Source of the DNA: Phycisphaerae bacterium | GTDB taxonomy: Bacteria; Planctomycetota; Phycisphaerae; UBA1845; PWPN01 | Direction of reading: 5' to 3' | Length of the DNA: 64,000 nt | NCBI GenBank assembly: GCA_012729395.1 | Contig: JAAYDF010000161.1 | Location: 3,319 to 67,318, forward strand | Part shown: piece by piece, positions 1-64,000 of the stretch | Layout: the number at the start of each line of letters is the position of its first letter | Position numbering within the stretch: position 1 is the first letter of the stretch | The notes under the pieces: generated by a model | Seen by the model: the letters and a program-made list of their open reading frames with translations, nothing else | Databases searched by the model: none | Told to the model about the DNA's origin: nothing | Made by a program: the position numbers and the translations under genes

Positions 1-18
1 CGTTCGCCCCTTGCCGTT

Positions 19-1206
19 CTACCCGCGCGTGGAGGACGCCGTTGACTCCGCGGGATCACGGATGACTTCCCGATAGAGGGTATCGCGCTCGACCGGGATG
101 CGACCGGCCTCGCGGATCATTCTGCGGATTCGGTCCACGGTGAGTTCCTGATGGGTGCCGCCGGCGGCGTTTTCGCGTCGGGTGATGTCGTAGTGCACGA
201 CCGTGCCGTCGAGGTCGTCCACGCCCCAGTCGAGGCTGACCTGGGCGAGCTTGGGACTCTGCATGATCCAGAATGCCTTGATGTGGGGCACGTTGTCCAG
301 CACGAGCCGGCTGATGGCCAACGTCTTGAGATCGTCGAGCCCCGTCGGGCCAGGCAGGTGGGCCAGGTCGCTGCCGTCGGGAATGAACGAAAGCGGGATG
401 AGGCAGTTGAAGTGGGCCGGCCTGCCCGCCAGCGACGCGTCTTGGTGCTCGCGCAGCTTGAGGAGGTGTCGCACGCGCTCCTCGGGCGACTCGACGTGGC
501 CGTAAAGCATGGTGGCGTTGCTGAAGATGCCCAGCTCGTGGGCGGTCCGGTGCACGTCGAACCAGCCCGCCTCCCCCACTTTGCTCTTGAAGGCTTCCTC
601 GTGAACGCGATCGTCGAAGATCTCGGCCCCGCCGCCCGGCAGACTGCCCAGCCCCGCTGCCCGCAAGCGCTCGAGAACCTCGCGGATGCTCAGACGCGGC
701 CGGCTGATCCGCGTGAAGTGGATGATCTCGATGGCGGTAAAAGCCTTGATGTGCAGGCCCGGGCACGCCTCCCGGATCGACCGGCACATCTCCTCGTAGT
801 AGGCGAACGGCAGCCGCGGATGTAGCCCGCCCACGATGTGCACTTCCGTGGCTCCGTGGTCCGCCGCCTCGCGGGCTTGAGTCACAACCTCATCCACCGT
901 CAGCTCGTACCCTCCCCTTGAGAAAGGGGTCAGAAGCCCTTTCGCTGGACGAGCACCGTCCGACGCCCCCGCGGCGACAAGGTTCCTGGCACCTTGTGCC
1001 GGGGCATACGGCCGAGCGAACGAGCAGAACCGACACCGCAGGACGCAGTAGTTCGTGTAGTTGATATGGCGATTGACGTTGTAGTAAACCCGCCGGCCGT
1101 GTAGTCGCTCCCGCACCAGATTGGCCAACTCGCCCAGTTGGTGGATGTCCGACGACTGGAACAACCGCACGCCGTCTTCGAGTGTCAGGCGTTCGCCCGC
1201 CCGCAC
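19..1206 (-). CDS. mqnE: Radical-SAM aminofutalosine synthase (MqnE/MqnC/CofH family; menaquinone via futalosine)
   Basis: Track ORF 19..1323(-). Motifs NYTNYC, the CVLRCRFC radical-SAM cluster, GGLHP, and a C-terminal ..RDTLYREV. MqnE is preferred over MqnC from memory of family patterns. The first 39 codons of the track ORF (..KWCQDDF..KNHPDT..) are only the translation of inverted-repeat element A, so I start at the in-frame GTG at 1204-1206 (VRAGERLTLEDG..). The gene carries a roughly 27-aa repeat-derived in-frame insert (see 920..1000). Confidence 0.8.
   Translation of the reverse strand: MRAGERLTLEDGVRLFQSSDIHQLGELANLVRERLHGRRVYYNVNRHINYTNYCVLRCRFCSFARPYAPAQGARNLVAAGASDGARPAKGLLTPFSRGGYELTVDEVVTQAREAADHGATEVHIVGGLHPRLPFAYYEEMCRSIREACPGLHIKAFTAIEIIHFTRISRPRLSIREVLERLRAAGLGSLPGGGAEIFDDRVHEEAFKSKVGEAGWFDVHRTAHELGIFSNATMLYGHVESPEERVRHLLKLREHQDASLAGRPAHFNCLIPLSFIPDGSDLAHLPGPTGLDDLKTLAISRLVLDNVPHIKAFWIMQSPKLAQVSLDWGVDDLDGTVVHYDITRRENAAGGTHQELTVDRIRRMIREAGRIPVERDTLYREVIRDPAESTASSTRG
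920..1000. repeat. Decayed copy (E) of the GGTGTCAGGA inverted-repeat element, embedded in-frame in mqnE
   Basis: Left arm gaaaggggtcagaagccctttc (922..943) and right arm acaaggttcctggcaccttgtg (977..998) resemble the arms of copy C (aaaggtgtcaggaaccttt / aaaggttcctgacaccttt). The loops share gct(c/g)gacga and cg(a/t)cgccc strings. It encodes ..YAPAQGARNLVAAGASDGARPAKGLLTPFSRG.. on the minus strand. Confidence 0.6.
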
Positions 1207-1226
1207 CTTGGCCGCAATCTCACCGC

Positions 1227-1304
1227 AAAGGGTGTCAGGATGATTTTTCTGGGGCCCGCAACCCCCGCTGGCGCCCCCGCAAAAATCATCCTGACACCAT
1301 TTTT
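1227..1304. repeat. Inverted-repeat (MITE/REP-like) element, copy A
   Basis: Perfect 18-bp arms ggtgtcaggatgattttt (1231..1248) and aaaaatcatcctgacacc (1281..1298) with a 32-nt GC-rich loop. It fills the spacer between the stop of 1304..2092 and the mqnE start. Confidence 0.85.
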
Positions 1305-2092
1305 CAGGCGAGCGACTGCACATGGGATAGGGCCTCCGCCAAACCTTCCAAGGGATCCTCGCGACCGCTGACCTCGAAGTCGATCACAAACCAACCATCG
1401 TACCCCGCGTGCCGGGCCTGCCGGAGTACGCCGCCTAGGTTTACCTCCCCCTGCCCCACGGGGACCGGCCGGTGGCCAATGCAATCACCTAGATGGACAC
1501 AGCCAACCAAGTCGCCGAACTCCGCCACAACATCCAGGGGGTTCACCGCCGACGCGTGAAACTGGGCGGCGTCCAACAAGACACGCACGTTCCCGGCCCG
1601 CGCCGCCTCCACCAAATACCGCAAATCCTCGATTTGCTCGATTCGCGTGCCGCGCCAGTTCGCCAAGTTCACAGACATTCCGAGCGGCCGTGCGGCCTCA
1701 GCCACCGCCGCGACCGCCCGAACCAGCACTTCCCGCCCTTGTTCTCCGCGATCGTACGCGAACAGATTGCAGCTCGCGCACCCCGTTTCAGCGATGCAGG
1801 CCAAGTGATCGCACAATGCCTTCGTCGCCGCGGGTTGATCCTCGCCATCGTCCACACCGACAAACTGTGGCAGGTTGATCCCGGTCAGCGCCAAGCTCTT
1901 GTCCGCGAGCAGGTCGCGCAGGCACCGACCTGGGTTGGCTTGGTCGGCGAATGCCCGCTCAACCTGCGACCAGTACAACTCAACACCCGCTGCCCCGGCT
2001 TGCCTGATGAACTCGAGCCCGCCGGCCAAAGGGAAGCTGCGGAGTACCTGGGCCATCAGCCCCCGTGTACTGCAAGCCAGTTTCGGCGTCAT
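1304..2092 (-). CDS. Sugar phosphate isomerase/epimerase (xylose isomerase-like TIM barrel)
   Basis: 262-aa ORF with the pattern of the AP-endonuclease-2 / xylose-isomerase-like TIM-barrel family (..AGVELYW.., ..CVHLGD.., GEVNLGGVLRQARHAGYDGWFVIDFE). Confidence 0.75.
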   Translation of the reverse strand: MTPKLACSTRGLMAQVLRSFPLAGGLEFIRQAGAAGVELYWSQVERAFADQANPGRCLRDLLADKSLALTGINLPQFVGVDDGEDQPAATKALCDHLACIAETGCASCNLFAYDRGEQGREVLVRAVAAVAEAARPLGMSVNLANWRGTRIEQIEDLRYLVEAARAGNVRVLLDAAQFHASAVNPLDVVAEFGDLVGCVHLGDCIGHRPVPVGQGEVNLGGVLRQARHAGYDGWFVIDFEVSGREDPLEGLAEALSHVQSLA

Positions 2093-2210
2093 GGTTCACC
2101 CACCCGCAGCCAAGCGTCCTGTTCACCCAAGCCATTCGACCATTAACACGCGTCTGGGTCAACCAATCGCGACCCGAACGCGTTGCCAGCATGCTCACTG
2201 GTGGATGCGC

Positions 2211-2247
2211 ATAAGAAGAGACAGGCCGCACCCGATGGATACGGCCT
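2211..2247 (-). terminator. Possible intrinsic terminator downstream of the PEP-CTERM gene
   Basis: Read on the minus strand: AGGCCG tatccatcgggtg CGGCCT followed by gtctcttcttat (pyrimidine/T-rich). It lies about 70 nt after the stop at 2316. The stem is only 6 bp, with a possible inner CC/GG pair. Confidence 0.3.
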
Positions 2248-2315
2248 GCCTCGCTGTGTCGTCTCAGTCATCCGCCTGGGGCTTTGGCGCACCCGGCGGC
2301 CACATGCTCACCGGT

Positions 2316-3665
2316 TCACTTCACCCGCCGCCGGAGCCTCAACAGAGGCAGCGCCAAGCCGAGCAGGGCCACCGTCGCAGGCTCAGGAATCTGCGAGAAG
2401 GTCTGATCGATGAACGAGATGGTCGTGAAACCTCTCGCACCGCCGTACAGCTCAATTGTCTTTTCGACGTGCAGTTTCTTAAACGCCGCGTCGAAGAGAT
2501 CATGGTCGTTCAGCGGGCTGGGCGTTGCCACCGACGCTGAGCCAACCGGCGTGTTCTCGTAGTAGACCGTCTCGGTCACTTGAGCGTACCCGGCGGGATC
2601 GGTTGCCATGCCGTTGAAAACCAGGCTGATGTCATGGATCCAGAGATTCGGATCCACCACCGTGACGTCATATCCGATCGTCACAGTCACGGCGCTGTCC
2701 GGTACCAGATTCGAACGGGCGGCCAGCAGGCCCGCAAAACGAATGCCGATCTCGTCACCAATACTGATAGCCGCAACGTCGATGGCGGCGGGGTTGGCAA
2801 TGTATGCCCCGGTGCCCGACACCGAGAAGGTGAAGTTCTCGAACAGCTTGTCCACGACCAGTATCGACTGCCCTTCGTCGATGATCTGCTCCAGCGGTAC
2901 GGCGTGTACGCGGCCGGGAGCAGCCAGCATCGAAACCGTCAGGAGCACAACGATCGCCGGAACCGAAGCTTTCGTCGCCATGCGGGCCAGCTTTCGCGGC
3001 CTCAGCAGCACAAGAGCCCCCAGCGCGAGGAAGGACAGCGTCGCGGGCTCCGGGATTTCCTGCGGGAAGAGTTGCTCAACCCAGGTGATGTAGCTGCCTT
3101 CGGTGAGCCCGCCGACCGCGACCATGTCCTTGACGATGTGCAGGGTGGAATACAGCTCAGGAAGCGGCACGGTCACGCTGGTCGGCCCACCGGGAACCTG
3201 CACACTCATCTGAGCCACAACCGCCAAGGCGTTCCGGGCGGTCTCCACCACTTGGGCGAAGCCTTCTGCCGGCGCGGAACCAGCGAACGCCAGATCGATC
3301 TCCGCGATGCCATAGAGAGGATTGAGCACCGCCACATCGAAGCTCAGCAGGACGTCGACGAAGGAGTTGGGGTCCGCCGAGAGGATTGGCGCCCCGGTCG
3401 CGGTGTCAAACCGCAGCCCGTAATCATTGCCCACGGTGATGCCGTTCACCTCGATCTGCGAAGGGTCGGCAACGTAGGTACCGATTCCTGTCACGACGAC
3501 ATCGAAGTTATAGAACAGCTTGTCGCCTTCCACGATGACACCGTTGCTGTCGATCAGGCTCTGGAGCGGCACCGCGTAAGCCGATGCCGCAAGGAACGCC
3601 AGAACCACAGACGACAGCAAGAACCTGCCCGCAACCGACCCTCGACCGGTGGATGAATGAATCAT
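2316..3665 (-). CDS. Tandem-duplicated PEP-CTERM protein (two signal peptide + domain + PEP-CTERM units in one ORF)
   Basis: Track ORF 2316..3704. The likely start is ATG 3665 (MIHSS..), preceded by gggagagagagg. Unit 1 has signal peptide ..LAFLAASAYA|VPL and ends IPEPATLSFLALGALVLLRPRKLAR. Unit 2 begins immediately at ATG 2981 (MATKASVPAIVVLLTVSMLAAPGRVHA|VPL) and ends IPEPATVALLGLALPLLRLRRRVK*. The two halves are clearly paralogous. Confidence 0.75.
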   Translation of the reverse strand: MIHSSTGRGSVAGRFLLSSVVLAFLAASAYAVPLQSLIDSNGVIVEGDKLFYNFDVVVTGIGTYVADPSQIEVNGITVGNDYGLRFDTATGAPILSADPNSFVDVLLSFDVAVLNPLYGIAEIDLAFAGSAPAEGFAQVVETARNALAVVAQMSVQVPGGPTSVTVPLPELYSTLHIVKDMVAVGGLTEGSYITWVEQLFPQEIPEPATLSFLALGALVLLRPRKLARMATKASVPAIVVLLTVSMLAAPGRVHAVPLEQIIDEGQSILVVDKLFENFTFSVSGTGAYIANPAAIDVAAISIGDEIGIRFAGLLAARSNLVPDSAVTVTIGYDVTVVDPNLWIHDISLVFNGMATDPAGYAQVTETVYYENTPVGSASVATPSPLNDHDLFDAAFKKLHVEKTIELYGGARGFTTISFIDQTFSQIPEPATVALLGLALPLLRLRRRVK

Positions 3666-3852
3666 GATTCCTCTCTCTCCCGTGGCATCACGCCGAGCAA
3701 CCACAGCCGCCCGATGTGCGCGTCTATCTCCATATCGTCATGCCAAGCACAACGCCGTGATTAAAGGAATCACTTGGAGGTGGACGCCTGCTCTCTCTCC
3801 TGCTTCTCCTGGTGCGAGCGATCCCCGCCCACACCTACTCTCTCAGCTGCTC

Positions 3853-3881
3853 ATTATAAGCCATGGTGAAAAGCAAGTCAA
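3853..3881 (-). promoter_or_regulatory. Near-consensus sigma70-type promoter for the PEP-CTERM gene
   Basis: The minus strand reads TTGACT, a 17-nt spacer, then TATAAT (plus-strand attata at 3853..3858 and agtcaa at 3876..3881), within a locally AT-rich patch. This would give a leader of about 180 nt to the start at 3665. Confidence 0.4.
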
Positions 3882-4077
3882 ACAATCTTTTACCCAGAGC
3901 GGCCGCGTTTTGCGAACTGTCCACTCGCCCCGGCCTTTGCATATCCCCATGTGCTCCATTTTACGGAGGCGTCGCGGGCGAGCACGCAACCCCTTAATAG
4001 ACAGAGACTTGCACGACGCGGGGCACGGGACTGGCTACCACTCGGAGAAGCGAGCTGCGGTTCCCGCCTGCCCGCCG

Positions 4078-4268
4078 CGACCGAATCGCAGGCTGGAAAC
4101 CGACGCCCCCCAGAAAAGCGCACCATAAACCAACGAAGCCCCCCTGCCAGTCCGCGGCCGGCCGTTCACGGGAATGGGTAGGCGACCAGCAATCGCAAGG
4201 CGTAGCGGTCGCCCCCCGTGGCGACCGGCGTTCACGGGCACTCGTCGGCGACGGGCAATCGCAGGCGG
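4078..4268. repeat. Cluster of short degenerate dispersed repeats and hairpin units
   Basis: (g/c)aatcgca(a)ggc occurs three times (about 4083, 4189, 4255). ggc(c/g)ttcacggg occurs twice (4159, 4227). The hairpin unit cgtagcGGTCGCCccccgtGGCGACc (4201..4226) recurs at 53166..53194. Confidence 0.45.
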
Positions 4269-4795
4269 AAGCCCTCTTCGCCAACGACAAAGCGGATCAG
4301 CATCTCCGTCCGGCTACCCGGCCAATCCTCATCTTCAGTGGCAACCTGCCAGCAGGCATTCAGGAATTGGGGATCACCACAGTCGGCCAGATGGAGGGTT
4401 TTCGGACCTGCCGAGGTTCCGAACACGAGAAAGGGCTCGCGGACCGACTCGAGTGGCCGATCATCCAGCGTGAGGAAGTAGACTCGGAGGCGACGTTTCA
4501 CCTCATCCATCACCCACTCGATTTGGCCTCGGCTCGCCGGGATCAACAGCAGCCGCCCGCCGTGCGGCCCCGCCGGCTTCTCGTCCGCAACTTCTTCCGG
4601 GGCGGAGGTGGTCGTGGCAACTCCAACGCCTTGTTCCGGAACGTCGGATCCTCCACGACAACCAACCAGCCCCAACGTACCGGCCATGCAGAAAGCCATG
4701 ACCGTTCCGAAACACACACGTTCCGCGCCGCCACACGTGCTGGTCCGCGTACGCGACGTGAGCTGGTCGCCCTGCCTGGCCTGGTACGTAGCCAT
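4232..4795 (-). CDS. Hypothetical lipoprotein
   Basis: 187-aa ORF. A ggagag SD-like motif sits 5-6 nt upstream of ATG 4795. The lipobox-like sequence ..AGTLGLVGC follows a hydrophobic segment. No recognisable family. The 3' end runs into the repeat cluster. Confidence 0.55.
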   Translation of the reverse strand: MATYQARQGDQLTSRTRTSTCGGAERVCFGTVMAFCMAGTLGLVGCRGGSDVPEQGVGVATTTSAPEEVADEKPAGPHGGRLLLIPASRGQIEWVMDEVKRRLRVYFLTLDDRPLESVREPFLVFGTSAGPKTLHLADCGDPQFLNACWQVATEDEDWPGSRTEMLIRFVVGEEGFRLRLPVADECP

Positions 4796-4858
4796 TGGAC
4801 TCTCTCCGCGATGCGGGTGACACCCAAGGGGGAAAGGATACAGGGTAAAGGCTGAAGG

Positions 4859-6202
4859 CTAAAGGCGCGAGGCGATGGCCTGAATCTGTCCCACGAGTTC
4901 GTCGGCGCGCTCACGGGTGGCGGCCTCGGCGATGATGCGGATGATGGGCTCGGTGTTGGAGCCGCGGACGTGGACCCAGCCGTCGGCAAAGTCCACGCGA
5001 ACGCCGTCGCTGTCGTTGACCTTTTCCTGCCGGTACCTCTCGCGAACGGCGGCCAAGACACGGGCGATGCGTTCCTGGGTACACTCGAACTTCGTCTTGA
5101 GCATGACGTACCGCGGGATCTCATCGACGAGGGTGCTGAGCCGCTTGCCGGTGCGAGCCATGAGTTGCAGGACAATCGCCATGGCCACAAGGCTGTCGCG
5201 GACCACGCCGACGCGCGGGTCGATCACCCCACCGTTTCCCTCTCCGCCAAAGACGCAACCGTGCTGCTTCATAGTGGCGACGACGTTGGCCTCGCCCACA
5301 GGGGACCGGTAGACGCGACAGGGGCCGCCGGCGGCGGCAAGATCGTCGATCATCCGCGAGGTGGAGAGGTTGGCGGCGGCCGACCCGGGGTGGGTCTCGA
5401 ACATGTACCTGGCCTGCAAAGCCAGGGTGTATTCCTCGCCGACGTAGCGTCCGGTCTCATCCACAATGGCGAGGCGATCGGCGTCCGGATCTTGGGCGAA
5501 ACCAGCACAAGCCCCCTCGCGGCGGACGGCGTCGCACAGGTCGGTGAGGTTCTCCGCCAGCGGCTCGGGCGTATGGGCGAACAGGCCGGTCGGCTCGCCG
5601 TTGAGGTGAGCGACGCGGCAGCCGAGCTGTTCGAGAAGCATGAGCCCCTCTTCGCCGCCGGCACCGTTGACGCTGTCGAGGACGACATGGAAGCCGCGGG
5701 CGGCGATGCCGGGTTGATCGACAATGCCCAGAGCGGCCTGGACGTGTGTGCGAGCGGCGGTGGGCTCGACGCGGGGTTTGTGGACGCTGGTGGCGTCGAC
5801 CAGTTTGAAGGCCCGGCTTTGATGCAGATCGAAAAGCTGGCGAGCCCGTTCCGGTGGCGGAGCCAAGCCCTCGTCGGTAAGGAACTTGATGCCGTTGTAG
5901 GGGATTGGGTTGTGGCTTGCGGTGATGACGATACCGCCGGCGGCGTGGAGGCGACTGACCATGAGGGCGATGGCAGGCGTGGAGGCCACGCCGAGCAGGA
6001 CGGGCTCGCACCCGGTGGCGAGCAAGCCGGCCACGACGGCAGCCTCGATCATCGGCCCGCTGGGGCGGGAGTCTCGCCCGATGACCACCTGTCGGCCGCC
6101 CAGGAGCGTGCCGAACGCACAACCCAAATCCACAGCCAAGCCGGGCGTCAATGTCTGCCCCACGACGCCCCGCACGCCGGAAACACTCATCATCAAAGCC
6201 AT
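4859..6202 (-). CDS. glmM: Phosphoglucosamine mutase / alpha-D-phosphohexomutase family
   Basis: 447 aa. N-terminal SVSGVRGVVG, the active-site loop TASHNP (phosphoserine), and four-domain length. The start ATG overlaps the upstream gene's stop (ATGA at 6200-6204). Confidence 0.8.
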   Translation of the reverse strand: MALMMSVSGVRGVVGQTLTPGLAVDLGCAFGTLLGGRQVVIGRDSRPSGPMIEAAVVAGLLATGCEPVLLGVASTPAIALMVSRLHAAGGIVITASHNPIPYNGIKFLTDEGLAPPPERARQLFDLHQSRAFKLVDATSVHKPRVEPTAARTHVQAALGIVDQPGIAARGFHVVLDSVNGAGGEEGLMLLEQLGCRVAHLNGEPTGLFAHTPEPLAENLTDLCDAVRREGACAGFAQDPDADRLAIVDETGRYVGEEYTLALQARYMFETHPGSAAANLSTSRMIDDLAAAGGPCRVYRSPVGEANVVATMKQHGCVFGGEGNGGVIDPRVGVVRDSLVAMAIVLQLMARTGKRLSTLVDEIPRYVMLKTKFECTQERIARVLAAVRERYRQEKVNDSDGVRVDFADGWVHVRGSNTEPIIRIIAEAATRERADELVGQIQAIASRL

Positions 6203-7416
6203 CAGCGGAAGTTCCCTAGATCGCGGCGGACGAGCACTTTGCGCAACAAGAGGTAGTTGAATCCCTTGTAGGTCGTGATCTCGCCGCTGACCATGAATAC
6301 GCCGCCCTGAGCCGTCCCGGAGGACAAGGTTACAGCGGTCTCGAGCAGTCGGCTGGGTAACACGCGGATGGGCGGCCGACTGGCGTCCCGACCGCGATCC
6401 TCAAACGCCAGCGACCACCATTGCTCGCCGGCGGGTACAAGCCGCCCGAGCTGATCAACCATGATGGTGCCCTCGGGCAGTATATGGACGGGGGCCGCGT
6501 CCGGGTCATCTGGCACATTCGATCTGAGTGGCGATTGCTCCTGCGTCGTCGGAGCAGGGAAGTCCGCCACCTCGGGTTCTTCCTTGGGCAATACAACGGC
6601 CCGCAGCGGCTTGGTTTCCATCAGCTGACGGATGATATCCTGGGGGCTTGGTTCGACTGGCGGCTCAGCGTCGGGGGCCACGTCCTCTGACGCGGGCGGA
6701 GAGGTTGCCGGTGCCGGCACACTGTCCGCGGGCGGCGGAGTTGGCGGTGCCGTCAAGACCTCGGCGACATGCTCGATCAGCAGGTAGTTCGCCCCAAGGT
6801 ACTCGGTCACGCGCCCGGTCAGCACGAATTGCGAGGTCTCTTGCGTTTCTGCCAGGACGGATTCAACCAAGGCGAGGTGCTGATTCGGCAGAAGTCGCAG
6901 CGGCGGCGGATCCACCATGCCGGGCTGCGGCAGGAGGTGGGCGACATGCCAATCGTCCTCGTGCTTGATGTACGCCGGCCGCGAACCGATCACGTATCCT
7001 TCGGGCAGGCGGCGTATTTCGGCGGCGGGCTTGGCGATCATGGCCCCGGAGCGCTCCGTAGCTTCGCGCCCCGGCTCAGCAGGCTCTGACGGCAACACAA
7101 CGCTGGGTCTGCGATGACGATCGAGGAAGTCATCGGGCACACGGTGCGTGCTGCCATACGCCGGGGCGTCGTCCCGATCAGCGTCCACCGGCACTCCTGT
7201 GCCGGGCACCTGGGCGAACACCGGGACGGCCAGCAGGGCCGGCAGCCATCGACTCCAACCTGCGCGTCTGCGTCTCACCGTCTGCGAACCTCCCGCGTTG
7301 CCGCTCACTGGCCCGCTGAACCTCACCGCCCTGCCAAGCCGAAACACCCTCAACGGCCGCATCCGCCCATTATCATGCCGCATGGCCAAGCAGTTGGCAA
7401 CCGGCCCAGCTTGCAT
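6202..7416 (-). CDS. Hypothetical secreted Pro-rich protein with an internal domain duplication
   Basis: 404-aa ORF with the signal-like segment ..WSRWLPALLAVPVFAQ. Two similar segments (..FVLTGRVTEYLGANYLLIEHV.. and ..FMVSGEITTYKGFNYLLLRKV..) are separated by a P/A/E-rich linker. It is translationally coupled to glmM. The start position is uncertain. Confidence 0.6.
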   Translation of the reverse strand: MQAGPVANCLAMRHDNGRMRPLRVFRLGRAVRFSGPVSGNAGGSQTVRRRRAGWSRWLPALLAVPVFAQVPGTGVPVDADRDDAPAYGSTHRVPDDFLDRHRRPSVVLPSEPAEPGREATERSGAMIAKPAAEIRRLPEGYVIGSRPAYIKHEDDWHVAHLLPQPGMVDPPPLRLLPNQHLALVESVLAETQETSQFVLTGRVTEYLGANYLLIEHVAEVLTAPPTPPPADSVPAPATSPPASEDVAPDAEPPVEPSPQDIIRQLMETKPLRAVVLPKEEPEVADFPAPTTQEQSPLRSNVPDDPDAAPVHILPEGTIMVDQLGRLVPAGEQWWSLAFEDRGRDASRPPIRVLPSRLLETAVTLSSGTAQGGVFMVSGEITTYKGFNYLLLRKVLVRRDLGNFR

Positions 7417-7421
7417 TCTGA

Positions 7422-7502
7422 GAAAAGGGTGTCAGGATGAATTTTCAGCCGAGTGTCCTGGCGAGGGCGATCCCTGAAAAAATCATCCTGACACCATTTT
7501 TG
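7422..7502. repeat. Inverted-repeat element, copy B
   Basis: Arms ggtgtcaggatgaatttt (7428..7445) and aaaaaatcatcctgacacc (7477..7495) with a 31-nt loop. It lies in the divergent promoter region, and its right end abuts the GGAGGA SD (7502..7507) of the beta-helix gene. Confidence 0.85.
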
Positions 7503-7513
7503 GAGGATCGGCG

Positions 7514-9574
7514 GTGAAGAACATGCTGGTTGGCGAGATTGTGGTTCTGTTTGCGTTGCCGTTGGCAGTCTGCGGGGCGGATCTGTATGTCGCCCCGAAC
7601 GGGAACGACGCGTGGAGCGGGCGGTTCGCGGAACCGCAGCCCAATGGCGACGACGGACCGCTGGCGTCGCTTGTCGGGGCCCGTGACCGCCTGCGTGCGA
7701 TCAGGTCGCGTCAGAGCCCCGAGCCCCCCGGCCCGCTCACCGTCCATCTGCGAGGGGGCATGTACACGTTGGCCAAGACGTTTGAACTGGGATCTTCCGA
7801 CAGTGGATCGAAGAGCCATCCCGTGATCTACCGCAACTACGGCGACGAGCAGGTGCGGGTCATCGGCGGCCGGGCCATCGACCGCTTCGCCCCGGTCACC
7901 GACGCGAGCATCCTTGCTCGCCTGGACGAATCGGCCCGCGGCAAGGTGGTGCAGGCGGACCTCAAGGCGCAGGGTATCAGCGACCTCGGCGACCCCGTGG
8001 CCGCCGGCAAGCGGCTGGAGCTGTTCTTCCAGGACCGGCCGATGAGCCTGGCCCGCTGGCCCAACGAGGGCTTCACCCAGATCGCTGCGGTGGTCGGCGG
8101 AGAGCTGTTCACTTCGCACGGTCGTGAGGGCGACAAGATCGGCAAGTTCACCTACGAGGGCGACCGGCCCAGTCGGTGGAAGGATGAGACGGACATTCGG
8201 CTGCTGGGCTACTGGTTCTGGGATTGGGCCGACGCCTACCAGACCGTCGAGTCCATCGACACCGACAGCCGAGTCATTCACCTCAAAGCCCCCTACCACC
8301 ACTATGGTTACCGCAAGGGGCAGCGGTTTTACGCGATCAATCTGCTGGCCGAGCTGGACATGCCCGGCGAGTGGTACCTCGACCGGTCCACAGGCGTCCT
8401 GTATTTCTGGCCACCCGCGGATATCAAGTCCTCGACCGCGTTCGTCTCCATGATCGACACCATCGTGGCCCTCAAGGACGTATCGCACGTCACCCTGCGC
8501 GGCCTGCACCTGGAGTTCAACCGCGGTACCGCGATGGTCATCACGGGCGGGTCCGACAATCTTGTGGGCGGCTGCACGCTGCGCAACATCGGCGGCCGGG
8601 CGGTCACGATCAGCGGTGGGACGGCCCACGGCGTGGTCGGGTGCGACATCCACGACACCGGCGACGGCGGCATCACCCTGTCCGGCGGCGACCGGGCCAC
8701 CCTCACCCCGGCCGGGCACTACGCGGTCAACAACCACATCCATCGCTACAGCCGTACCAGCAAGACCTACCGCACCGGCGTGAGCGCCGACGGCGTGGGC
8801 AACCGCATCGCGCACAACCTCATCCACGACGCCCCGCATATGGCCATCGGTCTGAGCGGCAACGAGCACGTCGTCGAGTTCAACGAGGTCCATACGGTGT
8901 GCATGGACACCGACGACGCGGGGGCCTTCTACATGGGCCGGGATTGGACTTGGCGTGGCAATGTCATCCGGCACAACTACTTCCACCACATCGGGAGCTT
9001 CTCGGGGCACCTCGGCGTGCAGGCCATCTACCTCGACGACTGGGCCAGCGGGGCGACCGTGTACGGGAACATCTGCTACAAAGCGGGGCGAGCGGTGCTC
9101 ATTGGCGGTGGGCGCAATGTGACCGTGGAGAACAATGTCTTTGTCGAGTGCACACCTGCCGTGCACATCGACTCGCGCGGCCTGGGGTGGGCCAAGAACT
9201 ACTTCGACGGCACGACCAACACGCTCACCGAGCGTCTCAACGCCGTACCGTACCGGGAGCCGCCATGGAGCACCCGCTACCCCGAGCTGCTCACTCTCTA
9301 CGATGATGAGCCGGCCGTGGCCAAGTACAACGTGGTCGCCCGCAACATCTGCGTGGGCGGGCGCTGGCTCGACCTGGCGGACGGGCTCAACGATACCATT
9401 GTGAGGGTCAAGGACAACCTCGTGGACACCGATCCGCATTTTGTGGATATGGCCAGCGGCAACTTCGATCTTCGTGACGATTCGCCCGCCTTCGAGCTCG
9501 GCTTCCAGCGGATCCCAGTCGAGCGGATCGGTGTGTACCGCGACGATCTGCGTGCCTCCTGGCCGCCCGGCTGA
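7514..9574 (+). CDS. Secreted right-handed parallel beta-helix repeat protein (pectate-lyase-like fold)
   Basis: 686 aa. GTG start 6 nt after GGAGGA. Signal peptide ..LFALPLAVCGA, followed by DLYVAPNGNDAWSG.., typical of beta-helix proteins. Repeated ..G..I.I.G..N..V..N.I.. turns. Confidence 0.85.
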   Translation: MKNMLVGEIVVLFALPLAVCGADLYVAPNGNDAWSGRFAEPQPNGDDGPLASLVGARDRLRAIRSRQSPEPPGPLTVHLRGGMYTLAKTFELGSSDSGSKSHPVIYRNYGDEQVRVIGGRAIDRFAPVTDASILARLDESARGKVVQADLKAQGISDLGDPVAAGKRLELFFQDRPMSLARWPNEGFTQIAAVVGGELFTSHGREGDKIGKFTYEGDRPSRWKDETDIRLLGYWFWDWADAYQTVESIDTDSRVIHLKAPYHHYGYRKGQRFYAINLLAELDMPGEWYLDRSTGVLYFWPPADIKSSTAFVSMIDTIVALKDVSHVTLRGLHLEFNRGTAMVITGGSDNLVGGCTLRNIGGRAVTISGGTAHGVVGCDIHDTGDGGITLSGGDRATLTPAGHYAVNNHIHRYSRTSKTYRTGVSADGVGNRIAHNLIHDAPHMAIGLSGNEHVVEFNEVHTVCMDTDDAGAFYMGRDWTWRGNVIRHNYFHHIGSFSGHLGVQAIYLDDWASGATVYGNICYKAGRAVLIGGGRNVTVENNVFVECTPAVHIDSRGLGWAKNYFDGTTNTLTERLNAVPYREPPWSTRYPELLTLYDDEPAVAKYNVVARNICVGGRWLDLADGLNDTIVRVKDNLVDTDPHFVDMASGNFDLRDDSPAFELGFQRIPVERIGVYRDDLRASWPPG

Positions 9575-9726
9575 CCATTTCCGCGGCGGCCGAACGAGTT
9601 GCTCACGCTTTGGAGCGAATGCCGGGGAGCCGCACGGGGCGATTCTGGCCGGCCAGTCGCCATAGCGCATCGTGCTCTGCCGCGAACCGGCTTGTCGACA
9701 TCGTACGGCAGCAGTAAACTCGTGCC

Positions 9727-11967
9727 GTGTTGAGCGACGAACGTGACGAGTTTGAGTTTCCCGGCGGACCTCATGATCCCCCGCCCGACCTGATCGGAGC
9801 TGAGCCCGATGCGTCGTCGGAGGCCGTCACTCCGCCGGTGGATCCCCAGACCACGATCCGGCTGCTGCAGAACCGCGTCACGGAGCTCGAGAAGAGCGTC
9901 TGGCAACACCAGGGAGTCATCAACGGCCTTCAGGAGAGCCTGCAGGCCCGGGAACAGCAGGCGGCCCAGCACATGCAGGCATTGCGGGCTCGCGAGGATC
10001 AGCTCCACCAGAGTATCGCCAAGGGCCGAGCCCTGGCGGATCAGCTTCATCAGCTTCGCGAGGAGCGCGACGAGGCCGGCCGGGTGCTGACCCTCGAGCG
10101 ACAGCGGTTGGATCAGCAGCGGCGTGAACTGCGGGCCCTTCGGCGGCAACTGGCAGAGCAAACACCGGCAGAAACATCGGAGCAGGCCTGTGATCCCGAA
10201 GAGCCGGTTGTCGCCATTGACGCACTCGTGACCAACCCGCCGGCTGAGCCCCCGACGACGGGTGCTCGCTCGCTGGCTCCACGAACAGCAGGGTTGATCG
10301 CAATCGGAGTTGCCCTGCTGGCCACCGCGGCCTTGCTCGGCGCGACCTGGCTCACCCATACGCCGCGATACCGTGTGACGGGGATCATTTCGGTCGATCC
10401 GCCCGACGCGGAGGTACTCGCTCGGTGCGAGCAGACAGCGTGGACGCCGGGTATCTCGGCCACAAACAAGACTTGGCAGACTCGGCCACACCGCGAGCAG
10501 GGTATCCTCGCTTTATCCCTGGAGGCTTCCGACCCGAAGACAGGTGCCGCGGAAGTGGACCGGGTTGGCCAGGCGATTCTAGCGGCCGAAGGCGTGCCCA
10601 GCACCGCGCCGGCGACCGCACCGGCCGAGTTGCGTGACCGTCTCTTGGCTCGTATTGAGGACCTCAGCCGGGAACTTGCCACAACGCCTCAGCCATCGAC
10701 AGCACCATCCACCACGACCACCGTTGCGTTGCTGGACAGTCTGGGCAAAATCCAAAAGGAACGTGCCCGCATCGCTGGGGAGGTGCAGGAATTGTCGGCG
10801 AGGATCGCGACCCGCCCCGCGACCGAGACCGGGTTGGTGCTGGATCCAAGCCAGATCCGCCAAGCCGAGGGTGAGGTCAAGAAGCTCCAAGCCGACCTAG
10901 CCGCCCTCCAGCATCGTCAACAGCGTCTGGTCGAGCTACTGGCCGAGTTGCTGGAGCCAGGGCTTCAGCGGCTTGATATCCTGCACAAGGCCCTGGGGCA
11001 GGGCGTCAACCTGGTATCGGAACTCCTGCAGCAACGGCACGATGAGGAGGTCCAGGGTCAACTGGAGAATGTGCGTCAGGCTCTGACCCGCTGGTCGGAT
11101 GCCACTCGGACATTCATGGACACATGGACAAGCCGTCGCATGGAGGTGCGGTCGTCTCTCGCTCAGGCAGACGGGATTGTGGTACAGGCGAGCATCGAGG
11201 AGGCATCTCATCAGTACCTCGATCAGACGGCTGGCATTCAGGCCGACTTCGAGCAGGCTTTGGCGGCGATCCCACAGGGAGGCGAGGAACCCACCAAGCG
11301 GATCGTTCTCCACCGCCAGTTGAGTCAGCGTTTCCAGCCGCTGCTCGATGCCGTCCGTGGCGCCCAAAGCGCCGCCCAATCGGTGATTCTGGGTGAGAAT
11401 TCTCAACTGTCGGCCGTGGTTCAGACGGTGAGCAGCCTGCAGACGCGAATTCAAGAGCAGCGCGCCGACGTAGAGCATGAACTGCGTCAGCAACTCCTGG
11501 CAGACCTGCGCAAGCGACACGAAGAAGAGGTCGCCAGGGCCCTGGCCGAGCGCGACCGCCTGCTCGCGCAAGACCGTGAACTAGAAACCACACTCAGCCG
11601 TGCGTTGGCTGAAGCATTGGCCGCCATGGCGGAATACCAGAAGCACCAAGAGACACTGACCGCGTATGTGGATGTCGTCCAGCGAAGAGCGACCCTGCTT
11701 GATCAACTGCGAGCAGCGACGGAGTCATCGGCCCAGCCGGCCGAGGGTCCCGTCATGCGGTATATTCCGGCCCAGTCGGTCGAGCTCGTGGGCCCGCTGC
11801 GCCCACGGCTGATGCGTACGCTCCTGCTGAGTGCCGGCCCGATCTCGGCCTGCATCCTGGCGGGAGTCATCCTGTGGTTTGTCCTGTCCTGGTATCGGTC
11901 TGGGCAAGTCATGGAAGTCTTCGCCCGCCAACTGGAGGAGGCAGCGAGGGAGAAAGGCCGCGAGTAA
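9727..11967 (+). CDS. Coiled-coil membrane protein with polysaccharide co-polymerase (Wzz/GumC)-like topology
   Basis: 746 aa. Two predicted TM helices (..LIAIGVALLATAALLGATWL.. and C-terminal ..LLLSAGPISACILAGVILWFVLSWY) flank a long Q/E/L/R-rich coiled-coil region. A Pro-rich segment IPAQSVELVGPLRPRL precedes TM2, as in PCP proteins. The start (GTG) is uncertain. Confidence 0.65.
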   Translation: MLSDERDEFEFPGGPHDPPPDLIGAEPDASSEAVTPPVDPQTTIRLLQNRVTELEKSVWQHQGVINGLQESLQAREQQAAQHMQALRAREDQLHQSIAKGRALADQLHQLREERDEAGRVLTLERQRLDQQRRELRALRRQLAEQTPAETSEQACDPEEPVVAIDALVTNPPAEPPTTGARSLAPRTAGLIAIGVALLATAALLGATWLTHTPRYRVTGIISVDPPDAEVLARCEQTAWTPGISATNKTWQTRPHREQGILALSLEASDPKTGAAEVDRVGQAILAAEGVPSTAPATAPAELRDRLLARIEDLSRELATTPQPSTAPSTTTTVALLDSLGKIQKERARIAGEVQELSARIATRPATETGLVLDPSQIRQAEGEVKKLQADLAALQHRQQRLVELLAELLEPGLQRLDILHKALGQGVNLVSELLQQRHDEEVQGQLENVRQALTRWSDATRTFMDTWTSRRMEVRSSLAQADGIVVQASIEEASHQYLDQTAGIQADFEQALAAIPQGGEEPTKRIVLHRQLSQRFQPLLDAVRGAQSAAQSVILGENSQLSAVVQTVSSLQTRIQEQRADVEHELRQQLLADLRKRHEEEVARALAERDRLLAQDRELETTLSRALAEALAAMAEYQKHQETLTAYVDVVQRRATLLDQLRAATESSAQPAEGPVMRYIPAQSVELVGPLRPRLMRTLLLSAGPISACILAGVILWFVLSWYRSGQVMEVFARQLEEAAREKGRE

Positions 11968-12063
11968 GCGATGCCGCAGGGAAGCGAGGTGTCATAGCGG
12001 CCACCCCATGCGGCCGGCGGGGACTTTCCCATCCATCCGACTTGGCCCCGATGCCGGGGTCGC

Positions 12064-13080
12064 TCATCGAGGCAGCAGACACAGAGCCGACCATTCGATC
12101 GACTCAGACTCCATCCAAACTGGGCCCAGGTCATCAAGAACAAACGCCCCTTCGTCGTGCATGTCGGCAAAGACCGACAGAGCGAGCATCGTCGGCACAT
12201 CCACGAACAGCCCGGCGGGCTTTGGGGCTTCGGCTGTGGGTTCGTTGTCGTCGGGCTCATCGGCCGGCTGGGTCGCGGGACGTTCGCCAGGCTCGATGTG
12301 TATGGCCGGAGCGACGTCCTCCGAGACCGGCGAGGCGATCGTCGCCGTGTACCGCTCGGCTTGGCTGACGATATCAGGTGGGAGAAGATCCAGACGCTTG
12401 CGGGCAGCCACCATACGCGGGTTCAGCTCAAGCGCGGTCTTAAACGCCCGGGCAGCCTCGACCAGCCGACGTTTCGACTGGTACATCAATCCGATGTTGT
12501 AGTACGCCGCCTCCGCCTCGAGGGCGGCCTGGAATTGAGCCAGAGCCTCGTCGTACCGCTCCTGCTGAGCCAGGGCCAGTCCCAAGTTCACTCGCCCGCG
12601 GGCGAAATCCGGCTTGATGTCGACGGCTCGGCGCAAAACTGACTCGGCATCCGCCCACCTCAACTGTGACAGGTAGCTGAACCCAAGATTGTTGTACAGA
12701 TACGCGTCTTGCGGAGCGAACTCGATCGCCTTGAGGAACGCCTCGTCGGCCTCCTTGAAACGTCCCATGCCGTCCAACACGATACCTAGACGATTGAGTG
12801 CCTCCACGAAGTCGGGTTTGAGGGCAATGGCCATCCGGTATTGTTCGGCGGCCCGGCCAAGCCGGCTCTGGCTTTCGTGCAGGCGACCGGCAGCCAGATG
12901 CGTGTGGGGCAGGATCTCCATATCTCCGCCGGCGCTGAAGACGTCAGCACCGTCGGCGGGCAGTTGCGAGACGGGATCTCGGCCCGCAATCTGCGCTCCA
13001 TCGGGGCTTCCACAACCCGCCGAGGCTACGCACATCGTCGCCACACCCACAATGAGCCAACGTCGCATCCATACCAACAT
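12064..13080 (-). CDS. TPR-repeat lipoprotein
   Basis: Track ORF 12064..13140. I start at ATG 13080, which has GAAGGAG 8 nt upstream. Lipobox ..CVASAGC. Several TPR units (..AEQYRMAIALKPDFVEALNRLG.., ..AYLYNNLGFSYL.., ..AAYYNIGLMY..). Confidence 0.8.
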   Translation of the reverse strand: MLVWMRRWLIVGVATMCVASAGCGSPDGAQIAGRDPVSQLPADGADVFSAGGDMEILPHTHLAAGRLHESQSRLGRAAEQYRMAIALKPDFVEALNRLGIVLDGMGRFKEADEAFLKAIEFAPQDAYLYNNLGFSYLSQLRWADAESVLRRAVDIKPDFARGRVNLGLALAQQERYDEALAQFQAALEAEAAYYNIGLMYQSKRRLVEAARAFKTALELNPRMVAARKRLDLLPPDIVSQAERYTATIASPVSEDVAPAIHIEPGERPATQPADEPDDNEPTAEAPKPAGLFVDVPTMLALSVFADMHDEGAFVLDDLGPVWMESESIEWSALCLLPR

Positions 13081-13171
13081 GGGCCACGCTCCTTCATGCC
13101 CGTGGGCCGGGTCTGCCCGGCAGTGGGCCATCACGCACACTCGGTCAGCGATATCCAGTTGCCGCGGACGA

Positions 13172-13714
13172 TCAACTCTTACCCCCGCCCAGAATACCTG
13201 AGAGGTCCGGCCCGCTTGACTGGCCTGCCCCTTGCTTGGTTGGGTCGAATTTCGCCGCTTCCCGGATCAAGATCGCCTCGGTGGCGTTCATCCCTTTGCC
13301 GCTGGCCAGATCCTGGACCACTTCGATTCGGTCGGCATCGAGGCCCTCGGCCAGCAGAAAGGTCTTGACCTGCTCGATCCGACCGGCCGCCAGTTCGGGA
13401 GGATCGTCCATGCCGTCGTAGCGCAGCTTGCCGCCGTAGGCCTGTAGAACCGAGGCGTACCTCGCCAGTCGCCTCGCCCCCAGCGCGTTCAGGTCCGGCT
13501 GGTGCGGCACAAAGTGCACCGCCGACATGCTCATGTCTTCCAGCAGGGCATTGTCGACCATATAGGCGAACGTATCCTGCATCGGATGCGGACGCTCGCT
13601 GGAGCCCTGCGGCGGCGCGTTCAGCCGCTCAGGGGGATTCTGGCATGCCAGCCCGCCCCAAAGCACTACCGCCACCATCAACCCCATCATGGTCAGTCGC
13701 ATGATCTGCATCAT
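13172..13714 (-). CDS. Hypothetical lipoprotein (weak OmpA-C/CpaD-like pattern)
   Basis: 180 aa. A ggaagga SD lies upstream. Signal peptide + lipobox ..VVLWGGLAC. The segment ..VHFVPHQPDLNALGARRLARYASVL..RIEQVKTFLLAEGLDADRIEV.. resembles OmpA-C/CpaD-type lipoproteins, but this is a guess. It sits 31 bp upstream of the TPR lipoprotein gene on the same strand. Confidence 0.65.
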   Translation of the reverse strand: MMQIMRLTMMGLMVAVVLWGGLACQNPPERLNAPPQGSSERPHPMQDTFAYMVDNALLEDMSMSAVHFVPHQPDLNALGARRLARYASVLQAYGGKLRYDGMDDPPELAAGRIEQVKTFLLAEGLDADRIEVVQDLASGKGMNATEAILIREAAKFDPTKQGAGQSSGPDLSGILGGGKS

Positions 13715-13890
13715 GGATCGGTTCCTTCCGTCAATTACGGTGTTCCTCGATGTCCCCCCCCGCCAGTGTCGCGCTGAGGGTTATCGGCCAATCGAGGTCC
13801 GCAGTTTTGTATTTACCGGACAGAAGCGGAGATGTGCGGGGAAGGCTTGACCCAGCGGCCACATAACGAGACTGCCGGGGCGTTGATTAT

Positions 13891-13942
13891 CGGTCCAATC
13901 CACGAACAAGTTCGCGCGGTCCAGCCCACGAACAAGTTCGCG
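13891..13942. repeat. Tandem 2 x 26-bp repeat, each unit carrying the palindromic core CGAACaaGTTCG
   Basis: cggtccaatccacgaacaagttcgcg (13891..13916) is followed directly by cggtccagcccacgaacaagttcgcg (13917..13942), with 24/26 identical. Intergenic, about 180-220 bp upstream of the lipoprotein gene start at 13714. Confidence 0.7.
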
Positions 13943-14031
13943 CATTCCTCAGAGCGGACAGACTTCGCTCGCGGCTTGCCGCTCCGCGGGGCAGCGACGC
14001 CGAAAAGCGGATGCGAAGGGTAGCTCAAGCG

Positions 14032-14613
14032 TCACCGCCGATTGCGGTAAAGAGAAGGGTCCACGACAGCCAGCATCGCCTGCGTATCCAGGTCGCCGCC
14101 GAGAAACGCGTTGATCTTCGCAACCTCCGGCCGCGGATCCCTGAGCACGTCGTTGTAGGTCACGTCGAGCATGGCGAAGTTGGGATGCTGACGGACATAG
14201 GCCTCGACCTTGGCGATCTGGGCCTGGAACATGGCGATGAGCTTCTCCTCGCCTAGGTCGCCCGTCGACTTGCCGTGGCGGTCAAGCATGACGTTCTGCG
14301 AGGCGACGACTTCGCGGATATTGCGCCGCATGAAGACCACGCGGTACCGGTGGTCCGCGGGAAGGTCGAGCAGGAGCAGGTGGACCATCTTGACGACCTT
14401 GCCCGAAGCGTCCTTGAGCCAGGACGCGTCCTTCTTGGTCTGCTTGACCGGCTCGAACTCGTAGTAGCCCTTGGGGTTGTCTTCATCCGGCGTCCGGATG
14501 TTGTCGGTCAGCGCGGGGATTCCTCCCTTGTCGAGCATCTGCATCATCATGGACGTGCCAGACCGAGGCAGACCGGAAACAATGGTCAAGTAATCACGCT
14601 GCGTCTGTGCCAT
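14032..14613 (-). CDS. Sulfotransferase family protein
   Basis: 193 aa. N-terminal PAPS-binding P-loop-like GLPRSGTSMM and ..FMRRNIREVVAS... An aggaga SD lies upstream. Confidence 0.8.
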   Translation of the reverse strand: MAQTQRDYLTIVSGLPRSGTSMMMQMLDKGGIPALTDNIRTPDEDNPKGYYEFEPVKQTKKDASWLKDASGKVVKMVHLLLLDLPADHRYRVVFMRRNIREVVASQNVMLDRHGKSTGDLGEEKLIAMFQAQIAKVEAYVRQHPNFAMLDVTYNDVLRDPRPEVAKINAFLGGDLDTQAMLAVVDPSLYRNRR

Positions 14614-14996
14614 ATCGCACCTGTCTCCTGGGGTAACAAATCAACCGCGGTGGTATCATATGGGCGGCGGGCGTTCACTGCAACGCTCGAAGACGCGGGG
14701 CGGATGTTCACATCGCCGACAGTGTATCCGCGCCCATGGGCTCAGGCTGGATATCTATGATACTGCATGGGAGACTACGGAACGGTTATTAGAACTTGCG
14801 TCCCGGGTCGGCCGCCGGCCAAAGCGGCCAGCGCAATCGGCGGCACCCGCGAGTTCGGCCAGCCGGTTCGTTACTTGGCCTTTCTTCGAGACAAGATGAT
14901 ACTGTTCAGGAGGCCGGCTTGACCTGCACGCTATCGCTCCTGAGCGGCGACCTGCAATGCCGCTGAATGCCGCTTGATGCGGTGAGAGGACCGACC

Positions 14997-16037
14997 ATGA
15001 GCTACACCCGCGGCTGGCAGGCGATCCACCTGGAAATGCCCGACCGTATCCCCCACACCGAGTACATCTTCCACCGGCAATTCACCCTCCAGACGACCGG
15101 CCTTGATCCGGAATCCGAGGATCCGCGGGAAAGCGATCAGGCCTTCGCCCGGTTAGCCAGGCTGCTGGACTACGATTTCATGTGGGCGACGTTCCCCTTG
15201 AAGTACGACGGCCCGCGGACCGAAATGGGGCATGGCCAGTACACGGAAACCGGGCGAGACATCGCCCCGGCCACCAAGCCATTCACTACGCCGGAGCAGG
15301 TTCTGGCGTTCGAGCCCGAGCGCGACCTGCACGGACCACCGACCGAGCAACTGGCCGGCATGGTCCGCGACTGGCACACGCGAACGCAGGCCGACTACGA
15401 TCAAGCGGTTGTTCCCGGCGGCTTCTACCACGGCGTCTTCACCTGGCCCATCATCACTTTCGGGTGGGAGCCCTTCCTCCTGGCGGCCGCCATCGACGAG
15501 CAGCGCTTCGACCGCATCCTCGAAGGCTTCACCCGAATCACCGAGCGGGTTGTTGAAGCGCATATCGCGGCCTGCGTCCCGGTCTTCCTCTGGCACGACG
15601 ATATCGCCTGGACCAGCGGGCCGCCCTTCGCCCCTCAGTGGTATCGGCAACACATATTCCCCCGCTACCGGCGGCTATGGGCTCGGCTGCGTGAGGCGGG
15701 CATCAAAGTCCTCTTCTGCAGCGACGGCGACTTCACCGGATTTCTCGCAGACCTCGCTGACGCCGGCGCCGACGGGTTCATCTTCGAGCCTTACACTCGC
15801 CTCGAAGCTGTTGCTGAGCATTTCGGCCGAACGCACGTCATCATCGGCAACATCGACACCCGTATCCTGACCTTCGGCACGTGCGATGCCATTCGAGCCG
15901 AGGTCCGGCGATGCGCCCATCTGGGCCGCGACTGCCCCGGCTACTTCTTCGCGGTCGGCAACCATGTTCCCTACAACGTGCCCATCCCGGCGATCGAGTG
16001 CTATCTGGAGGCCATCCGCGAGATGGGGCGGCGGTGA
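14997..16037 (+). CDS. Uroporphyrinogen decarboxylase (URO-D) family protein
   Basis: Track ORF 14967..16037. ATG 14997 is preceded by gagagga. C-terminal half ..FLWHDDIAW..VLFCSDGDFTGFLADLADAGADGFIFEP..IGNIDTRIL.. is typical of URO-D/MtaA-like TIM barrels. The specific function is unknown. Confidence 0.7.
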   Translation: MSYTRGWQAIHLEMPDRIPHTEYIFHRQFTLQTTGLDPESEDPRESDQAFARLARLLDYDFMWATFPLKYDGPRTEMGHGQYTETGRDIAPATKPFTTPEQVLAFEPERDLHGPPTEQLAGMVRDWHTRTQADYDQAVVPGGFYHGVFTWPIITFGWEPFLLAAAIDEQRFDRILEGFTRITERVVEAHIAACVPVFLWHDDIAWTSGPPFAPQWYRQHIFPRYRRLWARLREAGIKVLFCSDGDFTGFLADLADAGADGFIFEPYTRLEAVAEHFGRTHVIIGNIDTRILTFGTCDAIRAEVRRCAHLGRDCPGYFFAVGNHVPYNVPIPAIECYLEAIREMGRR

Positions 16038-16181
16038 TTGAAGCCCGTTGTCCCGGTGTACAGGCCACACGATATGCGCAGCAGGGCCCGAGCTACTCGA
16101 CCTCAACTCGCGCCACCAGGCTGGAAGCCGCCGTTCAAACCGTTATCAGCGGAGCCGAACCCGCTGAGCCTGCTCCGCTTG

Positions 16182-19100
16182 TCATGGAGCCTCGCTACCG
16201 TAATTGTAGTTGGCGAGGGCCATGTCAATGATGTTAATCTCGCCGTCGAGATTGACATCCAGGCGGCAATTGGCTTGTGTAACAGAGCTGCGATTGGCCA
16301 GCTTGATGGCCACCAAGTCGTCAATCAGAACCTTCCCGCTGTTGTTGACGTCTCCGCAAAGACTGCGCACCTGGCAATCCAAGTCTCCGGCCATCGGCAG
16401 GCCGCTTGACTTGCTCTTGAGACTCCCGCCATCCAATGTGAACGTGTACCGCTTTCTATTCGCCAGTGATGAATCGCGTCCATTAAGCTTGACCGTCACT
16501 GCCAGTTTCCTGCTCCCCGCCAACAACGTCGGCACATTGAGCTCACTCGTATAGTCAACTGGGTCTTGCTCGGGAGGAAGCCCATAGCCAACCAAGGTCA
16601 CGGCATCATCCAGTGAGCCATTCACCTCCATCTCCTCATTGAACTCGATCACCAGCGTCTGAATACCGTATCGCCGCGACTCGGAGCAAGGAACCATGTT
16701 GCCGTTGGCCTGCAAGGTGATCCCTGCGTTGCCAGTCGCCCCTCCGTGCGTGCGAACACTTTGCCAGGATACGATGGTCGGCTCCGCCGCCGTGCTGTAT
16801 GTGACGCTGTTGTCCGTGCTGGTTGAGGCGGTATTGAGATTCCCCGCTAAGTCCGTGCATGCACCCACGGGAATGTGGGCCACAATGGTACCCGGGGTCT
16901 CGACCGCCGTGACCCTGATCTGGTATTGTGCGCCTTCGCCGTCAATTTCGTGCGTGATCCCGGCGGCGGTACCTGTGAAGGTCACGTCATCCGGCTCAAA
17001 GTCAACGACCGTCTCAGTGAAGACGACGGTGAAAAGGATTGGAAGGACTGAGGCAGGGTCCGGCTGCCCAACGGCTTGGTTCACTGTCACGTCCGGCGCG
17101 GCACTGTCGTACATGAAGGGACCGTAGACGACAGTGCTATCATTGTTGACCACACTCTCCTCATTCAACGCCCGAACGTGAAGATACCAGTCGCCATCGA
17201 CTGTCGGTGTCACCTCGATGGTCCCAGCACTCCAAGGCGTGCCGGGCGATGCCCAACTCTCGGTGGCACTCCCGGTCCACTTGTACTCCAAGGAAGACGC
17301 CCGCCACACATTGCCGCCGTGGAGGCTCGTTCCGAACCCGGCGGGATTCGCGAAGATAAACTGCTTGCCTTGCCCATACCAGGAGTTTGTCGTTGCATTG
17401 GTGCACCAGACATTGCCCGTGCTGCCATCGTCCGACGTACAGCGTCCCGCCCTGGCCAGAGTGTACCCGGCAGTCGCAGGTGAATCGGTGGTCTCGACGC
17501 CGTCTCCATTACGGGCCCGGGCCACAAAGCCATACTGCGTATTGGGCGTCAGGCCCGACGAGGTCCACGCGTTCTGGTTCTGCAGCCACCCGGAACTGAT
17601 CCCGGTGGTGGTGTTCGCGGTTTGCACTCCGGAGCTGTCGGCGGCCAGATTGGAGAGCGTACCGCTGGGCGCTGCGTCGATGCTCGTCTCGGTCACACCA
17701 TCGAAGACGACACCTGTGGGCGTCTGGATAAGCGTGTACCGGGTGATCAGGGGGGTTGGGGCACTGTCACATGAGCCACTGCCGGCGGCTGCCACGCGGA
17801 AGGAATGGGGCCGATTGGCATCCAAGCCGGTGTAGCCGTCCCAGAATGTGGCGTCAGCGGCAACTGTGGTCTGATATGTCGGTTCGCCGACACCTTGCGC
17901 TGCATACACCTTGAAACCGGTCTCATTGCTGGAGTTGTCCTGCCAGGTCCAGGAGATCGCCGAGGTGGTGACATCGATCCACCCCGGGTTGCTGGGCGCC
18001 GCAGGGGTCGGTTGTACAGTGACAGTGACCGGCGTACCATCGCCGGATGCACAGCACGAACCACAATCGCTGCCAGCTTCCCATCGCGGGTAGTAGGTCG
18101 TGCTTGATGATGGACTGACACTCAGCGGACTACCCGTGCCGACAAGTATGCCTTCTCCGTTTGGTTGGGTGTACCATTTCAACTCGCTGCTGGACCCGGC
18201 AAAACCGCCGCTGGCGGTGATGTTCGCGCTCTGGCCCTGGCAAATCGTCGCGCTGCCACCGGTTGAGGTCGGAGCCGCCGGCTGAATGTACGCATCGTCC
18301 ACTTGGACCCAACTATCGCCCGTCACATACTGCGAGGTGTATCCGCCTAGAAAGAGAGTCACCACCCCGGCTGCGCCGACAGTGACAACCTCCGGCGACG
18401 TTTTTTTAAGCTCCCAGTTCTGGTGCGCTGACTCCGCACCAATGATCCCGCTGGCCCAGGGATTCACCCCGCCCTCGGGATCCACGCGTATCCTGGCACG
18501 CGTTTGGCTGGTCTCATAGATCTTGACCCTCACGGACAGGGTATATCCTCGGCCTGGGATGAGGTTGTACTTCTGATAGACATACGCTTCCTCATTCTGG
18601 CCAAAGGTGATCCGCTGCGAGTTGGGAGAACTGTAGTAGTTGCCGCTCCCCGTACCTGCCGAGTAGGAACCTGTCCCCACATAGTCCAGCTTGGTCCAAG
18701 ATGGCGCAACCCCGTTGACAAACTCGCCGACGTCGAAGCCGCCGTTCTCGACACAGAACCGTGACATGGTGTTGACGGGATCGAGAGCAGTCCGCGCGGA
18801 TGTGCCGCAGTCATTAAAAGCCTCGACATACCGGGCATACAACGTGCCCGGGTTCAAGCCGGTCTCCGTGTACGAGTTGGCGCTAAGCGTTCCGCCTACC
18901 TGCGTTCCGCCGCTGGCGGCGGTCCATAGCCGGTACTGAGCGTCAGCCACGTCCGACCAGTTCCAGGTGATCACGTCCGGGCCAACATCGCTGGCGGCGG
19001 CTTTGTGTGGAGCAGCCGGGATGGCGCCGACCGTATATGGCCCGAGGTTGAGCACCGAGGGGTTGACCTCTTTGGTCTCATCGTTGTTGTATGAGCGAAT

Positions 19101-22100
19101 GTGCAGGTAGTAGCTACCGCTGGTACCGACAGACAACGTTCGGAACGCGCCACTGGTCCACAACGTCGCACCGGCCCAGTTGGTTGGCTCTTCAGCCGCG
19201 GTGTCCCAGAGGTACTCCAACTGCCCGACGTTGGCTGGCCCGTCACCGAAGCTGTTATTGAAGGTAAAGGTAACATCACTACCAGGGTCTACACAGGTGG
19301 CTGCCTGCCCCTGGCCACATTGGATGGTTACATGACCGCTGGTGCCATAGGTCGGCGCGTTGGACAGCGTGTATGTAGCGGCTGATGGGCCATAGCCCCC
19401 GGACGAATCGGCGAATGTGTCGTCGCCGGTATCGCCCAGACGCCAGTAGGCGATGGGAGCATCGGTCATGACCGCACCGACATAATCTGAGGAACTGGGG
19501 GCCCGATAGTGAGCCGCCAGACGAGCTGCGCTGAGTGCGTGATTGTAGATGGCCACCTCGTCCAACCCGCCGCCGAAGGTGAAATTGAGGTTGGACTGCG
19601 TTCTGCCAATACGGTTGACTGTTCGGCTTACGTTGCGAAGGGTCAGGCTGCCGTTCGTTCTGTTGACAGCCTGAACGACGCCGTTGCGATACAGGTTGCA
19701 GAGGCCGCCGGCATCAATGGTCACCGCGAGATGCTGCCACGAACCCGTCGTGACAACCACGCTGGGCGTATAGACAGCGTTTGACGTTGTGTTGTTCCGG
19801 TAGTTGCACTGCAGTATCCCCGGTGTTCCCATGTTGGTGATGAAATCGACGACGTCGGTCGTGCTGCCTGCGGCAACATTCAGGCCCACGAACCCACACC
19901 CCGCTACGCTGGTCGGCTTGGCCCAGAGCTCAATGGTCAATCCACCGGTGAAATCGTCAAAGCTGTTGCTGGCATCAGCGGAGGTGCCGATGTCGATGTA
20001 GTTCTCGGTACTGGCGGTGAGACTGATGGCTCTGTCGCAACCGGAGCCCCAGGGAGTATCGGTCGCCCCCATGGTCACCGTACCGGCCTTGGCGCCGACG
20101 TGCGGCCCGTTGCCTCCCAGGCTCCTGACGCCATCGCCGTTAGTGGAGGCCGCCTTGAACGTGTACTGCGTATTAGCGATCAGGCCGGAGATGTCCTTGA
20201 CCAAAGCCAGCGAGGGTGCCAGGTCGATGCCATTCTGGTTGAACACGACACCGGCTTCTCCCGCCAGATTCACCGGACCGGTAGTGATTACCCGAAGGGT
20301 ATCCATGCCCACATCGCTCAAGGTTGGCGCCGTCGGGGTGGCGTTCAGCGTGTAGACCGGCAAGTTGGCTGTCTTCGTGCTGTCGCCGTCGGCTCCTGTC
20401 GCAGCCACCTGCATGGCATGTTGGGTGTTCACATTCCTTCCGGTGTAGCCACTCCATGAGGTGATGTTGGCTGTAGTGGTGTGGGTGACTCCGGATGGGG
20501 CGGACGCCCCCTGGCCGGCATAGACCTTGAAGCCCGTCTCGTCACTCGAGTTGTCCTTCCAGCCCCAGGTGATGGCGGTAGCGGCCGGGTAAGCCGCCGG
20601 CTCGCTGGGTGCGTCGGGGACGGCCGGCGCTGGAACGGTGTAGGGCCCCAAGTTGAGCACGCTCGTGTTCACCACCTTGGTGGTGTCGTTGTTGTAGGAC
20701 CGAATATGCAGATAGTAGCTCTGTCCGGCCGTGCCGGTCTGCTTGGTCAGGGTAGTGCCGCTTGTCCAGAGCTGCTCGCCGCTCCAACTCGCCGGGTCGC
20801 CCGCAGTCTGGTTCCACAGGCAGCCGAACTGCCCGACGTTGGCCGCTCCCGAACCAAAGGCGTTGTTGAAAGTGAAAACGATATTCTGGCCCGCGGTGCA
20901 GTTCGTCTTCGTCTGCCCCGCATCACAGGAGATGGTGACGTTCCCGCTGGTCCCATACGTTGGAGCGTTCGCCAGAGTGAACCTGGAGGCAACTCCCGAT
21001 TCCGCGCTGGCTACGTTGTCACCGTTTACCCCCCAAGCCGTGTAGCTGTATGAGGTATTGGCGGTCAAGCTGGAGTCCGTCGTGGTCAACGCTTGCACCT
21101 TGGCCAGGTTGGTCAAGCCGTTACGTCTGAAGATGACGCCCGAGCTGCCCGCAGTCAGATTCGTGGGACCGGTCGTGTTGAGGACGATGCTTGCGGTGGT
21201 GATGGTCCCGAACGTTGGGGTGGTGGCACTGGCCTGCAGCGTATACCTGCCTGGTAACGCCAAGCGGGTACTGCTCTCGCAATCCTGGAATGTCGCGAGG
21301 TACCTCTGGTTGCCCGTACCCGCCCCACTGCCGTAAAGTGTGTTTGTCGCCAGGCTGCTCTCGGCGCAAGAGGCTGCCTGGGAAGCGGACGTCCATTTCA
21401 AGGTGCCGCCCGACGAGGCATCATAGGCCATGTAGGTTTCGCCGGTCGCCCCCGCCGCCCTCGTCCACCCCCAGGTGATCTGATTGGTTGAGTTGGCTGT
21501 CGCCACCCCGATGGTCGGCGCCGCAGGCGGAGTGCAAGGATCGGTGTAGTCGATCTCCAGCTTGGGCCGATTCGTCGCGCCGGTATAGTAGTCCGCCGAG
21601 TAGAACAGCCAGATCCTGTCACCCGTGTTTTCGTACCGGTCCCTGATCATGACACCATTGCTGGTGGGCATCCCGCCCGTCGAACCGTTGTAGGACCAGG
21701 TTTTGAGGCCGTTTGAGGCGGCCACACTTGTCCTGGCCACATACGTTGATGCGGGCTGCGAGAACCAGTTGATGGTTCCACCCGTCCAGGCTCCCGTGAG
21801 CCTGTACATGTCTACGTCACCCGACGTGCCGTTTTGGCTGTAGCGATAGAGCGTGAGCCGTACGCTGTTCGACGCATTGTTCGCTGTTGCGCCCGCGGGT
21901 ATCGAGCTCATGTCCCACCGCATGTAGGACCGGATTTGGCGGTTCGGGTCCGTGAGCCCCCTCACTTGCAGGGAGGTTGCACCATACCACCTGGAGCTTC
22001 CGCTATAGTTCTGGCACCATCCATCGTGTGCCGGCGGCTGACCAGAGAATGTCGGGTCAATCGTCACGGGATAGGATCGACCGCCGGACTCGAGCCAACC

Positions 22101-23069
22101 GGCATCAGCCTCGACCCTCAGGAAAACCCGTCCCCCTACCTTGACAAGCTGTTTGCAGACCGCCTCGGACCGTTCGCCCGACATGTCATACATGAACGGC
22201 TTGGGGATAAACCACACCCGCCTGCCGGTACGGCTGTCGATGAACTCCAACGTGTCGTGGGCTCCCTGCTCCACACGGACGTTCTCCACGTACACAGGGA
22301 ACAGCCACTCGGCCCGGTCCGGCTGGCGATGAAGGATGATCTCCTCTCGCAGCTCGTCCGCGTTGGCAGTGAATCGCAGGTCCGCACCGGGCAGAATATC
22401 GTGGTAGACGATCCGATTCTCGTGGACGGTGACCGGACCTGGACGGCCCGCTTCGACGCCGAAACAGGCCGACCAGGAATCACCCGCAACGAACCGGGCC
22501 AACACCGGGCTCGATCCGTCCGCGGCAAAGTACGTCTTGTAGGTATTGCGCGTCATGCCGTACACGAATAGTGAGCCCGAAGTGGAGAATGGAGAACGAG
22601 GCGCCGCTTCCCGAAAACCCCACGACCGTTCTCCCTGCCCAATCAATGCTCGCAATCCAACCGATGCGGCCACACCGTGGCTCTGGAGCAATTCCGCTGG
22701 GGCGAGCATCGCCCAGGACACAGCGGGTAGCGCACTCGTCGGAAGCGGAGCCTCTGCCCACGACCGCTCAGCTTCCGTCAGCGGACGGATGGCTACATCG
22801 ATCTCTTCCCACCGTCCGGTTCGCCGATCTTGATAGTGGACGCTGCCGGCCACAGACGACCACGTGCGCGTCCCGTCCGAGTTGGCGTATGTCTTGCTCG
22901 CCTGCGTGCGGTAATCGAGTAACTCCACCGCACCAGGCCTTGCCGTCAAGGCTTCTGCCGGCCTGCCGGAATCAGCCAAAGCCTGGGCAGTGGCCAAGAA
23001 GGCAAGCAACACCAGCAGAGCAGCGGCGTCCCACACTCGCGGCAACGTAGACGAGCGGCGACTCGGCAT
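16182..23069 (-). CDS. Giant secreted multidomain surface protein (DNRLRE-like, Fn3-like, LamG, CBM-like jelly roll, C-terminal dockerin-like repeats)
   Basis: Track ORF 16182..23153. The signal peptide starts at M29 (ATG 23069): MPSRRSSTLPRVWDAAALLVLLAFLATAQALA. DNRLRE-like segment ..RSYMRWDMSSIPAGA..VDMYRLTGAWTGGTINWFSQP... Fn3-like ..ITWGWKDNSSDETGFKVYA.. and ..ISWTWQDNSSNETGFKVYA... LamG-like ..GLTIELWAKP..WQHLAVT..LDEVAIYNHALS.. (about 19500..19970). Dockerin-like CGDVNNSGKVLIDDL..DVNLDGEINIIDM (about 16185..16365). Confidence 0.9.
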   Translation of the reverse strand: MPSRRSSTLPRVWDAAALLVLLAFLATAQALADSGRPAEALTARPGAVELLDYRTQASKTYANSDGTRTWSSVAGSVHYQDRRTGRWEEIDVAIRPLTEAERSWAEAPLPTSALPAVSWAMLAPAELLQSHGVAASVGLRALIGQGERSWGFREAAPRSPFSTSGSLFVYGMTRNTYKTYFAADGSSPVLARFVAGDSWSACFGVEAGRPGPVTVHENRIVYHDILPGADLRFTANADELREEIILHRQPDRAEWLFPVYVENVRVEQGAHDTLEFIDSRTGRRVWFIPKPFMYDMSGERSEAVCKQLVKVGGRVFLRVEADAGWLESGGRSYPVTIDPTFSGQPPAHDGWCQNYSGSSRWYGATSLQVRGLTDPNRQIRSYMRWDMSSIPAGATANNASNSVRLTLYRYSQNGTSGDVDMYRLTGAWTGGTINWFSQPASTYVARTSVAASNGLKTWSYNGSTGGMPTSNGVMIRDRYENTGDRIWLFYSADYYTGATNRPKLEIDYTDPCTPPAAPTIGVATANSTNQITWGWTRAAGATGETYMAYDASSGGTLKWTSASQAASCAESSLATNTLYGSGAGTGNQRYLATFQDCESSTRLALPGRYTLQASATTPTFGTITTASIVLNTTGPTNLTAGSSGVIFRRNGLTNLAKVQALTTTDSSLTANTSYSYTAWGVNGDNVASAESGVASRFTLANAPTYGTSGNVTISCDAGQTKTNCTAGQNIVFTFNNAFGSGAANVGQFGCLWNQTAGDPASWSGEQLWTSGTTLTKQTGTAGQSYYLHIRSYNNDTTKVVNTSVLNLGPYTVPAPAVPDAPSEPAAYPAATAITWGWKDNSSDETGFKVYAGQGASAPSGVTHTTTANITSWSGYTGRNVNTQHAMQVAATGADGDSTKTANLPVYTLNATPTAPTLSDVGMDTLRVITTGPVNLAGEAGVVFNQNGIDLAPSLALVKDISGLIANTQYTFKAASTNGDGVRSLGGNGPHVGAKAGTVTMGATDTPWGSGCDRAISLTASTENYIDIGTSADASNSFDDFTGGLTIELWAKPTSVAGCGFVGLNVAAGSTTDVVDFITNMGTPGILQCNYRNNTTSNAVYTPSVVVTTGSWQHLAVTIDAGGLCNLYRNGVVQAVNRTNGSLTLRNVSRTVNRIGRTQSNLNFTFGGGLDEVAIYNHALSAARLAAHYRAPSSSDYVGAVMTDAPIAYWRLGDTGDDTFADSSGGYGPSAATYTLSNAPTYGTSGHVTIQCGQGQAATCVDPGSDVTFTFNNSFGDGPANVGQLEYLWDTAAEEPTNWAGATLWTSGAFRTLSVGTSGSYYLHIRSYNNDETKEVNPSVLNLGPYTVGAIPAAPHKAAASDVGPDVITWNWSDVADAQYRLWTAASGGTQVGGTLSANSYTETGLNPGTLYARYVEAFNDCGTSARTALDPVNTMSRFCVENGGFDVGEFVNGVAPSWTKLDYVGTGSYSAGTGSGNYYSSPNSQRITFGQNEEAYVYQKYNLIPGRGYTLSVRVKIYETSQTRARIRVDPEGGVNPWASGIIGAESAHQNWELKKTSPEVVTVGAAGVVTLFLGGYTSQYVTGDSWVQVDDAYIQPAAPTSTGGSATICQGQSANITASGGFAGSSSELKWYTQPNGEGILVGTGSPLSVSPSSSTTYYPRWEAGSDCGSCCASGDGTPVTVTVQPTPAAPSNPGWIDVTTSAISWTWQDNSSNETGFKVYAAQGVGEPTYQTTVAADATFWDGYTGLDANRPHSFRVAAAGSGSCDSAPTPLITRYTLIQTPTGVVFDGVTETSIDAAPSGTLSNLAADSSGVQTANTTTGISSGWLQNQNAWTSSGLTPNTQYGFVARARNGDGVETTDSPATAGYTLARAGRCTSDDGSTGNVWCTNATTNSWYGQGKQFIFANPAGFGTSLHGGNVWRASSLEYKWTGSATESWASPGTPWSAGTIEVTPTVDGDWYLHVRALNEESVVNNDSTVVYGPFMYDSAAPDVTVNQAVGQPDPASVLPILFTVVFTETVVDFEPDDVTFTGTAAGITHEIDGEGAQYQIRVTAVETPGTIVAHIPVGACTDLAGNLNTASTSTDNSVTYSTAAEPTIVSWQSVRTHGGATGNAGITLQANGNMVPCSESRRYGIQTLVIEFNEEMEVNGSLDDAVTLVGYGLPPEQDPVDYTSELNVPTLLAGSRKLAVTVKLNGRDSSLANRKRYTFTLDGGSLKSKSSGLPMAGDLDCQVRSLCGDVNNSGKVLIDDLVAIKLANRSSVTQANCRLDVNLDGEINIIDMALANYNYGSEAP

Positions 23070-23681
23070 CGCACAACTCCTTGAAATGCGGTGGGGAACC
23101 ACACCGGCCGCGACTTGGCGGACACGACCCGCAGGAGCTCCCTGCCATGGCACGCACAGACACCCTTCGAACGAATCCGTCTGCGCAGCAGATCAAAATG
23201 AAGTGCTTGTCACCGGTCCCATCAAGACCAGCCACCAGTTCCCCAACCTCAAACCTCGCCCTTACAACCCTCGATTCAATTATCGCACTGAGGCTCGCCA
23301 TTGTCAACGGTTTTGTTCTTCTCTTGTTGACGCAGAGTGTGGAACGCAGCACACCTCGCGAAGCATGCGTCGCTCCGTCCACGCAAGCCGGGTTCAGTTG
23401 AGAAAGAACTCGGTCAGTCTTGCCTTGATCGCCTCCGCATGTGGGAATCGGAAACCCTCAGAGGTCCCCAGTGTGTCATTTATGATTTCACTCCATCTCT
23501 GACAATGACTTACAATCACCGCATCGCCCTTGGCCTCTCCTGGATGAGCAGCATTCGGGTTGTTCTGTTGACTGGCGTACGTACCAGACGTACCGTCCTG
23601 CAGTCGGAGCCAAGGTGGAGCCGGCCGTGTGGCGTGATTCGGTCCGCCGCGGACAAAGGGGCACCAAGCTTTCCACAACAC

Positions 23682-25847
23682 ATGAACAAGCACGGATCCC
23701 TGGACAACGCGCGCAAGCTGGGCACCTTTGGCGGGGTGTTCGTGCCGAGCTTCCTCACGATCCTCGGCGTGATCATGTTCCTGCGTGCGGGGTGGGTCGT
23801 AGCGAATGCCGGGCTGCTCGGTGCACTCGCCATCCTGGTCATCTCCGCGTCTATCACCTTCTTGACTTCTCTGTCCCTTTCGGCCGTCGCGACCAACACG
23901 CGGGTAGGCGCGGGCGGAGCTTACTTCCTGGTCTCCCGCAGCCTCGGTCTGGAGATCGGCGGAAGCGTCGGTGTGCCGCTGTTTTTCGCCCAGGCGATCA
24001 GCGTAGCTTTTTACATTGTAGGTTTCACTGAATCTCTCCAATTCATCGGCATCGTTTCCGACCCCCGATGGGTAGCCTGTGGCGTGCTGGCGTTGTTCTT
24101 CGTGGTCGCGTGGTTTGGCGCAGGCATCATCGTCAAGGCCCAGTACCTGATCCTCGTCGTACTCCTGGCTTCGTTGGCCTCGTTCTTTGCGGGATACAGT
24201 CCTGTCCCCGACCTCAGACAGAACATGGCGTCGGCATATACCGGAGAACATGGTTTCTGGACGGTCCTGGCGATCTTCTTTCCGGCAGTAACCGGAATCA
24301 TGTCAGGCTTGAGCATGTCGGGTGATCTGCGAAACCCGGCGTGCAGCATCCCGCGTGGCACGCTGGGTGCGGTCGTTACTACCTTCTTCATCTATGCCGC
24401 ACACCTGACGTGGCTGGCGATCAACGCCGAACGGGCGGAACTCATGGAGAACGCGCTGGTGATGCAGCGCATCGCTCGAGTCGGCCCCCTGGTCATCGCG
24501 GGCCTGTGGGCAGCAAGCTTGTCCTCTGCGCTGGCGAGCCTGGCGGCGGCTCCGCGGACATTGCAGGCACTGGGGACTGATGGCGTCGCCCCGCGGATCC
24601 TTGGACGCGGGTTCGGCCCCAACCGGGAGCCCCGCTCGGCCCTGGTTGTGGCTACGTTGGTAGCGGCGATCTGCATCTTCCTCGGGGATCTGAACGTGAT
24701 CGCGCCGGTGATCACCATGTTCTTCCTGGCGACCTATGGGACGCTCAACCTGGTGGCAGGCCTGGAGCGTCTGGTCTCCAACCCGAGCTATCGCCCCTCA
24801 TTCAATGTGCACTGGTCGCTGTCACTGGCTGGATGCCTGGGCTGCCTGGCGGTCATGCTGCTTATCAATGCGATAGCCACCGTGGTTGCGGCGGTCATCA
24901 TCGCGGGCGTGTTTGCCGTTCTGACCCGCCGTCGGTTGCAGGCCACCTGGGGTGACATGCGCAGCGGCCTGTGGTTCGCTCTGACACGCTGGGCGCTGCT
25001 GCGCTTCGACCGATCTCGTCGCGACCATCGCAACTGGCGACCGGTCATTCTGGTCCTCGCGGGCAACCCCAAGGCCCGGCTCAGACTGGTGGAATTTGCC
25101 CAGGACATCGAAGCCCGCAAGGGGCTGTTGTTTCTCGCTCAGGTGGTCACCGGCGATTGGGACAAGCTGCTTTCCAGGCATGACAGCTTCCAAAAGCCGC
25201 TGGAGAGTTACATCCAGGAGCAGAATCTCTCCGCGGTAGCCAAGACGGTCATGGCGGATGACTTTGAGCACGGCGTCCTCACCTTGCTGCAGGTCGGCGG
25301 CATCGGGCAGTTTGAGCCCAATACGGTGCTCGTCGGCTGGAGCGAAGGCACACTCAAAGAAGCGGGCTTCTCCCAGGCAGTCCGTCGCATCCTCCAACTC
25401 CAGAAGAATCTGCTTGTTTTCCGCGAGGCCCAGGAGAACGCGGAGCTCGAGCCGGTCATCGACATCTGGTGGTACGCGAAAGACAACGGGTCGCTGATGC
25501 TGACGCTGGCCCATCTGCTCAAGGCGGGCAGCCTGCGCTGGCGGGAACACCGGATCCGCGTTCGCCGGATCATCACCGACCCGGCGGGCGTGGACAAAGC
25601 GGAGGCGGGTACACGCGAGATGATCGCGGGCTTCCGCGTGCGAGCGGATATCGACATACTTGTCTCCCAGGAACCCGCTCTTCAGGTCATCGCTCGCGAG
25701 TCGCGATTGTCGGCGGTCGCCTTCGTGGGTGTGGCCATAGAAGCAGTCACGGCGGATACACCCCTGCTGGACCGCTACGCCCCCCTGGTCAGTGAGCTGC
25801 AGGGCAACGTGGTAATTACCAAGAGCTGGCACGATCTGAACCTGTGA
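23682..25847 (+). CDS. APC-superfamily cation:chloride cotransporter-like permease (SLC12-like) with a large cytoplasmic C-terminal domain
   Basis: Track ORF 23337..25847. I start at ATG 23682 (MNKHGSLDNARKLGTFGGVFVPSFLTILGVIMFLRAGWVV.., the canonical CCC/amino-acid-permease N-terminus). About 12 TM segments, then a soluble domain of about 300 aa. Confidence 0.8.
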   Translation: MNKHGSLDNARKLGTFGGVFVPSFLTILGVIMFLRAGWVVANAGLLGALAILVISASITFLTSLSLSAVATNTRVGAGGAYFLVSRSLGLEIGGSVGVPLFFAQAISVAFYIVGFTESLQFIGIVSDPRWVACGVLALFFVVAWFGAGIIVKAQYLILVVLLASLASFFAGYSPVPDLRQNMASAYTGEHGFWTVLAIFFPAVTGIMSGLSMSGDLRNPACSIPRGTLGAVVTTFFIYAAHLTWLAINAERAELMENALVMQRIARVGPLVIAGLWAASLSSALASLAAAPRTLQALGTDGVAPRILGRGFGPNREPRSALVVATLVAAICIFLGDLNVIAPVITMFFLATYGTLNLVAGLERLVSNPSYRPSFNVHWSLSLAGCLGCLAVMLLINAIATVVAAVIIAGVFAVLTRRRLQATWGDMRSGLWFALTRWALLRFDRSRRDHRNWRPVILVLAGNPKARLRLVEFAQDIEARKGLLFLAQVVTGDWDKLLSRHDSFQKPLESYIQEQNLSAVAKTVMADDFEHGVLTLLQVGGIGQFEPNTVLVGWSEGTLKEAGFSQAVRRILQLQKNLLVFREAQENAELEPVIDIWWYAKDNGSLMLTLAHLLKAGSLRWREHRIRVRRIITDPAGVDKAEAGTREMIAGFRVRADIDILVSQEPALQVIARESRLSAVAFVGVAIEAVTADTPLLDRYAPLVSELQGNVVITKSWHDLNL

Positions 25848-25932
25848 ATCCGGGCGCGATTCCATGCATTGGTCGCGATTTGCAGCGTCCCATGCACTGC
25901 CTGGTGCCGTTGATGGACACGGAATGCCGCCG

Positions 25933-27231
25933 CTACGGCTGACCTGAGCCATCCTTGGCGAGCTCGAGCATGATGATCGTGTCCACGGGGTGGCGGTCTG
26001 CGGCGGGGATGGAAAGGACGAGACTTTGCTCGTTTTGCCGCAGATCGGCGGTCCCACCGGTCAGGACGCGATGGCGGAGAATGGAGCGTCCAGGGGAAGG
26101 TAGCAGGATGGAATCCTCGACCCAGTCCAACATGTGCAAGTAGACGCGGTCGCCGGCCTGAGTGGAAACGCCCCACGGGCCAGGTTCGAGGGGGCCTCGG
26201 CTTGTGCCATAGACGCTCTCGCCATACCGGGCAAGCCAGTTGCCAATCTCCTCCAGCACGACCACTTGGCGAGGCTCGATCTCGCCGGTAGGCATTGGAC
26301 CGACGTTGAGCAGCAGGTTACCGCCGCGGCCGGCACAGGCGGCCAACAGGCGGATGCACTCGGCAGAGGTCTTGATACGGTCGTCCGGCTTGAAGGACCA
26401 CTGCTCGCCGAGCGTGTCGCAGGTCTCCCATGGCTTTGGATTCTCGTATTCGCCAACAGCTTGTTCATAAACCTGAAAGTCCGTATCTGGGCTGAGGCGA
26501 TCGTTTATCAGGATGGCGGGCTGCAGCCCCCGTATCCATTCGTAGAGCAGATGTTGTTCATAGTCCTGCGGCCACTCCTCCTGGACATCAAACCAGAGGA
26601 TGCGAACCGGGCCGTAGGCGGTCAACAGCTCGGCCAACTGATCGCGCATGTATCGGTTGTAGCGGCGATACTGGGCGGTGCGAAAGTCGGGATGATGCCA
26701 GTCCGGAGCCGAGTAGTAGATCCCCAGTGGAAGCTCAGCCGTCCGGCAAGCTTGGGCCAATTCGGCCAGCGGATCGCGGGCCCAGGGCGACCGGGTTATC
26801 TTGTACTCGGTGAGTTGACTGTCGTGCATGCAGAAGCCGTCATGATGCTTAGCCACAAAGACCAGGTACCGAGCACCGGCGGACCGGGCTAGGCGCACCC
26901 ATTCTTCGGCGTCGAACGCGGTGGGATTGAATCGCAGATAAAGCTGATCGTACTCCTCGGGTAAGACGGAAGCTGCCTGATCCCTGCGAGTGCGTGGATC
27001 CTGTCGCGAGTGGCTGATTTCGGTACCTAGCAAGCTGATGGGGCCCCAGTGGATGAACAGACCAAAGCGGGCGTCCTGAAACCAAGCAACCGCGTTGGAT
27101 GGAGCGGCGGGGAACACGGCCACCGAGGGCTTACGCCGCGGCCACGCCGACCAGGCGATCATGCCCGCCTGAACCGCCACTAGGAGGCTCAGGACGGTTA
27201 GCAGGATTCTCGTGCGAGGCGCCACACGCAT
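25933..27231 (-). CDS. Alpha-L-fucosidase (GH29)
   Basis: Track ORF 25933..27348. The likely start is M40 (ATG 27231, MRVAPRTRILLTVLSLLVAV..). GH29 motifs ..ARFGLFIHWGP.. and ..YLVFVAKHHDGFCMHDS... Confidence 0.85.
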   Translation of the reverse strand: MRVAPRTRILLTVLSLLVAVQAGMIAWSAWPRRKPSVAVFPAAPSNAVAWFQDARFGLFIHWGPISLLGTEISHSRQDPRTRRDQAASVLPEEYDQLYLRFNPTAFDAEEWVRLARSAGARYLVFVAKHHDGFCMHDSQLTEYKITRSPWARDPLAELAQACRTAELPLGIYYSAPDWHHPDFRTAQYRRYNRYMRDQLAELLTAYGPVRILWFDVQEEWPQDYEQHLLYEWIRGLQPAILINDRLSPDTDFQVYEQAVGEYENPKPWETCDTLGEQWSFKPDDRIKTSAECIRLLAACAGRGGNLLLNVGPMPTGEIEPRQVVVLEEIGNWLARYGESVYGTSRGPLEPGPWGVSTQAGDRVYLHMLDWVEDSILLPSPGRSILRHRVLTGGTADLRQNEQSLVLSIPAADRHPVDTIIMLELAKDGSGQP

Positions 27232-27444
27232 CAGTCGATCCACTTCCAACGCCCAACGCCGCCAGGCCACCGAGTCCACTCCGGCGCCGGTAGCCGGTGT
27301 CCGCAGTGTAGGCCCCGACGCCTTGGCGTCAACGCAAGCGCGTCGCAACCGGGTAACCGTTCACGGGAGCCAGACCGGAATTGGATAGGGTGTAACTCGC
27401 TGGCCGCCTGGCTCCCGGGGCACAACAGCGAATGCTCAAGGCCT

Positions 27445-27556
27445 AATGACCAATCAATGACCAAGCCCGAAGCCAGAACGCCAACCGCGAGCGGGGACGT
27501 TAGTCATGGGTCATTCGGACTTCATGGGTCATTGGGGCTTCGCCATGGGTCATTTC
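27445..27556. repeat. Empty pair of inverted GAATGACC-type oligo-repeat arrays (homologous to the flanks of the 4HB gene at 37595..38008)
   Basis: The left array ctaatgaccaatcaatgaccaagcccgaagccagaacgccaaccg is about 85 percent identical to 37522..37567. The right array contains tcatgggtcattcggacttcatgggtcattggggcttcgccatgggtcatttc and shares atgggtcattcggacttc with 38032..38049. Only about 13 nt separate the two arrays here. Confidence 0.7.
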
Positions 27557-27775
27557 GCCTGCGGATCGCGAGTTACGCCCAAACCATATCGCTCAGCCAA
27601 CGCGCAAGCCTCCGAACAGCCACAATCCGCACCTTGAGCGGACCGGATTGAGGCGGTATGCTGCGGCCATGTCGCTTGCGGGCGGCCCACGCATAAGGAG
27701 GCGTCCGCATTCAACGGCTTGGATAAGTCGGATTTGCCATTGTTTCGACACGCCGCGCGTGAAGGAGTCGCTCAA

Positions 27776-30667
27776 GTGAGGTACACGGGGTTCTATATTC
27801 TGCTTGGCGTCATGCTACTACTGTGGGGCTGCAATCAGCGTATGCAGGAGCGAGCGGAGGACACGATGGAGGCGGGTGTGCTGGAGCCGTTCCACTTGCG
27901 GTGTGAGTACCTTGTCGAGCCGCTTGGGATAGACAACACCAGCCCCCGACTGAGCTGGGTGGTCAGGTCGGCACTGAGAGGTCAGCGGCAGTCCGCGTAT
28001 CACATTCTCGTGTCGTCAAGCCCGGACAGACTCGCGCAGGATGTGGGTGATCTCTGGGATACGGCCCAGGTACGAAGTGGCCGCACGAATCAGATCGTCT
28101 ACGAGGGACGGCCGCTGGAATCGCGGACCGTCTGCTATTGGAAGGTGCGTGTCTGGGATGCCCAAGGCAGGCCATCGCAGTGGAGCGATGTGTCTCACTG
28201 GACGATGGGACTGCTCGAAGAGGCGGACTGGAAGGCGCGTTGGATCAGCTACCGGGATGATGACTCCATGACCGCGTCGCAACAGAACATGGTGTTGCAG
28301 CCGGCTCGCTACTACCGCAAGGCTTTCCACGCCCCGCAAGCCATTCGTCGTGCAACCGTGTACGCCACGTCGTTGGGCGTTTATGAGCTGTCCCTCAACG
28401 GCCAGGAGGTATCCGACAGGCTGTTTACGCCCGGGTGGAGCGACTACAAGAAGCGGGTCTACTACAACACCTTTGACGTAACGGATCACGTTCGACAGGG
28501 CGACAACGCGATCGGGGCGATTGTCGCGGACGGCTGGTACAGCGGCTACGTGGGTTACGGCAAGTTGGTGGGCTACGGGCCGGACAGATGCGGCCGCTAC
28601 TTCTACGGGAAGACGCCCGCACTCCTGGTGCAGCTTGAGATCGAGTACCAGGACGGCACAACGGAGAGGGTCAATACGGACACCGATTGGAAAGTCACCA
28701 CCGGCCCGCTGTTGGAAGCCGACATGCTGATGGGGGAAACATACGATGCTCGGCTTGAGATGCCCGGATGGAGTAAGCCCGATTTCGCGGACTCCCAGTG
28801 GGACGACGTTGTGCCGGCCGAGGCGAATCCCGGCATCAAAGCCACCTTCCACGATCGGGCGGGGCAGCGAGAGGTCAACCTCGGGTTCGAGCGCCCGGCC
28901 CTCATGCAGGCCTATTCCTCGGTTCCCATCCGCAAGACGGAAACGCTGAAAGCGGTGGGCATCACCGAACCCGAGCCGGGAACCTACATCTTCGACATGG
29001 GGCAGAACTTCTCGGGTGTGGCCCGGCTGCACACCAACGGGCCGGCCGGCACGCAGATCAGATTGCGGTTCGGCGAGATGCTGCATCAAGATGGGCGGTT
29101 GATGACCGAGAACCTTCGCAAGGCTCGCGCGACGGACACCTACATCCTCCGCGGCGACCCGCAGGGCGAGAGCTACCAGCCAAGGTTCACTTATCATGGC
29201 TTCCAATATGTCGAAGTGACCGGCCTGACGCACAAGCCCGACCTGGACACGATCACCGGCATCGTGGTTCATTCCGATACCCCGTTGAGGAGTTCGTTGC
29301 GTTGCTCGGATCCGATGATCAACCAGCTCTTCTCGAACATCGTCTGGACGCAGCGGGCGAATTTCTTCGAGATTCCGACCGACTGCCCGCAGCGTGATGA
29401 ACGTCTCGGCTGGACCGGGGACGCGCAGATCTACGTCCAAGCGGCTGCCTACAACGCGGATGTGGCGGCGTTCTTCACGAAGTGGCTCGACGATCTCGAG
29501 GAGGCGCAGTGGCCGAGCGGCGCTTTTCCCGACTATGCGCCGTACCCGATGACACACGGCAAGACCGAACACGGGTACGCCACCGGCTGGGCCGATGCCG
29601 GGATCATCTGCCCACATGCCATCTACAAGATGTATGGCGACACGCGGGTGATCGCGCGGCATTACGATGCGATGAGCCGGTTCCTGGATTTCCGGCAGAA
29701 GCGGAGTCCGGACTTCCTTGGGGTGGACACCTGCAACGCCTGGGGAGACTGGCTGTCGATCGGTTCGCAGACGCCGATCGAGTTCATCGACACGGTGTAC
29801 TACGCGATATCCGCAAAGAGGATGAGTGAGATGGCCCGGGCCATCGGCAAGGAAGAGGATGCAGCCAAGTACGACCAAGTCTACAAGAGCATTCAACAGG
29901 CCTTTGCCGGGCGATATCTGAATGCAGACGGCACGTTGACGGTGAACAACCAGACCGCGTGTGTACTTGCGCTGTCGGCGGGTTTGGTCCCGGAGGCGTT
30001 CCTTCCGGTGGTGCAAAAGCGTTTGCTTCAACTGCTGGAAGAGAATCAGTACCGCATGACGACGGGCTTCTTGGGCACCAAAGCGCTGTTATTCGTGTTG
30101 TCTGACGCCGGATATACGGACACGGCGGCCCGCCTCTTGCAGAGCCGCGAGTTTCCATCGTGGGGCTACAATGTCGTCAACGGGGCGACCACGGTCTGGG
30201 AGCGATGGAACAGCTACACCAAGGAAGACGGGTTCGGCGACGCGAGCATGAACTCGTTCAGCCATTATGCTTTCGGCGCCGTCTGCCAGTGGATGTTCGA
30301 GAAGCTCGCGGGCATCGACATGCTCCGGCCCGGTTTCGAGCAGATCATGATCAAGCCGCACATACCGTCGCCCGACAGCAATCCGGGCCATGAGCCGATC
30401 GACTGGGTCGATGCCCGATACGATTCGATCCAAGGCCCGATCGAGGTGTCTTGGAAACGCGTGGAAGGAGGATTGGATCTCACGGTGATGATTCCGGCCA
30501 ACACTGAGGCCGTGGTCTACATCCCCGCGCGATCTGTCTCGCAGGTGACTGAAGGGGGAACTCCCATAGCCAAACACCCTGACCTCACTTGCGATGGGAT
30601 TCACGATTCGGCCGTGAAGGTCCAAGCCGGCTCGGGCACGTACCATTTCAGCGTGCGAACGGAGTAG
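27776..30667 (+). CDS. Alpha-L-rhamnosidase (GH78), probable lipoprotein
   Basis: Track ORF 27719..30667 (TTG start). GTG 27776 has GAAGGAG 8 nt upstream and gives VRYTGFYILLGVMLLLWGC... GH78 hallmarks ..LRCEYLVEPLGIDNTSPRLSW.., ..RQSAYHILVSSS.. and ..PTDCPQRDERLGWTGDAQ... Confidence 0.85.
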   Translation: MRYTGFYILLGVMLLLWGCNQRMQERAEDTMEAGVLEPFHLRCEYLVEPLGIDNTSPRLSWVVRSALRGQRQSAYHILVSSSPDRLAQDVGDLWDTAQVRSGRTNQIVYEGRPLESRTVCYWKVRVWDAQGRPSQWSDVSHWTMGLLEEADWKARWISYRDDDSMTASQQNMVLQPARYYRKAFHAPQAIRRATVYATSLGVYELSLNGQEVSDRLFTPGWSDYKKRVYYNTFDVTDHVRQGDNAIGAIVADGWYSGYVGYGKLVGYGPDRCGRYFYGKTPALLVQLEIEYQDGTTERVNTDTDWKVTTGPLLEADMLMGETYDARLEMPGWSKPDFADSQWDDVVPAEANPGIKATFHDRAGQREVNLGFERPALMQAYSSVPIRKTETLKAVGITEPEPGTYIFDMGQNFSGVARLHTNGPAGTQIRLRFGEMLHQDGRLMTENLRKARATDTYILRGDPQGESYQPRFTYHGFQYVEVTGLTHKPDLDTITGIVVHSDTPLRSSLRCSDPMINQLFSNIVWTQRANFFEIPTDCPQRDERLGWTGDAQIYVQAAAYNADVAAFFTKWLDDLEEAQWPSGAFPDYAPYPMTHGKTEHGYATGWADAGIICPHAIYKMYGDTRVIARHYDAMSRFLDFRQKRSPDFLGVDTCNAWGDWLSIGSQTPIEFIDTVYYAISAKRMSEMARAIGKEEDAAKYDQVYKSIQQAFAGRYLNADGTLTVNNQTACVLALSAGLVPEAFLPVVQKRLLQLLEENQYRMTTGFLGTKALLFVLSDAGYTDTAARLLQSREFPSWGYNVVNGATTVWERWNSYTKEDGFGDASMNSFSHYAFGAVCQWMFEKLAGIDMLRPGFEQIMIKPHIPSPDSNPGHEPIDWVDARYDSIQGPIEVSWKRVEGGLDLTVMIPANTEAVVYIPARSVSQVTEGGTPIAKHPDLTCDGIHDSAVKVQAGSGTYHFSVRTE

Positions 30668-30694
30668 ACGAGCAGCGCGGGACATGCTCAGCGT

Positions 30695-31918
30695 ATGGCG
30701 TCTGGCTGGAGATTCCTGATGCACTCGCGCAAAATCGCAGCGTCGATGAGGCGTCCGCGTGTGTCTCGGGTCTGGTTGGGGCTCGTGGCTACGGGTGCGA
30801 TGGTGCTGGCCTCCTGTACTGCCAACCACGAGCTGGGTCGCGCCGGATCACAAAGCGGCCAGGAACGCAAGCGATTGGGGCTGATCCGCCCGAGCGCCGA
30901 CGGCACGCACTTTGTCCATGTCGACTCCGGTGCGCGGTTCACGGTCTGGGGCGTGAACTACGACCACGACCCCGACGGTCGCCTCCTGGAAGATTACTGG
31001 CACGACGAGTGGGCCACCGTGGTGGAGGATTTCGAGGAGATGGCCGCCCTCGGGGCCAACGCGGTGCGCATTCACCTGCAGCTCGGCAAGTTCATGAAAT
31101 CGCCCGAGCAACCCAACACTGCGGAACTGGAGCAGCTTGGGCGTCTGCTGGATCTGGCCAGGCGGACCGGGCTGTACCTCAATCTGACCGGCCTGGCGTG
31201 CTACCACAAGCAGGATGTGCCGCCCTGGTACGACGCGATGAGCGAGGCGGACCGCTGGGCGGTGCAGGCTCGGTTCTGGGCGGCCGTGGCCAAGACCTGC
31301 GCCGGCCACCCGGCCATGTTCTGTTACGACCTGATGAACGAGCCGATCCTGCCTGGCGACGACAAAAAGGAAACCGACTGGCTGGCCGGCGAGTTCGGGG
31401 GCAAGCACTTCGTGCAGCGGATCACGCTGGACTTGGCCGGCCGCACGCGGCACGAGGTCGCCCGGGCCTGGATCGACACCCTGGTTTCCGCCATCCGCAA
31501 GCACGACCCGCACACCATGATCACGGTCGGGGTCATCCCCTGGGCCCACGTCTGGCCGCAGGCCAAGCCGCTCTTCTACGCACCGGAGGTCGGCGTCAAC
31601 CTCGACTTCGCCTGCGTGCACTTCTATCCCAAGTCCGGCCAGGTCGAGAAGGCCCTGGCCGCACTGGCGGTCTACCGTGTCGGCAAGCCGCTGGTCGTCG
31701 AGGAGATGTTTGCGCTCGAGTGCGGCATCGAGGAGCTCGACGCCTTCATCGAGGGTTCCCGTGATTGGGTCGCGGGCTACTTCGGCTTCTACTGGGGCAG
31801 AACCATCGAGGAATACGCGGCACTGACAGGTGAACAACGGACCATCGGCGCGGCCATCACCCAACGTTGGCTGGAGTACTTCCGCGACAAGGCGGCTCAG
31901 TGGTTGCGGGAGAAGTAG
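30695..31918 (+). CDS. Glycoside hydrolase family 5-like (cellulase/mannanase fold), probable lipoprotein
   Basis: 407 aa. ..GAMVLASC lipobox, ..FTVWGVNY.., ..GANAVRIHL.. and ..FCYDLMNEP.. (the NEP acid/base motif of clan GH-A). The start is ambiguous (30695 or 30746). Confidence 0.7.
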   Translation: MASGWRFLMHSRKIAASMRRPRVSRVWLGLVATGAMVLASCTANHELGRAGSQSGQERKRLGLIRPSADGTHFVHVDSGARFTVWGVNYDHDPDGRLLEDYWHDEWATVVEDFEEMAALGANAVRIHLQLGKFMKSPEQPNTAELEQLGRLLDLARRTGLYLNLTGLACYHKQDVPPWYDAMSEADRWAVQARFWAAVAKTCAGHPAMFCYDLMNEPILPGDDKKETDWLAGEFGGKHFVQRITLDLAGRTRHEVARAWIDTLVSAIRKHDPHTMITVGVIPWAHVWPQAKPLFYAPEVGVNLDFACVHFYPKSGQVEKALAALAVYRVGKPLVVEEMFALECGIEELDAFIEGSRDWVAGYFGFYWGRTIEEYAALTGEQRTIGAAITQRWLEYFRDKAAQWLREK

Positions 31919-32898
31919 TCCCAGACGAGGTAGACCTTGGCATCGTTGATCCCAGGGTACTGCCAGGGGCGAATGGGGCCGAGTTGGGCGGTGCCGATCC
32001 TGCCGCCGGGGTCGACAACACGGCGGGCATGGAAGTCGCTATAGAGGACGTTGTAGCTTTGCAGGTGGTAGCCTTGATACCCGCCGAAGAAGCCGTCCGA
32101 GACGAACGCGTGAACGGCGTGACGGCCACGGGAGGCCTGCGGGAACGGGCCAAGGAAGGACGGGTCGGGCTCAGCCGGGTCATGCAGATACCGCCAATAG
32201 GGATACTCAGCAGCAGGCACCGGGGCGAAGTTACGGATCACCTCTTCGGGGTACATTCGGCTACCCGCATCGCGCGGGTTCTTGCCCTCGACGGCGGGGA
32301 TTGCGTAACCATAAGCCCCAAACGGCGAGATGGGAAAGTTGTGTGAGTTCTGGTATTGCGGGTCGGTGTGCTTGGGGTGGCGGTAGCGCTGGAGGAAAGT
32401 CGCCTTACCGTTGGGGCCGTTGATGTCGGCGGCTTTGTTGTTGGGGCAGTAGAAGACTTCAGGCGTCGAGCCGACGTAGCGGGGATAGAGAAGCCCGCCG
32501 TTGACCGCGGCCCAGTCGTGGCTCTCCGGCGGTTGAAAGCCCAGGTAGTACTTCCCCTCCATGAGCGAGTAGCGGAACGATCCGACCCAGGGCAGGTAGG
32601 CTTTGTGGTCGCCCCCGTAGGCCGCGAAGCCGACGCCCTGCTGCTTGAGATTCGCCAAACAGAGAGCAGCCCAGGCCTGCTCCCTCGCCCGGCGCAGAGA
32701 CGGAAGCAAGACCGCGATCAACAGCGCGATGATGCCAACAACAACAAGGATCTCGATGAGGGTGAAACCCGCGTACATGCTTCCGCGCGGTCTTGCGGCA
32801 AGAGCCGATCGACCGCCTCGGGTCGGCGGTGTGCCCTGGTCACTCATCTTCTGATCGTCCTTCCGACTTGCGTGCGCGGGCAGCGGCATCCTCATCAC
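31897..32898 (-). CDS. DUF1559 protein with a prepilin-type N-terminal cleavage/methylation domain
   Basis: ..GFTLIEILVVVGIIALLIAVLLPSLRRAREQA.. followed by a DUF1559-like body. Several candidate starts (GTG 32898, ATG 32895, 32889, 32847). The 3' end overlaps the convergent GH5 gene by 22 bp. Confidence 0.85.
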   Translation of the reverse strand: MMRMPLPAHASRKDDQKMSDQGTPPTRGGRSALAARPRGSMYAGFTLIEILVVVGIIALLIAVLLPSLRRAREQAWAALCLANLKQQGVGFAAYGGDHKAYLPWVGSFRYSLMEGKYYLGFQPPESHDWAAVNGGLLYPRYVGSTPEVFYCPNNKAADINGPNGKATFLQRYRHPKHTDPQYQNSHNFPISPFGAYGYAIPAVEGKNPRDAGSRMYPEEVIRNFAPVPAAEYPYWRYLHDPAEPDPSFLGPFPQASRGRHAVHAFVSDGFFGGYQGYHLQSYNVLYSDFHARRVVDPGGRIGTAQLGPIRPWQYPGINDAKVYLVWDYFSRNH

Positions 32899-34103
32899 GC
32901 CCAGATGGAGTCCGCCGTCGCGTACATGACCAGTGAGCGGGACGGACCATGCGAGTGTTTGCCGTTGTGGGCGCTGTTGACGGCGCTGTAGAACAAGTGG
33001 TACCGCCCGTCGCGATGCACCAGATGGCTGGGCGGATAAATGCCGTAGGAGTCCGGCTGCGTGCTATCGCCGCGGGGCAGCCAGGCGGAGCGCACCGGCC
33101 GATGCCACTTCAGGCCGTCGGTCGAGAAACACCATTCGAGGTCCATGGTCTGGGCCTGCACGCGGTAATGGCCGAGCATGCCCACCCGGCCGCGAGGCGT
33201 GTATGTGACCGCAAGGTGGTAGAACTGCTGATCGACGAAGTCGTTGGCGTCGCGCTGGATGACCCGATTGCGCGTCCCGAAGCGCAAGCCGTCCTCGGAG
33301 GTATAGCGGTCGATGACCCGCAGCAGCCCCGGGGCGTTGTCGTGGGGCATGTAGGCCGGGTCCTCCTTGGGCACGGAGATCAGGGCCACGGAGTACATCT
33401 CGAACGTGCCGTCGGAAAGCTGGTAAATGTTGGTGGCGTCGTTGGAGATCAGGCGGGCCGGTGCCTGCGGTTCGTCGGCGGGCCTATCCGGGCTAACCTG
33501 GCGGACCAGCATAACGCCGTCGGGCGAGGGCACGCCGTGTGCCGCCCGGTCGTTCGGGTGGTAAAGCACCGGGCGGTGCGGATCGACTACGCGGTACCGC
33601 CGGCCGTCATCGCTGTCGGCGGCCAAGTAGCGAAGGATGCCGCGTCCGTGCGCCCAGAAGTAGATCCGATGCTTGCCGTTGAGGAGGGGGACGTGGACAA
33701 CCTGCGTCGGCCTCCACCCGTCGGGCAGGTGCCCGACGGCGAACGGTCCGTCGCCGGGCTCACCGGGCGTGAGCTGAGCGGGGAACTTCTTCATCGGTTC
33801 GCCCGACCGGCCTTCCGCGTAGGCGATGGTGTAACTGCTGCGGCCGCCCACCGCCGAGTACCACAACCGCCAACGACCGTCATCCAGTACCTCGACCGGC
33901 GAGGTGAAGTTCTGGATGAAGCCGTGCTCCCAGGGCTCTGTAACTTCGAGCACGGTGCCGTGTTTCCGCCATGCGCTCGGGGGGCAAGGCATGGGCAGTT
34001 CCGACTCATCGCCGAAAGCCCGACGACCGAGCCCTAGTTGGCCGGCCGCGGCGCCCAAGGTCGCACCGGCGGCACGAGACAGGAAGGTTCGCCGATCGAG
34101 CAT
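32895..34103 (-). CDS. Tat-secreted beta-propeller-like glycoside hydrolase candidate (GH43/32/130-clan-like; family uncertain)
   Basis: Track ORF 32895..34268. The start is at M56 (ATG 34103), giving the Tat-like MLDRRTFLSRAAGATLGAAAG. Repeated ..DG.W.L.YSAV.. and ..DGRYHLFYSAV.. blade-like motifs. The function call has low confidence. Confidence 0.6.
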   Translation of the reverse strand: MLDRRTFLSRAAGATLGAAAGQLGLGRRAFGDESELPMPCPPSAWRKHGTVLEVTEPWEHGFIQNFTSPVEVLDDGRWRLWYSAVGGRSSYTIAYAEGRSGEPMKKFPAQLTPGEPGDGPFAVGHLPDGWRPTQVVHVPLLNGKHRIYFWAHGRGILRYLAADSDDGRRYRVVDPHRPVLYHPNDRAAHGVPSPDGVMLVRQVSPDRPADEPQAPARLISNDATNIYQLSDGTFEMYSVALISVPKEDPAYMPHDNAPGLLRVIDRYTSEDGLRFGTRNRVIQRDANDFVDQQFYHLAVTYTPRGRVGMLGHYRVQAQTMDLEWCFSTDGLKWHRPVRSAWLPRGDSTQPDSYGIYPPSHLVHRDGRYHLFYSAVNSAHNGKHSHGPSRSLVMYATADSIWA

Positions 34104-34423
34104 GGGTATGATCCTCCAGCGGGCGGCACATGCCGAGCCCGCGAAGCGGTTCGCCGGGCAAGAGCTCAGGTCGCACTCGCAAGCCGACCCACCGGTCGCC
34201 GGCCTGCCGATCGGATCACATACAGGCCGAAGCACGATCCGCGGTCGGCTCCACCCGCCAGTGCTCATCCACCCACAAGCCCAGGATGCGTATCGGCAAG
34301 AACCATGTGGCGATCACCGGCTCCTGTACCCAGCCATCCATACAGTTGATCACCGTGGCGAATCGCCCGCGCATCAAGTGGTCCTCAGCTACACATACTC
34401 CGGCAACGTGGAGCTTCCCGCCG

Positions 34424-35557
34424 TCAGACGTCCACCCAGACTCCGCTACGAGCGCTTTCGAGCACCGCGTCGCAAACCTTCTGCGTCTCCAGGGCATCGC
34501 GGAAGGTCGGGCTGGCGGGCCGCCCCGTGGCGACGCCCTCCAGGAAGTCGGCGACCTGGTGGACGAAGGAGTGTTCGTAACCGATCTGCAGGCCCGGCAC
34601 CCACCACTTACCCATGTACGGCTGGTCCCCGTCCGTCACGTGGATGCTCCGCCAACCGCGGACGATCGAGTCGTCGCGGTGGTCGAAGTAGCCAAGCCGG
34701 TGCAGATCGTGCAAGTCCCACGCAATCGAGGCCTTTTCGCCGTTGATCTCGAAAGTATAGAGCGCCTTGTGACCGCGGGCGTAGCGCGTCGACTCGAACG
34801 TCGCCAGCGAGCCATTCGAGAACCGGGCGAGGAAAGCGCAGGCGTCGTCGATGTTCACCTTCTCGACCTTGCCGGTGATATTGTGCTTGCGCTCTTTGAT
34901 GAAGGTCTCGGTCATGGCGGTCACGCTGCGGATACTACCGTTGAGCCACAGGGCGGTATCGATGCAGTGGGCGAGCAGGTCGCCGGTGACGCCGGAGCCG
35001 GCCACCTTGGCATCGAGTCGCCAGAGGGCGTCGCCGCCCTGGGGCAGGTCGGAGGAGATCGTCCAATCCTGCAGGAATACGGCCCGGTAGTGGAAGATCT
35101 TGCCGAGCCGGCCCTCGTCGATGAGCTTCTTGGCCAGAGTGACGGCCGGCACGCGGCGATAGTTGAACGAGACCAAGTTGGGTACGCCGGCCTTCTCGAC
35201 CGCGTCCACCATCTCCTGGCCCTCGGCGGTGTTCATGGCCAGCGGCTTCTCGCAGATGATCATCTTGCCAGCCGCCGCCGCCGCCATGGCGATCTCGCGG
35301 TGGGTGTTGTTTGGCGTGCAGATGTCGACGATGTCGATATCCTTGCGGGCCAGCAGCTTCTTCCAGTCGGTCTCGACCGACTCGTATCCCCACGTATCCG
35401 CGAATGCCTTGGCCTTGTCGGCGCTCACGTCGCAGATCGCCTTGAGTGCGGGCTTCAGCTCCGGCTTGAAGAAACTGTACACCTTGCGGTACGCGTTCGA
35501 ATGCGTCCGCCCCATGAAACCGCAACCGATCAGACCGACGTTAAGTGGCTTGGACAT
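34424..35557 (-). CDS. Gfo/Idh/MocA family oxidoreductase
   Basis: Track ORF 34424..35641. ATG 35557 is preceded by ggaga. The N-terminus [23 protein letters not shown] is a Rossmann fold. Confidence 0.85.
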
Positions 35558-35689
35558 GGCTGTTCTCCGCTTCACGTGGGCCGCACCCACGGCTCCTGCC
35601 TCGCACTCGCAATAATGACCCGTACAGACCTCACCCGGCATCCTAGCCCGAGCCCGCGGAGGTGGTCAAGCGGGCCGTCGGCGGCACGC

Positions 35690-36177
35690 TTATTCGCCTG
35701 CGAATCGGCGGCGGTGCTCGGCCTCGAGCTGCCCCCAGAACGCGGCCGCGCGACGATCCTGCTGATCCCGCTGGCGAGTGTGTTCGCTGAGGTATCGCTG
35801 ACCGCGGACCGGCGAGTTCTGCAGACTATCCGCCCACGCGAGAACTTGGCGGGATGCGGATTCGGCGAGGGATTTCAGATCTGAGATTTGAGACTGCAGA
35901 TGCACGAAGTAGGGCAGCCGTTCAGTCAACAGCAGCATGGAGCGCACCTCGCCGGCCGAGCCGCGGGCGATGTAGAGACAAGTGAGCAGTTCTTGCGTTG
36001 TGCCGCGTTCAAAACCCTCCGCGATGTTGTTCCCGACCGAGATTGCCGCCCGCTGAATCTGGCTGCGCAAATCACCTTTGCCCCGAAGCTGCGGTCGTCG
36101 GTCAGCCTGAATACCCCCTCAGCCAACTGCATGGCCGTTTGCCAGACCGGCAGATCCTCGAATCGCTCGTAAGTCAT
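35690..36177 (-). pseudogene. Four-helix-bundle protein (23S rRNA IVS protein / Avd-like family), apparently frameshifted
   Basis: The N-terminal part, MTYERFEDLPVWQTAMQLAEGVFRLTDD.. (frame of 36177), and the remainder, ..DLRSQIQRAAISVGNNIAEGFERGTTQELLTCLYIARGSAGEV.. (frame of 36070), are both family-typical but lie in different frames. One extra G around 36074..36079 (aaaggt to aagggt) would restore a single ORF. This is either a true pseudogene or a sequencing indel. Confidence 0.65.
35871..35902. repeat. Short oligo-repeat array (gatttcagat / ctgagatt / ctgcagat), inverted relative to 36203..36335
   Basis: gatttcagatctgagatttgagactgcagatg is the reverse-complement flavour of the aatctcagatc/atctgaaatc/aatctgcaatc units found upstream of the 4HB gene. 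It lies within the 3' part of the 4HB reading frame (..LQSQISDLKS..). Confidence 0.6.
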
Positions 36178-36202
36178 GCGCGACTCCCGAATCCCAAACC
36201 TG

Positions 36203-36335
36203 TAATCTCAGATCCGAAATCTCAGATCTGAAATCTGCAATCCCAACTCTGCCGCTTCGAATCTGCAATCTCAGATCTCCAACGCCCCATCTGAAATCTG
36301 CAATTTCGAATCTGCGATCTCCAATCTGCCACCTC
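36203..36335. repeat. Degenerate oligo-repeat array (aatctcagatc, atctgaaatc, aatctgcaatc units)
   Basis: taatctcagatccgaaatctcagatctgaaatctgcaatcc...gaatctgcaatctcagatctcc...atctgaaatctgcaatttcgaatctgcgatctccaatctgcc. There is no regular spacing, so it is not CRISPR-like. Spurious ORFs translate it as ..EISDLRLQ... Confidence 0.75.
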
Positions 36336-36427
36336 AGACCCCCACTCGCAGACACACACCTCACAGCGCAATACGGCCATTACTCTGCAAGATGCTGCAA
36401 ATCCATCATCCCCACAACCAAGACCCA

Positions 36428-37483
36428 TCACTCCCGCCACCCGTGGGCGTCGCGGACGGCGAGCATGGCGGCCAGGATGCTGTTCCAGGTCTGCGGCCGG
36501 TGCATGACCTCATTGGAGAACATGCAGCCGTCCCAGCAGATGTGGCGAATCTTGCGGGTGGGTTGGCCGGCGTCATCACGGAGCCAGTAGCCGGCCTCGC
36601 GCACAATGTCCAGCTTGCCGTTGGGATCGCCGGGAAGGCAGTGACGGCCGGTCTTGTCGTGCGAGCCGCTGCCCTTGACCGTGGCATCGTTCTGGGCGAC
36701 GTGGAAGTCGATGGTCCACGGGCGCAGCGCGGCGGTAAGCTGCCGGTAGGCGGCCTCGAAGGTCTGCGGAGAATCCCATCCAAAACCCTCGGGCAGAATG
36801 CGGTCCTCGGGAGCGTTATAGCCCATCGTATAGAGCAGCGTGTGGGCCATATCCGCCTGGAAGCCGAGCGTCTTGGGCCGGTCGACCATCTCGAGGAGCT
36901 GCACCATCCGCCGCCATGAGTGCATGCCGCCCCAGCAGATCTCGCCCTCGGCGGCCAGCCGCTCGCCACACTGCTCAGCCATGTCGCAGGCCTCGCGGAA
37001 AGTGGCCGCGATCTTCTTCTGGTTGCCCTCGGGATCCTTGTACCAGTCCTCGACGCCGCAGGCCGAGTCGATCCGCACGATGCCGTATGGCCGCACACCC
37101 AGTTTCCGCAGGGCCGCGGCGATGCGGCAGCCTTTGCGGACCTGCTCGACGAACTGCTTGCGTTCGCTTTCGCCGCCCATGGCCGACCCGCCGCCCGTCG
37201 GTGGCCAGACCGGAGCCACGACCGAGCCCACCACGAGACCCTTGGCCCGGACCTTGTCCGCCAGCCGTTTGAGCCCGTCGTCGTCGATGTCGATACTGAC
37301 GTGCGGGTCGAAGAGGAACAGGTCGATCCCCTCGAACTTCACCCCATCCACCTCGGCAGCGACGGTCAGATCCAGCATGGTGTCCAGATCGATCGGCGGC
37401 TCGGAGTCCGGCCCCTTGCCGACCAAGCCCGGCCAGGCGGCATTGTGGAGTTTCGGCCAGTTGTTTTGATGTGTCGCAGTCAC
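36428..37483 (-). CDS. Sugar phosphate isomerase/epimerase (xylose isomerase-like TIM barrel)
   Basis: Track ORF 36428..37564. Its first 27 codons translate the repeat array. GTG 37483 has GGGAGGA 7 nt upstream ([24 protein letters not shown]..). TIM-barrel family pattern ..[10 protein letters not shown].., ..RIDSA.., ..[15 protein letters not shown]... Confidence 0.8.
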
Positions 37484-37500
37484 GGACGATTCCTCCCTAT

Positions 37501-37567
37501 GGGAATGACCAATGTCGAAACCCGAATGACCAAGCAATGACCAAGCTCGAATGCCGAATGCCAACCG
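37501..37567. repeat. GAATGACC-type oligo-repeat array (left flank of the 4HB cassette)
   Basis: gggaatgaccaatgtcgaaacccgaatgaccaagcaatgaccaagctcgaatgccgaatgccaaccg. It contains aatgaccaa three times and gaatgcc twice, and is homologous to 27445..27487. Confidence 0.8.
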
Positions 37568-37594
37568 AAAAGCGGCATGCTCCGATTTCCTCGA

Positions 37595-38008
37595 TCATGG
37601 ATCCTGCGCTGTATTGGAGCGCGCCTTGCGGCTCCGGTGAATCGCCCCGAAGATCAAGTTGCGCTCCTGCGCTTCGCGCCACAGGGTGCGCGCCTCCTCC
37701 TTGGATGTCGGAACGGCAACGGCGATCATCCGGAGCCAGTGCTTGCTCTCTTTCGCCTCGCGCTTGCACACACTGATCCGATACCGAAACTCCTTCCCGG
37801 AACCGGCCTCGTCCGCCTCACAGTAGTTTGAGCCCACGCTGGTACCCGCCCGAACAAGCTGGCGAGTCAGTGGGTCCGTCACCGCATTTGCGGGCAACTT
37901 CCTCGCGAAGGAGATGACCGCTTCGCCAAAACGTGCAGTGCGCTCATCCAAGTCAAATCGCGGCCTGGAAGCCTTGCCGTCCTCATCCGTGTCGCGAGGG
38001 TCGCTCAT
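37595..38008 (-). CDS. Four-helix-bundle protein (23S rRNA IVS protein / Avd-like family, PF05635-type)
   Basis: 137 aa. ..FDLDERTARFGEAVISFARKLP..DPLTRQLVRAGTSVGSNYCEADEAGSGKEFRYRISVCKREAKESKHWLRMI.. matches the family pattern. It lies in an operon spacer, flanked by inverted oligo-repeat arrays. Confidence 0.85.
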   Translation of the reverse strand: MSDPRDTDEDGKASRPRFDLDERTARFGEAVISFARKLPANAVTDPLTRQLVRAGTSVGSNYCEADEAGSGKEFRYRISVCKREAKESKHWLRMIAVAVPTSKEEARTLWREAQERNLIFGAIHRSRKARSNTAQDP

Positions 38009-38013
38009 TTGCG

Positions 38014-38065
38014 TTTCGGCATTCGTCGTCTATGGGTCATTCGGACTTCGCCATTCGTCATTCAC
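38014..38065. repeat. GGTCATTC-type oligo-repeat array (right flank of the 4HB cassette, inverted relative to 37501..37567)
   Basis: tttcggcattcgtcgtctatgggtcattcggacttcgccattcgtcattcac. The units ggcattc, ggtcattc, gccattc and gtcattc are reverse complements of the left-flank units. It overlaps the stop codon of the 38062..39315 gene. Confidence 0.8.
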
Positions 38066-39315
38066 TTCTTCCCGTCGCACACCTTCGGCACGTTCGGGTG
38101 CGTGTCGGGGCCGAAGTAGCGCAGGCTGACCAGCGGCTCGCTGCCGGTATTCTCGATCTCGATGCCCGCGGCGGCGGCCTCGGCGGTGATGAACACCTCG
38201 TCCTCGGTCAGATCGCCGAAGCGAATCATCGCAGGCGTCTGCAACGGCAGCTTGCCGATTCGGCCCTTGCCCTGGACGGTAATCCAGCCGCTGGCGCCCG
38301 GATCCTTGAGCACACACTTGGCCCCCGGCTCGACGGTCAGCTCCTTGGCGCTGAACAACTGCTGACCATCAATGTGCCCGTAGACGATCCACTTGTCCGT
38401 GTAGCCCTTGCCGCTGGCCTTCTCGTCCACGATGGGCACAAGCTGGTTGTGCTCGACGAAATGCGTATCGACGTTCTTGTCCCAATCGAGTTGCTCGATG
38501 ATGAAGTCCAGGTCGCGGTGCTTGTCCTTGGGTACGTCCTTGACCAGCAGATCCCAGGGGACGTACCTGCCCTCGACGATGTTCTGGTACATGCCAAACA
38601 CGTCGCTGCCCCACTGCGGCTCGTAGGTGCACAAAGAGCCCGGCGCGTGCAGCACGCCCGCCGGGATTAACCACCCCGTCCCCCGCTTGAGTCGGTACGC
38701 CCGTGACAGGTCGAGAATGCCGTTGTCGCCCTTGTTCCAGTTATCGAGGCACCGCCGCAACTGAGCCTTCGTCGTACCCGGTTCGAGGCCCATGAACGTG
38801 TAGGCGAAGTTGTTGTCCACGTTGTTCATCTGCGGGGAAAAGTAGTACGCCTCGGGCTTGCCTTCCTGCCCGGTCAGTTTGGCGTGCTCCGGCCGCTGGT
38901 GCATGTGATGCGGGATGGGCCCCATGTTGTCGAAGAACTTCGAGTAGACCGGCCAGCGTTTGTACTTGTCGAACATCGCCTTGCCGATCAGCTTGGCCCC
39001 TGCCTCGGCGACGGCGTCCTTGAGCAGGAAGCACTTGTCCTCGAAGACCACGTAGCTAAGGCCCTCTTCCGGCTCACGGTTGTCGTTCATCGCCTCGGTC
39101 GTACTCGCGAACCAGCGCTCGTCGATACCACCACGGTCGGCGCCGAGAGCGTAGTAGTCCTGGGGAGCAAGCTTGAGCCGGCGCCCGGGATGCAGAAAAC
39201 TGCGGGGCACCCAGTTCGGCGCCAATCGCAGCAAGCCGCCGCCGGAGTTCAACGCGCTGTTCACCAAGGCCGAAAGATTCTTGGCTACTGCCGTGCATGT
39301 TTTGGGTTTGAGCAT
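38062..39315 (-). CDS. Cupin-fold sugar isomerase-like protein (class I mannose-6-phosphate isomerase-like), putative
   Basis: 417 aa. The His-rich metal-site-like ..GPIPHHMHQRPEH.. and ..GWLIPAGVLHAPGS.. resemble PMI-type cupins. The CDS call is solid; the function call is tentative. Confidence 0.7.
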   Translation of the reverse strand: MLKPKTCTAVAKNLSALVNSALNSGGGLLRLAPNWVPRSFLHPGRRLKLAPQDYYALGADRGGIDERWFASTTEAMNDNREPEEGLSYVVFEDKCFLLKDAVAEAGAKLIGKAMFDKYKRWPVYSKFFDNMGPIPHHMHQRPEHAKLTGQEGKPEAYYFSPQMNNVDNNFAYTFMGLEPGTTKAQLRRCLDNWNKGDNGILDLSRAYRLKRGTGWLIPAGVLHAPGSLCTYEPQWGSDVFGMYQNIVEGRYVPWDLLVKDVPKDKHRDLDFIIEQLDWDKNVDTHFVEHNQLVPIVDEKASGKGYTDKWIVYGHIDGQQLFSAKELTVEPGAKCVLKDPGASGWITVQGKGRIGKLPLQTPAMIRFGDLTEDEVFITAEAAAAGIEIENTGSEPLVSLRYFGPDTHPNVPKVCDGKK

Positions 39316-39584
39316 ATCGAAGGCTCCCTTTTACAGTTGACTACTCGCAAACGGCCACATCCGGTAGAGGCGGCCACATGAGGACATTCTAGTTCGACTG
39401 CGACGCTTTGCGGCGGCCGTTGGGAAGCAACAAAGCTCCACGCTCCGGCCGCCACGAGGGACCACCGCTGCCGAAGAGCGTGGGGCGGCGACTGCCGGAG
39501 CACACCCTCCAACGCTGCCGCAGCAGCCCTTCCGCTGCTCTCCAGCGAGATACTCCCAGCCATACTGGCTTGCCGGCTCCTCGC

Positions 39585-40226
39585 CTATTCGGGCTGAGCC
39601 GGCTTGACCTTCGTCTGCTTGGTCGGCACGAGCTTCGCGTCAGGCACATCGGAGACCTGCACTCCGCGGGCTCGCAGCGAGGCCGCCAACGCCGGCTTGT
39701 AGTCCGCCGGGGCCGCGGGCAACGCGTCCCTCAGTGCCGCCAGTGAGCGGTCACCCGGTATGCGCTGCAGCGCCGCTCGGGCATCCTCTCGCAGGTCCGG
39801 CGCAGCCAGAAGCTTCGCCAAGGGGGCAACGCACTCGTCACCACCGAGCTCCGACAGCATCCATACGACCTCGTACCGGACAGCCCTTGGTTGGCCGTCC
39901 GCCAGCAGCGGCAGAAGCTCGCCCACCGCCTGCTGGCGCAACGCGTCGGCGCCTGGTCGTCCCGCATCGCGCACGATCCGCCACATCGCCCGCCGTGCAG
40001 CCCGCGAGACCTCCTGCTCCTGCCCGCTCAGCAGGGCCGCCAGCGGAGCAATCGCACCGGGGCCGACGGCATGGGCGTTCAGCCACGCCTTGCCTCGAAC
40101 GGTTTCATCCTCGCCGGTGATGAACTTGATCAAGTCCTGGACCGCGGCGGTCTGCCCGGCTTGAGCCGCCAGCGCGCCCGCACCGACTGTCGAGGCCCAC
40201 ACTGCCGCTTCTTTGCCTATCGTCAT
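39585..40226 (-). CDS. HEAT-repeat domain protein
   Basis: 213 aa. Repeated ..VR..A...L..IG..AI.PL..LL.. helical repeats (..EDETVRGKAWLNAHAVGPGAIAPLAALL.., ..AVRYEVVWMLSELGGDECVAPLAKLL..). Confidence 0.7.
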   Translation of the reverse strand: MTIGKEAAVWASTVGAGALAAQAGQTAAVQDLIKFITGEDETVRGKAWLNAHAVGPGAIAPLAALLSGQEQEVSRAARRAMWRIVRDAGRPGADALRQQAVGELLPLLADGQPRAVRYEVVWMLSELGGDECVAPLAKLLAAPDLREDARAALQRIPGDRSLAALRDALPAAPADYKPALAASLRARGVQVSDVPDAKLVPTKQTKVKPAQPE

Positions 40227-40250
40227 GGCTCATGTTCCTCTCGATAAAGG

Positions 40251-41606
40251 TCACAGATGGTACGGGGCCCGCTGCGGCCGACTCATCATGCGCCGGGCCT
40301 GCTCGTCGCCCACGATCTCCTGCCTGGCCTGGTCCCAGTGGATCGGGCGGCCCAGAATGAACGAGATATTGCCGAGGACACACAGATTGGAGACCCCCAC
40401 CGCGGCCTCGATGTTCATGATGGTCTTCTTGCCGGTCTTGATACCCATGAACCAGTCTTCCATGTGGCCCGGGCTCTTGTAGACATCCTTGGCGCCGGCC
40501 GGCGGGACCCATTCGCGAGCCTTGCGCTCGAGCCAGGTTCCACCGTCACCGCCCCAATGCAGCATGGTCCCGCTTGTGCCGTGGTAGATCGCACCGTAAC
40601 CCGGGCGGCTGATCTCCGGCTCACCCTCGCGGCGGGTCTCCGGCGGAGGGCCGGCGTCAGGATGCTGACTCCAGGTCAAGACCCAGTCAGGGTTCTTGAA
40701 CGTGTACACCACATCCATCTCAACGGCACTGTCCCACAACCCCTTGGTCGGAGCGCTGCCGGACGCCTCGATGGTGACCGGCCCAGTGCCGTCGGCACCC
40801 ATCCACCACATCGCACAGCTCATCACGTGAGCTCCGCGATCGCGAATCTGCCCACCGCCGGACTCCAGAATCCAGCGGAACGTGCCGTGACAGTATCGCG
40901 GGTTGTACGGTCGCCACGGGAGCGGCCCGAGCCAGAGATCCCAATCCAACTCCGGCGGAGGATCGCAGTCGGGTGCCGGGTTGTTGTCCGCCGGGCTCGG
41001 ATAATGGAAGCAGTCCACCCGGTTGACCTTGCCAATAACCTCGTTGGCCAGGTAGCGATGGGCAAGATAAGCCTCATGCTCTGATCGGCCTTGCGAGCCG
41101 ACCTGCACGGCGACCCTGTTTTCCTTGGCCGCTTTGACCATCGCCTTGCCTTCCTCGATCGTGCAGCAGGCAGGCTTCTCAACGTAGACGTGCTTGCCGC
41201 ACTCCGCGGCGTGCACCATCTGCACCGCATGCCAATGGTCAGGAGTGGCTATAACCACCGCGTCGATATCCTTGCGTTCGAGGATATAGCGGTAATCGCG
41301 GTACACGTCGGCTTGCGGGCCGGCTATCTTCGATGCCTTGGTGAGCTGGTTCTCGTCGGCATCGCAGACCGCAGCCACGCTGACCTCGCCGCGGCCCATC
41401 CGGCCGACCATGTCGCGGAGATGTCCGCCGCCCATCCCCCCCACGCCAATGTGGGCCGTCACCAGCCGGTCATTTGCCCCGGGTCGCCCCGTAGCGCCCA
41501 GGGCCGCCGAACGGATGATATGGGGAAAGCCGATCGCCCCTCCGGCCGCCACGCCCGCCGTCTTCAGAAATGTCCGCCGCCGCATCCTGTCGTTTGGGTT
41601 GGCCAT
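40251..41606 (-). CDS. Gfo/Idh/MocA family oxidoreductase with a Tat signal
   Basis: Track ORF 40251..41696. ATG 41606 is preceded by aggtgag. MANPNDRMRRRTFLKTAGVAAGGAIG is a twin-arginine signal, followed by a Rossmann ..AHIGVGGMGGGH... Confidence 0.85.
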   Translation of the reverse strand: MANPNDRMRRRTFLKTAGVAAGGAIGFPHIIRSAALGATGRPGANDRLVTAHIGVGGMGGGHLRDMVGRMGRGEVSVAAVCDADENQLTKASKIAGPQADVYRDYRYILERKDIDAVVIATPDHWHAVQMVHAAECGKHVYVEKPACCTIEEGKAMVKAAKENRVAVQVGSQGRSEHEAYLAHRYLANEVIGKVNRVDCFHYPSPADNNPAPDCDPPPELDWDLWLGPLPWRPYNPRYCHGTFRWILESGGGQIRDRGAHVMSCAMWWMGADGTGPVTIEASGSAPTKGLWDSAVEMDVVYTFKNPDWVLTWSQHPDAGPPPETRREGEPEISRPGYGAIYHGTSGTMLHWGGDGGTWLERKAREWVPPAGAKDVYKSPGHMEDWFMGIKTGKKTIMNIEAAVGVSNLCVLGNISFILGRPIHWDQARQEIVGDEQARRMMSRPQRAPYHL

Positions 41607-41904
41607 CTTCTCACCTGTTTCAATCCGGGCTACATTCAGAAAACCGCGAATCCCGACCCGCGGCACAATCCATCCCCCCGGCAGCACCGTCCGCACATGT
41701 ACACATCCTCGCGAGACGGTATCATGTTCCCCGGTAAGAGACTAACGCGATTCGCTGAGGTTTCAAGGCCCGCAGGTGGCCTGCATCCGTACTCTGACCA
41801 TCCGCGAGCAACCCTGACGCACATGGTCATCGGTTCCCGGATCGTCGGGGAACGACCGAGCGTACTTCAGAGCCCGTATCAGGCCTGTCATGAAAGGAGT
41901 TGCC

Positions 41905-42771
41905 ATGTTGCGCCCCCCCCTGATGCTGATTGCCCTCGTGATCCCATTCGCCGCGTCCAGCCTCCACGCCGAACAACCAGCCGAGGCGACCCCCGTAGCC
42001 AAGAAACCGCACATCGTGTTCATCACCGGCGATCACGAGTACCAATCGGAAATCAACCAGCCCATGATCGCCAGCATTCTCGAAGCCAAGCATGGCATGA
42101 AATGCACGGTACTCTATGCGGTCGACGAAACCGGCCAACGCAACCCGCAGTACGAGAAGAACATCCCCGGTCTCGAGGCACTTCAAACCGCGGATCTGGT
42201 CGTCATGTACGTGCGATTCCGCGCACTGCCTGACGATCAGCTCAAGATGATCCTCGACTACGTCAACGCCGGTCGCCCTATTGTGGCCCTGCGCACCAGC
42301 ACCCACGCTTTCCTCTATCCCAAGGAGCATCCGCAGTTCCGCTGGAACGATGATTTCGGCCGCGAAGTGTTCGGCCAGAAATGGATTCGCCACCACGGGC
42401 ACGACTCCAGCACCCAGGTGCACGTCATGCTCAAGGACCACCCGATCACGCGCGGCCTCGAGCCGACCTTCCATTGCCGCTCCTGGCTCTATCACGTGAT
42501 GCCGCTGCACGGCGACTGCACCGCTCTGCTCAACGGGGCGGCTCTCAAAGGTGAGAAACCCGAGGATCCCGTCTTCGGCACACCCAACCCCGTCGCCTGG
42601 ACGAAGACCTACAAGGGCGGTCGCGTGTTCTTCACCACCCTCGGCCACCCCCAGGACTTCGAGAACGTCTCCATGCGCCGTCTGCTGGTTAACGGCGTCT
42701 ACTGGGCCTTGGGCCGCGAGGCGGACATCCCCGCCGAAGGCTGCAACGTGGACCTCCCCGCCGCCCCGTAA
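41905..42771 (+). CDS. ThuA domain protein (trehalose-utilisation-like, class I glutamine amidotransferase-like fold)
   Basis: Track ORF 41890..42771. ATG 41905 has AAGGAG 6 nt upstream. A signal peptide, then ..HIVFITGDHEY.., ..VFFTTLGHPQDF... Confidence 0.85.
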   Translation: MLRPPLMLIALVIPFAASSLHAEQPAEATPVAKKPHIVFITGDHEYQSEINQPMIASILEAKHGMKCTVLYAVDETGQRNPQYEKNIPGLEALQTADLVVMYVRFRALPDDQLKMILDYVNAGRPIVALRTSTHAFLYPKEHPQFRWNDDFGREVFGQKWIRHHGHDSSTQVHVMLKDHPITRGLEPTFHCRSWLYHVMPLHGDCTALLNGAALKGEKPEDPVFGTPNPVAWTKTYKGGRVFFTTLGHPQDFENVSMRRLLVNGVYWALGREADIPAEGCNVDLPAAP

Positions 42772-42789
42772 CCGCTACAAAGGTGCCCC

Positions 42790-42885
42790 CCAAAGGTGTC
42801 AGGAACCTTTATCGAGCGATGCGGCCTGCCGCTCGACGAACTGCGTTCTTGCGTCGCCCGAAAAAGGTTCCTGACACCTTTTTGG
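42790..42885. repeat. Inverted-repeat element, copy C (AAAGGTGTCAGGAACCTTT subtype)
   Basis: Perfect 19-bp arms aaaggtgtcaggaaccttt (42792..42810) and aaaggttcctgacaccttt (42863..42881) with a 52-nt loop. It lies between the convergent 3' ends of the ThuA and GH51 genes. Confidence 0.9.
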
Positions 42886-42886
42886 C

Positions 42887-44530
42887 TTACGCAAGCGTCA
42901 ATTGCAGACCCACCACTGCGGCTGGCGGCAGAGTCAGCACCAACCGGCCATCGGCTTGGGGCGCCGGCACCGCCAAGGGTCGCGGCACCACCGCACGCGG
43001 ATGGTCGAAATCGTTGAGCGCGTTGAGCCGCTCATGCGCAAGGACCGTGCCCGAAACCTCCGCGACCCGGCCTTCACGCAACCGCAAGTCGATCTCGATC
43101 GGCTCGTGGTGGTGTGTGTGCACCAACGTCACCGTCACCTCCCGCTCGCGGCGCGAGGCCGAACCAGCCACGCGGAACAGCTCCGCTTGCCCGCCCTCGC
43201 GCGAGAAGGAACAGGTCGGCGTTTCCAAACGCAGCGGCACCGCAATTCCCTGATGATGTGCCTGGTACATCGCGAACACGTGATAGATCGTCGTCTCCAC
43301 CATCCGGTCGCCATCCGTCATGTATAGCGATTGGAGACAGTTGACCAACTGGGCGATGTTACCCATCACCACCTTGTCGGCATGGCGGTGGAAGGTGTCC
43401 AAGGTGAGAGCGGCCACCAGAGCGTCACGCATGGTACTGTACTGGGCAAACTGGAACTCCGGGCGCAGGCGGGCATCGGCTGGATGCCACGTGCCCCACT
43501 CGTCGATGATGAGTTTGACTTCGTGTCGCGGGTCGAATTCGCCCATCGCTCCCCATTGATCGACAACCAGCTTATCCATGCGATTGGCACGGTCGAGCAG
43601 GTCGTACCACTGGTCGGTGTTGAATTCGGTGGCCGTGCCCGACGTGCCGCAGTAGTAGTGAGCCGCCCAGGCGTGCATCGGCGTACTCGCCCCGTCCCGC
43701 CACTTCTTCAAGAACCGCCGAGTCCAGTCCAGATCGTTGCCCGACGGCCCACAGCCGATGAGCACCCAAGGAACGCCGAAGCTCGGCAGCCAGGTCACAA
43801 AGCGACGATACTCGGTACAGTAGTCCTCCGGCGTGAAGCTGCCGCCGCATCCCCAGTTCTCATTACCCACCGCCCAATAACGGACGCCAAAGGGCTCCGG
43901 ATGCCCGTTGGCAACGCGTTCATCACCCACGCTCAACCGTCCCGCCGGGGCGTTGCAGTACTCGACCCACTGCTGGAACTCCTCGGCCGTACCCGTCCCG
44001 ACGTTGGCGCAGAAATACGGCTCTGCGCCCGTCAGCCGGCAGAATCGCATGAACTCGTCTGTGCCGAAATGGTTCGACTCTGTCACCTCGTTCCATCGCC
44101 CAAAGCGTCGCGGGCGGCTTTCGCGCGGTCCGATGCCATCCCGCCAATGGTAACGATCCGCGAAGCACCCGCCCGGCCAACGCATGACCGGCGGCCGCAG
44201 CTTACGCAGACTCTCGACCATCGACCGGCGAATCCCGTCGATGTTCGGGATCGGCGACTCCGGCCCGACCCAGATACCGTCGTAGACCACGCCGCCAATA
44301 TGCTCAACGAAGTGCCCGTGAAGATTCGGGTTGATCACCGCGGGCTGGCCACTCGCATCGCGAATGGGCTCATCCAAGAGTACCTCCGCAGTGGCCCGAG
44401 CCGATGCCGTCCCCGGTGTGGCCTGTGCCCATGCCGCCTGGCGCCGCAGAGCCGCAACGCCCACGGCTATTCCTCCCGCCCCCGCCGCTAATCGCCGCAA
44501 ACACGCTCGTCGGTTCAACTTCTCCTGCAT
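42887..44530 (-). CDS. Alpha-L-arabinofuranosidase (GH51), Tat-secreted
   Basis: Track ORF 42887..44548. ATG 44530 has AAGGAG 8 nt upstream (MQEKLNRRACLRRLAAGAGG..). GH51 motifs ..HFVEHIGG.., ..RWPGGCFADRYHWRDGIGP.. and ..WAVGNENWGCGG... Confidence 0.85.
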   Translation of the reverse strand: MQEKLNRRACLRRLAAGAGGIAVGVAALRRQAAWAQATPGTASARATAEVLLDEPIRDASGQPAVINPNLHGHFVEHIGGVVYDGIWVGPESPIPNIDGIRRSMVESLRKLRPPVMRWPGGCFADRYHWRDGIGPRESRPRRFGRWNEVTESNHFGTDEFMRFCRLTGAEPYFCANVGTGTAEEFQQWVEYCNAPAGRLSVGDERVANGHPEPFGVRYWAVGNENWGCGGSFTPEDYCTEYRRFVTWLPSFGVPWVLIGCGPSGNDLDWTRRFLKKWRDGASTPMHAWAAHYYCGTSGTATEFNTDQWYDLLDRANRMDKLVVDQWGAMGEFDPRHEVKLIIDEWGTWHPADARLRPEFQFAQYSTMRDALVAALTLDTFHRHADKVVMGNIAQLVNCLQSLYMTDGDRMVETTIYHVFAMYQAHHQGIAVPLRLETPTCSFSREGGQAELFRVAGSASRREREVTVTLVHTHHHEPIEIDLRLREGRVAEVSGTVLAHERLNALNDFDHPRAVVPRPLAVPAPQADGRLVLTLPPAAVVGLQLTLA

Positions 44531-44603
44531 GCCACTTGCTCCTTGCATGTGATGTCATACGTCCCGCTACCCAAGAGGAACCCGCCGTGGGCAGGTACAC
44601 CGC

Positions 44604-45542
44604 TCACGCACGGTCGCGGCTCTGCTCCGGCCGCGGCGATGCTTGGGCCGCGCTTAGCAGCTGCCGCACTGTCTGCTCCAGCAGCGGCTGCCCACCGAAG
44701 GTCATGCCCAAAGCCCGCAGTTTGTCTGTCACGATTTCGTTGCGCGGGCCTTGGTTCAGGTTCGAAATCTCGCTCTTGCCGCCGGTCAGATCGCGGGCGA
44801 TGCGAGCGACCTCCTCCTCGGATACGTACCGATCGTAACAGTTGTATGCCTGACCCGCCACGCCGGGCGCTTTCAGCAGGATCCCCACCGCACGGGCGAC
44901 ATCCAAGGCATGCACCTCCTTGCCGCCGCGCGGGCTGTGAACGGGCTGGCCTGCGGCCACACCGCGTATGAGATCGTACCACCGGCTGGCCTCCGCTGGG
45001 CGGGCCAAGCCGTAGATGCCCGTCGGCCGCAGCGCGCAAATCTCCCAGCCGCCGCCCAAGCCGTAGCTGTGCACGAACTTCTCGATTGCCGCCTTGTGGG
45101 CACCATAGTGGCTCGTCGGCCACAGGGGATGGGCCTCGTCCAACGCGCGGTCTTCCAGGATCTTCTCGTGCACCGCACAAGTCGAGATGAAGACGAATCG
45201 CCCGACCTTCGCCCGTCGGGCCGCCTCCATCAGCCGGAGAGTGCCCAGCACATTCCGCTCGGCGAACACCACCAAGTCGCCCTCCGCGCCGCGGAAGCCC
45301 GCCCCCGGCCGATACAATGCCGAATGCACCACCGCGTCCGCGTGCTCCACCAGCCGGTCAGCCGACTCCGCATCGCCAAGATCGCCCGGCACCCACGCCA
45401 AACGCCCCGTCGCATGCTCGTCAAAACCGCCACGATCGCTCGTTTCGCGATACCAACATCTGCACTCATGACCCTCCCCGAGCAGATGGTTCACGATGTA
45501 CCGCCCCAAGAAGCCCGTCGCACCCGTCACCGCGATTCGCAT
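44604..45542 (-). CDS. NAD-dependent epimerase/dehydratase (SDR, extended)
   Basis: Track ORF 44604..45830. The real start is ATG 45542: MRIAVTGATGFLGRYIV (GxxGxxG). The catalytic YGAHKAA (YxxxK) is present. The upstream 96 codons have no family support. Confidence 0.85.
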   Translation of the reverse strand: MRIAVTGATGFLGRYIVNHLLGEGHECRCWYRETSDRGGFDEHATGRLAWVPGDLGDAESADRLVEHADAVVHSALYRPGAGFRGAEGDLVVFAERNVLGTLRLMEAARRAKVGRFVFISTCAVHEKILEDRALDEAHPLWPTSHYGAHKAAIEKFVHSYGLGGGWEICALRPTGIYGLARPAEASRWYDLIRGVAAGQPVHSPRGGKEVHALDVARAVGILLKAPGVAGQAYNCYDRYVSEEEVARIARDLTGGKSEISNLNQGPRNEIVTDKLRALGMTFGGQPLLEQTVRQLLSAAQASPRPEQSRDRA

Positions 45543-46041
45543 GTCGATACACCTCGCGTTATCCGATTGCCTCGCTCGCAAAGCCGCTGGCATTGTACTC
45601 ACGCATCCATCCGGAGTCCGCACAACGCTCGCGACCGCAATCCAATCGCAAATCCGCAACCAGCGCCAGCACCCGCAAGAAGACCGGTATAATATCGAGG
45701 CGTGTTCTTGACACCGGGATTTGAATCGTCCTAGCATGGAATAGCCCGATATGGGCAGAACGTACGGTACGGGCCTTGGGCCGGCGAGCACATCACCTGT
45801 CAACCGCGGGCAGGGATGATTCTCGTCCACGATACGCGAGGCCAGACACGTAGCGTCCGGGAACAGGCCCTTTCTGCCGACGTGAAGGCTATCCGCGCCG
45901 TACAGTGGCTTGACGGCATGGCGGCGCCGGCGCGTCAGAAAGGCATCTCGGCAAAGAAGTGCCTTTCGCCCTTCTTAGGACGCCGGACACGTACGTGGGC
46001 GATATGCGAAACCAGACACGTTCCACAATGGTGGTCCGATT

Positions 46042-46689
46042 ATGTTCACGGGCATTGTACAAGCTACGGGTGTCGTTCGGTCGGTGCGTCAGTACGCGGC
46101 CGGCGCTCGCCTGGTGATCGATGCCCCGGATCTTCGCCGCCCACTCCTCGACGGTGCGAGTGTCTGCGTCAACGGCGCATGCCTCACCGTGGTCCGCAGT
46201 GACGATTCCATCATCGAGTTCGACGTGGTTCCCGAGACGCTCAGCCGCAGCACGCTCGGTGCGCTCGCGACCGGCAACGTGGTCAACCTCGAACCCAGCC
46301 TGCGGGTCGGCGATTCGCTCGACGGCCACATGGTCCAAGGCCACGTGGACGGCACCGCCCGAGTCGCGAGCATCCGTGCAGCCGGCCCGGAGCGGGTATG
46401 GACATTCTCACCCGAGCAGGCCCTGATGCCCTTCATCATCCCCAAGGGGTCGGTCGCCCTCGACGGCGTTTCGCTCACCATCGCCCACGTCGAGCGCGAC
46501 TCCTTCACCGTGGCGCTGATCCCCACCACCCTTGCCCGCACCACGCTCGGCCAGCTCAAGGTCGGCGACCGAGTCAACGTCGAGACGGACATCCTGGCAC
46601 GCACCGTGGTGGCCACGCTCGGCCGTTGGCGCGAGCGAGCAGAAGCCGAACCACTCACCATCGAGGGGCTGCGGGCCGACGGATGGTGA
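46042..46689 (+). CDS. ribE: Riboflavin synthase (alpha chain)
   Basis: 215 aa. MFTGIVQATG.. N-terminus and two lumazine-binding repeats (..VNGACLTVV.., ..LDGVSLTIAHV..). Confidence 0.9.
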   Translation: MFTGIVQATGVVRSVRQYAAGARLVIDAPDLRRPLLDGASVCVNGACLTVVRSDDSIIEFDVVPETLSRSTLGALATGNVVNLEPSLRVGDSLDGHMVQGHVDGTARVASIRAAGPERVWTFSPEQALMPFIIPKGSVALDGVSLTIAHVERDSFTVALIPTTLARTTLGQLKVGDRVNVETDILARTVVATLGRWRERAEAEPLTIEGLRADGW

Positions 46690-46693
46690 CGCC

Positions 46694-47824
46694 ATGAGTA
46701 AACCCACACCCAATTCGTCCGAGCCGCCGGTCGCCAGGCATCAGAACCCTCGGCCATTGGTGGGCATCACCATGGGCGACCCCGCGGGCATCGGGCCCGA
46801 AGTGATCGCCAAGGCCCTGGCCGACCCCCAGATCCGCCGACTGGGGCGATTCATCATCTACGGCCTCAACGAGGTCTTCGAGTACGCCGCCGACCAGGCC
46901 GAACTCAATCCGTATTGGTTCCGCCTGCCCCACGAGTTGGCGACACGGATCCAAACCGGCGTGGTCGTCGCCGATTTCGACGACCTGTCGTTGGGTGTGC
47001 CGCTCCTGCATCAACCCGGACACCGCACCGGCGAAGCCTCGATGCGTTTCCTCAACGCGGCCATCAAGTCCGCTCGCCAGGGATTGCTCGAAGCGATCGT
47101 CACCGGCCCGATCTGCAAGGAAAGCTGGAGCCTCGCCGGCTATCGCTGGCCCGGGCATACCGAAAAACTCGCCAGCGCCTTCGCTTGTCGCCGCGTGACC
47201 ATGATGTTCGTCGCCGATCGATTGCGGGTCGCGCTGGCGAGCATTCACGAGCCGCTCTTTGATTTGCGGAACTCGTTCACCATCGGCCGCGTTTTCCAAC
47301 CCATTGACCTGATGGGCGATGCCCTCATCCACTGGTTCGGCATCCCCCGTCCGCGCATCGCCGTCTGCGGTCTCAACCCTCACGCCAGCGAAAACGGCAT
47401 GTTCGGCGACGAGGAACGACGCATCATCGAGCCGGCCATCGTCATGGCTCGCGAGGCCGGTTGGGACGCACAGGGCCCATTCCCCGCCGACACCGTCTTC
47501 TGGCGAGCCAGCAAGGGCCACTTCGACGGCGTCGTGGCCATGTACCACGATCAAGGCCTCATCCCCGTCAAGTTGCTCGCCTTTGAGAGCGCCTGCCAGA
47601 TCACCCTCGGGCTCCCCGTCATCCGCTCCAGCGTCGATCACGGAACGGCGTTCGACATCGCCGGCCAGGATAAGGCCAATCCTGAAAGTATGAAGACCGC
47701 GATCCGCCTGGCATGCGAACTCGCCCTGCACAACCGCAATCGGCCGGCCATCCACGAGCATCCCCCCGCCCAGGATCCCACCGAGCCCCTTACAACCTCC
47801 ATCGAGTCCGCGGACGACGAGTAG
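46694..47824 (+). CDS. pdxA: 4-hydroxythreonine-4-phosphate dehydrogenase
   Basis: Track ORF 46532..47824 overlaps ribE. In-frame ATG 46694 (MSKPTPNS..) lies 4 nt after the ribE stop. Motifs ..GITMGDPAGIGPEV.., ..GLNPHASENG.. and ..HGTAFDIAG... Confidence 0.85.
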   Translation: MSKPTPNSSEPPVARHQNPRPLVGITMGDPAGIGPEVIAKALADPQIRRLGRFIIYGLNEVFEYAADQAELNPYWFRLPHELATRIQTGVVVADFDDLSLGVPLLHQPGHRTGEASMRFLNAAIKSARQGLLEAIVTGPICKESWSLAGYRWPGHTEKLASAFACRRVTMMFVADRLRVALASIHEPLFDLRNSFTIGRVFQPIDLMGDALIHWFGIPRPRIAVCGLNPHASENGMFGDEERRIIEPAIVMAREAGWDAQGPFPADTVFWRASKGHFDGVVAMYHDQGLIPVKLLAFESACQITLGLPVIRSSVDHGTAFDIAGQDKANPESMKTAIRLACELALHNRNRPAIHEHPPAQDPTEPLTTSIESADDE

Positions 47825-47836
47825 GCCGGATTATTC

Positions 47837-47958
47837 ATCGAAACCACAGATAAACACTGATGAAGGAATGCGATATCGATCATAGAACTTCCTGATTCCT
47901 CTTTGTGCCGTGTTTGACGCCGATTCCTTTCTTCATCCGTGTTCATCTGTGGTTTGAT
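47837..47958. repeat. AT-richer long inverted repeat (hairpin element) between convergent genes
   Basis: The cores aaaccacagataaacactgatgaag (47841..47865) and cttcatccgtgttcatctgtggttt (47931..47955) are complementary at 23/25 positions. The 65-nt loop is visibly AT-richer than its surroundings. It lies 13 nt after the pdxA stop. Confidence 0.8.
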
Positions 47959-48131
47959 TTCAATCGTGAATAGCCCGGGATAGGGCTCGCCCCCCTGGTC
48001 CGCCGGCCAACTCGCGACCGCGAAGCCCCCCCGTATAGCACGATCTGACGTGGGTCACCCCCGGACGGCAGCAGCGGTTTCCCCACGGCTTGGCCGCTTC
48101 GCGGGACCTTCTCAGACAACAGGAGAAACGC

Positions 48132-49466
48132 CTACTTGCTCACTTGCGGATTGGCGCGCTGAACCACGTCGCCCACCAGGAGAATACGATTCTTGCCAGC
48201 CCTCTTGGCTTCAAGCAAGGCCTCGTCGGCCCGCTCGAGCAGGCCCGAATAGTCGGCGGCATCCCAAGGAAACGTAGCCAGACCGCCGCTGATGGTAATG
48301 CTCCCGGTCGCCTCGGGACCCAGCTTGGGAAAAGCGTGGGATTGCAGCGCCTGCTTCACCCGTCGCAGTACCGCCAGCACATCGGTCGGGTGTCTGGAAC
48401 CAGCGATCCGCGGCTCGTCGGCGTCCCAGAAAACCACCACGAACTCATCCCCCCCGTACCGGGCCACGATGTCGTGTTGCCGACAGTGTACACGGAACAA
48501 CTGCCCCGTCTCATACAGAATCTGGTCACCCGCCGCATGACCGTACGTATCGTTGAAGTGCTTGAACCCGTCAAGGTCAAAAAGGAGCACGGTCACGCTG
48601 AACCGCTGTTGGGCGGCCCGCTGCAAGAGGTGATCCAAGGCCTGTTGCAGGTACCTGCGGTTGGGAAGGCCGGTGACTTCGTCCGTCATGGCCAGCGTAT
48701 GCCACTGGCAGTGCTGGTCTGCGGCCTTGAGCAGATGAGCGATCATCTGCCCACAGTGCCGCAGCTTCTGTGCATCTGTGGGAGTGAAGGGCCCCTTCTG
48801 CCTCGCCCCCACAAAGATCTCCCCCAGAGCCTCATCCCCGGCGCAAATCGTCTCCGCCAACGTGGGCTCCATGCCCGGATCGCCCACGCAGGCAACCTCA
48901 TCACCCGCCACCATCCGCACATGAGCCGTGCGCATGGCATCAGCCACCCACCGACAAAGGCGGTCCAGCATCACCGAGCGGCCGTCCGCCAAGCCGGCCA
49001 TCACCTGGGCCAGGCCCGTCAGTTCATCCCATGTCGCAGCCGCCGAGTCGGTCCCGCGATCGGCGACACCTGTCATCGCGGCCGTCGCCAGCCCCAGGGC
49101 CCGATCCAGCTCATCGCCTTGCGGCGGGTAAATGAGGTAATCGTTGGCCCCCGCAGCCATGCTGCCCCGAGCGGCAGGCTCTCCACTGGGCCGGCAACAC
49201 AGAACGATGCGCGGCCGCTCCCCTGCCGCCTTGCGAAGACCTGCGACGGCTTGGTTAAGCTTGCGGGCATTGGGATCCACACCAACCAGCAAACCGCGAG
49301 CCGGCTGGTTGGCTAATGCCGCGATCCCCGCCAAGTAAGTCGGCGTCGCGAGCACGTCGAATTGAGGGTATCGGCCCCGAACCATCGCCGCCAGCCGCCC
49401 GGGATCACAGACTACCAGGAGCTGATCCCGGCCGACCATCGACCATGATGCGTTCGGCAGCCTCAT
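48132..49466 (-). CDS. Diguanylate cyclase (GGDEF) with an N-terminal receiver-like domain and a central sensor region
   Basis: 444 aa. ..VLLFDLDGFKHFNDTYGHAAGD.., RYGGDEFVV with the RxxD I-site (RQHD) 5 residues upstream. The N-terminus ..LLVVCDP..LLVGVDPN..GANDYLIYP looks like a degenerate receiver. The start ATG overlaps the upstream stop (ATGA at 49463-49466). Confidence 0.85.
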   Translation of the reverse strand: MRLPNASWSMVGRDQLLVVCDPGRLAAMVRGRYPQFDVLATPTYLAGIAALANQPARGLLVGVDPNARKLNQAVAGLRKAAGERPRIVLCCRPSGEPAARGSMAAGANDYLIYPPQGDELDRALGLATAAMTGVADRGTDSAAATWDELTGLAQVMAGLADGRSVMLDRLCRWVADAMRTAHVRMVAGDEVACVGDPGMEPTLAETICAGDEALGEIFVGARQKGPFTPTDAQKLRHCGQMIAHLLKAADQHCQWHTLAMTDEVTGLPNRRYLQQALDHLLQRAAQQRFSVTVLLFDLDGFKHFNDTYGHAAGDQILYETGQLFRVHCRQHDIVARYGGDEFVVVFWDADEPRIAGSRHPTDVLAVLRRVKQALQSHAFPKLGPEATGSITISGGLATFPWDAADYSGLLERADEALLEAKRAGKNRILLVGDVVQRANPQVSK

Positions 49467-50428
49467 GCTCGCGGCTCTCCCTGCACGCCTGTCGGCGGCA
49501 GCGGCTTGCCTACCAATGCGGCCAGCTCCTCCGGCGTCAACTCGACCGGCGGAACAGGCCGGGAACCCGCGGAACCAGCCTCCGCACGTCCCGAGACCAG
49601 CCCCCGCCCCGCCGCTTGAGCCCCGTCGGGCTCTTTCGACGGCTCAACTCTCGCCGAAGGCGGGATACGCTTCGGGCGGTTCGCACTCGGTGCCCAGGGA
49701 AATGGAATGGGCGATGATGCCTGCTCACCTGAGGCCGCTTCTTCATCGGCCTCTCCCTGCGACACAAGCCGGACCACCGGCCGATCCTCCTCCTCGCGAT
49801 CCTCCTCCCCGGAAAGCACAGAGTCGGCCATCAGCGCGGGGGCGTCCGCCTCCTCGTCCTGATCATCGGGCGCGACAGGTGGACGCTCCGGCACTGGCCG
49901 ACCTAACCAGACACCTCGCGCCGACCGGCCCGCCACCACCGTAGAGTCGCCCGTCCCCGTAGACCGCCCCCCTGCCGCCACCCGCAGAGCAGCCGGAGAC
50001 TCAGCGTGTACCGCCTCCAACGCACCCGCCAACAGATCGCGCGTTGTCACACGACGCGAAGCGGACATCGCTTGCCGGAGGTCCCCCTCCAGCGCCTCAG
50101 CGTCGAACAGCCGAGCACCACGTGTCAACGCCGCCTCGGTCTTGGCCCGCAGATGCTCGCCACCGATAACGTAGATCGGCGTGCTACGAGATATGCGCGC
50201 CGCGTAGTCGAAGAAATCCAGTTCATCCCAATCAACGGATTCCATACTCACAAGCAGAGCCATCGGCCGACGACGAGCGCTGAGCATGGCCAGGGCCTCG
50301 TAGACGCCCGCAGCCGCCACCGCCGGATGCTCAGGACGGCTCAGCCATTCCTGTACATCGTCCGGCAACTCGCGTGCCGATCCCGCGACGTAAATAATGC
50401 GGGCTCCGCGCTGCTTGCCTAAGGGCAT
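49463..50428 (-). CDS. Hypothetical protein with a receiver-like (pseudo-receiver) N-terminal domain and a disordered Pro/Glu/Ala-rich C-terminus
   Basis: Track ORF 49463..50596. ATG 50428 is preceded by ggagagga (MPLGKQRGARIIYVAGSAREL..). ..MALLVSMESVDWDELDFF..PIYVIGGE.. resembles the CheY fold without a clear acceptor-Asp context. Confidence 0.6.
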   Translation of the reverse strand: MPLGKQRGARIIYVAGSARELPDDVQEWLSRPEHPAVAAAGVYEALAMLSARRRPMALLVSMESVDWDELDFFDYAARISRSTPIYVIGGEHLRAKTEAALTRGARLFDAEALEGDLRQAMSASRRVTTRDLLAGALEAVHAESPAALRVAAGGRSTGTGDSTVVAGRSARGVWLGRPVPERPPVAPDDQDEEADAPALMADSVLSGEEDREEEDRPVVRLVSQGEADEEAASGEQASSPIPFPWAPSANRPKRIPPSARVEPSKEPDGAQAAGRGLVSGRAEAGSAGSRPVPPVELTPEELAALVGKPLPPTGVQGEPRA

Positions 50429-50748
50429 GCCCAGGGTCCTCTCCTGCGTTTGCGAAATGAAGCCTGTCCTGCTAATAAGTGTACCCAAAGCCGCACGAAG
50501 GGTCAATCGCGAAAGGGTCTCCGGAACAACCGTGGGGGCACGGCGACCTGAAGCGCCGGCTGGATGTCCCAGTCTCTTGGGGCCGGCCGCAGACACAGAC
50601 CCACCCGGATCGGGCCTGTGCGAAAACCAGTGGGGCGAAAGCCGAGTGGATCAACCGCCCCGCGGCCTTCACAGGCGCCGCAGCACACGCTTCAGATGCT
50701 GTGCGGCAGAAACTGAACCCTTCCCCACGGTAGCAAAGGAGTACCTGC

Positions 50749-52368
50749 ATGGATGCTGGCTGGACAGGAGCCCATCGAAACAACAGGCAGTCGCGAACGC
50801 ATCGCCTGGCAAGAATCCTCCCCACAGGGTGCCATCCGGCCACAGGCTCCCGCAGTGGGCGTATCCGATTCCTAGGCGGCCTGCTGCTCGCCCTCGGGCT
50901 CGCGCCGATGGGCGCCGCCGTTGCCGAGACTTCCCTGCACGCCACCCTTGCCGAGCAAATCGCCAAGCTCGCCGGCGATCCCAAGCTGGCCAGTATGCGA
51001 ATCGGCATCCGGGTCGAGACGCTCGGGCCCAGTCCCGTCGTCATCTACGAGCAGGCCAGCGACCAACTCTTCAAGCCTGCCAGCAACCAGAAGATCCTGA
51101 CCACCGCGACGGGCCTGTGTACACTCCCCGCCGACTTCAAATATGAGACCATCCTCGCCCGTCGCGGCAACGACTTGGTCATCATCGGCTCCGGCGACCC
51201 CTCCACGGGCGATCCTCGCTTGGCCCGCCAAGCCGACCGGCCAACCGACGCCATCTTCCACGAGTGGGCCACACGTCTGAAAGCCGGCGGCGTCACCCGC
51301 ATCGCCGGGGACTTGGTCTACGACGACCACGCCCTCGACCTCGAACACGTCCACCCCAACTGGCCCTCCCAGTTCAACATGCAGTCGTGGTATACAGCCC
51401 CCGTCGGTGGACTCAACTACTATGACAACTGCGTTGACTTGGTCATTACTCCCGGCAAACAACCCGGCCAGGCCGTCTCCGTCACTGTCATCCCCGATGT
51501 CGCTTGGATCCGCCTCGACAACAAGGCCAAAACCGCCGCGAAGGGAGAACCCGTCATCAAGCGCAAAGGCTCCGGCCCGCTCACCGTCAGCGTCGAGGGC
51601 TCCGTCTCGCGCCCGAGCACCGCGGCCAGCCCGTTCTCCATGGCCATCACCGATCCCGGAGCGTTCTTCGCCAGCGCCTGCCGTGCGTCCCTCACCGGCC
51701 AAGGCATCCAAATCGCCGGCCACGATCGACGCGAGCAGGTGCGCATCCCGGGCCAGCCCCTACCGCCCAACCTCCAGGTTGTTGCCGTCCATGAATCCCC
51801 CTTGCCCGAGTTCCTGTGGCGGATCAACAAGAGCAGCATGAACATGTTCGCCGAGGCCATGCTGAAAACCGTCGGCGCGTACACCGGCCCGGGCAACACG
51901 CTGCGGCAAGGCACGCTCGAGAACGGCCGGGCCGCCATGAACCACTTCCTTGCGTCCCTGGGCTTGCCCGAGAATCTCTACGCCATCGATGACGGCTCCG
52001 GACTGAGCCACAACAACCGCGTCGCCCCCGTGGTCCTGACAACCGTCCTCCAGCACATGGATCGCCACCCGCGACGCGAGCTGTGGTGGGCCAACCTGGC
52101 AACGCCTGGCGAGAACGGCGGGACGCTCTCCCAACGCATGAAGGACATCGAGGGCAAGGTCTTTGGCAAAACCGGCTACATCGGCGGCGTCGCCTCCCTC
52201 AGCGGGTACGTCCTCGGGCCTGACGGGCAACGCTACACCTTCAGTATCCTCTGCAATGATACCCAGAAGATACCCAACGGAGCCACCGCCGCTCGCGGAC
52301 TGCAGGATGCCATCTGTCGCACACTAGCCACCAACGGTCAGCGAGCGACAACCACCGCCGACCCGTGA
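50749..52368 (+). CDS. dacB: D-alanyl-D-alanine carboxypeptidase/endopeptidase (PBP4, peptidase S13)
   Basis: 539 aa. SxxK (ASNQK), SxN (SGLSHNN) and KTG (FGKTGYI) motifs with PBP4 spacing. Signal-like ..FLGGLLLALGLAPMGAAVA. The start is uncertain. Confidence 0.85.
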   Translation: MDAGWTGAHRNNRQSRTHRLARILPTGCHPATGSRSGRIRFLGGLLLALGLAPMGAAVAETSLHATLAEQIAKLAGDPKLASMRIGIRVETLGPSPVVIYEQASDQLFKPASNQKILTTATGLCTLPADFKYETILARRGNDLVIIGSGDPSTGDPRLARQADRPTDAIFHEWATRLKAGGVTRIAGDLVYDDHALDLEHVHPNWPSQFNMQSWYTAPVGGLNYYDNCVDLVITPGKQPGQAVSVTVIPDVAWIRLDNKAKTAAKGEPVIKRKGSGPLTVSVEGSVSRPSTAASPFSMAITDPGAFFASACRASLTGQGIQIAGHDRREQVRIPGQPLPPNLQVVAVHESPLPEFLWRINKSSMNMFAEAMLKTVGAYTGPGNTLRQGTLENGRAAMNHFLASLGLPENLYAIDDGSGLSHNNRVAPVVLTTVLQHMDRHPRRELWWANLATPGENGGTLSQRMKDIEGKVFGKTGYIGGVASLSGYVLGPDGQRYTFSILCNDTQKIPNGATAARGLQDAICRTLATNGQRATTTADP

Positions 52369-52386
52369 CCCACTGTCGCCCTGTAC

Positions 52387-52459
52387 ACCGAGTCAACCCG
52401 CCGACTGGACCAGGACCAAGTCAACTTGTTGACGCAAGAGGACCGAGTCAACTTGTTGA
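52387..52459. promoter_or_regulatory. Phased repeats containing the palindrome GTCAACttGTTGAC (candidate operator sites)
   Basis: gaccaagtcaacttgttga (52414..52432) and gaccgagtcaacttgttga (52441..52459) are 27 bp apart. A third half-copy, caccgagtcaacc, lies at 52387..52399 (54 bp from copy 2). The perfect 6-2-6 palindrome is at 52420..52433. Confidence 0.5.
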
Positions 52460-52778
52460 TGGCGTGGCGGAGCACTTCTCGCACCAAGCCGGTACCATAC
52501 TCTGATGCTCCAGCCTACCCACCACACGGCAGGGCAAGCCGATTCACGGGGCAGACTGACATCTCCGCCGGCCGATGACGCGCGGAATCGCTTGACAGAC
52601 TGTGGCAGATTGCTACTCTACCGGTGAGTGTAGCGGTGGACATCGGACCGGCGCGGTTCCGAGCTGCCTGTGAGCTCTGCTATATGTTCGCGGTCTGGGT
52701 CTTCGACATGACTGTCATGCACGAACCTCAGGTTGTGTTCGTGCATAGTGTTTGTGTGTCCAATCGAAAGGAAATGGC

Positions 52779-52919
52779 ATGCGTAAGGTAGCAATCGGTC
52801 TGGCGTTGGCTGTGCTGGCGTTCAACAGTGGCTGCTCGTTCATCGGCGACTGGCTCGGCGTTGACTGGTGCCCGGTCTGGACGCCCATCAAAGCCATCTT
52901 CGGCGGCCTCGCCGGCTGA
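52779..52919 (+). CDS. Small (46 aa) putative lipoprotein, absent from the ORF track
   Basis: ATG 52779 is preceded by gaaagga. It encodes MRKVAIGLALAVLAFNSGCSFIGDWLGVDWCPVWTPIKAIFGGLAG*, a textbook signal peptide plus lipobox (LAFNSGC). The track omits it because it is shorter than 60 aa. Confidence 0.45.
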   Translation: MRKVAIGLALAVLAFNSGCSFIGDWLGVDWCPVWTPIKAIFGGLAG

Positions 52920-53165
52920 AAGCCAGCGTGACCGGTTTCTTCGCTCCGGTAGACCATTTGTAGTGGTTAACCGTTGCGGAGCCAATCAGGCCAAGCCGCG
53001 GGCTCGATTCAGTAAAGCCTGGATGAGAGGGCACCAGCCTTCTCCTCGTATGGCCGTTTGCGGAATCCGAGCCTGCGGCTTTCGCTTTGCGCACGGTTCG
53101 CAGCGTCTCGGTTCGCCGATGACCACCTCAACCCGCGTGCCCTGCCGAGGTGGCCGTTCGCGCCT

Positions 53166-53194
53166 CCGTAGCGGTCGCCCCCCCGTGGCGACGG
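53166..53194. repeat. Second copy of the GGTCGCC-C(n)-GTGGCGAC hairpin unit
   Basis: ccgtagcggtcgcccccccgtggcgacgg matches 4201..4226 apart from one extra C. It is preceded by ggccgttcgcg (compare ggccgttcacg at 4159). It lies about 50 nt downstream of the stop of the 53240..55126 gene. Confidence 0.55.
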
Positions 53195-53239
53195 CCGCAC
53201 ATCTTGTCACTTGCGCCGGCCGCCACGGAAACACGGCCT

Positions 53240-55126
53240 CTACAGGGCGCTTTCAATCCGGCCGGTCGCCGCCTGCGGATTGTTCTTCAGATAGATCCGG
53301 TACAACTCGAAGAACGTCGGGGCATCGAGCAACTCCATCCGCGGGTTCGCCTCCCGCACTCTCTCATAGACCGATGCGTACCAGTCCGGCGAATTCAGAA
53401 TGGACCTGAACCAATGGAACGGCAGTTTGCGGACGCCCACCCGAGCCATGACCACTTGCGCCGCCTGCTCCGGGGCTCCGCCAAGATCATAGTCGAATTG
53501 CAGCACAGGCATATTCCCATGCAGCAACGAGGCCGGGCTCTTCTGCGGCACAATGCCGTTCGGGCTGAATGAGGCGTAACAGTCCAGCCCCGCCGCGCTC
53601 AGGCCCGGGGCGAACCCGTCGATAATAAAACCCGTGATCGTCAGATCCCATCGCCGGTACATCGGCTGGCAATGCTTCGCCCAAGCCGCCAGACCGCACG
53701 GCAATCCCGAGATATCCCGCGGCTCGTGCAGCATCCCCGGGTTGAGATACCCCGCCCCGTTGTCCGCCACCGCGAAGTAATCGTTGGGCGTCCCCGTCCG
53801 CCGCAGGTAGTCCAGCACCATCGGCGCCCGCCGCTCCGCCAGCGGCGTCATGCACCACATCAGTGGAATGCCGCCTCGGGCCGGGTGGTCCCACAACCGC
53901 GGCAGAGTCTGGTAGATCCACGCCGCTGAGTCGAAATCGCCCACGTAGAATATCATGAACTCTCGCCCGTCGAAGTTCACCTGCCCCTCGGCTGTCAGGT
54001 AACCCCTGGCCCGAAGCTCCTCGTGCGTCACCCAACGCTGCGAGTAGCTGTCGCGCAACGGGAAGTGCGTGAAGAACGACGCGTTGGCCATCGCTCCGTA
54101 CTCGATCGCGTCCGCGTCCACGTACGCGTTGTACGCACTGCAAATACGCACCATCTCCCATTCCGTGGCCACCCCGCCATGCTTGCCACCCGCGTTCCCG
54201 TGGTCTGTGTACTTGAACGCCCAGGGCGTGAAGCCGCCGACATGGATCATCCGCTCCTTGCCCCCCTGCCGGTAGGCGCTGAGCAGCATCGCCTTGAGCG
54301 TCTCCAGATCGGTGCCCGGCCGCTGCCCAGGGTCATCATTCGGGGCTTCGTCCGGCCAGACATGCAAGTCGAAGAACCACCCCTTGCGAGCAACGAAGAA
54401 GTCGTGGTTGCTCAGTGTATGGTGGTTCGGGTGCGACGCCCGCGGATAACGCATCCACCACGGATCGATGTAGTAGCCAGCATACGTCGCGTCCACCTTG
54501 CCCGTGTCCAGGTAGAGATGCTTGAGCCACAGGTACGCGTCGCACTTGGCGCTGCCCGTCGAGGGGATGTCCGTGCCGGGAATCGTGCCCCGGCCCGTGA
54601 ACATCGGGCTGCCGTCCTCGTTCATCAGGCGGCGAACAACCGGCAACCGCGGGCCGATCGTCACCACCATGGTATACAAGCTGTCCGGCCGAGGATCGTA
54701 CCGAATCGCGATCAGGTTCTCGACACCGGCAATCGTCGAGGCCAGGTTGCTTGTGGCCGGCACACGTGGGTCATACACCACCGCTCCATTGATCCGCCCG
54801 CGGTAGTGTTTCACCAACGCCATGATGTCGCGGATCTCGTTGACCGGCCGGCCGTGCAGCCATTGCCCGGGCTCCGACATGCGCTTGAGCCAATAGTCGT
54901 CGATGTTCAGGCCACGCGATTCCACGAGCCGCACATACAGGCTCGGCCCCTCCCGATTGACAATCCCCTGCAACGTGGCCACCGCGTGGCAATGATCCCA
55001 GGCGTCCGCGACCTCGGTCGGCTTGTTCGCGTCGAACCTCAGCGTGTAAGTCAGGTCGTACACCTGGATCGGCTCGGCCGGCACCTCACCCAGCAAGGCC
55101 ATCGCACAAACCATGGGCAACCACAT
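53240..55126 (-). CDS. GxGYxYP-family putative glycoside hydrolase, secreted
   Basis: 628 aa. N-terminal signal-like MWLPMVCAMALLGEVPA. Near-match to the family signature in ..VADNGAGYLNPGM... The overall size fits the GxGYxYP (PF14323-type) family. Moderate confidence in the family call. Confidence 0.7.
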   Translation of the reverse strand: MWLPMVCAMALLGEVPAEPIQVYDLTYTLRFDANKPTEVADAWDHCHAVATLQGIVNREGPSLYVRLVESRGLNIDDYWLKRMSEPGQWLHGRPVNEIRDIMALVKHYRGRINGAVVYDPRVPATSNLASTIAGVENLIAIRYDPRPDSLYTMVVTIGPRLPVVRRLMNEDGSPMFTGRGTIPGTDIPSTGSAKCDAYLWLKHLYLDTGKVDATYAGYYIDPWWMRYPRASHPNHHTLSNHDFFVARKGWFFDLHVWPDEAPNDDPGQRPGTDLETLKAMLLSAYRQGGKERMIHVGGFTPWAFKYTDHGNAGGKHGGVATEWEMVRICSAYNAYVDADAIEYGAMANASFFTHFPLRDSYSQRWVTHEELRARGYLTAEGQVNFDGREFMIFYVGDFDSAAWIYQTLPRLWDHPARGGIPLMWCMTPLAERRAPMVLDYLRRTGTPNDYFAVADNGAGYLNPGMLHEPRDISGLPCGLAAWAKHCQPMYRRWDLTITGFIIDGFAPGLSAAGLDCYASFSPNGIVPQKSPASLLHGNMPVLQFDYDLGGAPEQAAQVVMARVGVRKLPFHWFRSILNSPDWYASVYERVREANPRMELLDAPTFFELYRIYLKNNPQAATGRIESAL

Positions 55127-55638
55127 GCGCTATCCTCCATTCCCAATCCAAACCCCGAAACGCCGCGCCAGGATAGCATGAACCGTCCGCGATTGGCACC
55201 ACGCACAACTCGCCGTTGAAACGCCGCCGCCGCCTCGCCCGTCGCCAACCGCAACCTTTCGCGAGTCGAACCGCCCAGGAGCACCGGTTGGAGCAGGATG
55301 GAAAAGGGATGAGTCCAATCACTGACGTGGCATCAACACCAACGATGTTGGCGCCTCTCGGCCACTCGTCACTGTAGCGTCCGAGGACCGCCTCTTCTTT
55401 GCCGGCCCAAGCGTTTTCTGCACGACTTAGCCGTCCGACGGCATGTCGGCGTCATCACGTCGGAACGGCATCAAGGCAAGAAAACGCCCCCCGCTTTCCG
55501 CCGGCCACTTACGCGAAATCGGCGTAACCTGCAGAGCCGCGACCATAAGGGAGCGGTCTTGGACTGCTTCCTCACGGCCGCGGCTCTGTGACCGCGCGAA
55601 CATGGGGCTGCAAAAAAGCGTTGCCTGCGGGCGTCCGG

Positions 55639-56676
55639 TCAATCGTCGCTGAAGGCCGCGTCAAAGGCGACCTGCGAGGGGGCGAAGTCCACCTTGCGGA
55701 CGAACTCGCAGGCCTCGGCGGCGCCGTGCTCGCGGTCCATGCCACCATCCTCCCACTCGACCGACAGCGGGCCGTCGTAGTTGGCCCGGTTGAGCGCCCG
55801 GATGATCGCGTCAAAGTCGATGCGCCCGTGGCCCAGTGAGCGGAAGTCCCAGAAGCGGTCAGGATGCCCGAAATCGGTGTGCCCGCCGAACACGCCCACC
55901 CGCGTGGGAACATCCGACCAGCCAACGTCCTTCATGTGCACGTGGAAGATGCGGTCGCCGAACTCGCGAATGAAACGCACGTAATCGACGCCCTGGTAGC
56001 CCAGGTGGCTGGGGTCGAAGTTGAAGCCGAACCGCTTGTGCCCGTTGACCGCCTCGATAGCCCGGGCGGCACTGGCGATGTCGAAGGCAATCTCCGTCGG
56101 GTGCACTTCCAGGGCGAAGTAAACATCGACCTGCTCGAAAACGTCGAGAATCGGCAGCCAACGCTTGCCGAAATCCTTGAACCCGTCCTCGATCTGCCCC
56201 GGCAGGACCGGCGGGAAGGAGTAAAGCAGATGCCAGATGCTGCTGCCGGTGAAGCCGTTGACCACCACGCGCTTGGTCTTCTTGCGAATGGCGACCGGGG
56301 CGGCCTCGAAGAACTTGCGGACCGCGCGGGCGGTGTCCATCATCTCGGCGGCCGCACGCCTGCGCACACCCTCGGGCTTGCCGTCGCCCCACACGTGCGG
56401 CGGCAGAATAGACTTGTGCCGCGGATCGATCAGATCGCACACCGCCTGCCCAACCAGATGGTTACTGATTGCGTAGCAGTCGATCTTGTTCTTCTGCAGC
56501 GTCTCCCACTTGCGTTTGCAGTAGCTGCGATCCTCGAGTGCCTTGCTGACCTCGAAATGATCGCCCCAGCACGCCAATTCCAGTCCGTCGTAGCCGAACT
56601 TCTTGGCTTTCTTGCAGAGTTGATCCAGCTTGAGGTCCGCCCACTGTCCGGTGAAGATTGTGACCGGTCTTGCCAT
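55639..56676 (-). CDS. Sugar phosphate isomerase/epimerase (xylose isomerase-like TIM barrel)
   Basis: 345 aa. [43 protein letters not shown].., ..FALEVHPTE.., ..HVHMKD... Confidence 0.85.
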
Positions 56677-56888
56677 GGTCAGGCCATCCTTTCCTGTAGC
56701 AGAAGCCCACGAGTTGGGGAGTTCCTCGATGGCAACTCGCCCGCCCGGCCCAACCGTGCCGGGAGCGGAATCATACCATGACTATGACCGACACCGCAAC
56801 GCCGACATAACCTTTTACTGGACAACACGTTACAAATATCCGTAGCGAGCCAGACTCCCCGGGATAGCCAAACCCTCTGGCTGATGAC

Positions 56889-57857
56889 TCAAAGACCCGC
56901 AGCTTGGCATACCTCCCCGATGACCTGCACCGAGTGTGCGAACGCCGCCATCTCCTGGGCATCCATAGGGACTTCGAGTACCCGCTGGACACCATGGCGG
57001 CCGACCAGGCAGGGCACGGAAAGACACACGTCAGTCAGACCGTGGTAGCTTTTCAGGAGGTGAGAGACCGTAAGGACCGCGTTCTCGTCACGGCGGATGG
57101 CCTCGATAATCCGCGCCACCGCCAGCCCGATCGCCCAGTTGGTAGCCCCCTTGGCCGCGATGATCTCCCCTGCCGCGGTCCTGACCTGCTCCGCGATCTC
57201 CCTCCGGTCGGCAGGACTGAGCAACCGTCCGCGGGCATCGGGCACCTGCAGCAAGGGCGTGCCGCCAACGTCGGCACCCGACCACAGCGCCAGCTTGCTG
57301 TCGCCGTGCTCTCCCACGATGTAGGCATGGATACTGCGCGGGGCCACTTCGAGCCGCTCCGCCAGCAACGACACAAACCGAGCACTGTCCAACACCGTAC
57401 CCGAGCCGAGCACCCGTTGCGGGCCACCGGTATGCAGCATCGCCGCCAAGCAGGTCAACACGTCGACCGGATTCGAGACAACGAGCAGAATGGTGTGCGG
57501 AGCGACCGACGTGATCGCGGGAATCAGTTCTTTGAACAGGGCGGCATTGGCGTGTGCCAGATCCAGCCGCGACTGGCCGGGCTTCTGCTTGCTGCCAGCC
57601 GTGATGACGACGATTTCCGCCTCCGCGCAGTCCGCGATCGAACCCGCCCAGATCCGTACGCTGGGCACGAACCGTCGGCCATGATTGAGATCCTGCACCT
57701 CGGCTCGGCACTTCGACTCATCGCGATCGATAAGCACGATCTGCGAAACCAACCCCCGAAGCATAACCGCGTAGGCAATGGTCGAACCAACCGAACCCGC
57801 ACCGACGATCACAATCCGGCCCGGCTGAGTAACGGCCGGCACTGGCTCATTGGGCAT
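56889..57857 (-). CDS. ldh: L-lactate dehydrogenase
   Basis: Track ORF 56889..57869. ATG 57857 has ggagg 6 nt upstream. ..IVIVGAGSVGST.., ..GSKQKPGQSRLDL.. (Gln at the substrate-specificity position, hence LDH rather than MDH), ..SNPVD.., ..IVGEHGDS... Confidence 0.85.
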   Translation of the reverse strand: MPNEPVPAVTQPGRIVIVGAGSVGSTIAYAVMLRGLVSQIVLIDRDESKCRAEVQDLNHGRRFVPSVRIWAGSIADCAEAEIVVITAGSKQKPGQSRLDLAHANAALFKELIPAITSVAPHTILLVVSNPVDVLTCLAAMLHTGGPQRVLGSGTVLDSARFVSLLAERLEVAPRSIHAYIVGEHGDSKLALWSGADVGGTPLLQVPDARGRLLSPADRREIAEQVRTAAGEIIAAKGATNWAIGLAVARIIEAIRRDENAVLTVSHLLKSYHGLTDVCLSVPCLVGRHGVQRVLEVPMDAQEMAAFAHSVQVIGEVCQAAGL

Positions 57858-57883
57858 GGCAACCTCCACGCTTCTTCCCGGCA

Positions 57884-58006
57884 GAAAATGGTGTCAGGAT
57901 GATTTTTCGCTGAGTATAACCTTGTTCTGGATTTGCGTCCCTGCGCCCCCCAAGAATCAGCCTTCCTTTGCCTGCCCCGCAAAAATCATCCTGACACCTT
58001 TTTTCG
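57884..58006. repeat. Inverted-repeat element, copy D
   Basis: Perfect 18-bp arms ggtgtcaggatgattttt (57890..57907) and aaaaatcatcctgacacc (57981..57998) with a 73-nt loop. It lies between the ldh start and the stop of the 58119..61196 gene. Confidence 0.85.
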
Positions 58007-58118
58007 CCCAGAACCTCATGACAGCATGGGCGAACGAACACGGGCGGCTGGGGACTTGCGACCTCAGCCGCCCGTGAGGTATGCATCCATTTACAATCGC
58101 GGACCGCGCAATCCCGGC

Positions 58119-61100
58119 CTAGTTCGGGCTGACACGGACATTGTCAATCAACCCGAAGAGCAGTTGATTGGGGTCGGTCGCGACCGTGGCATTGATGTCA
58201 TACTGATTGAACAGAATGTTCCCGCCACCGAGGGCCACGGTGGTCAGATCGACAAACACCAGCGGCGTCCCCTCGACGATCCAGATGGCGAAGTTGCCTG
58301 ACTTGACAACCTTCACATGCCGCCAGGCGAAACCGCTCGCGCCGACGTCCGTCACCCCGGTCTGACTAGAGAACAATGCCAGCTGCGTTGCCGGCGCGCC
58401 TTGGCCCCCAAAGACCGAGTAATACGGATGAGTTGAGTTGCGATTCGTCAGTTCCGGACCCGCAATGTAAACGGACGAGCCGTCCTGGTAGCTCGTGGTC
58501 GCGGCGGACGAGTAGGCGCGGAAGTCAGCGGAGGAACCGCCGTCGCCCGTCATGCCGAAGTGCACGCTATCGATTGCTGCTCCCGATCCGGCCCAGGTGG
58601 CCACGCCGCCCGCCGTGCCGATGCCCAGTCCGGTCACTTGCGTCGAGCCGACGCCGCCTCCGTTAAGCGGCCCGTTGTAGTTCAACCACATGTAGCACTC
58701 GAGCGTGTAGTCTCCCGAGAAGCTCTGCCCTGCCGGCGACACACTCAGCCCGCTGAACGTCGCTCCCGTCACGTTGGCCGCCAGGCGCAAACCCCGAGTC
58801 GTCCCGTTAGAACCCGGTGCTGCCGGGATACCCACTGTGGAGTAATCGAAGAAGAAGTTCGCGCTGCTGCCGTCCGGGTTCGGGCCCTTATTAACGACCC
58901 AGTTCGCGGTGTGATCCACGTCGAAGTCCTCAAAGAAACTCGCTGCCTCGCCATCGCAGTCCGGATCCGCCGGTATGGCCGCCCCGCTGAAGCAAGCCAT
59001 GAAGGTATTCGGCTGCGGGTTCCAGGGGTCACCGAGATCCACGGCATTCACCACATCATTGCCGTCACGATCGAAACATCGGCAGGCAGGATCAGTGTAG
59101 AACTCCAGGCCGGAGAAGCACGACTGGAACACGCCGAAATCGTACATATCCACGTCGCCGTCTCCGTCCGAATCGGCGAACGGATCGTGGCAGGGAATCT
59201 CAACTACCAGCAAGGTCGCTACGGTACTGCTCGCCGACTGCCCGCAGGTATCGGTCACCACGGCGTGGAGCTTCGCCCCACTTCCCGAAACCGCCACATT
59301 GTGCAGCATCAAATTGGCGGTCGTCGCCCCCACCACGTTGACACCATCGTCGGTAAGATTGACGTCGTTCATCCGCCACTGGTAGCTCAGCGTCGGGCTC
59401 GGCGTCACCGCGCTGCTGGCTCCCACGCTGAAACCGACGCTATCACCTGCCGTGACCATCTGGGTTTGCGGATTGGCCGTGATCGTCGGTGCGGCATACA
59501 TCGCCAGCAACGCCTCCTCGCTCGGGGTCGTGCCGTTGGAATCCGTGACTTCCACCCGGTAAACGCCCAGGTCACCCGCGTCGACCGGCGAGATGGTAAG
59601 CTGGTTGGTTGTGACGCCTGAGTAGTGGCCGCCGTTTGCCAGCGGGCTGTTGTTCTTGAGCCACAGGTAGCTGAGCGTCCCCGTGCCCGTCGCCGTCACG
59701 CTGAGCTGCACGCTCGGCACCCCGGGGCTGCAGACCGTCTGACTCTGCGGATTTGTCAAGATGGTCGGGCCGGCCGTCGTGAAGGTCCCGGATTGCGTCG
59801 TGGAACTGTTGGCCCCGGTCGGCGGGGACCAGACGCGCAGACGAGCGTGCCCGCTGGTGACCAGGTACACGTTGCCCACCGCGTCGAGATCAATACCTCT
59901 GCTGTAGGCAGCCGATCCGCTCGCAACCTCGACCCGCGACGCCAGGTCGGGCAACCCGGTGCCCGGATCGATCGGCACGATCATCGTCTGCGAAGCGTAC
60001 TTGGCGATCGCCATCATCGAGCCATCGGAAGTCAACGCGATACCGCCGTAACACTGCCGCAGATAATCATTGGCCCCCGGGTCAATCGCATGGGTGGCGG
60101 CCAGCGAATCCCACAAAATCGTGCCGCCGTCAGGAGAAAGCACGAATACGCTGGCCACGTCGGAACCCTCGTAACGATACTGCATCAAAAACAACTTGCC
60201 ATCCGGAGCTCGGGCGACATCGCAGATCACGTCGAAGACCGCAAGCAACGGGCTGTTCAGAAGCGTCGGCGGGTTGGTACTCGGCAACGGACCGGCGTTC
60301 ACATCCCACCGCATCAGGCTGTTGATCGGACTCGGGTAGTCCTCGTCGATCGCGTAGATCTGCAAGTCACCGCCCGCGAGCGTTCCGACCGGAACGGCCG
60401 AACCCACGATGCTCCCGTGCACGCTCGAGAGGCCACCACTGGCACGATCGCTGCTGTCGAGAACATCAACCGCCCCGTTGACGTCCGGGTCCGCCATGTA
60501 CACCCCCGAGTGGGCATCGGAGTAGTCCGCGATGAACAGACTGTCGTCTTCGCCAACCCTCAGGCGGAAGGGGCTGTTGGCACTCAGCGTCCAGTCCTGG
60601 CCGCCGGTCCGGGCGGTGAAGCCTTGCCCAACATCAGAATCCGAACAGTCCGCATTCCGCATGTAGATGCCATCACCAAGCGTCGGACCACCGGAGACAG
60701 TCCCCGCTACCGAGTTACTGACGTAGATGCGCCCGTAATACGGGCTCTCGGGGTTTCTGTTGACCGCCACGCCGCGAAGGCTGTTGTACTTGTTGTTGTC
60801 ATCCGCGTCGTCGCTGATCTGGGTCCAGATGGCGTGACCATCGTCGCTCGCGGTGATTTCGAAGTAGTACTCACCTTGCGGAACTGGATTGCTCACATCG
60901 TCGGTCTTGTCCCACATCCAGGTCGACGCCCCCCGGCGCGTCCCGGCCGCCGGTGCCGTCAACTGCACCGTCTTGACGGCCACATGATCGCTCGCCCTGA
61001 GAACGCGAATCTGCACGCCGGGGTTACCCCCGCTGCCATCCGCGTCCTCATTCAGAATGTAGCGAACCGTCACGCCCCCCGGGGTCACGCTGGTGATCTT

Positions 61101-61196
61101 GACCGCGGAGGGAAAGATGTTTGCATCAGCCGTCGCAACCGCTATGGCGGCAATCAGCGCAGCTCCACAGAAACACCGATGAGACACGAGTGACAT
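58119..61196 (-). CDS. Large secreted multidomain protein (FlgD-Ig-like, beta-propeller-like, 2 x Ig-like, EF-hand/dockerin-like, C-terminal LamG/jelly-roll-like)
   Basis: Track ORF 58119..61505. ATG 61196 has AAAGGAG 7 nt upstream and gives MSLVSHRCFCGAALIAAIAVATADA (signal peptide). Two Ig-like repeats (..LSYLWLKNNSPL..YRVEVTD.., ..LSYQWRMNDVNL..LHAVVTD..). DSDGDGDVDMYDFGVFQSCF is a Ca-binding dockerin/EF-hand-like motif. Confidence 0.85.
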   Translation of the reverse strand: MSLVSHRCFCGAALIAAIAVATADANIFPSAVKITSVTPGGVTVRYILNEDADGSGGNPGVQIRVLRASDHVAVKTVQLTAPAAGTRRGASTWMWDKTDDVSNPVPQGEYYFEITASDDGHAIWTQISDDADDNNKYNSLRGVAVNRNPESPYYGRIYVSNSVAGTVSGGPTLGDGIYMRNADCSDSDVGQGFTARTGGQDWTLSANSPFRLRVGEDDSLFIADYSDAHSGVYMADPDVNGAVDVLDSSDRASGGLSSVHGSIVGSAVPVGTLAGGDLQIYAIDEDYPSPINSLMRWDVNAGPLPSTNPPTLLNSPLLAVFDVICDVARAPDGKLFLMQYRYEGSDVASVFVLSPDGGTILWDSLAATHAIDPGANDYLRQCYGGIALTSDGSMMAIAKYASQTMIVPIDPGTGLPDLASRVEVASGSAAYSRGIDLDAVGNVYLVTSGHARLRVWSPPTGANSSTTQSGTFTTAGPTILTNPQSQTVCSPGVPSVQLSVTATGTGTLSYLWLKNNSPLANGGHYSGVTTNQLTISPVDAGDLGVYRVEVTDSNGTTPSEEALLAMYAAPTITANPQTQMVTAGDSVGFSVGASSAVTPSPTLSYQWRMNDVNLTDDGVNVVGATTANLMLHNVAVSGSGAKLHAVVTDTCGQSASSTVATLLVVEIPCHDPFADSDGDGDVDMYDFGVFQSCFSGLEFYTDPACRCFDRDGNDVVNAVDLGDPWNPQPNTFMACFSGAAIPADPDCDGEAASFFEDFDVDHTANWVVNKGPNPDGSSANFFFDYSTVGIPAAPGSNGTTRGLRLAANVTGATFSGLSVSPAGQSFSGDYTLECYMWLNYNGPLNGGGVGSTQVTGLGIGTAGGVATWAGSGAAIDSVHFGMTGDGGSSADFRAYSSAATTSYQDGSSVYIAGPELTNRNSTHPYYSVFGGQGAPATQLALFSSQTGVTDVGASGFAWRHVKVVKSGNFAIWIVEGTPLVFVDLTTVALGGGNILFNQYDINATVATDPNQLLFGLIDNVRVSPN

Positions 61197-61849
61197 GTTG
61201 ACGCTCCTTTCACGCTTCCGATGATCGCCCAGCCCCACGGCCGAAGCGAACCAACCAAGCGGTACCGCGCACACGCTCGCGGGATCTCTGAAGAATTGAT
61301 GACTTGCGGGATGATAGCGCCGCGGCAGGACAGAAAGGTGCTGGGGGCGGGCGTCAGGCGACTCAGGTCCGCCCTCCATCACACCCATTCCCACCGGTGG
61401 CTCGGCGCTGGAACCCCCTTGCGCGGGGCCATCCCGCCTCGCCGGTAGCCCGTGCATGGCCCACGGGCAACGTGAACGCATTATACCCCCGCAATCCCGG
61501 CACACGCAAGGCCCTGATTGAGAATATCCGGTTCGATTTTAGATCCCCAAGGGGGGGCCCACTCGGAAGGCATGGCCGCCCTGGTATCCGATCGACCCGC
61601 GAAAGGCTCACCGCCCCAGTGTCCCGATGCCCAACCCGCTCAACAGTGACCCCGAGCAGGATCAACACAACTGAAGTGTAAGGCGCAAGCAAAAACGGCC
61701 AGAAAGCGACAAAGCCCGAAAAAAAGCGAGAGGGCCGTAACCCGCGGTTCTGACGCACCTTATGGCGGTTGGGAGGCAAAACCGGGCGGATTGGGCTTTG
61801 CGCCGAAAACAGGCGTCGTCCCTAACATTTGCCTAACACGCTGCCACTA

Positions 61850-62340
61850 TTGCCTGCGCGGGCCGGGCGGGAGGCGGGGAACACAAGCGGCGGTGTGACA
61901 AGTGGTTACGGGCGATCCGGGCGGCGGATGGGGGGCGAATCGGGCCGGGGGACGCGGACAGGCCGCGCGGACAAACGGACACGAACGGACACGAACGGAC
62001 ACAAAGGGGGCACTCCATATTGGGTAGTCGGTCGGGGAAGGGACGGCTTGGCCGGCGGGGGTGTCGGGGGTGACGGGGTGCCGCCGTGGGGGATGAGGGG
62101 GAAACGAAGGGGCTTCGGGCCGGCCTCGACCGGCCTTCGGCGCCTCGCCGAAGAGCGCTCCACGGGCCGGCCGCTGGGCTCGGTGGGCGGCCTGGTCGCT
62201 GGCCGGGGGGCCGGCCTGGCTGGGGCACCAGAGGTGGGCGGTCGGGGCGAGAGCACGCAGAGTGTAAGGACACCGCGGCCGGTGGCGGGGGGCGGGGGCG
62301 TGGGCGGCCTGGTCGGCCGGGCGGTCAGGGGGCGGCTTGG
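61850..62340 (+). other. Strongly G-skewed, G-run-rich non-coding tract (G-quadruplex-prone on the plus strand)
   Basis: For example, 62041..62100 contains 37 G against 11 C by direct count. There are dozens of GGG-GGGGGG runs. A 10-bp tandem ac(g/a)aacggac occurs about 3.5 times at 61971..62005. All six frames are open only because A/T is scarce. Confidence 0.6.
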
Positions 62341-63554
62341 TTGGCTTGGTTGGCCGGGGCCGCTTCGGGGGTGTCCCTTTGACATTCCTGGTGCGCCACC
62401 CAAGCCCGGTACGCCGGCGACTCAGGCCAGCGTTTGGGAAGATCCTCAACGAAGACAATCCGGTCAGCGATACGGGCTCGCATGGCGTCCGGGGCTTCCT
62501 CGAACAGATCCCAAGCGGCTGCGTCACAGACGAAGATTCGCGACACGAACCCGGCAAAGACCCCGCGGCGGTGCCAGGCGATCATCCGATTTTGCACCCG
62601 TGCCATACGCAAGTCGGCATCGCTCTGGGCCAAACCAATCGTCCGTTTCTCCAGTTCGGCATTCGTGGGGGCAAGGAATCGGTGGATGCTGTCCTTGAGC
62701 TTTGAGCGTTTGAGCAGGGGCAGGGGCAAGTCGGCGGGTTTATCGTAGCCCAGGCGATCAATCAGCCGGTACGCCACCAGGGCGTCGTGAAGGGTGGTGA
62801 CGTGGCGAGGGTGGATAAGGTGCAAGCCGTAGCTGTTATGCCGGGGGAAGGTGTCAAACGTAAAGGAGACACGCGGCCCGGTCGCCGGAGTGGCGGGTTC
62901 ATACCGCCATTGCTTCAGCCGTTTTACCAGATCGGCGGCGGACCGATCCGAGGATAGCAGGACACGTCGCCAGAGTTGTGGAAGCGCCGCCCAAAGATAG
63001 GCGTCGGGTGCGTGCACCATGCGGTAATTCGGTCCACGGGACACCAAAGTGGGTACGTGGCTCCCAATGGTTGCGGCCCGGACGGCATCACCAAGCTTGA
63101 GAAGTTGCGACCGCTGGCGAGCGGTGAGGTCTTGCTCATCTAAAGCAACCCACGCGAGAAGTGAAGCCGCGGCTTGGACAACGTGCATAAGCATGCGGTC
63201 GGGGTCACTGTACGCGGAAGCACCATCGGCATGTGGAACGGCCCAGAGCAGGCGAGGCAACCGATGCCACACAACCAGACCTGGGACGGACACCTCGCGG
63301 GCAGCATCGCGGATGGCCTGCGGAGTTCGGCCGGAATCATAGGCTCGAAAAAACGCCACCCGCTCCTCGCCCGTCAATTCCAGGGCGCGGGCGAGCTTCT
63401 CGACGGCATCCGGCTGCGGATATCTCAGGCCACGCTCGATCGAGCGGACGTAGTTGACGCTAAACCCGCCTCGACGCGATAACTCAAGCGCAGACAAGCC
63501 TTTAGACCTGCGAAGGCGCTGCAACTGTTCGGCGAAGCCGTTGCGTCGGGCCAT
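62325..63554 (-). CDS. XRE-family helix-turn-helix protein with a large uncharacterised C-terminal domain
   Basis: 409 aa. N-terminal HTH ..FAEQLQRLRRSKGLSALELSRRGGFSVNYVRSIERGLRYPQPDAVEKLARAL... About 330 further residues have no motif I recognise. No SD precedes the ATG. Confidence 0.75.
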   Translation of the reverse strand: MARRNGFAEQLQRLRRSKGLSALELSRRGGFSVNYVRSIERGLRYPQPDAVEKLARALELTGEERVAFFRAYDSGRTPQAIRDAAREVSVPGLVVWHRLPRLLWAVPHADGASAYSDPDRMLMHVVQAAASLLAWVALDEQDLTARQRSQLLKLGDAVRAATIGSHVPTLVSRGPNYRMVHAPDAYLWAALPQLWRRVLLSSDRSAADLVKRLKQWRYEPATPATGPRVSFTFDTFPRHNSYGLHLIHPRHVTTLHDALVAYRLIDRLGYDKPADLPLPLLKRSKLKDSIHRFLAPTNAELEKRTIGLAQSDADLRMARVQNRMIAWHRRGVFAGFVSRIFVCDAAAWDLFEEAPDAMRARIADRIVFVEDLPKRWPESPAYRAWVAHQECQRDTPEAAPANQANQAAP

Positions 63555-63563
63555 GATTCGCTC

Positions 63564-63592
63564 AGTATAGCGGCCCGCTCAGAAAAATCGAA
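63564..63592 (-). promoter_or_regulatory. Possible promoter giving a (near-)leaderless transcript for the 409-aa XRE gene
   Basis: The minus strand reads TTCGAT, a 17-nt spacer, then TATACT. The -10 element ends 9 nt before the ATG at 63554, so the predicted TSS lies 1-3 nt from the start codon. No SD is present. Confidence 0.25.
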
Positions 63593-63601
63593 AGATTGCA
63601 G

Positions 63602-63630
63602 TTGACATAGACGGTCTGCCGATGTACTAT
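63602..63630 (+). promoter_or_regulatory. Near-consensus sigma70-type promoter for the small XRE gene
   Basis: TTGACA (63602..63607), a 17-nt spacer, then TACTAT (63625..63630). GGGAGG SD at 63664..63669 lies 5 nt before ATG 63675. It sits back-to-back with the putative minus-strand promoter. Confidence 0.45.
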
Positions 63631-63674
63631 GCACGCACTCTGTGTGAGTGAGATTCGCGAAGTGGGAGGTGCCT

Positions 63675-63953
63675 ATGGCTCGCGACACCGTGAAACTCGA
63701 TGGCCACAAAGTGGAGGGCCTTCGCCTTCAGGCAGGCCTGAACCGGTGGGACCTGTCCATCCGCGCCGGCGTGTCTGTGAATACGGTCCGCAAGGTGCTC
63801 GATGGCCGGCCGGTAACCCTGTCCGTGGGGCAAGCGATTGCCCGTGGTCTTGGAGTGGGCTTCGGCGACTTGCTACCGGCATCCGGTGGCGACGCCTCCA
63901 TCGTTCGGCGGGGAGCGGAGACCCCACACCATGCATGTCAGCAAGTCAGTTGA
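63675..63953 (+). CDS. Small XRE-family helix-turn-helix protein (Cro/cI-like)
   Basis: Track ORF 63648..63953. ATG 63675 has a strong SD. MARDTVKLDGHKVEGLRLQAGLNRWDLSIRAGVSVNTVRKVLDGRPVTLSVGQAIARGLG.. is an HTH_XRE pattern. Confidence 0.7.
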   Translation: MARDTVKLDGHKVEGLRLQAGLNRWDLSIRAGVSVNTVRKVLDGRPVTLSVGQAIARGLGVGFGDLLPASGGDASIVRRGAETPHHACQQVS

Positions 63954-64000
63954 ACCGATCAATTGGATTTCACTGACCGCGCTGGTCAAGGCCGGCGCCT

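Follow-up and report, generated by a model that had tools for sequence, protein, structure and literature searches.

Probable REPIN-derived DNA read in frame within the variable loop of MqnE from a Phycisphaerae bacterium

Results

The mqnE gene and its lengthened loop

The window, by which we mean the whole 64,000-nucleotide stretch of DNA analyzed here, carries near its start an open reading frame (ORF) for the aminofutalosine synthase MqnE (Table 1). With respect to identity, the product scores 449 bits against the NCBIfam MqnE equivalog TIGR03700 (cutoff 434.55), contains the CX3CX2C motif, and yields an AlphaFold (AF2) model with a radical-SAM TIM barrel like that of solved MqnE, which matches structure 6XI9 (E = 1e-34, TMt 0.84). 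Its sequence agrees at 100% identity with P0001, a 'Phycisphaerae bacterium' protein from a metagenome-assembled genome (MAG); the protein accession in the source MAG is NLX21830.1. The CX3CX2C columns are invariant in an alignment of 120 sequences (A4), and the TIGR03700 match is split into two stretches, with the break at residues 105/136, that is, at the insert.

Table 1. Features of the window discussed in the text
Feature	Position	Strand	Evidence or remark
mqnE (aminofutalosine synthase) ORF hosting the insert	19..1323	-	434 aa; TIGR03700, AF2 model vs 6XI9
Variable loop, residues 106-137 (YAPAQGARNLVAAGASDGARPAKGLLTPFSRG)	913..1008	-	~27 residues more than MqnE elsewhere
Probable REPIN-derived DNA (decayed REP doublet), read in frame	920..1000	-	nhmmer profile, arm-pair statistics
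Arm of GGGGTCAGAAGCC variant (AAAGGGGTCAGAAGCCCTT)	923..941	+	15/19 to canonical arm AAAGGTGTCAGGAACCTTT
Opposite arm (CAAGGTTCCTGGCACCTTG), reverse complement of GGTGCCAGGAACC variant	978..996	+	16/19 to reverse complement of AAAGGTGTCAGGAACCTTT
Radical-SAM CX3CX2C codons (CVLRCRFC, residues 93-100)	1024..1047	-	Immediately upstream of insert
Intact REPIN, GATGATTTTT subtype, overlapping annotated mqnE 5' end	1224..1305		Inverted repeat I3
Intact REPIN, GATGA subtype, divergent intergenic region	7421..7502		Inverted-repeat and covariance-model evidence; L089 gene calls
Intact canonical REPIN between convergent genes	42792..42881		Arm mismatches 0/0; fold z = -9.0
Longer REPIN, GATGATTTTT subtype	57875..58013		Inverted repeat I2; arm mismatches 4 and 3

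The extra length of the window protein is evident from the spacing between its Cys motif and the TEVH segment. Of 59 diverse MqnE family representatives, 44 have a spacing of 29 residues and 56 have one of 26-34 residues; in the window protein the spacing is 56 residues, an excess of 27 aa or 81 nt. Where the window protein has ~30 residues, the solved Pedobacter heparinus MqnE (6XI9) has 4. The added segment, which includes the peptide string QGARNLVAAGASDGARPAK, is in frame and stop-free. The preliminary description of this DNA is borne out on all of these points: it had reported about 27 extra codons in an MqnE-like ORF, an insert of ~81 bp that is a multiple of 3, lacks a stop codon and keeps the frame, and a position beside the radical-SAM cluster loop.

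Two proteins of the alignment set show other peculiarities. A 548-aa MGnify protein in the P0001 cluster (P0122) follows MqnE to residue ~405 and then continues into unrelated C-terminal sequence; it probably derives from a chimeric contig. In P0075, 11 residues (GSRGTGVSPVV) are inserted at another internal position, A4 columns 315-325 (reference residue 206).

A family of paired inverted repeats

A REPIN consists of two inverted REP units joined by a short spacer. Four intact copies of one such family are found within the 64-kb window, at gene ends or in intergenic spacers. The REP unit of this family has the form AAAGGnGTCAGnnnCCTTT; the two ends of the canonical arm, AAAGGT-GTCAGGA-ACCTTT, are complementary to each other, and the GATGATTTTT subtype is without the inner palindrome. 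The copy at the 5' end of mqnE folds with z = -6.7 and scores 30.9 bits (E = 1.7e-5) with the covariance model R1. It covers mqnE codons 7-33 (EKWCQDDF...KNHPDTL), and none of the codons separating codon 1 from V40 is a start codon. At the equivalent spot contigs L081 and L082 have a GGGGTCAGAAGCC-type copy, and the copy in L032 lies in the intergenic spacer. The window also holds two repeats of unrelated sequence, an inverted repeat with 28-nt AT-rich arms (47841-47955) and a GAGCCGCGACC...GGCCGCGGCTC palindrome (55532-55588), which may belong to other families of the source genome. A search of the window with Rfam returned no family at the gathering threshold; the sole match below it, a spurious one to a miRNA precursor, fell on the intact copy.

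When metagenome contigs were scanned for an exact match to the arm 17-mer AAGGTGTCAGGAACCTT, more than 120 were recovered. The 17-mer is kept on contigs of 33% to 71% GC (L100-L219), which is unusually broad for a REP family. The arms hardly vary among 55 paired copies (42-135 bp), starting with (G)AAAAGG and finishing with CCTTTT(C), and on each strand two of the three frames through them contain no stop. The spacers, in contrast, range from a few to ~100 nt and are contig-specific, resembling one another only inside one contig or subfamily; a 69-bp subfamily was found again on unrelated contigs. The arms covary in L219 and L083, and the flanks of 54 copies show inverted rather than direct complementarity (e.g. 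tcaga...tctga). One 6.5-kb contig (L178, 1382-6168) carries five REPINs of 82-83 bp, ~0.8-1.4 kb apart, two of which directly flank a gene like that of a RAYT (REP-associated tyrosine transposase). No match to the consensus element was found among PLSDB plasmids.

Copies also lie in frame in two other genes, one for an SMP-30/gluconolactonase (SGL lactonase; L148, 2412-2480) and one for a GT4 glycosyltransferase, in the part encoding its N-domain (L177, 2214-2303). Most ORFs crossing copies in GC-rich contigs are spurious, and these two alone were accepted after Pfam checks. L177 has two further copies in the spacer ahead of the GT4 gene.

Relationship of the insert to the repeat family

The arms of the insert (Table 1) differ from the canonical arm at 4 and 3 positions. 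No pair of comparable quality in inverted order arose in 300 dinucleotide-shuffled versions of the window, and 1.33 Mb of DNA surrounding mqnE in other Phycisphaerae yielded two, both of them real elements. Each arm has a 13-nt core that recurs exactly elsewhere: the GGGGTCAGAAGCC core of 923..941 in the unrelated contigs L055 and L081, and the GGTGCCAGGAACC core of 978..996 in L100, L118, L148, L191 and L209, with the central 17 nt of the latter arm matched exactly in L100, L118 and L191. An nhmmer profile trained on six copies from foreign contigs aligned to 920..997 with 17.0 bits (E = 3e-4) over model positions 4-76 of 77, making this the second-best locus for that profile in the window. 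From these matches, the insert DNA can be assigned to the AAAGGTGTCAGGAACCTTT inverted-repeat family.

In terms of structure, the insert no longer resembles an intact copy. Its fold has z = -1.2, compared with -6.7 to -9.0 for intact copies; the long hairpin is lost, and both arms still fold locally as mini-hairpins. The arms represent different natural variants and agree with each other at only 13/19 positions by our own count. The structure-weighted model R1 gives the insert a low score (13.3 bits, E = 0.57) because its two arms no longer pair, and the sequence profile was used in its place. A hybrid origin, from two single REPs or by recombination between copies, is as possible as the decay of one doublet.

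The insert had been taken in the preliminary description for a decayed copy of the element at 42790..42885, with strings shared between their loops offered in support. The arm matches (15/19 and 16/19) uphold the relationship, but the interior similarity does not, as its local-alignment score of 15 is no better than that of shuffles (12.4 +/- 2.3, p = 0.16). Descent from the 42792..42881 copy in particular was therefore rejected, and we treat the insert as a member of the family rather than a demonstrable copy of that element.

A RAYT-like transposase

On contigs where two arms lie ~700 bp apart, the interval is an ORF of 224-227 aa with an HUH motif. Pfam Y1_Tnp matches this ORF (2e-16), and the best of the NCBIfam models is REP_Tyr_transpos (REP-associated tyrosine transposase), whose cutoff of 80 bits lies above the 55.4 bits obtained; the signatures NH[WF]H and Y[VI]ERN[PA] are both present. 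Ten full and seven partial transposase genes were found among 120 loci that had been fetched by the 17-mer alone, and nine of the ten full-length ORFs have one arm (X) upstream and its reverse complement (rcX) downstream. These arms either overlap the ends of the ORF or lie no more than ~125 nt away. Three of the ORFs (L129, 839-1571; L123, 1874-2622; L116, 119-835) end in ...KKGS*; in these, the downstream REP arm provides the final codons and the TGA stop, as it often does for the stop of such genes.

More than 8000 homologues of the transposase exist, some of them named REP-associated tyrosine transposase or transposase of Pirellulales, Lacipirellulaceae or Planctomycetota, and several named RAYT by JGI. 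The enzyme is apparently single-copy and widespread in Planctomycetota. Integron attC sites, uptake-sequence pairs and terminators had also been considered for the combination of conserved arms and variable interiors; they were dropped because a RAYT-like gene sits between the arms. Taken together, this gene arrangement identifies the family as a REP/REPIN family associated with a RAYT-like HUH/Y1 tyrosine transposase. There is no RAYT gene within the 64-kb window, so what is shown is an association with the repeat family rather than one within the source genome.

The MqnE loop across Phycisphaerae

The loop that holds the insert is the sole internal length-variable block in 120 MqnE orthologues, and over 182 distinct Phycisphaerae versions of the loop its length runs from 5 to 68 aa (median 28). 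The mqnE loop of L083 contains an intact in-frame copy belonging to the 69-bp subfamily. The profile gives this copy 85 bits, its identity to a consensus drawn from unrelated contigs is 91%, and its fold is a hairpin of -50 kcal/mol (z = -7.3). This copy supports in-frame palindromic insertion of the kind known from Rickettsia palindromic elements (RPEs), which had been suggested for the window insert from its sequence. A decayed full-length copy occupies the loop of L055 (15 bits), and the loops of L084-L088 and P0036 contain a GATGATTTTT-type arm, read as KRCQDDF. Loop copies among the relatives start 0-5 codons past a conserved R-P and vary in orientation, subtype and reading frame; from these differences, including those of position, we infer separate insertion events for the AAAGGTGTCAGGAACCTTT-family copies.

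Other repeats have reached the same loop. The palindrome GAGCCGCGGGCTTCAGCCCGCGCG is found in the loops of L001, L013 and L033 (twice), where in frame it reads KEPRASAR or AAGLSPRG, and is intergenic on six other contigs (L027 at 887-910, 2556-2583 and 13690-13717; L056; L070; L073; L152; L177 at 327-352). The L003 loop has a CACTGGCAG palindrome and the L008 loop a GAAAGYC tandem, so that at least three repeat types besides the AAAGGTGTCAGGAACCTTT family are hosted there, in different lineages. Judged by these sequences, the linker is a recurrent landing site for repeats. A recognisable repeat signature is present in ~12% of the 182 distinct loops, and the ~88% without one may be too decayed or of other origin.

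In L081, at 76% identity the closest relative, the loop is 26 aa long and shows no detectable homology to the insert, their global alignment being worse than that of shuffles; it does not represent an empty site. Many long Phycisphaerae loops, the window loop not among them, share a weak LP(L/V/I)(A/L)G-like motif (SLPLAG, LPVAGQ, LPIFGE). Part of the Phycisphaerae MqnE loop may be older and under some constraint.

State of the insert

A protein identical to the window MqnE is encoded on at least 15 independently assembled contigs from ENA and JGI assemblies. A sister strain (96% identical, second MAG) has a diverged version of the insert, in which the right arm is nearer to canonical than that of the window. 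Over the 32 insert/loop codons the two strains differ by 6 synonymous and 6 nonsynonymous changes and 1 codon deletion, as against 30 synonymous and 5 nonsynonymous changes over the 354 core codons. The enzyme is under purifying selection, and the insert appears nearly unconstrained.

The AlphaFold model has a mean pLDDT of 82.5, with block means of 69, 48, 38 and 59 and no secondary structure for loop residues 106-137. Residues 117-135, together with the element-encoded N-terminus, are below 50 and without secondary structure, a prediction consistent with a disordered surface loop. The extra length, the predicted disorder and the relaxed constraint of the insert can be read directly from these comparisons. 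With its unpaired arms, near-neutral change and predicted disorder, the insert is, so far as its sequence tells, old and decaying.

Discussion

Origin of the insert

We consider it very probable that a REPIN was inserted into the linker of MqnE. A copy of ~69-74 bp would have entered the DNA encoding the stretch from the CX3CX2C cluster-binding loop to the following helix, presumably through action of the family's HUH transposase on single-stranded DNA. Such action is established for E. coli TnpA-REP and has been proposed for REPINs (PMC3116915, PMC6006769). The insert would have survived because the frame was kept, because two of the three frames through the arms lack stops on either strand, and because the linker, a predicted disordered surface loop, tolerates added residues. 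It would then be translated as a passenger peptide without a function of its own. Its decay is seen in the loss of the flanking A/T runs and of arm complementarity, and in amino-acid changes that are almost free. Of this account, we infer the transposition mechanism, the translation and the neutrality of the insert. Independent colonisation of the loop in other Phycisphaerae, by the AAAGGTGTCAGGAACCTTT family and by other repeats, would account for the range of loop lengths.

A more far-reaching version of this proposal is one that we would sooner doubt than assert. It holds that the linker is a lineage-wide landing pad which at least four REP/REPIN families have entered independently, that insertion and decay are the main source of the 5-68 aa variation, and that a repeat family tied to a conserved, apparently single-copy transposase would in this way act as a standing generator of new disordered protein segments, possibly with active targeting of mqnE.

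Alternative explanations

Targeting in its own right is the most serious competitor, and we regard it as unlikely. According to this explanation, the transposase or a single-stranded DNA structure directs repeats to the site, or a resident REP attracts more of them. It draws on the presence of at least four repeat types in the MqnE loop of different lineages, on another group of copies, clustered where mqnE has its 5' end (in the window, L081 and L032), and on reports of REPs as insertion targets of IS elements (PMC3733652). However, the insertion points vary by 0-5 codons, with no common flanking motif seen, and clustering at the loop is predicted by selection alone because this is the protein's sole internal indel-tolerant site.

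It is improbable that the insert has been co-opted, so that the peptide beside the Fe-S cluster, or its RNA hairpins, serves partner binding, cluster protection or translational pausing. The insert does adjoin the cluster loop, is unchanged in at least 15 assemblies, and keeps a local mini-hairpin in each arm. A functional segment is nonetheless difficult to reconcile with predicted disorder, with near-neutral change and a codon deletion relative to a 96%-identical strain, with loops that are non-homologous and 5-68 aa long among relatives, and with the loss of the long hairpin.

Still less credible is growth of the loop by ordinary slippage or low-complexity drift, with a coincidental resemblance to the arms. 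Many relatives do have loops that look low-complexity and contain no recognisable repeat, and the L056 loop has an 18-bp tandem-like pattern. The arm-pair and profile statistics contradict this explanation: none of the 300 shuffles contained such a pair, the two found in 1.33 Mb of related DNA were both real elements, and the profile match is full-length (E = 3e-4). Moreover, the 13-nt core of each arm recurs unaltered in natural variants, and the right arm of the sister strain is closer still to canonical. Lastly, an assembly or annotation artefact, which might be suspected since the source is a metagenome-assembled genome, is refuted: independent assemblies from ENA and JGI have the identical protein on at least 15 contigs, and a second MAG has the diverged allele.

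Significance

Insertion of a REPIN into the MqnE linker, the explanation we favor, is new in some respects and familiar in others. The preliminary description gave in-frame colonisation as known from Rickettsia and was aware of no account of it for this family or lineage. In agreement with its second part, we found no literature description of the AAAGGTGTCAGGAACCTTT repeat family, its motif strings, or Phycisphaerae repeats of relevance, and the R. baltica repeats in PMC3733652 encode peptides different from those of the AAAGGTGTCAGGAACCTTT family. In-frame insertion by REPs, however, is already known beyond Rickettsia, since cases are catalogued in several phyla (PMC3733652). The new aspects are the repeat family itself, its setting in the phylum Planctomycetota (class Phycisphaerae), MqnE as its host, and how often one loop has been entered.

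The locus provides a clear case outside the Proteobacteria of a palindromic repeat within an essential enzyme that has not been destroyed by it, and one in which the transposase partner is identifiable. It also offers a natural time series at a single site, from the intact hairpin of L083 through the half-decayed copies of the window and L055 to the unrecognisable loops elsewhere. Such a series could be used to measure the rate at which selfish DNA becomes an ordinary protein loop and to test whether REPIN-RAYT systems shape proteomes. For annotation in Planctomycetota, inserts of this kind split profile matches and lengthen genes.

Comparison with known systems

RPEs (Ogata et al. 2000, summarised in PMC3733652 and PMC10969869) resemble the present case in that a palindromic repeat lies in frame in the gene of a housekeeping enzyme, is translated as an extra surface segment, and leaves the gene apparently functional. 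They are, however, ~100-150 bp long, have a CGTC tag and no known dedicated transposase, and belong to an alphaproteobacterial lineage. By these descriptions the AAAGGTGTCAGGAACCTTT family is set apart, with copies of 42-135 bp, a 69-bp core family, no CGTC end tag and a host in the Planctomycetota.

Bacterial MITEs with in-frame insertions, such as ERIC, BOX, Nezha and QMITE1 (reviewed in PMC10969869), are likewise small non-autonomous inverted-repeat elements able to make in-frame fusions, and terminal inverted repeats are present in both. Whereas MITEs derive from DDE-type IS elements and usually show direct target-site duplications, AAAGGTGTCAGGAACCTTT copies have inverted-complementary flanks and an HUH/Y1 protein as partner enzyme.

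REP and REPIN-RAYT systems have been treated by Nunvar in 2010 and by Ton-Hoang in 2012. With the systems described by Bertels & Rainey 2011 (PMC3116915) and surveyed in PMC3733652, the AAAGGTGTCAGGAACCTTT family shares a short hairpin unit, inverted doublets that form a long hairpin, many mostly intergenic copies, a single HUH/Y1 transposase gene flanked by inverted units (the REPtron architecture), and occasional copies inside ORFs. The occurrence of different REPs at about one site has a parallel in Xanthomonas recB (Di Nocera et al., PMC3733652). In contrast to the REP superfamilies, the ends of the AAAGGTGTCAGGAACCTTT family carry neither the GTAG nor the CGTC tetranucleotide, and the absence of such a tag at either end places it outside both superfamilies (PMC3733652). 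It differs further in the conservation of a 19-mer over contigs of 33-71% GC with contig-specific spacers, and in a transposase that, at 55 bits, is under the NCBIfam RAYT cutoff of 80. This arrangement fits the 'TIRYT/TIRtron' description (PMC3733652) better than that of canonical REPs, and the architecture of the family supports placing it in the broader REP/REPIN-RAYT kind.

Follow-up and report, generated by a model that had tools for sequence, protein, structure and literature searches.

A probable ORF-less member of a PF05635 cassette family in a Phycisphaerae genome

In the 23S rRNA genes of Coxiella, the intervening sequence (IVS) carries terminal inverted repeats and a 28-bp stem, is cleaved by RNase III, and has tandem heptamers (GACAGAT) directly upstream of its S23p (PF05635) ORF (PMC4990558). 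Avd, an accessory protein of diversity-generating retroelements, belongs to a four-helix-bundle (4HB) superfamily that it shares with PF05635 (PMC10053308), and tandem units of 7 nt are also found in the TAACTGA repeats of Beggiatoaceae, which often stand right before start codons (PMC4679880). The PF05635 family is still labelled uncharacterised in recent papers, and its function, like the origin and spread of the IVSs, has been a standing question since the early 1990s. A search of the accessible literature for the cassette pattern described below returned no description beyond the rRNA IVS case, and for the repeat strings and the link between heptamers and this family it returned the Coxiella IVS paper only.

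Here we analyse a 64-kb stretch of Phycisphaerae DNA (the window) in which two pairs of such arrays occur, one around a 4HB gene at 37.5 kb and one without a gene at 27.4 kb. We consider that 27442-27556, which has no ORF and is partly decayed, probably belongs to a family of small cassettes, each composed of a PF05635/TIGR02436 gene between inverted AATGAC-type arrays. The 27.4-kb site alone is a modest relic, and the interest lies chiefly in the broader pattern: most 4HB genes outside rRNA have conserved inverted heptamer arrays around them and a host gene directly before them. This pattern accounts for a class of conspicuous intergenic repeats in the genomes of Planctomycetota and candidate phyla, which interrupt assemblies and give rise to spurious ORFs.

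The element at 27.4 kb and the cassette at 37.5 kb

The ORF-less element covers 115 nt (27442-27556), probably extending to about 27425-27597, and sits in the 679-nt divergent spacer between a GH29 gene (PF01120, 25933-27162/27348, minus strand) and a GH78 gene (27842-30667, plus strand). Its parts, annotated without a strand, are a left arm (27442..27487) with the units TAATGAC CAAT CAATGAC CAAGCCC GAAGCC..., a short, G+C-rich apex (27488..27504) centred on a small palindrome, CCGCGAGCGG, and a right arm (27505..27556) with three ATGGGTCATT units. The right arm is followed by a non-array flank (27557..27597) that moves together with it. The arrays are made of AATGAC-type units at 7-nt spacing, which differ from one another and include one irregular 11-nt unit; TRF reports only an 18-nt period in 2.1 copies. 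Strict lag-7 autocorrelation missed the arrays owing to indels, and motif and 8-mer scans detected them. In the window, whose G+C content is about 63%, ATGACCAA occurs in 7 copies with 1.3 expected, and five of the seven lie at the 27.4-kb element and the 37.5-kb cassette. No PF05635 ORF is found between the arms of the solo element, and the overlapping ORFs at 27457-27651 and 27231-27464 have no Pfam match.

The cassette lies on the minus strand and comprises a gene for a 137-aa 4HB protein (37595..38008; PF05635/TIGR02436, nearest solved structure 2rld), an upstream (5′) arm of GAATGAC/GAATGGC/GAAGTCC units (38009..38063), and a downstream (3′) arm formed by a GTCATTC/GGTCATT array (37497..37567) that stops just 5′ of the AP_endonuc_2 ribosome-binding site. 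The 53 nt that follow the stop codon of a gene for a 417-aa protein are occupied by the 5′ arm. The 4HB protein matches solely PF05635/TIGR02436 and PDB 2rld, with no known catalytic domain and no recognisable transposase. In the predicted fold of the sense RNA of this cassette, the arms pair across the ORF in the minimum-energy and centroid structures alike.

The earlier note on this DNA had called the 27.4-kb site an empty version of the 4HB cassette, which is apt as a description of homology, since both arms are collinear with those of the cassette and the ORF segment is absent. The strings that it quoted are present in the sequence, the sole discrepancy being a 2-nt offset (the first string starts at 27443). 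Its near base-for-base match of the left arrays is reproduced by local alignment: the left arm, 27442-27487, and 37522-37567 in the array 3′ of the 4HB gene are identical at about 40 of 46 positions (score 60, against a mean of 16.7 and a maximum of 24 in 300 shuffles), the alignment having two gaps of 1 nt. An independent repeat search returns this relation as a 57-nt direct repeat (27431-27487 / 37511-37567, 79%). For the right arm, homologous to the array 5′ of the 4HB start (38020-38062), the segment 27512-27554 aligns with 38020-38062 at a score of 44 against a shuffle maximum of 29, and the identical 18-nt stretch reported before, ATGGGTCATTCGGACTTC, is exact at both 27505-27522 and 38032-38049. 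The spacing given in the note, about 13 nt at 27.4 kb and about 445 bp with the 4HB gene at 37.5 kb, agrees with gaps of 13-24 nt and about 440-455 nt, respectively; the 13 nt at 27488-27500, inside the apex, are cgagcggggacgt, and the apex as a whole stands where the cassette has approximately 450 nt with the ORF.

The pairwise alignment for which the note had asked returned collinear, arm-specific similarity, and the likeness between the two sites goes beyond their shared heptamers. The two arms of the cassette are unlike each other, with GAATGACCCAT-type units 5′ of the gene and TTGGTCATTG(C/A)TTGGTCATT 3′ of it, and this asymmetry is reproduced in the solo element. Its left arm scores 60 against the cassette left arm and 23 against the reverse complement of the other arm, and its right arm scores 44 against the cassette right arm and 36 against the crossed arm. 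The irregular 11-nt spacing AATGACCAA(K)CAATGACCAAG is common to both sites, and CCGCTTTTCGG, the counterpart of the apex palindrome, is found directly 3′ of the 4HB stop codon in the cassette. The homology on the inner side picks up again at CCGCT..CGGTTGG, just past that stop codon, which indicates that the solo element misses the ORF and about 10-20 nt on each side of it. On the evidence of these alignments, we describe the solo element as a cassette minus its ORF, with the arms in cassette order and orientation and with arm-specific sequence kept. The solo left arm is identical at 27 of 28 positions to the cassette arm of another Phycisphaerae species (L015) and at 25 of 28 to the window's own cassette arm, which suggests that the solo element retains an older state.

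Arrays of this kind might also be made independently by replication slippage, as in cyanobacterial STRRs, and the presence of heptamer arrays of other units without a 4HB gene, both in the window (4833-4866) and in relatives, is in keeping with such an origin. For the 27.4-kb element we regard convergence as extremely improbable. The order of variant units is collinear between the two sites, the irregular 11-nt unit included, and a half element of 118 nt on a metagenome contig (L154) is approximately 91% identical to window 27597-27480 (minus strand) with 40 nt of non-array flank included; a further contig, L152, carries the same half element. Moreover, copy number does not vary among assemblies, and the link between AATGAC arrays and 4HB genes extends across phyla. 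The convergent origin is thus largely refuted, as judged from the collinear and flank homology. The concern raised in the earlier note, that the repeats might occur in many spacers with no tie to 4HB genes, applies to heptamer arrays of other units, which do lack a 4HB gene, but not to the AATGAC arrays, which are tightly tied to the 4HB family. The inner order GAATCAATGAC-GAAGCCC-GAATGACC is common to many ORF-less copies, indicating that the arrays make up a structured element rather than a mere simple repeat.

Several other repeats were seen in passing. The array at window 4833-4866 consists of AAAGGCT in 4.9 copies, about 35 nt upstream of the start of a minus-strand gene and with no 4HB gene nearby. 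Lone heptamer arrays occur in relatives at L021 2128-2202 (TGAGATT), L015 8491-8552 (CAGCCCC), and L018 15810-15880. A second hairpin family, AAAGGTGTCAGGA(T/A)...TCCTGACACCTTT, is intergenic and present in four copies in the 64 kb (1224-1305, 7421-7502, 42792-42885, and 57875-58013), and a 26-nt tandem duplication, CGGTCCAACCCACGAACAAGTTCGCG in two copies that are 92% identical, lies at 13891-13943.

Age and conservation of the two sites

In other Phycisphaerae species, 4HB homologues that are 72-73% identical occupy the same slot, with the shared gene order 417-aa gene, 4HB, AP_endonuc_2, second 4HB, and GFO_IDH_MocA. The synteny of the cassette is seen in L015/L016 and L018-L020, and arrays flank the 4HB gene in every species. 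Between the 4HB gene and its orthologues, synonymous sites are saturated (pS 0.75-0.78; pN 0.20-0.22). Comparison with a variant that is 93% identical gives a dN/dS of about 0.3. These values point to purifying selection on the 4HB protein. The 3′ arm is identical at 61 of 69 positions (88%) between the window and L015, far above the neutral expectation and the synonymous sites. To judge from these comparisons, the 37.5-kb cassette is an old resident of its slot and not a recent arrival.

The second 4HB gene (PF05635; 35690..36175, minus strand), belongs to the same operon as the first, lies between the AP_endonuc_2 and GFO_IDH_MocA genes, and also keeps its syntenic slot in other Phycisphaerae species. 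It is frameshifted near 36085, a lesion present in eight independent assemblies, and illustrates ORF decay within a cassette. Directly 5′ of it, heptamers of another type (CAGATTT / GAGATCT) form an array of approximately 130 nt (36196..36329, minus strand), and no matching array was found downstream of the ORF. A short stretch complementary to the upstream array, GATTTGA in 3.3 copies, is visible within the coding region at 35871-35893.

Metagenome contigs with the window genes (L001-L012, L024, and L025) were compared with the window, and the identities given here hold for the stretches compared. The spacer and both cassettes match the window base for base in the contigs read; the spacer was compared in L011/L012 and the region of the second 4HB gene in eight contigs. 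No filled/empty polymorphism was seen among the contigs compared, and repeat copy number is constant as well. The earlier note had proposed to look for alleles with and without a gene; none was seen among these contigs, which are base-identical in every stretch compared. Where their gene content seemed to differ, the cause was a gene-calling artefact.

The position of the solo element differs from that of the cassettes in that it lies between divergent genes, not behind a co-directional gene. The complementarity of its arms is weak, with an alignment score of 20 versus 43 for the cassette arms, and its RNA fold of -52 and -55 kcal/mol corresponds to z values of -1.1 to -2.5. With its place in a divergent promoter spacer and its poorly pairing arms, the solo element is in all likelihood a largely inert relic of some age, rather than an insertion site that was vacated recently or is still unfilled.

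The same location raises the question of a role for the host, in which the paired arrays would serve as an operator or 5′-UTR structure for the divergent GH29 and GH78 genes, with the 4HB protein possibly binding in trans. Such a role is unlikely at 27.4 kb, even though the element does sit in the divergent spacer. The one GH29 promoter-like site (27332-27305) stands on the gene side of the element, placing the element outside that 5′ UTR, and the solo hairpin is weak. The selective constraint on the cassette arms and the sharing of unit variants between ORF-less copies and the cassette of the same genome are both consistent with regulation, as is the occurrence elsewhere of heptamer arrays just 5′ of start codons (also PMC4679880); against these stand similar hairpins behind unrelated genes and the nearest GH29 orthologue, which has no such array. 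That orthologue (P0122, 71% identity) has a cellulase as its neighbour in place of GH78, so that its array-free spacer provides no orthologous comparison for the solo site.

Cassettes and ORF-less hairpins in other genomes

A survey of 4HB genes, based on an alignment of 26 homologues and one genome per species, yielded 80 loci (L026-L105) at 55-75% protein identity from Planctomycetota, Verrucomicrobiota, many Patescibacteria, Cloacimonadota, Gammaproteobacteria, WOR-3, and others. When the 130 nt upstream of each 4HB gene were tested against the 130 nt downstream, inverted-repeat flanks with z of at least 4 were found in 65 of 79 genes (median z 10.8). The flanks show autocorrelation peaks at lags of 7 and 14 nt, and AATGAC is present in the upstream arm of 54 of 79 (about 2 by chance); in A+T-rich genomes, the unit becomes TAATTAC / CTAATTGAC. 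The arms are close to the ORF: at the median, the upstream arm ends 6 nt from the start codon and the downstream arm begins 24 nt from the stop codon. In 69 of 77 cases the gene next upstream points the same way, and the 4HB start follows the stop codon of the upstream gene at a median distance of 49 nt, which leaves no space for a separate promoter. Mismatches between the arms of the surveyed cassettes comprise 50 versus 58 of the G-U type by strand and 208 transversions. There is thus no G-U bias, and the complementarity of the arms may be maintained at the level of DNA, for instance because they bind a protein or form the ends of the element, rather than through RNA folding. Rfam contains no family for the solo hairpin or the cassette and detects no rRNA in window 26500-39500; it likewise detects none around the 4HB genes in ten loci, from eight Patescibacteria and two Cloacimonadota MAGs.

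MAGs assigned to very distant phyla, among them Patescibacteria, Cloacimonadota, Gammaproteobacteria, Bacillota, and Bifidobacteriaceae, contain window-like 4HB genes with the same AATGAC arrays, which suggests either horizontal spread of the gene with its arrays or mis-binned contigs. Each GAATGAC unit contains an ATG (window 38009-38063; L075 9923-9990). In L075 the longest 4HB reading frame begins within the array, and the N-terminus of that protein may be partly array-encoded. Most cassettes have no Shine-Dalgarno motif between arm and start codon. In L087 a tRNA gene (9872-9943) lies immediately upstream of the cassette (4HB start 9995), indicating that cassettes can follow RNA genes and not only protein-coding ones.

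The view of the earlier note that the arrays can exist on their own is well supported beyond the window. The 56 loci whose cassettes are clear, 0.80 Mb in all, contain 17 inverted array pairs too closely spaced to admit a gene, spread over 11 of the loci; one more pair is present in L018, with others in metagenomes. The L018 pair (4539-4694) is a near-perfect ORF-less hairpin (-73 kcal/mol, z -7.9), and the genes on its two sides are co-directional; it is made of its own genome's unit variants, and the signature AATGTCTAAAGAATGAC is common to this hairpin and the L018 cassette. In L075 four ORF-less pairs occupy successive gaps of co-directional genes and stop immediately 5′ of the ribosome-binding site that follows, and these hairpins align with one another and with those of L070, the apex being partly included. 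Several related copies per genome are the case in L075 (four) and L088 (three), and L070 has multiple copies too.

Metagenomes were scanned with the motif CGAAGYCCSAATGACC, which is too short for the collection, and the window's own sites are not among the matches listed. Among the 120 matches listed, 106 have no array context and 14 do; these 14 comprise nine ORF-less hairpins and five half arrays. No 4HB gene was recognised near the listed matches with array context, a result that is valid for this 4HB subfamily only, as the profile used (alignment A2) is narrow and misses divergent PF05635 members, even the window's second 4HB gene. In one hairpin, L148, the right arm is identical to the 3′ arm of the window cassette at 52 of 57 positions. 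L148, L152, and L154 are related copies known from metagenome contigs, and the samples that yielded L148 and L154 contain the window organism as well.

The direction of change can be read most directly in L026, where a truncated copy precedes a full cassette by about 0.6 kb (about 0.8 kb from start to start). The truncated copy has lost 289 nt of the ORF. Its 5′ part, consisting of the 5′ arm and the first ~55 nt (~18 codons) of the ORF, is identical to the full copy at 104 of 105 positions, and its 3′ part, consisting of the last ~34 nt (~11 codons) and the 3′ arm, is identical at 86 of 92. By this comparison, the L026 copy represents a direct intermediate of ORF loss.

In related Phycisphaerales genomes, one slot between two conserved genes carries a different insert in each (L075 7460-9052, L070 8474-9041, L067 7930-9099, L093 8360-9101, L061 5550-7440, and L090 555-1239). 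The slot is filled by a pectate-lyase-like gene with a hairpin on either side, by GxxExxY (TIGR04256) genes enclosed in inverted arrays of CACAGAT or CGCGGAGAT, by a gene for a zinc-ribbon membrane protein, or by a 198-aa gene, and it is a hot spot for small cassettes. Behind another conserved gene, a hairpin is present in L075 and L070, half-present in L090, and absent from L067 and L093. The downstream genes are different in L067 and L093, so that these two offer no empty site to compare with the hairpins of L075 and L070.

Two further observations concern these inserts. Genes with a CxxC...CPECG zinc ribbon stand beside 4HB or hairpin elements at L018 10492-11022, L067 8484-9053, and L093 ~8497-9054. 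In the window itself, the arms of an inverted repeat at 47841-47955, AAACCACAGATAAACACTGATGAAGGAA / TTTCTTCATCCGTGTTCATCTGTGGTTT, stand 59 nt apart, and the repeat resembles the CACAGAT arrays around the GxxExxY genes of L061. As the 64-kb window holds no GxxExxY gene, this repeat is probably the ORF-less relic of a GxxExxY cassette.

Together, the L026 deletion, the varying slots, and the presence or absence of hairpins indicate gain and loss over longer times, though the window sites are static. The earlier note had seen in the two window sites the signature of an insertion or excision, or of cassette gain or loss. This holds in so far as ORF loss is visible elsewhere, in the 289-nt deletion of L026; at either window site there is no sign of a recent event, the cassette being old and syntenic and the contigs identical.

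The variable slot bears on a further interpretation, according to which the inverted-array hairpin is the primary element or attachment site, 4HB ORFs enter at its apex, and 27.4 kb is an unfilled target. The exact placement of the ORF between the arms would be expected on such a scheme, as would the excess of ORF-less over ORF-bearing copies among the array matches listed and the Phycisphaerales slot in which different small genes (GxxExxY, TIGR04256, or the pectate-lyase-like gene between two hairpins) each lie in inverted arrays. We nevertheless assign it a low probability. The sole intermediate seen, that of L026, is a deletion that retains both ends of the coding sequence; the solo element has the asymmetric, arm-specific sequences of the cassette and not a symmetric hairpin; and the 37.5-kb cassette is ancient and syntenic.

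Proposed mechanism and comparison with known systems

By analogy with 23S rRNA IVSs, the cassettes would be transcribed as part of the host transcript. The stem predicted between the arms would loop the ORF out of that transcript, and RNase III, as in the rRNA case, probably cuts the stem, so that the neighbouring cistrons would stay functional. ORF-less copies could stem from cassettes that lose their ORF or from hairpins that had none when they were copied, and would then persist as intergenic hairpins. Copying of an already ORF-less hairpin to 27.4 kb would give the same pattern as ORF loss at that site.

More tentatively, one can entertain the possibility that PF05635 genes with inverted AATGAC arrays form a single pan-bacterial class of transcript-embedded selfish cassettes, of which the 23S rRNA IVSs occupy merely the best-known site. 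The 4HB protein, which is pentameric in solved relatives, would recognise the arrays, the ORF-less hairpins in intergenic gaps of Planctomycetota and Patescibacteria would be non-autonomous offspring, and the GxxExxY cassettes would constitute a parallel class. Apart from that scheme, the broader pattern itself yields a concrete model open to test, in which the arrays would be the functional partner of the 4HB protein and the ORF-less hairpins relics.

Among known repeat families, the window elements are reminiscent of MITEs and of REP/BIME, ERIC, and Correia elements, which are likewise short, ORF-less inverted repeats in intergenic or intercistronic positions, sometimes with several copies per genome, and related to a longer, gene-bearing element. 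The Correia hairpins of Neisseria are RNase III substrates when they occur in transcripts. In contrast to MITE-like elements, the gene-bearing partner in the window encodes a four-helix bundle and no recognisable transposase, and the arms are heptamer arrays rather than unique terminal repeats. With the STRR and TAACTGA repeats, the window arrays share tandem 7-nt units in intergenic DNA, and the window unit TGACCAA / TTGGTCA resembles STRR2. Unlike STRR-type repeats, the window arrays form an inverted pair with a conserved inner order, are tied to one gene family, and are constant in copy number between assemblies.

As for diversity-generating retroelements, no reverse transcriptase and no template or variable repeat was found beside the window 4HB genes, whose neighbours are the 417-aa protein, which has no family match, AP_endonuc_2, and GFO_IDH_MocA; in contrast to the setting of Avd, these 4HB genes have sugar-metabolism genes as neighbours. 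The GxxExxY (TIGR04256) cassettes are similar in architecture, in that a gene of approximately 125 aa lies in inverted arrays of short units (CACAGAT; CGCGGAGAT) in the same kind of intergenic slot, but the protein fold and the repeat unit are different.

A close match is with the 23S rRNA IVSs of Leptospira and Coxiella burnetii, in which a small PF05635 ORF likewise lies within inverted repeats that form a long stem, the corresponding fold of the window cassette being a predicted one. ORF-less short IVS hairpins also occur in enterobacterial rRNA genes. The window elements differ in that they lie between protein-coding genes and not in rRNA and in that their arms are long AATGAC-type arrays, and the solo element differs further in having no ORF and in lying in a divergent spacer. 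The resemblance to the Coxiella IVS extends to the heptamers themselves, as the window's second 4HB gene has CAGATTT-type units where Coxiella has GACAGAT.

Follow-up and report, generated by a model that had tools for sequence, protein, structure and literature searches.

The closest described counterparts of the locus reported here are the intervening sequences (IVS) of 23S rRNA genes in Leptospira, Coxiella burnetii, and others. In Coxiella, the IVS carries an S23p open reading frame that is looped out by a 28-bp stem of terminal inverted repeats; the ATG is preceded by three to four tandem heptamers (GACAGAT), and the stem is cleaved by RNase III (PMC4990558). IVS that contain an ORF are ~0.43-0.76 kb long and have no mobility gene of their own (PMC4990558).

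S23p proteins belong to PF05635, a family of very common genes annotated as "four helix bundle protein" (4HB); the profile of the subfamily described here alone accounts for 9,185 cluster representatives at 50% identity. These genes have hitherto been read as functional partners of the operons that contain them, for example in cas loci (PMC3936711). Two members have crystal structures, and none outside diversity-generating retroelements (DGRs) has a function. The DGR accessory protein Avd binds RNA and a reverse transcriptase.

Heptamer repeats are the other relevant background. The STRR heptamers of cyanobacteria were reportedly described by Mazel et al. in 1990. Heptamers are the most abundant long simple-sequence repeats of many bacterial genomes (PMC4679880, PMC4692102), and intergenic families include GGGAATC in Xanthomonas and GGGGA(C/T)T in Nostoc (Rehm et al. 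2015) and TAACTGA in Beggiatoaceae, cyanobacteria, and Bacteroidetes (MacGregor 2015). The GGGAATC repeats number about 180 per Xanthomonas genome, with 70-75 convergent pairs (PMC4692102). We found no paper in the searchable literature that ties 4HB genes to flanking heptamer arrays outside rRNA. The initial annotation called the genomic context of the present gene apparently undescribed; this holds for the searchable literature only, and the ORF-bearing 23S IVS has the same anatomy.

The cassette between the cupin and TIM-barrel genes

The window (the whole 64-kb stretch of DNA that was analyzed) contains a 4HB gene in an operon spacer, and its ORF is confirmed where the initial annotation had placed it (Table 1). 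The cassette as a whole, 37503..38063, is ~0.56 kb long and fills the spacer between the two host genes. The gene had been described as bracketed by inverted arrays, and we recover these as two 58-nt arms in inverted orientation (37503-37560 vs 38006-38063) that are 71% complementary and form the longest inverted repeat of the whole 64-kb window for arms up to 900 nt apart. The repeats had been called degenerate 7-9-mers. They are degenerate, and the unit is a heptamer, with a lag-7 autocorrelation of 0.51-0.53 in the arms vs 0.21 in coding sequence. There are five plus-strand copies of ATGACCAA in the window (27446, 27457, 37505, 37526, and 37537), all within two left arrays.

Table 1. Features of the cassette, its host genes, and related elements in the window
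Feature	Position	Strand	Basis or context
4HB gene, 137 aa, PF05635 / TIGR02436	37595..38008	minus	ORF, profile scores, fold model
5' arm, GAATGAC-type heptamer array	38006..38063	minus	inverted-repeat search, period 7, duplex energy
3' arm, reverse-complement heptamers, GTCATTC-type units on transcribed strand	37503..37560	minus	
Inner 3' segment, 4HB stop codon to 3' arm	37561..37594	minus	
Upstream host gene, 417 aa, "cupin" of the initial annotation	38062..39315	minus	no Pfam match
Downstream host gene, xylose-isomerase-like TIM barrel	36428..37483	minus	GTG start at 37483
Gene-less hairpin, homologous to both cassette arms	27431..27560	minus	strand taken from homology with the filled copy alone
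Second 4HB gene, classical S23p type, frameshifted	35690..36177	minus	TIM–GFO (Gfo/Idh/MocA oxidoreductase) spacer
Heptamer array, period 7/14	36190..36340	minus	upstream of second 4HB gene

The arms abut the host genes closely. The outer end of the 5' arm overlaps the cupin stop codon (38062-38064), which lies in the first unit of the arm, and its inner end overlaps the 4HB ATG (38006-38008). The outer end of the 3' arm is 5 nt away from GGGAGGAA, the ribosome-binding site of the TIM gene at 37490-37497. On the transcribed strand, the minimum-free-energy and centroid folds both pair the arms around the ORF, and the predicted arm-arm RNA duplex has an energy of -59.5 kcal/mol vs -25.2 for shuffles (z = -7.9). 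No sigma-70-like promoter or intrinsic terminator was found in 37300-38300. No Rfam family matched anywhere in the 64-kb window, hence no rRNA was found. Given this result and the protein-coding flanks, we describe the cassette as working like a 23S IVS and do not file it as a member.

The protein matches PF05635 at 43.4 bits (curated cut-off 33.8) and TIGR02436 at 61 bits (curated cut-off 24), and the subfamily profile matches PDB 2RLD with E = 4e-12. The AlphaFold2 monomer model (pLDDT 88) has four helices (20-37, 44-66, 71-98, and 100-134), in agreement with the earlier assignment to the Avd / 23S-IVS family of four-helix bundles. The best Foldseek matches are the S23p-type pentamers 2RLD and 2GSC, ahead of the Avd structures 4DWL and 8UB7, which are lower in the list with TM-scores of 0.55-0.60 normalised to the query. 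Both solved homologs have five chains in the crystal, and XCC0516 (2GSC) has been described as a toroidal homopentamer. The subfamily is under purifying selection, with a median dN/dS of 0.087. Pfam and NCBIfam match the protein to 4HB families only, and not to an HUH (Y1) transposase; PADLOC gave no match for the proteins.

A fold in common with Avd could suggest a DGR remnant, in which an Avd gene outlived its reverse transcriptase and TR/VR pair. We consider this origin extremely unlikely. The precomputed Pfam table for all called genes within ±10 kb of the identical locus L001 contains no reverse-transcriptase family, and there is no TR/VR-like direct repeat of >=40 nt in 27-48 kb. Together with the Rfam result, this agrees with the statement of the initial annotation that reverse transcriptase, TR/VR, and rRNA are all lacking nearby. 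The protein is also nearer in sequence and structure to the non-DGR S23p proteins than to Avd, and in every context examined the cassette recurs with no DGR components.

Arms and ORF are inherited and relocated together

We scored inverted repeats in the flanks of 71 related elements by strict local alignment, with shuffled and same-locus controls. The median score is 21 vs 7.5 in the controls, and 87% of the elements exceed the controls' 95th percentile, so among these elements the enrichment of inverted arrays that had been proposed as a check is present. The nine low scorers all still have one arm, or two arms with an unmatched unit type (9/9). The local-alignment score was used because RNAduplex energies on 130-nt flanks are uninformative as an arm test, GC-rich coding controls being near-equal (median -63.8 vs -57.5). 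The best lag is 7 for 54/63 of the 5' arms and 52/63 of the 3' arms, and the arms usually contain 5-8 units. Array pairs that enclose a 4HB gene have AATGNC upstream and GNCATT downstream without exception (39/39 and 7/7). By eye, about eight of ten unit families have 5' arms that are purine-rich or carry stop codons in all frames; GGGAATC and GAAAGCG are exceptions, so this is only a tendency.

The two arms of an element match each other better than they match arms of other loci (median 21 vs 11, p = 1e-16). Unit types differ between subfamilies (CTAAT/ATTAG vs CCAAT/ATTGG; GAATGAC vs GAAAGCG vs CCCTAAC), and arm similarity climbs from 9 to 30 as protein identity goes from <55% to >85%, in a comparison limited to pairs whose host genes are non-homologous by tblastx. 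In an alignment of seven elements with unrelated hosts, homology ends exactly at the outer arm ends. The related cassettes are ~0.5 kb in size, and ~70 elements of one subfamily adjoin at least 42 host gene families upstream and at least 44 downstream. The arms and ORF are thus inherited and relocated together as a single unit, and the covariation of arms with protein, the sharp outer ends, and the many host families bear out the earlier description of a discrete cassette. The covariation is clearest between subfamilies. Within a single tight clade, own arms score 19 vs 15.5 for relatives' arms (p = 0.005) and the own arm is the best partner in 1/20; with an effect this modest we do not claim strong element-by-element compensatory evolution.

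In dozens of unrelated operons the unit immediately follows a host stop codon and has the orientation of that host gene. The upstream neighbor is on the same strand in 57/60 cases, counts that rest on crude ORF heuristics for gene calls. The median distance from the upstream stop codon to the start of the 5' arm is 2 nt, and in 56/70 the arm contains the first in-frame ATG. The cupin and TIM genes are co-linear in 62 genomes, 48 of which have a gap of <300 nt, and among the 62 only one other (L011) has a 4HB gene between them; presence and absence of the cassette in orthologous operons, as the initial annotation had suggested looking for, are therefore both seen. The same spacer hosts other small genes in other genomes (Uma2, DUF559, and HicB). 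A 182-aa ORF in the spacer of L023 was considered as IS200-like and dropped, as it is without Pfam support.

The cassette design recurs in four phyla with different heptamer units. Genes of the BT_0352 type (2RLD) are found on Bacteroidaceae-type metagenome contigs, 98% identical to BT_0352, and one of them lies between araD and araA with AATTGAC arms of 31 nt that are 94-97% complementary. Xanthomonas XCC0516 (2GSC) and its Dyella ortholog lie between accB and accC with GGGAATC arms. BT_0352 and XCC0516, both structurally characterised, offer genetically tractable test cases. The cyanobacterial plasmid copies have the same layout in 3/3. Those of Nostoc and Calothrix run antisense to the neighboring genes, and co-transcription can therefore not hold for every cassette. 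A scan of viral contigs for the classical 4HB type returned a single locus (L171), without arms, too few for a DGR control.

The GGGAATC arrays that flank the XCC0516 ortholog are members of the published Xanthomonas family. Like the cassette arms, the intergenic heptamer families form period-7 tandem arrays in transcribed spacers, often near start or stop codons and often as convergent pairs. They differ in how they have been interpreted: the papers regard them as G-quadruplex or regulatory motifs, and the terms "S23", "intervening sequence", and "four helix" are absent from the text of Rehm et al. (2015) and MacGregor (2015). The cassettes offer an origin for some of these unexplained families.

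The abundance of heptamers among long simple-sequence repeats (PMC4679880, PMC4692102) and the occupation of the cupin–TIM spacer elsewhere by unrelated small genes would fit a coincidence, namely an old resident small gene in a spacer rich in common intergenic repeats. This is very improbable given the 87% association, the invariant arrangement of AATGNC and GNCATT, the joint inheritance of arms and gene among unrelated hosts, and the four phyla in which the design returns with different units.

Gene-less hairpins and the DNA-level alternative

The gene-less hairpin at 27.4 kb sits in a divergent intergenic region. It matches the filled copy over direct repeats of 57 nt (27431-27487 vs 37511-37567) and 43 nt (27512-27554 vs 38020-38062), both at 79%, which upholds the homology of the 27.4-kb arrays with those at 37.5/38.0 kb; no other direct repeat of >=40 nt lies between 27 and 48 kb. 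When compared with 70 arms of other elements, one gene-less arm scores above background against the filled copy (29; background maximum 22), and the other ties its background maximum of 21. The "GCCAACCG" word and neighboring bases of the inner 3' segment are also present in the gene-less copy.

Gene-less relatives exist elsewhere, and at least one, in L030, has clearly arisen from a filled cassette by internal deletion. Filled and empty states do both occur as the initial annotation proposed, the empty one being at least sometimes such a deletion product and not an unoccupied site. In 0.92 Mb of planctomycete sequence, selected without regard to 4HB genes, we count 7 filled vs 3-4 gene-less arrays of this unit type.

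With a single gene between inverted copies of a repeat that is also dispersed as gene-less hairpins, the cassette resembles the REP/REPIN–RAYT system. The differences are that RAYT is an HUH transposase, while no catalytic domain is recognisable in the 4HB protein, and that the 4HB repeats are tandem heptamers whereas REP is a single palindrome.

The arms could instead be the TIRs of a non-autonomous, MITE-like transposon with its transposase elsewhere, in which case RNA pairing would be incidental. The small size, intergenic position, discrete ends, inverted termini, internal-deletion derivatives, and many insertion contexts are all as in such elements. The arms also show no G:U bias: among mismatches on the sense strand, G:U-compatible types (94) are not in excess over A:C types (107), so complementarity may be kept at the DNA level and not by selection on RNA. 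Against a transposon, a search for target-site duplications gave no signal: the longest direct word common to the 20-nt stretches beyond the two arms is 3.92 vs 3.86 in mismatched controls (n = 71), a test that is weak since the arm ends are fuzzy. Copies have a common unit vocabulary and seem to lack a fixed terminal sequence; each arm strings together variable heptamers in an order that changes from copy to copy. The fixed position after a stop codon and the co-orientation with host genes would not be expected from transposition alone, although selection could produce both, and no transposase-like gene is called within ±10 kb. We regard a MITE-like element as unlikely.

Proposed transcript-riding mechanism and a second 4HB gene

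The reading we lean towards is that of an IVS-type, promoter-less 4HB cassette with inverted heptamer arms that rides on operon transcripts. It shares with the 23S IVS, as published, the protein family (S23p / PF05635), an ORF within a stem of terminal inverted repeats that is in sense with the host transcript and dependent on it, and a start codon preceded by tandem heptamers at the 5' end. The host differs, being an mRNA operon spacer after a stop codon and not a 23S rRNA helix. RNase III excision, demonstrated for the IVS, is only inferred for the cassette. The Coxiella ORF is apparently decaying and untranslated, in contrast to the strong purifying selection on the cassette subfamily. The 4HB cassette looks like a self-contained hitch-hiking element, of a kind so far described only inside rRNA genes.

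We predict that the cassette is transcribed within the host operon mRNA. The hitch-hiking on operon transcription that had been suggested for it fits the co-orientation in 57/60, the 2-nt median distance, and the lack of promoter and terminator at the locus. Pairing of the two arms in the mRNA would give a stem of 40-60 bp with the ORF in its loop, the arrangement of ORF-bearing 23S IVS, and RNase III cleavage, or the stem alone, may insulate the flanking host cistrons from the insert. Since the 4HB start codon is inside the 5' arm and beside the host stop codon, we propose translational coupling, in which the protein is made only if ribosomes open the stem as they terminate. The cassette may reach new sites by recombining through arrays with its own unit type, or an enzyme acting in trans may move it.

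If 4HB genes are self-contained spacer cassettes, readings of their function by guilt of association with the surrounding operon would be wrong, and the ORF-bearing rRNA IVS, unexplained since 1993, would be one habitat of a much broader element.

A different reading gives the protein itself a role, in which the 4HB pentamer would bind the RNA or DNA of its own heptamer arrays. It might do so for self-regulation, like TRAP on triplet repeats, or for the spread or maintenance of hairpins, like RAYT for REP/REPIN, with the gene-less hairpins as dependants of the protein. The heptamer unit type varies by 4HB subfamily and tracks protein identity, the arms usually have 5-8 units, and the solved homologs crystallise as five chains. 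Avd, a structural relative, has RNA and a reverse transcriptase as binding partners. The Xanthomonas counts of repeats and convergent pairs given above also resemble a REPIN:RAYT ratio (PMC4692102). The correlation of protein and arms is equally explained by simple co-inheritance, however, and the 4HB protein has no catalytic domain. The planctomycete arrays are mostly attached to a 4HB gene, and the ratio of 7 filled to 3-4 gene-less implies that this lineage has no large dependent hairpin population. We find a binding role of this kind doubtful.

In its broadest form, which is similarly improbable in our view, stand-alone 4HB proteins and inverted heptamer arrays would make up one widespread protein–repeat system, in which the pentameric ring binds about five heptamers of its own arm as RNA and thereby controls both how it is translated itself and how the host transcript is processed. 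Such a system may also seed or maintain gene-less heptamer hairpins across genomes, in rRNA and in other structured RNAs. If this were true, 23S IVS, STRR, the Xanthomonas GGGAATC repeats, and thousands of 4HB genes would be one kind of transcript-dwelling element.

The next spacer of the operon contains a second 4HB gene with its own array (35690..36340), absent from the initial annotation. Its 1-nt frameshift is present in 4/4 metagenome copies that cover the region, and the gene is unbroken in the ortholog L167. The upstream array is complementary to 35869-35901 within the gene, over 19 nt at 100% and 33 nt at 79%.

The four-helix-bundle gene and its arms

Read along its minus strand, the window has a 417-aa gene, then a 137-aa four-helix-bundle (4HB) ORF and then a TIM-barrel gene. 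A profile of the ORF's subfamily matches PDB 2RLD. AlphaFold2, given 23 homologs, predicts a four-helix bundle for the ORF with high confidence (pLDDT 88), with the S23p-type structures 2RLD and 2GSC as top structural matches and Avd (4DWL, 8UB7), the accessory protein of diversity-generating retroelements (DGRs), ranked lower. With a median dN/dS of 0.087 (74 pairs, dS saturated), the protein evolves under purifying selection.

Features of the 4HB locus and its relatives in the window, with arms named by the transcribed strand
Feature	Position	Strand	Remarks
Upstream host gene, 417 aa	38062..39315	-	"cupin" of the initial annotation; no Pfam match
5' arm	38006-38063	-	58 nt; outer end inside host stop codon, inner end at the ORF's ATG
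4HB ORF, 137 aa	37595..38008	-	above curated cut-offs of PF05635 and TIGR02436
3' arm	37503-37560	-	58 nt; 5 nt separate its outer end from the ribosome-binding site of the next gene
Downstream host gene, xylose-isomerase-like TIM barrel	GTG start 37483	-	GGGAGGAA at 37490-37497 precedes GTG
Second 4HB gene, classical S23p type, with array	35690-36340	-	spacer between TIM-barrel and Gfo/Idh/MocA oxidoreductase (GFO) genes; 1-nt frameshift near 36075 splits gene
Gene-less hairpin	27431-27560		divergent intergenic region

The two arms are 71% complementary to each other over 58 nt, both have a 7-nt period, and they form the longest inverted repeat in the 64 kb (arms up to 900 nt apart). Minimum-energy and centroid folds of the transcribed strand both pair the arms around the ORF, and the arm-arm duplex has a predicted energy of -59.5 kcal/mol, compared with -25.2 ± 4.4 for shuffles. 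Neither a sigma-70-like promoter nor an intrinsic terminator is seen in 37300-38300. A DGR was considered and rejected for this element: the Pfam table has no reverse-transcriptase family within ±10 kb, a repeat search of 27-48 kb found no TR/VR-like repeat, and Rfam gives zero matches over the whole window. The initial annotation had described an Avd/23S-IVS-family protein bracketed by inverted repeat arrays, with no reverse transcriptase, TR/VR pair or rRNA nearby, and each part of this description is borne out.

In the subfamily, the sequence encoding the N-terminus (MTND..., MTNQ..., MSKSECRKNDE...; alignment A1) is the 5' arm itself. This N-terminus is predicted to be disordered (pLDDT <50 at residues 1-3 and 5-14). 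Arm-encoded N-termini probably account for the odd "MTNDE"-like peptides in annotated planctomycete proteins.

Arms and gene as one unit

Inverted arrays flank every 4HB gene found in planctomycete loci, and the repeat unit varies with the protein subfamily: AATGAC/AATGTC type in the window's subfamily, GAAAGCG in a copy with 31% protein identity, and CCCTAAC type with the classical S23p type. Scanning metagenomes with the subfamily profile added 80 loci. We analysed 71 elements with full flanks, scoring arms as the best local alignment of the upstream flank with the reverse complement of the downstream flank; arm coordinates obtained in this way are good to a few nucleotides only. Inverted arrays are enriched beside these genes: among the 71 elements, which are one subfamily and in part share descent, the median score is 21 (7.5 for shuffled flanks and 7.5 for equally spaced segments of the same contig), and 87% lie above the controls' 95th percentile. 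All nine low scorers keep one arm, or two arms with unmatched unit type. Own arms fit better than those of other elements (median 21 vs 11, p = 1e-16). Lag 7 is best in 54 of 63 5' arms and 52 of 63 3' arms. Strict array pairs enclosing a 4HB gene (in 1.29 Mb) have AATGNC upstream and GNCATT downstream in 39/39 cases, and never the reverse. In 0.92 Mb picked irrespective of 4HB genes, array pairs of the window's unit type number seven around a 4HB gene and three or four with no gene inside. One locus has a greatly expanded arm, with ~25 tandem heptamers downstream of the 4HB gene (L105, 2530-2700). Arrays appear to grow by slippage.

The cassette is discrete, as initially proposed, and its arms and ORF are inherited together. 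By tblastx, the ~70 elements have 42 host gene families upstream and 44 downstream. In pairs with host genes non-homologous on both sides, to which the comparison was limited, 5' arm similarity rises from 9 (background) at protein identity <55% to 30 at >85%, and 3' arm similarity from 9.5 to 20. When seven such elements are aligned, all similarity ends exactly at the outer arm ends. A copy 77% identical to the window protein occupies a different operon (an unknown gene, then PfkB), and its arms have long words in common with the window arms. Element size is ~491 nt (5th-95th percentile 452-565).

The cassette occurs in many unrelated host contexts, at the stop codon and co-oriented, and in several phyla. 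By heuristic ORF calls, on which all distance and orientation statistics depend, the 5' arm starts a median 2 nt past the stop of a same-strand upstream ORF, with the stop inside the arm in about one third of elements; co-orientation is seen for the upstream neighbour in 57/60 and the downstream neighbour in 54/64. In 56 of 70 elements, the 5' arm contains the first in-frame ATG. Target-site duplications were looked for but not detected.

Orthologous operons and gene-less copies

A locus identical to that of the window is present in several metagenome assemblies. Relatives of the upstream host gene, at 66-80% identity, occur in 80 species-level genomes, nearly all Planctomycetota; in 62 of these the TIM-barrel gene comes next in co-linear order, and in 48 the gap is <300 nt. 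Apart from the window's own, a single genome (L011) has a 4HB gene in this cupin-TIM spacer, and seven have one in the TIM-GFO spacer. The 4HB gene is thus a patchily distributed insertion in a conserved operon. Long cupin-TIM spacers elsewhere (L012, L016, L025, L026, L007, L167) contain different small genes in each genome, including those for a Uma2-family endonuclease, DUF559, a HicB-like antitoxin, a zinc-ribbon membrane protein, and unknown small genes. The spacer acts as a place where small genes of selfish appearance land.

The metagenome relative L167 has both window 4HB genes in the same two positions; its arms are unlike the window's in sequence, yet again mutually complementary. 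The frameshift in the second window gene occurs in all four metagenome copies covering the region, and the L167 ortholog is intact. The heptamer array upstream of this gene (36190-36340) is complementary to 35869-35901 (19 nt at 100%), a stretch in the gene's own last helix and not the 3' flank.

Gene-less relatives of the cassette exist. The window's gene-less hairpin matches the two cassette arms over 57 nt (79%) and 43 nt (79%), including the non-repeat word GCCAACCG, and no other long direct repeat occurs in 21 kb. Against 70 background arms, one side scores higher than every one and the other equals the highest, upholding the homology suggested in the initial annotation. In L030, ~20 codons from the start of the 4HB gene and ~10 from its end survive in a gene-less pair, which adjoins a full copy whose 5' arm is identical in sequence; some gene-less hairpins, at least, therefore arose by internal deletion, and the window's own may be a derivative or a precursor. 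Gene-less hairpins of the window's unit type also lie in the operon's spacers in L061 and L139. At L030 (11214-12520), the deletion derivative and the full cassette flank a ~600-nt insert with two small ORFs that, by eye, look like a candidate toxin-antitoxin pair. The arrangement suggests that the cassette was duplicated around a later insertion.

Other phyla, known systems and a proposed mechanism

The wider family is large, the subfamily profile matching 9,185 representatives at 50% identity. Evidence across phyla comes from nine loci, representing seven independent elements chosen by availability. Three classical-type 4HB genes were found on cyanobacterial plasmids, each bracketed by inverted heptamer arrays: in Nostoc edaphicum pNe_5 (L172; TAGGGAG) between nrdB/nrdA-like genes, in Anabaena sp. 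90 (L173; AGGTGAC) between cas6 and cas4, and in Calothrix PCC 7716 (L174; TTAGCTG) between HlyD-like/ABC transporter genes. The L172 and L174 copies are antisense to their neighbours, each within one apparent operon, in contrast to the ~95% upstream co-orientation of the planctomycete subfamily. On Anabaena plasmid pANA02, cas6 is separated from the 4HB gene by an expanded array of ~270 nt (AGGTGAC/AGGGAAC; L173, 1153-1420).

A protein 98% identical to crystallised BT_0352 is encoded between araD and araA in gut metagenome contigs, and a Bacteroidaceae relative between aminotransferase and DAHP-synthase genes; both have AATTGAC arrays (31 nt, 94-97% complementary). In Xanthomonas campestris and Dyella, accB and accC enclose the ortholog of crystallised XCC0516, whose flanking GGGAATC arrays begin 7 nt past the accB stop and finish at the accC ATG. 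An IMG/VR viral contig (L171, 1501-1866) has a 4HB gene without a flanking inverted array; therefore, not every member of the family has arms.

GGGAATC heptamers are the Xanthomonas repeat family of Rehm et al. 2015, with 70-75 convergent pairs counted (PMC4692102); "S23", "intervening sequence", "four helix", "accB" and "XCC0516" are absent from that text. Published accounts of heptamer arrays beside start and stop codons treat them as repeat families and make no link to 4HB genes (PMC4679880, PMC4692102), and 4HB genes within cas loci were taken to have a functional link with these loci (PMC3936711). The Coxiella 23S rRNA intervening sequence carries an S23p ORF in a stem-loop; its terminal inverted repeats pair into a 28-bp stem, in which RNase III cleaves, and a tandem run of three or four GACAGAT heptamers lies ahead of the ORF's start codon. 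The origin and mobility of this sequence are unexplained (PMC4990558). The anatomy is that of the window cassette, but the host there is an rRNA helix; of the features compared, a location in 23S rRNA is the only one that the window cassette lacks. It may thus work like an intervening sequence without being filed as one. In the searchable literature, outside which most subscription journals lie, we found no paper linking 4HB genes, heptamer arrays and intervening sequences; an earlier description may exist.

We predict that the cassette is co-transcribed with its host operon, that the arms form an RNA stem processed by RNase III, and that 4HB translation is coupled to translation termination on the upstream gene. 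A purely RNA-level explanation of the arms would have to accommodate arm mismatches that show no G:U bias and own-arm specificity that is only modest within one clade, both of which speak against it. DNA-level processes could keep the arms matched, for example template switching, which acts on DNA within quasi-palindromes.

The window has further inverted repeats. An unrelated hairpin family has three copies (1227-1302, 42792-42881 and 57875-58013), with arms such as AAAGGTGTCAGGA(A/T)... of 28-33 nt that are 85-90% complementary; these look like REP/MITE-type repeats. An isolated 28-nt inverted repeat at 47841-47955 (AAACCACAGATAAACACTGATGAAGGAA) is 89% complementary, with arms 59 nt apart.
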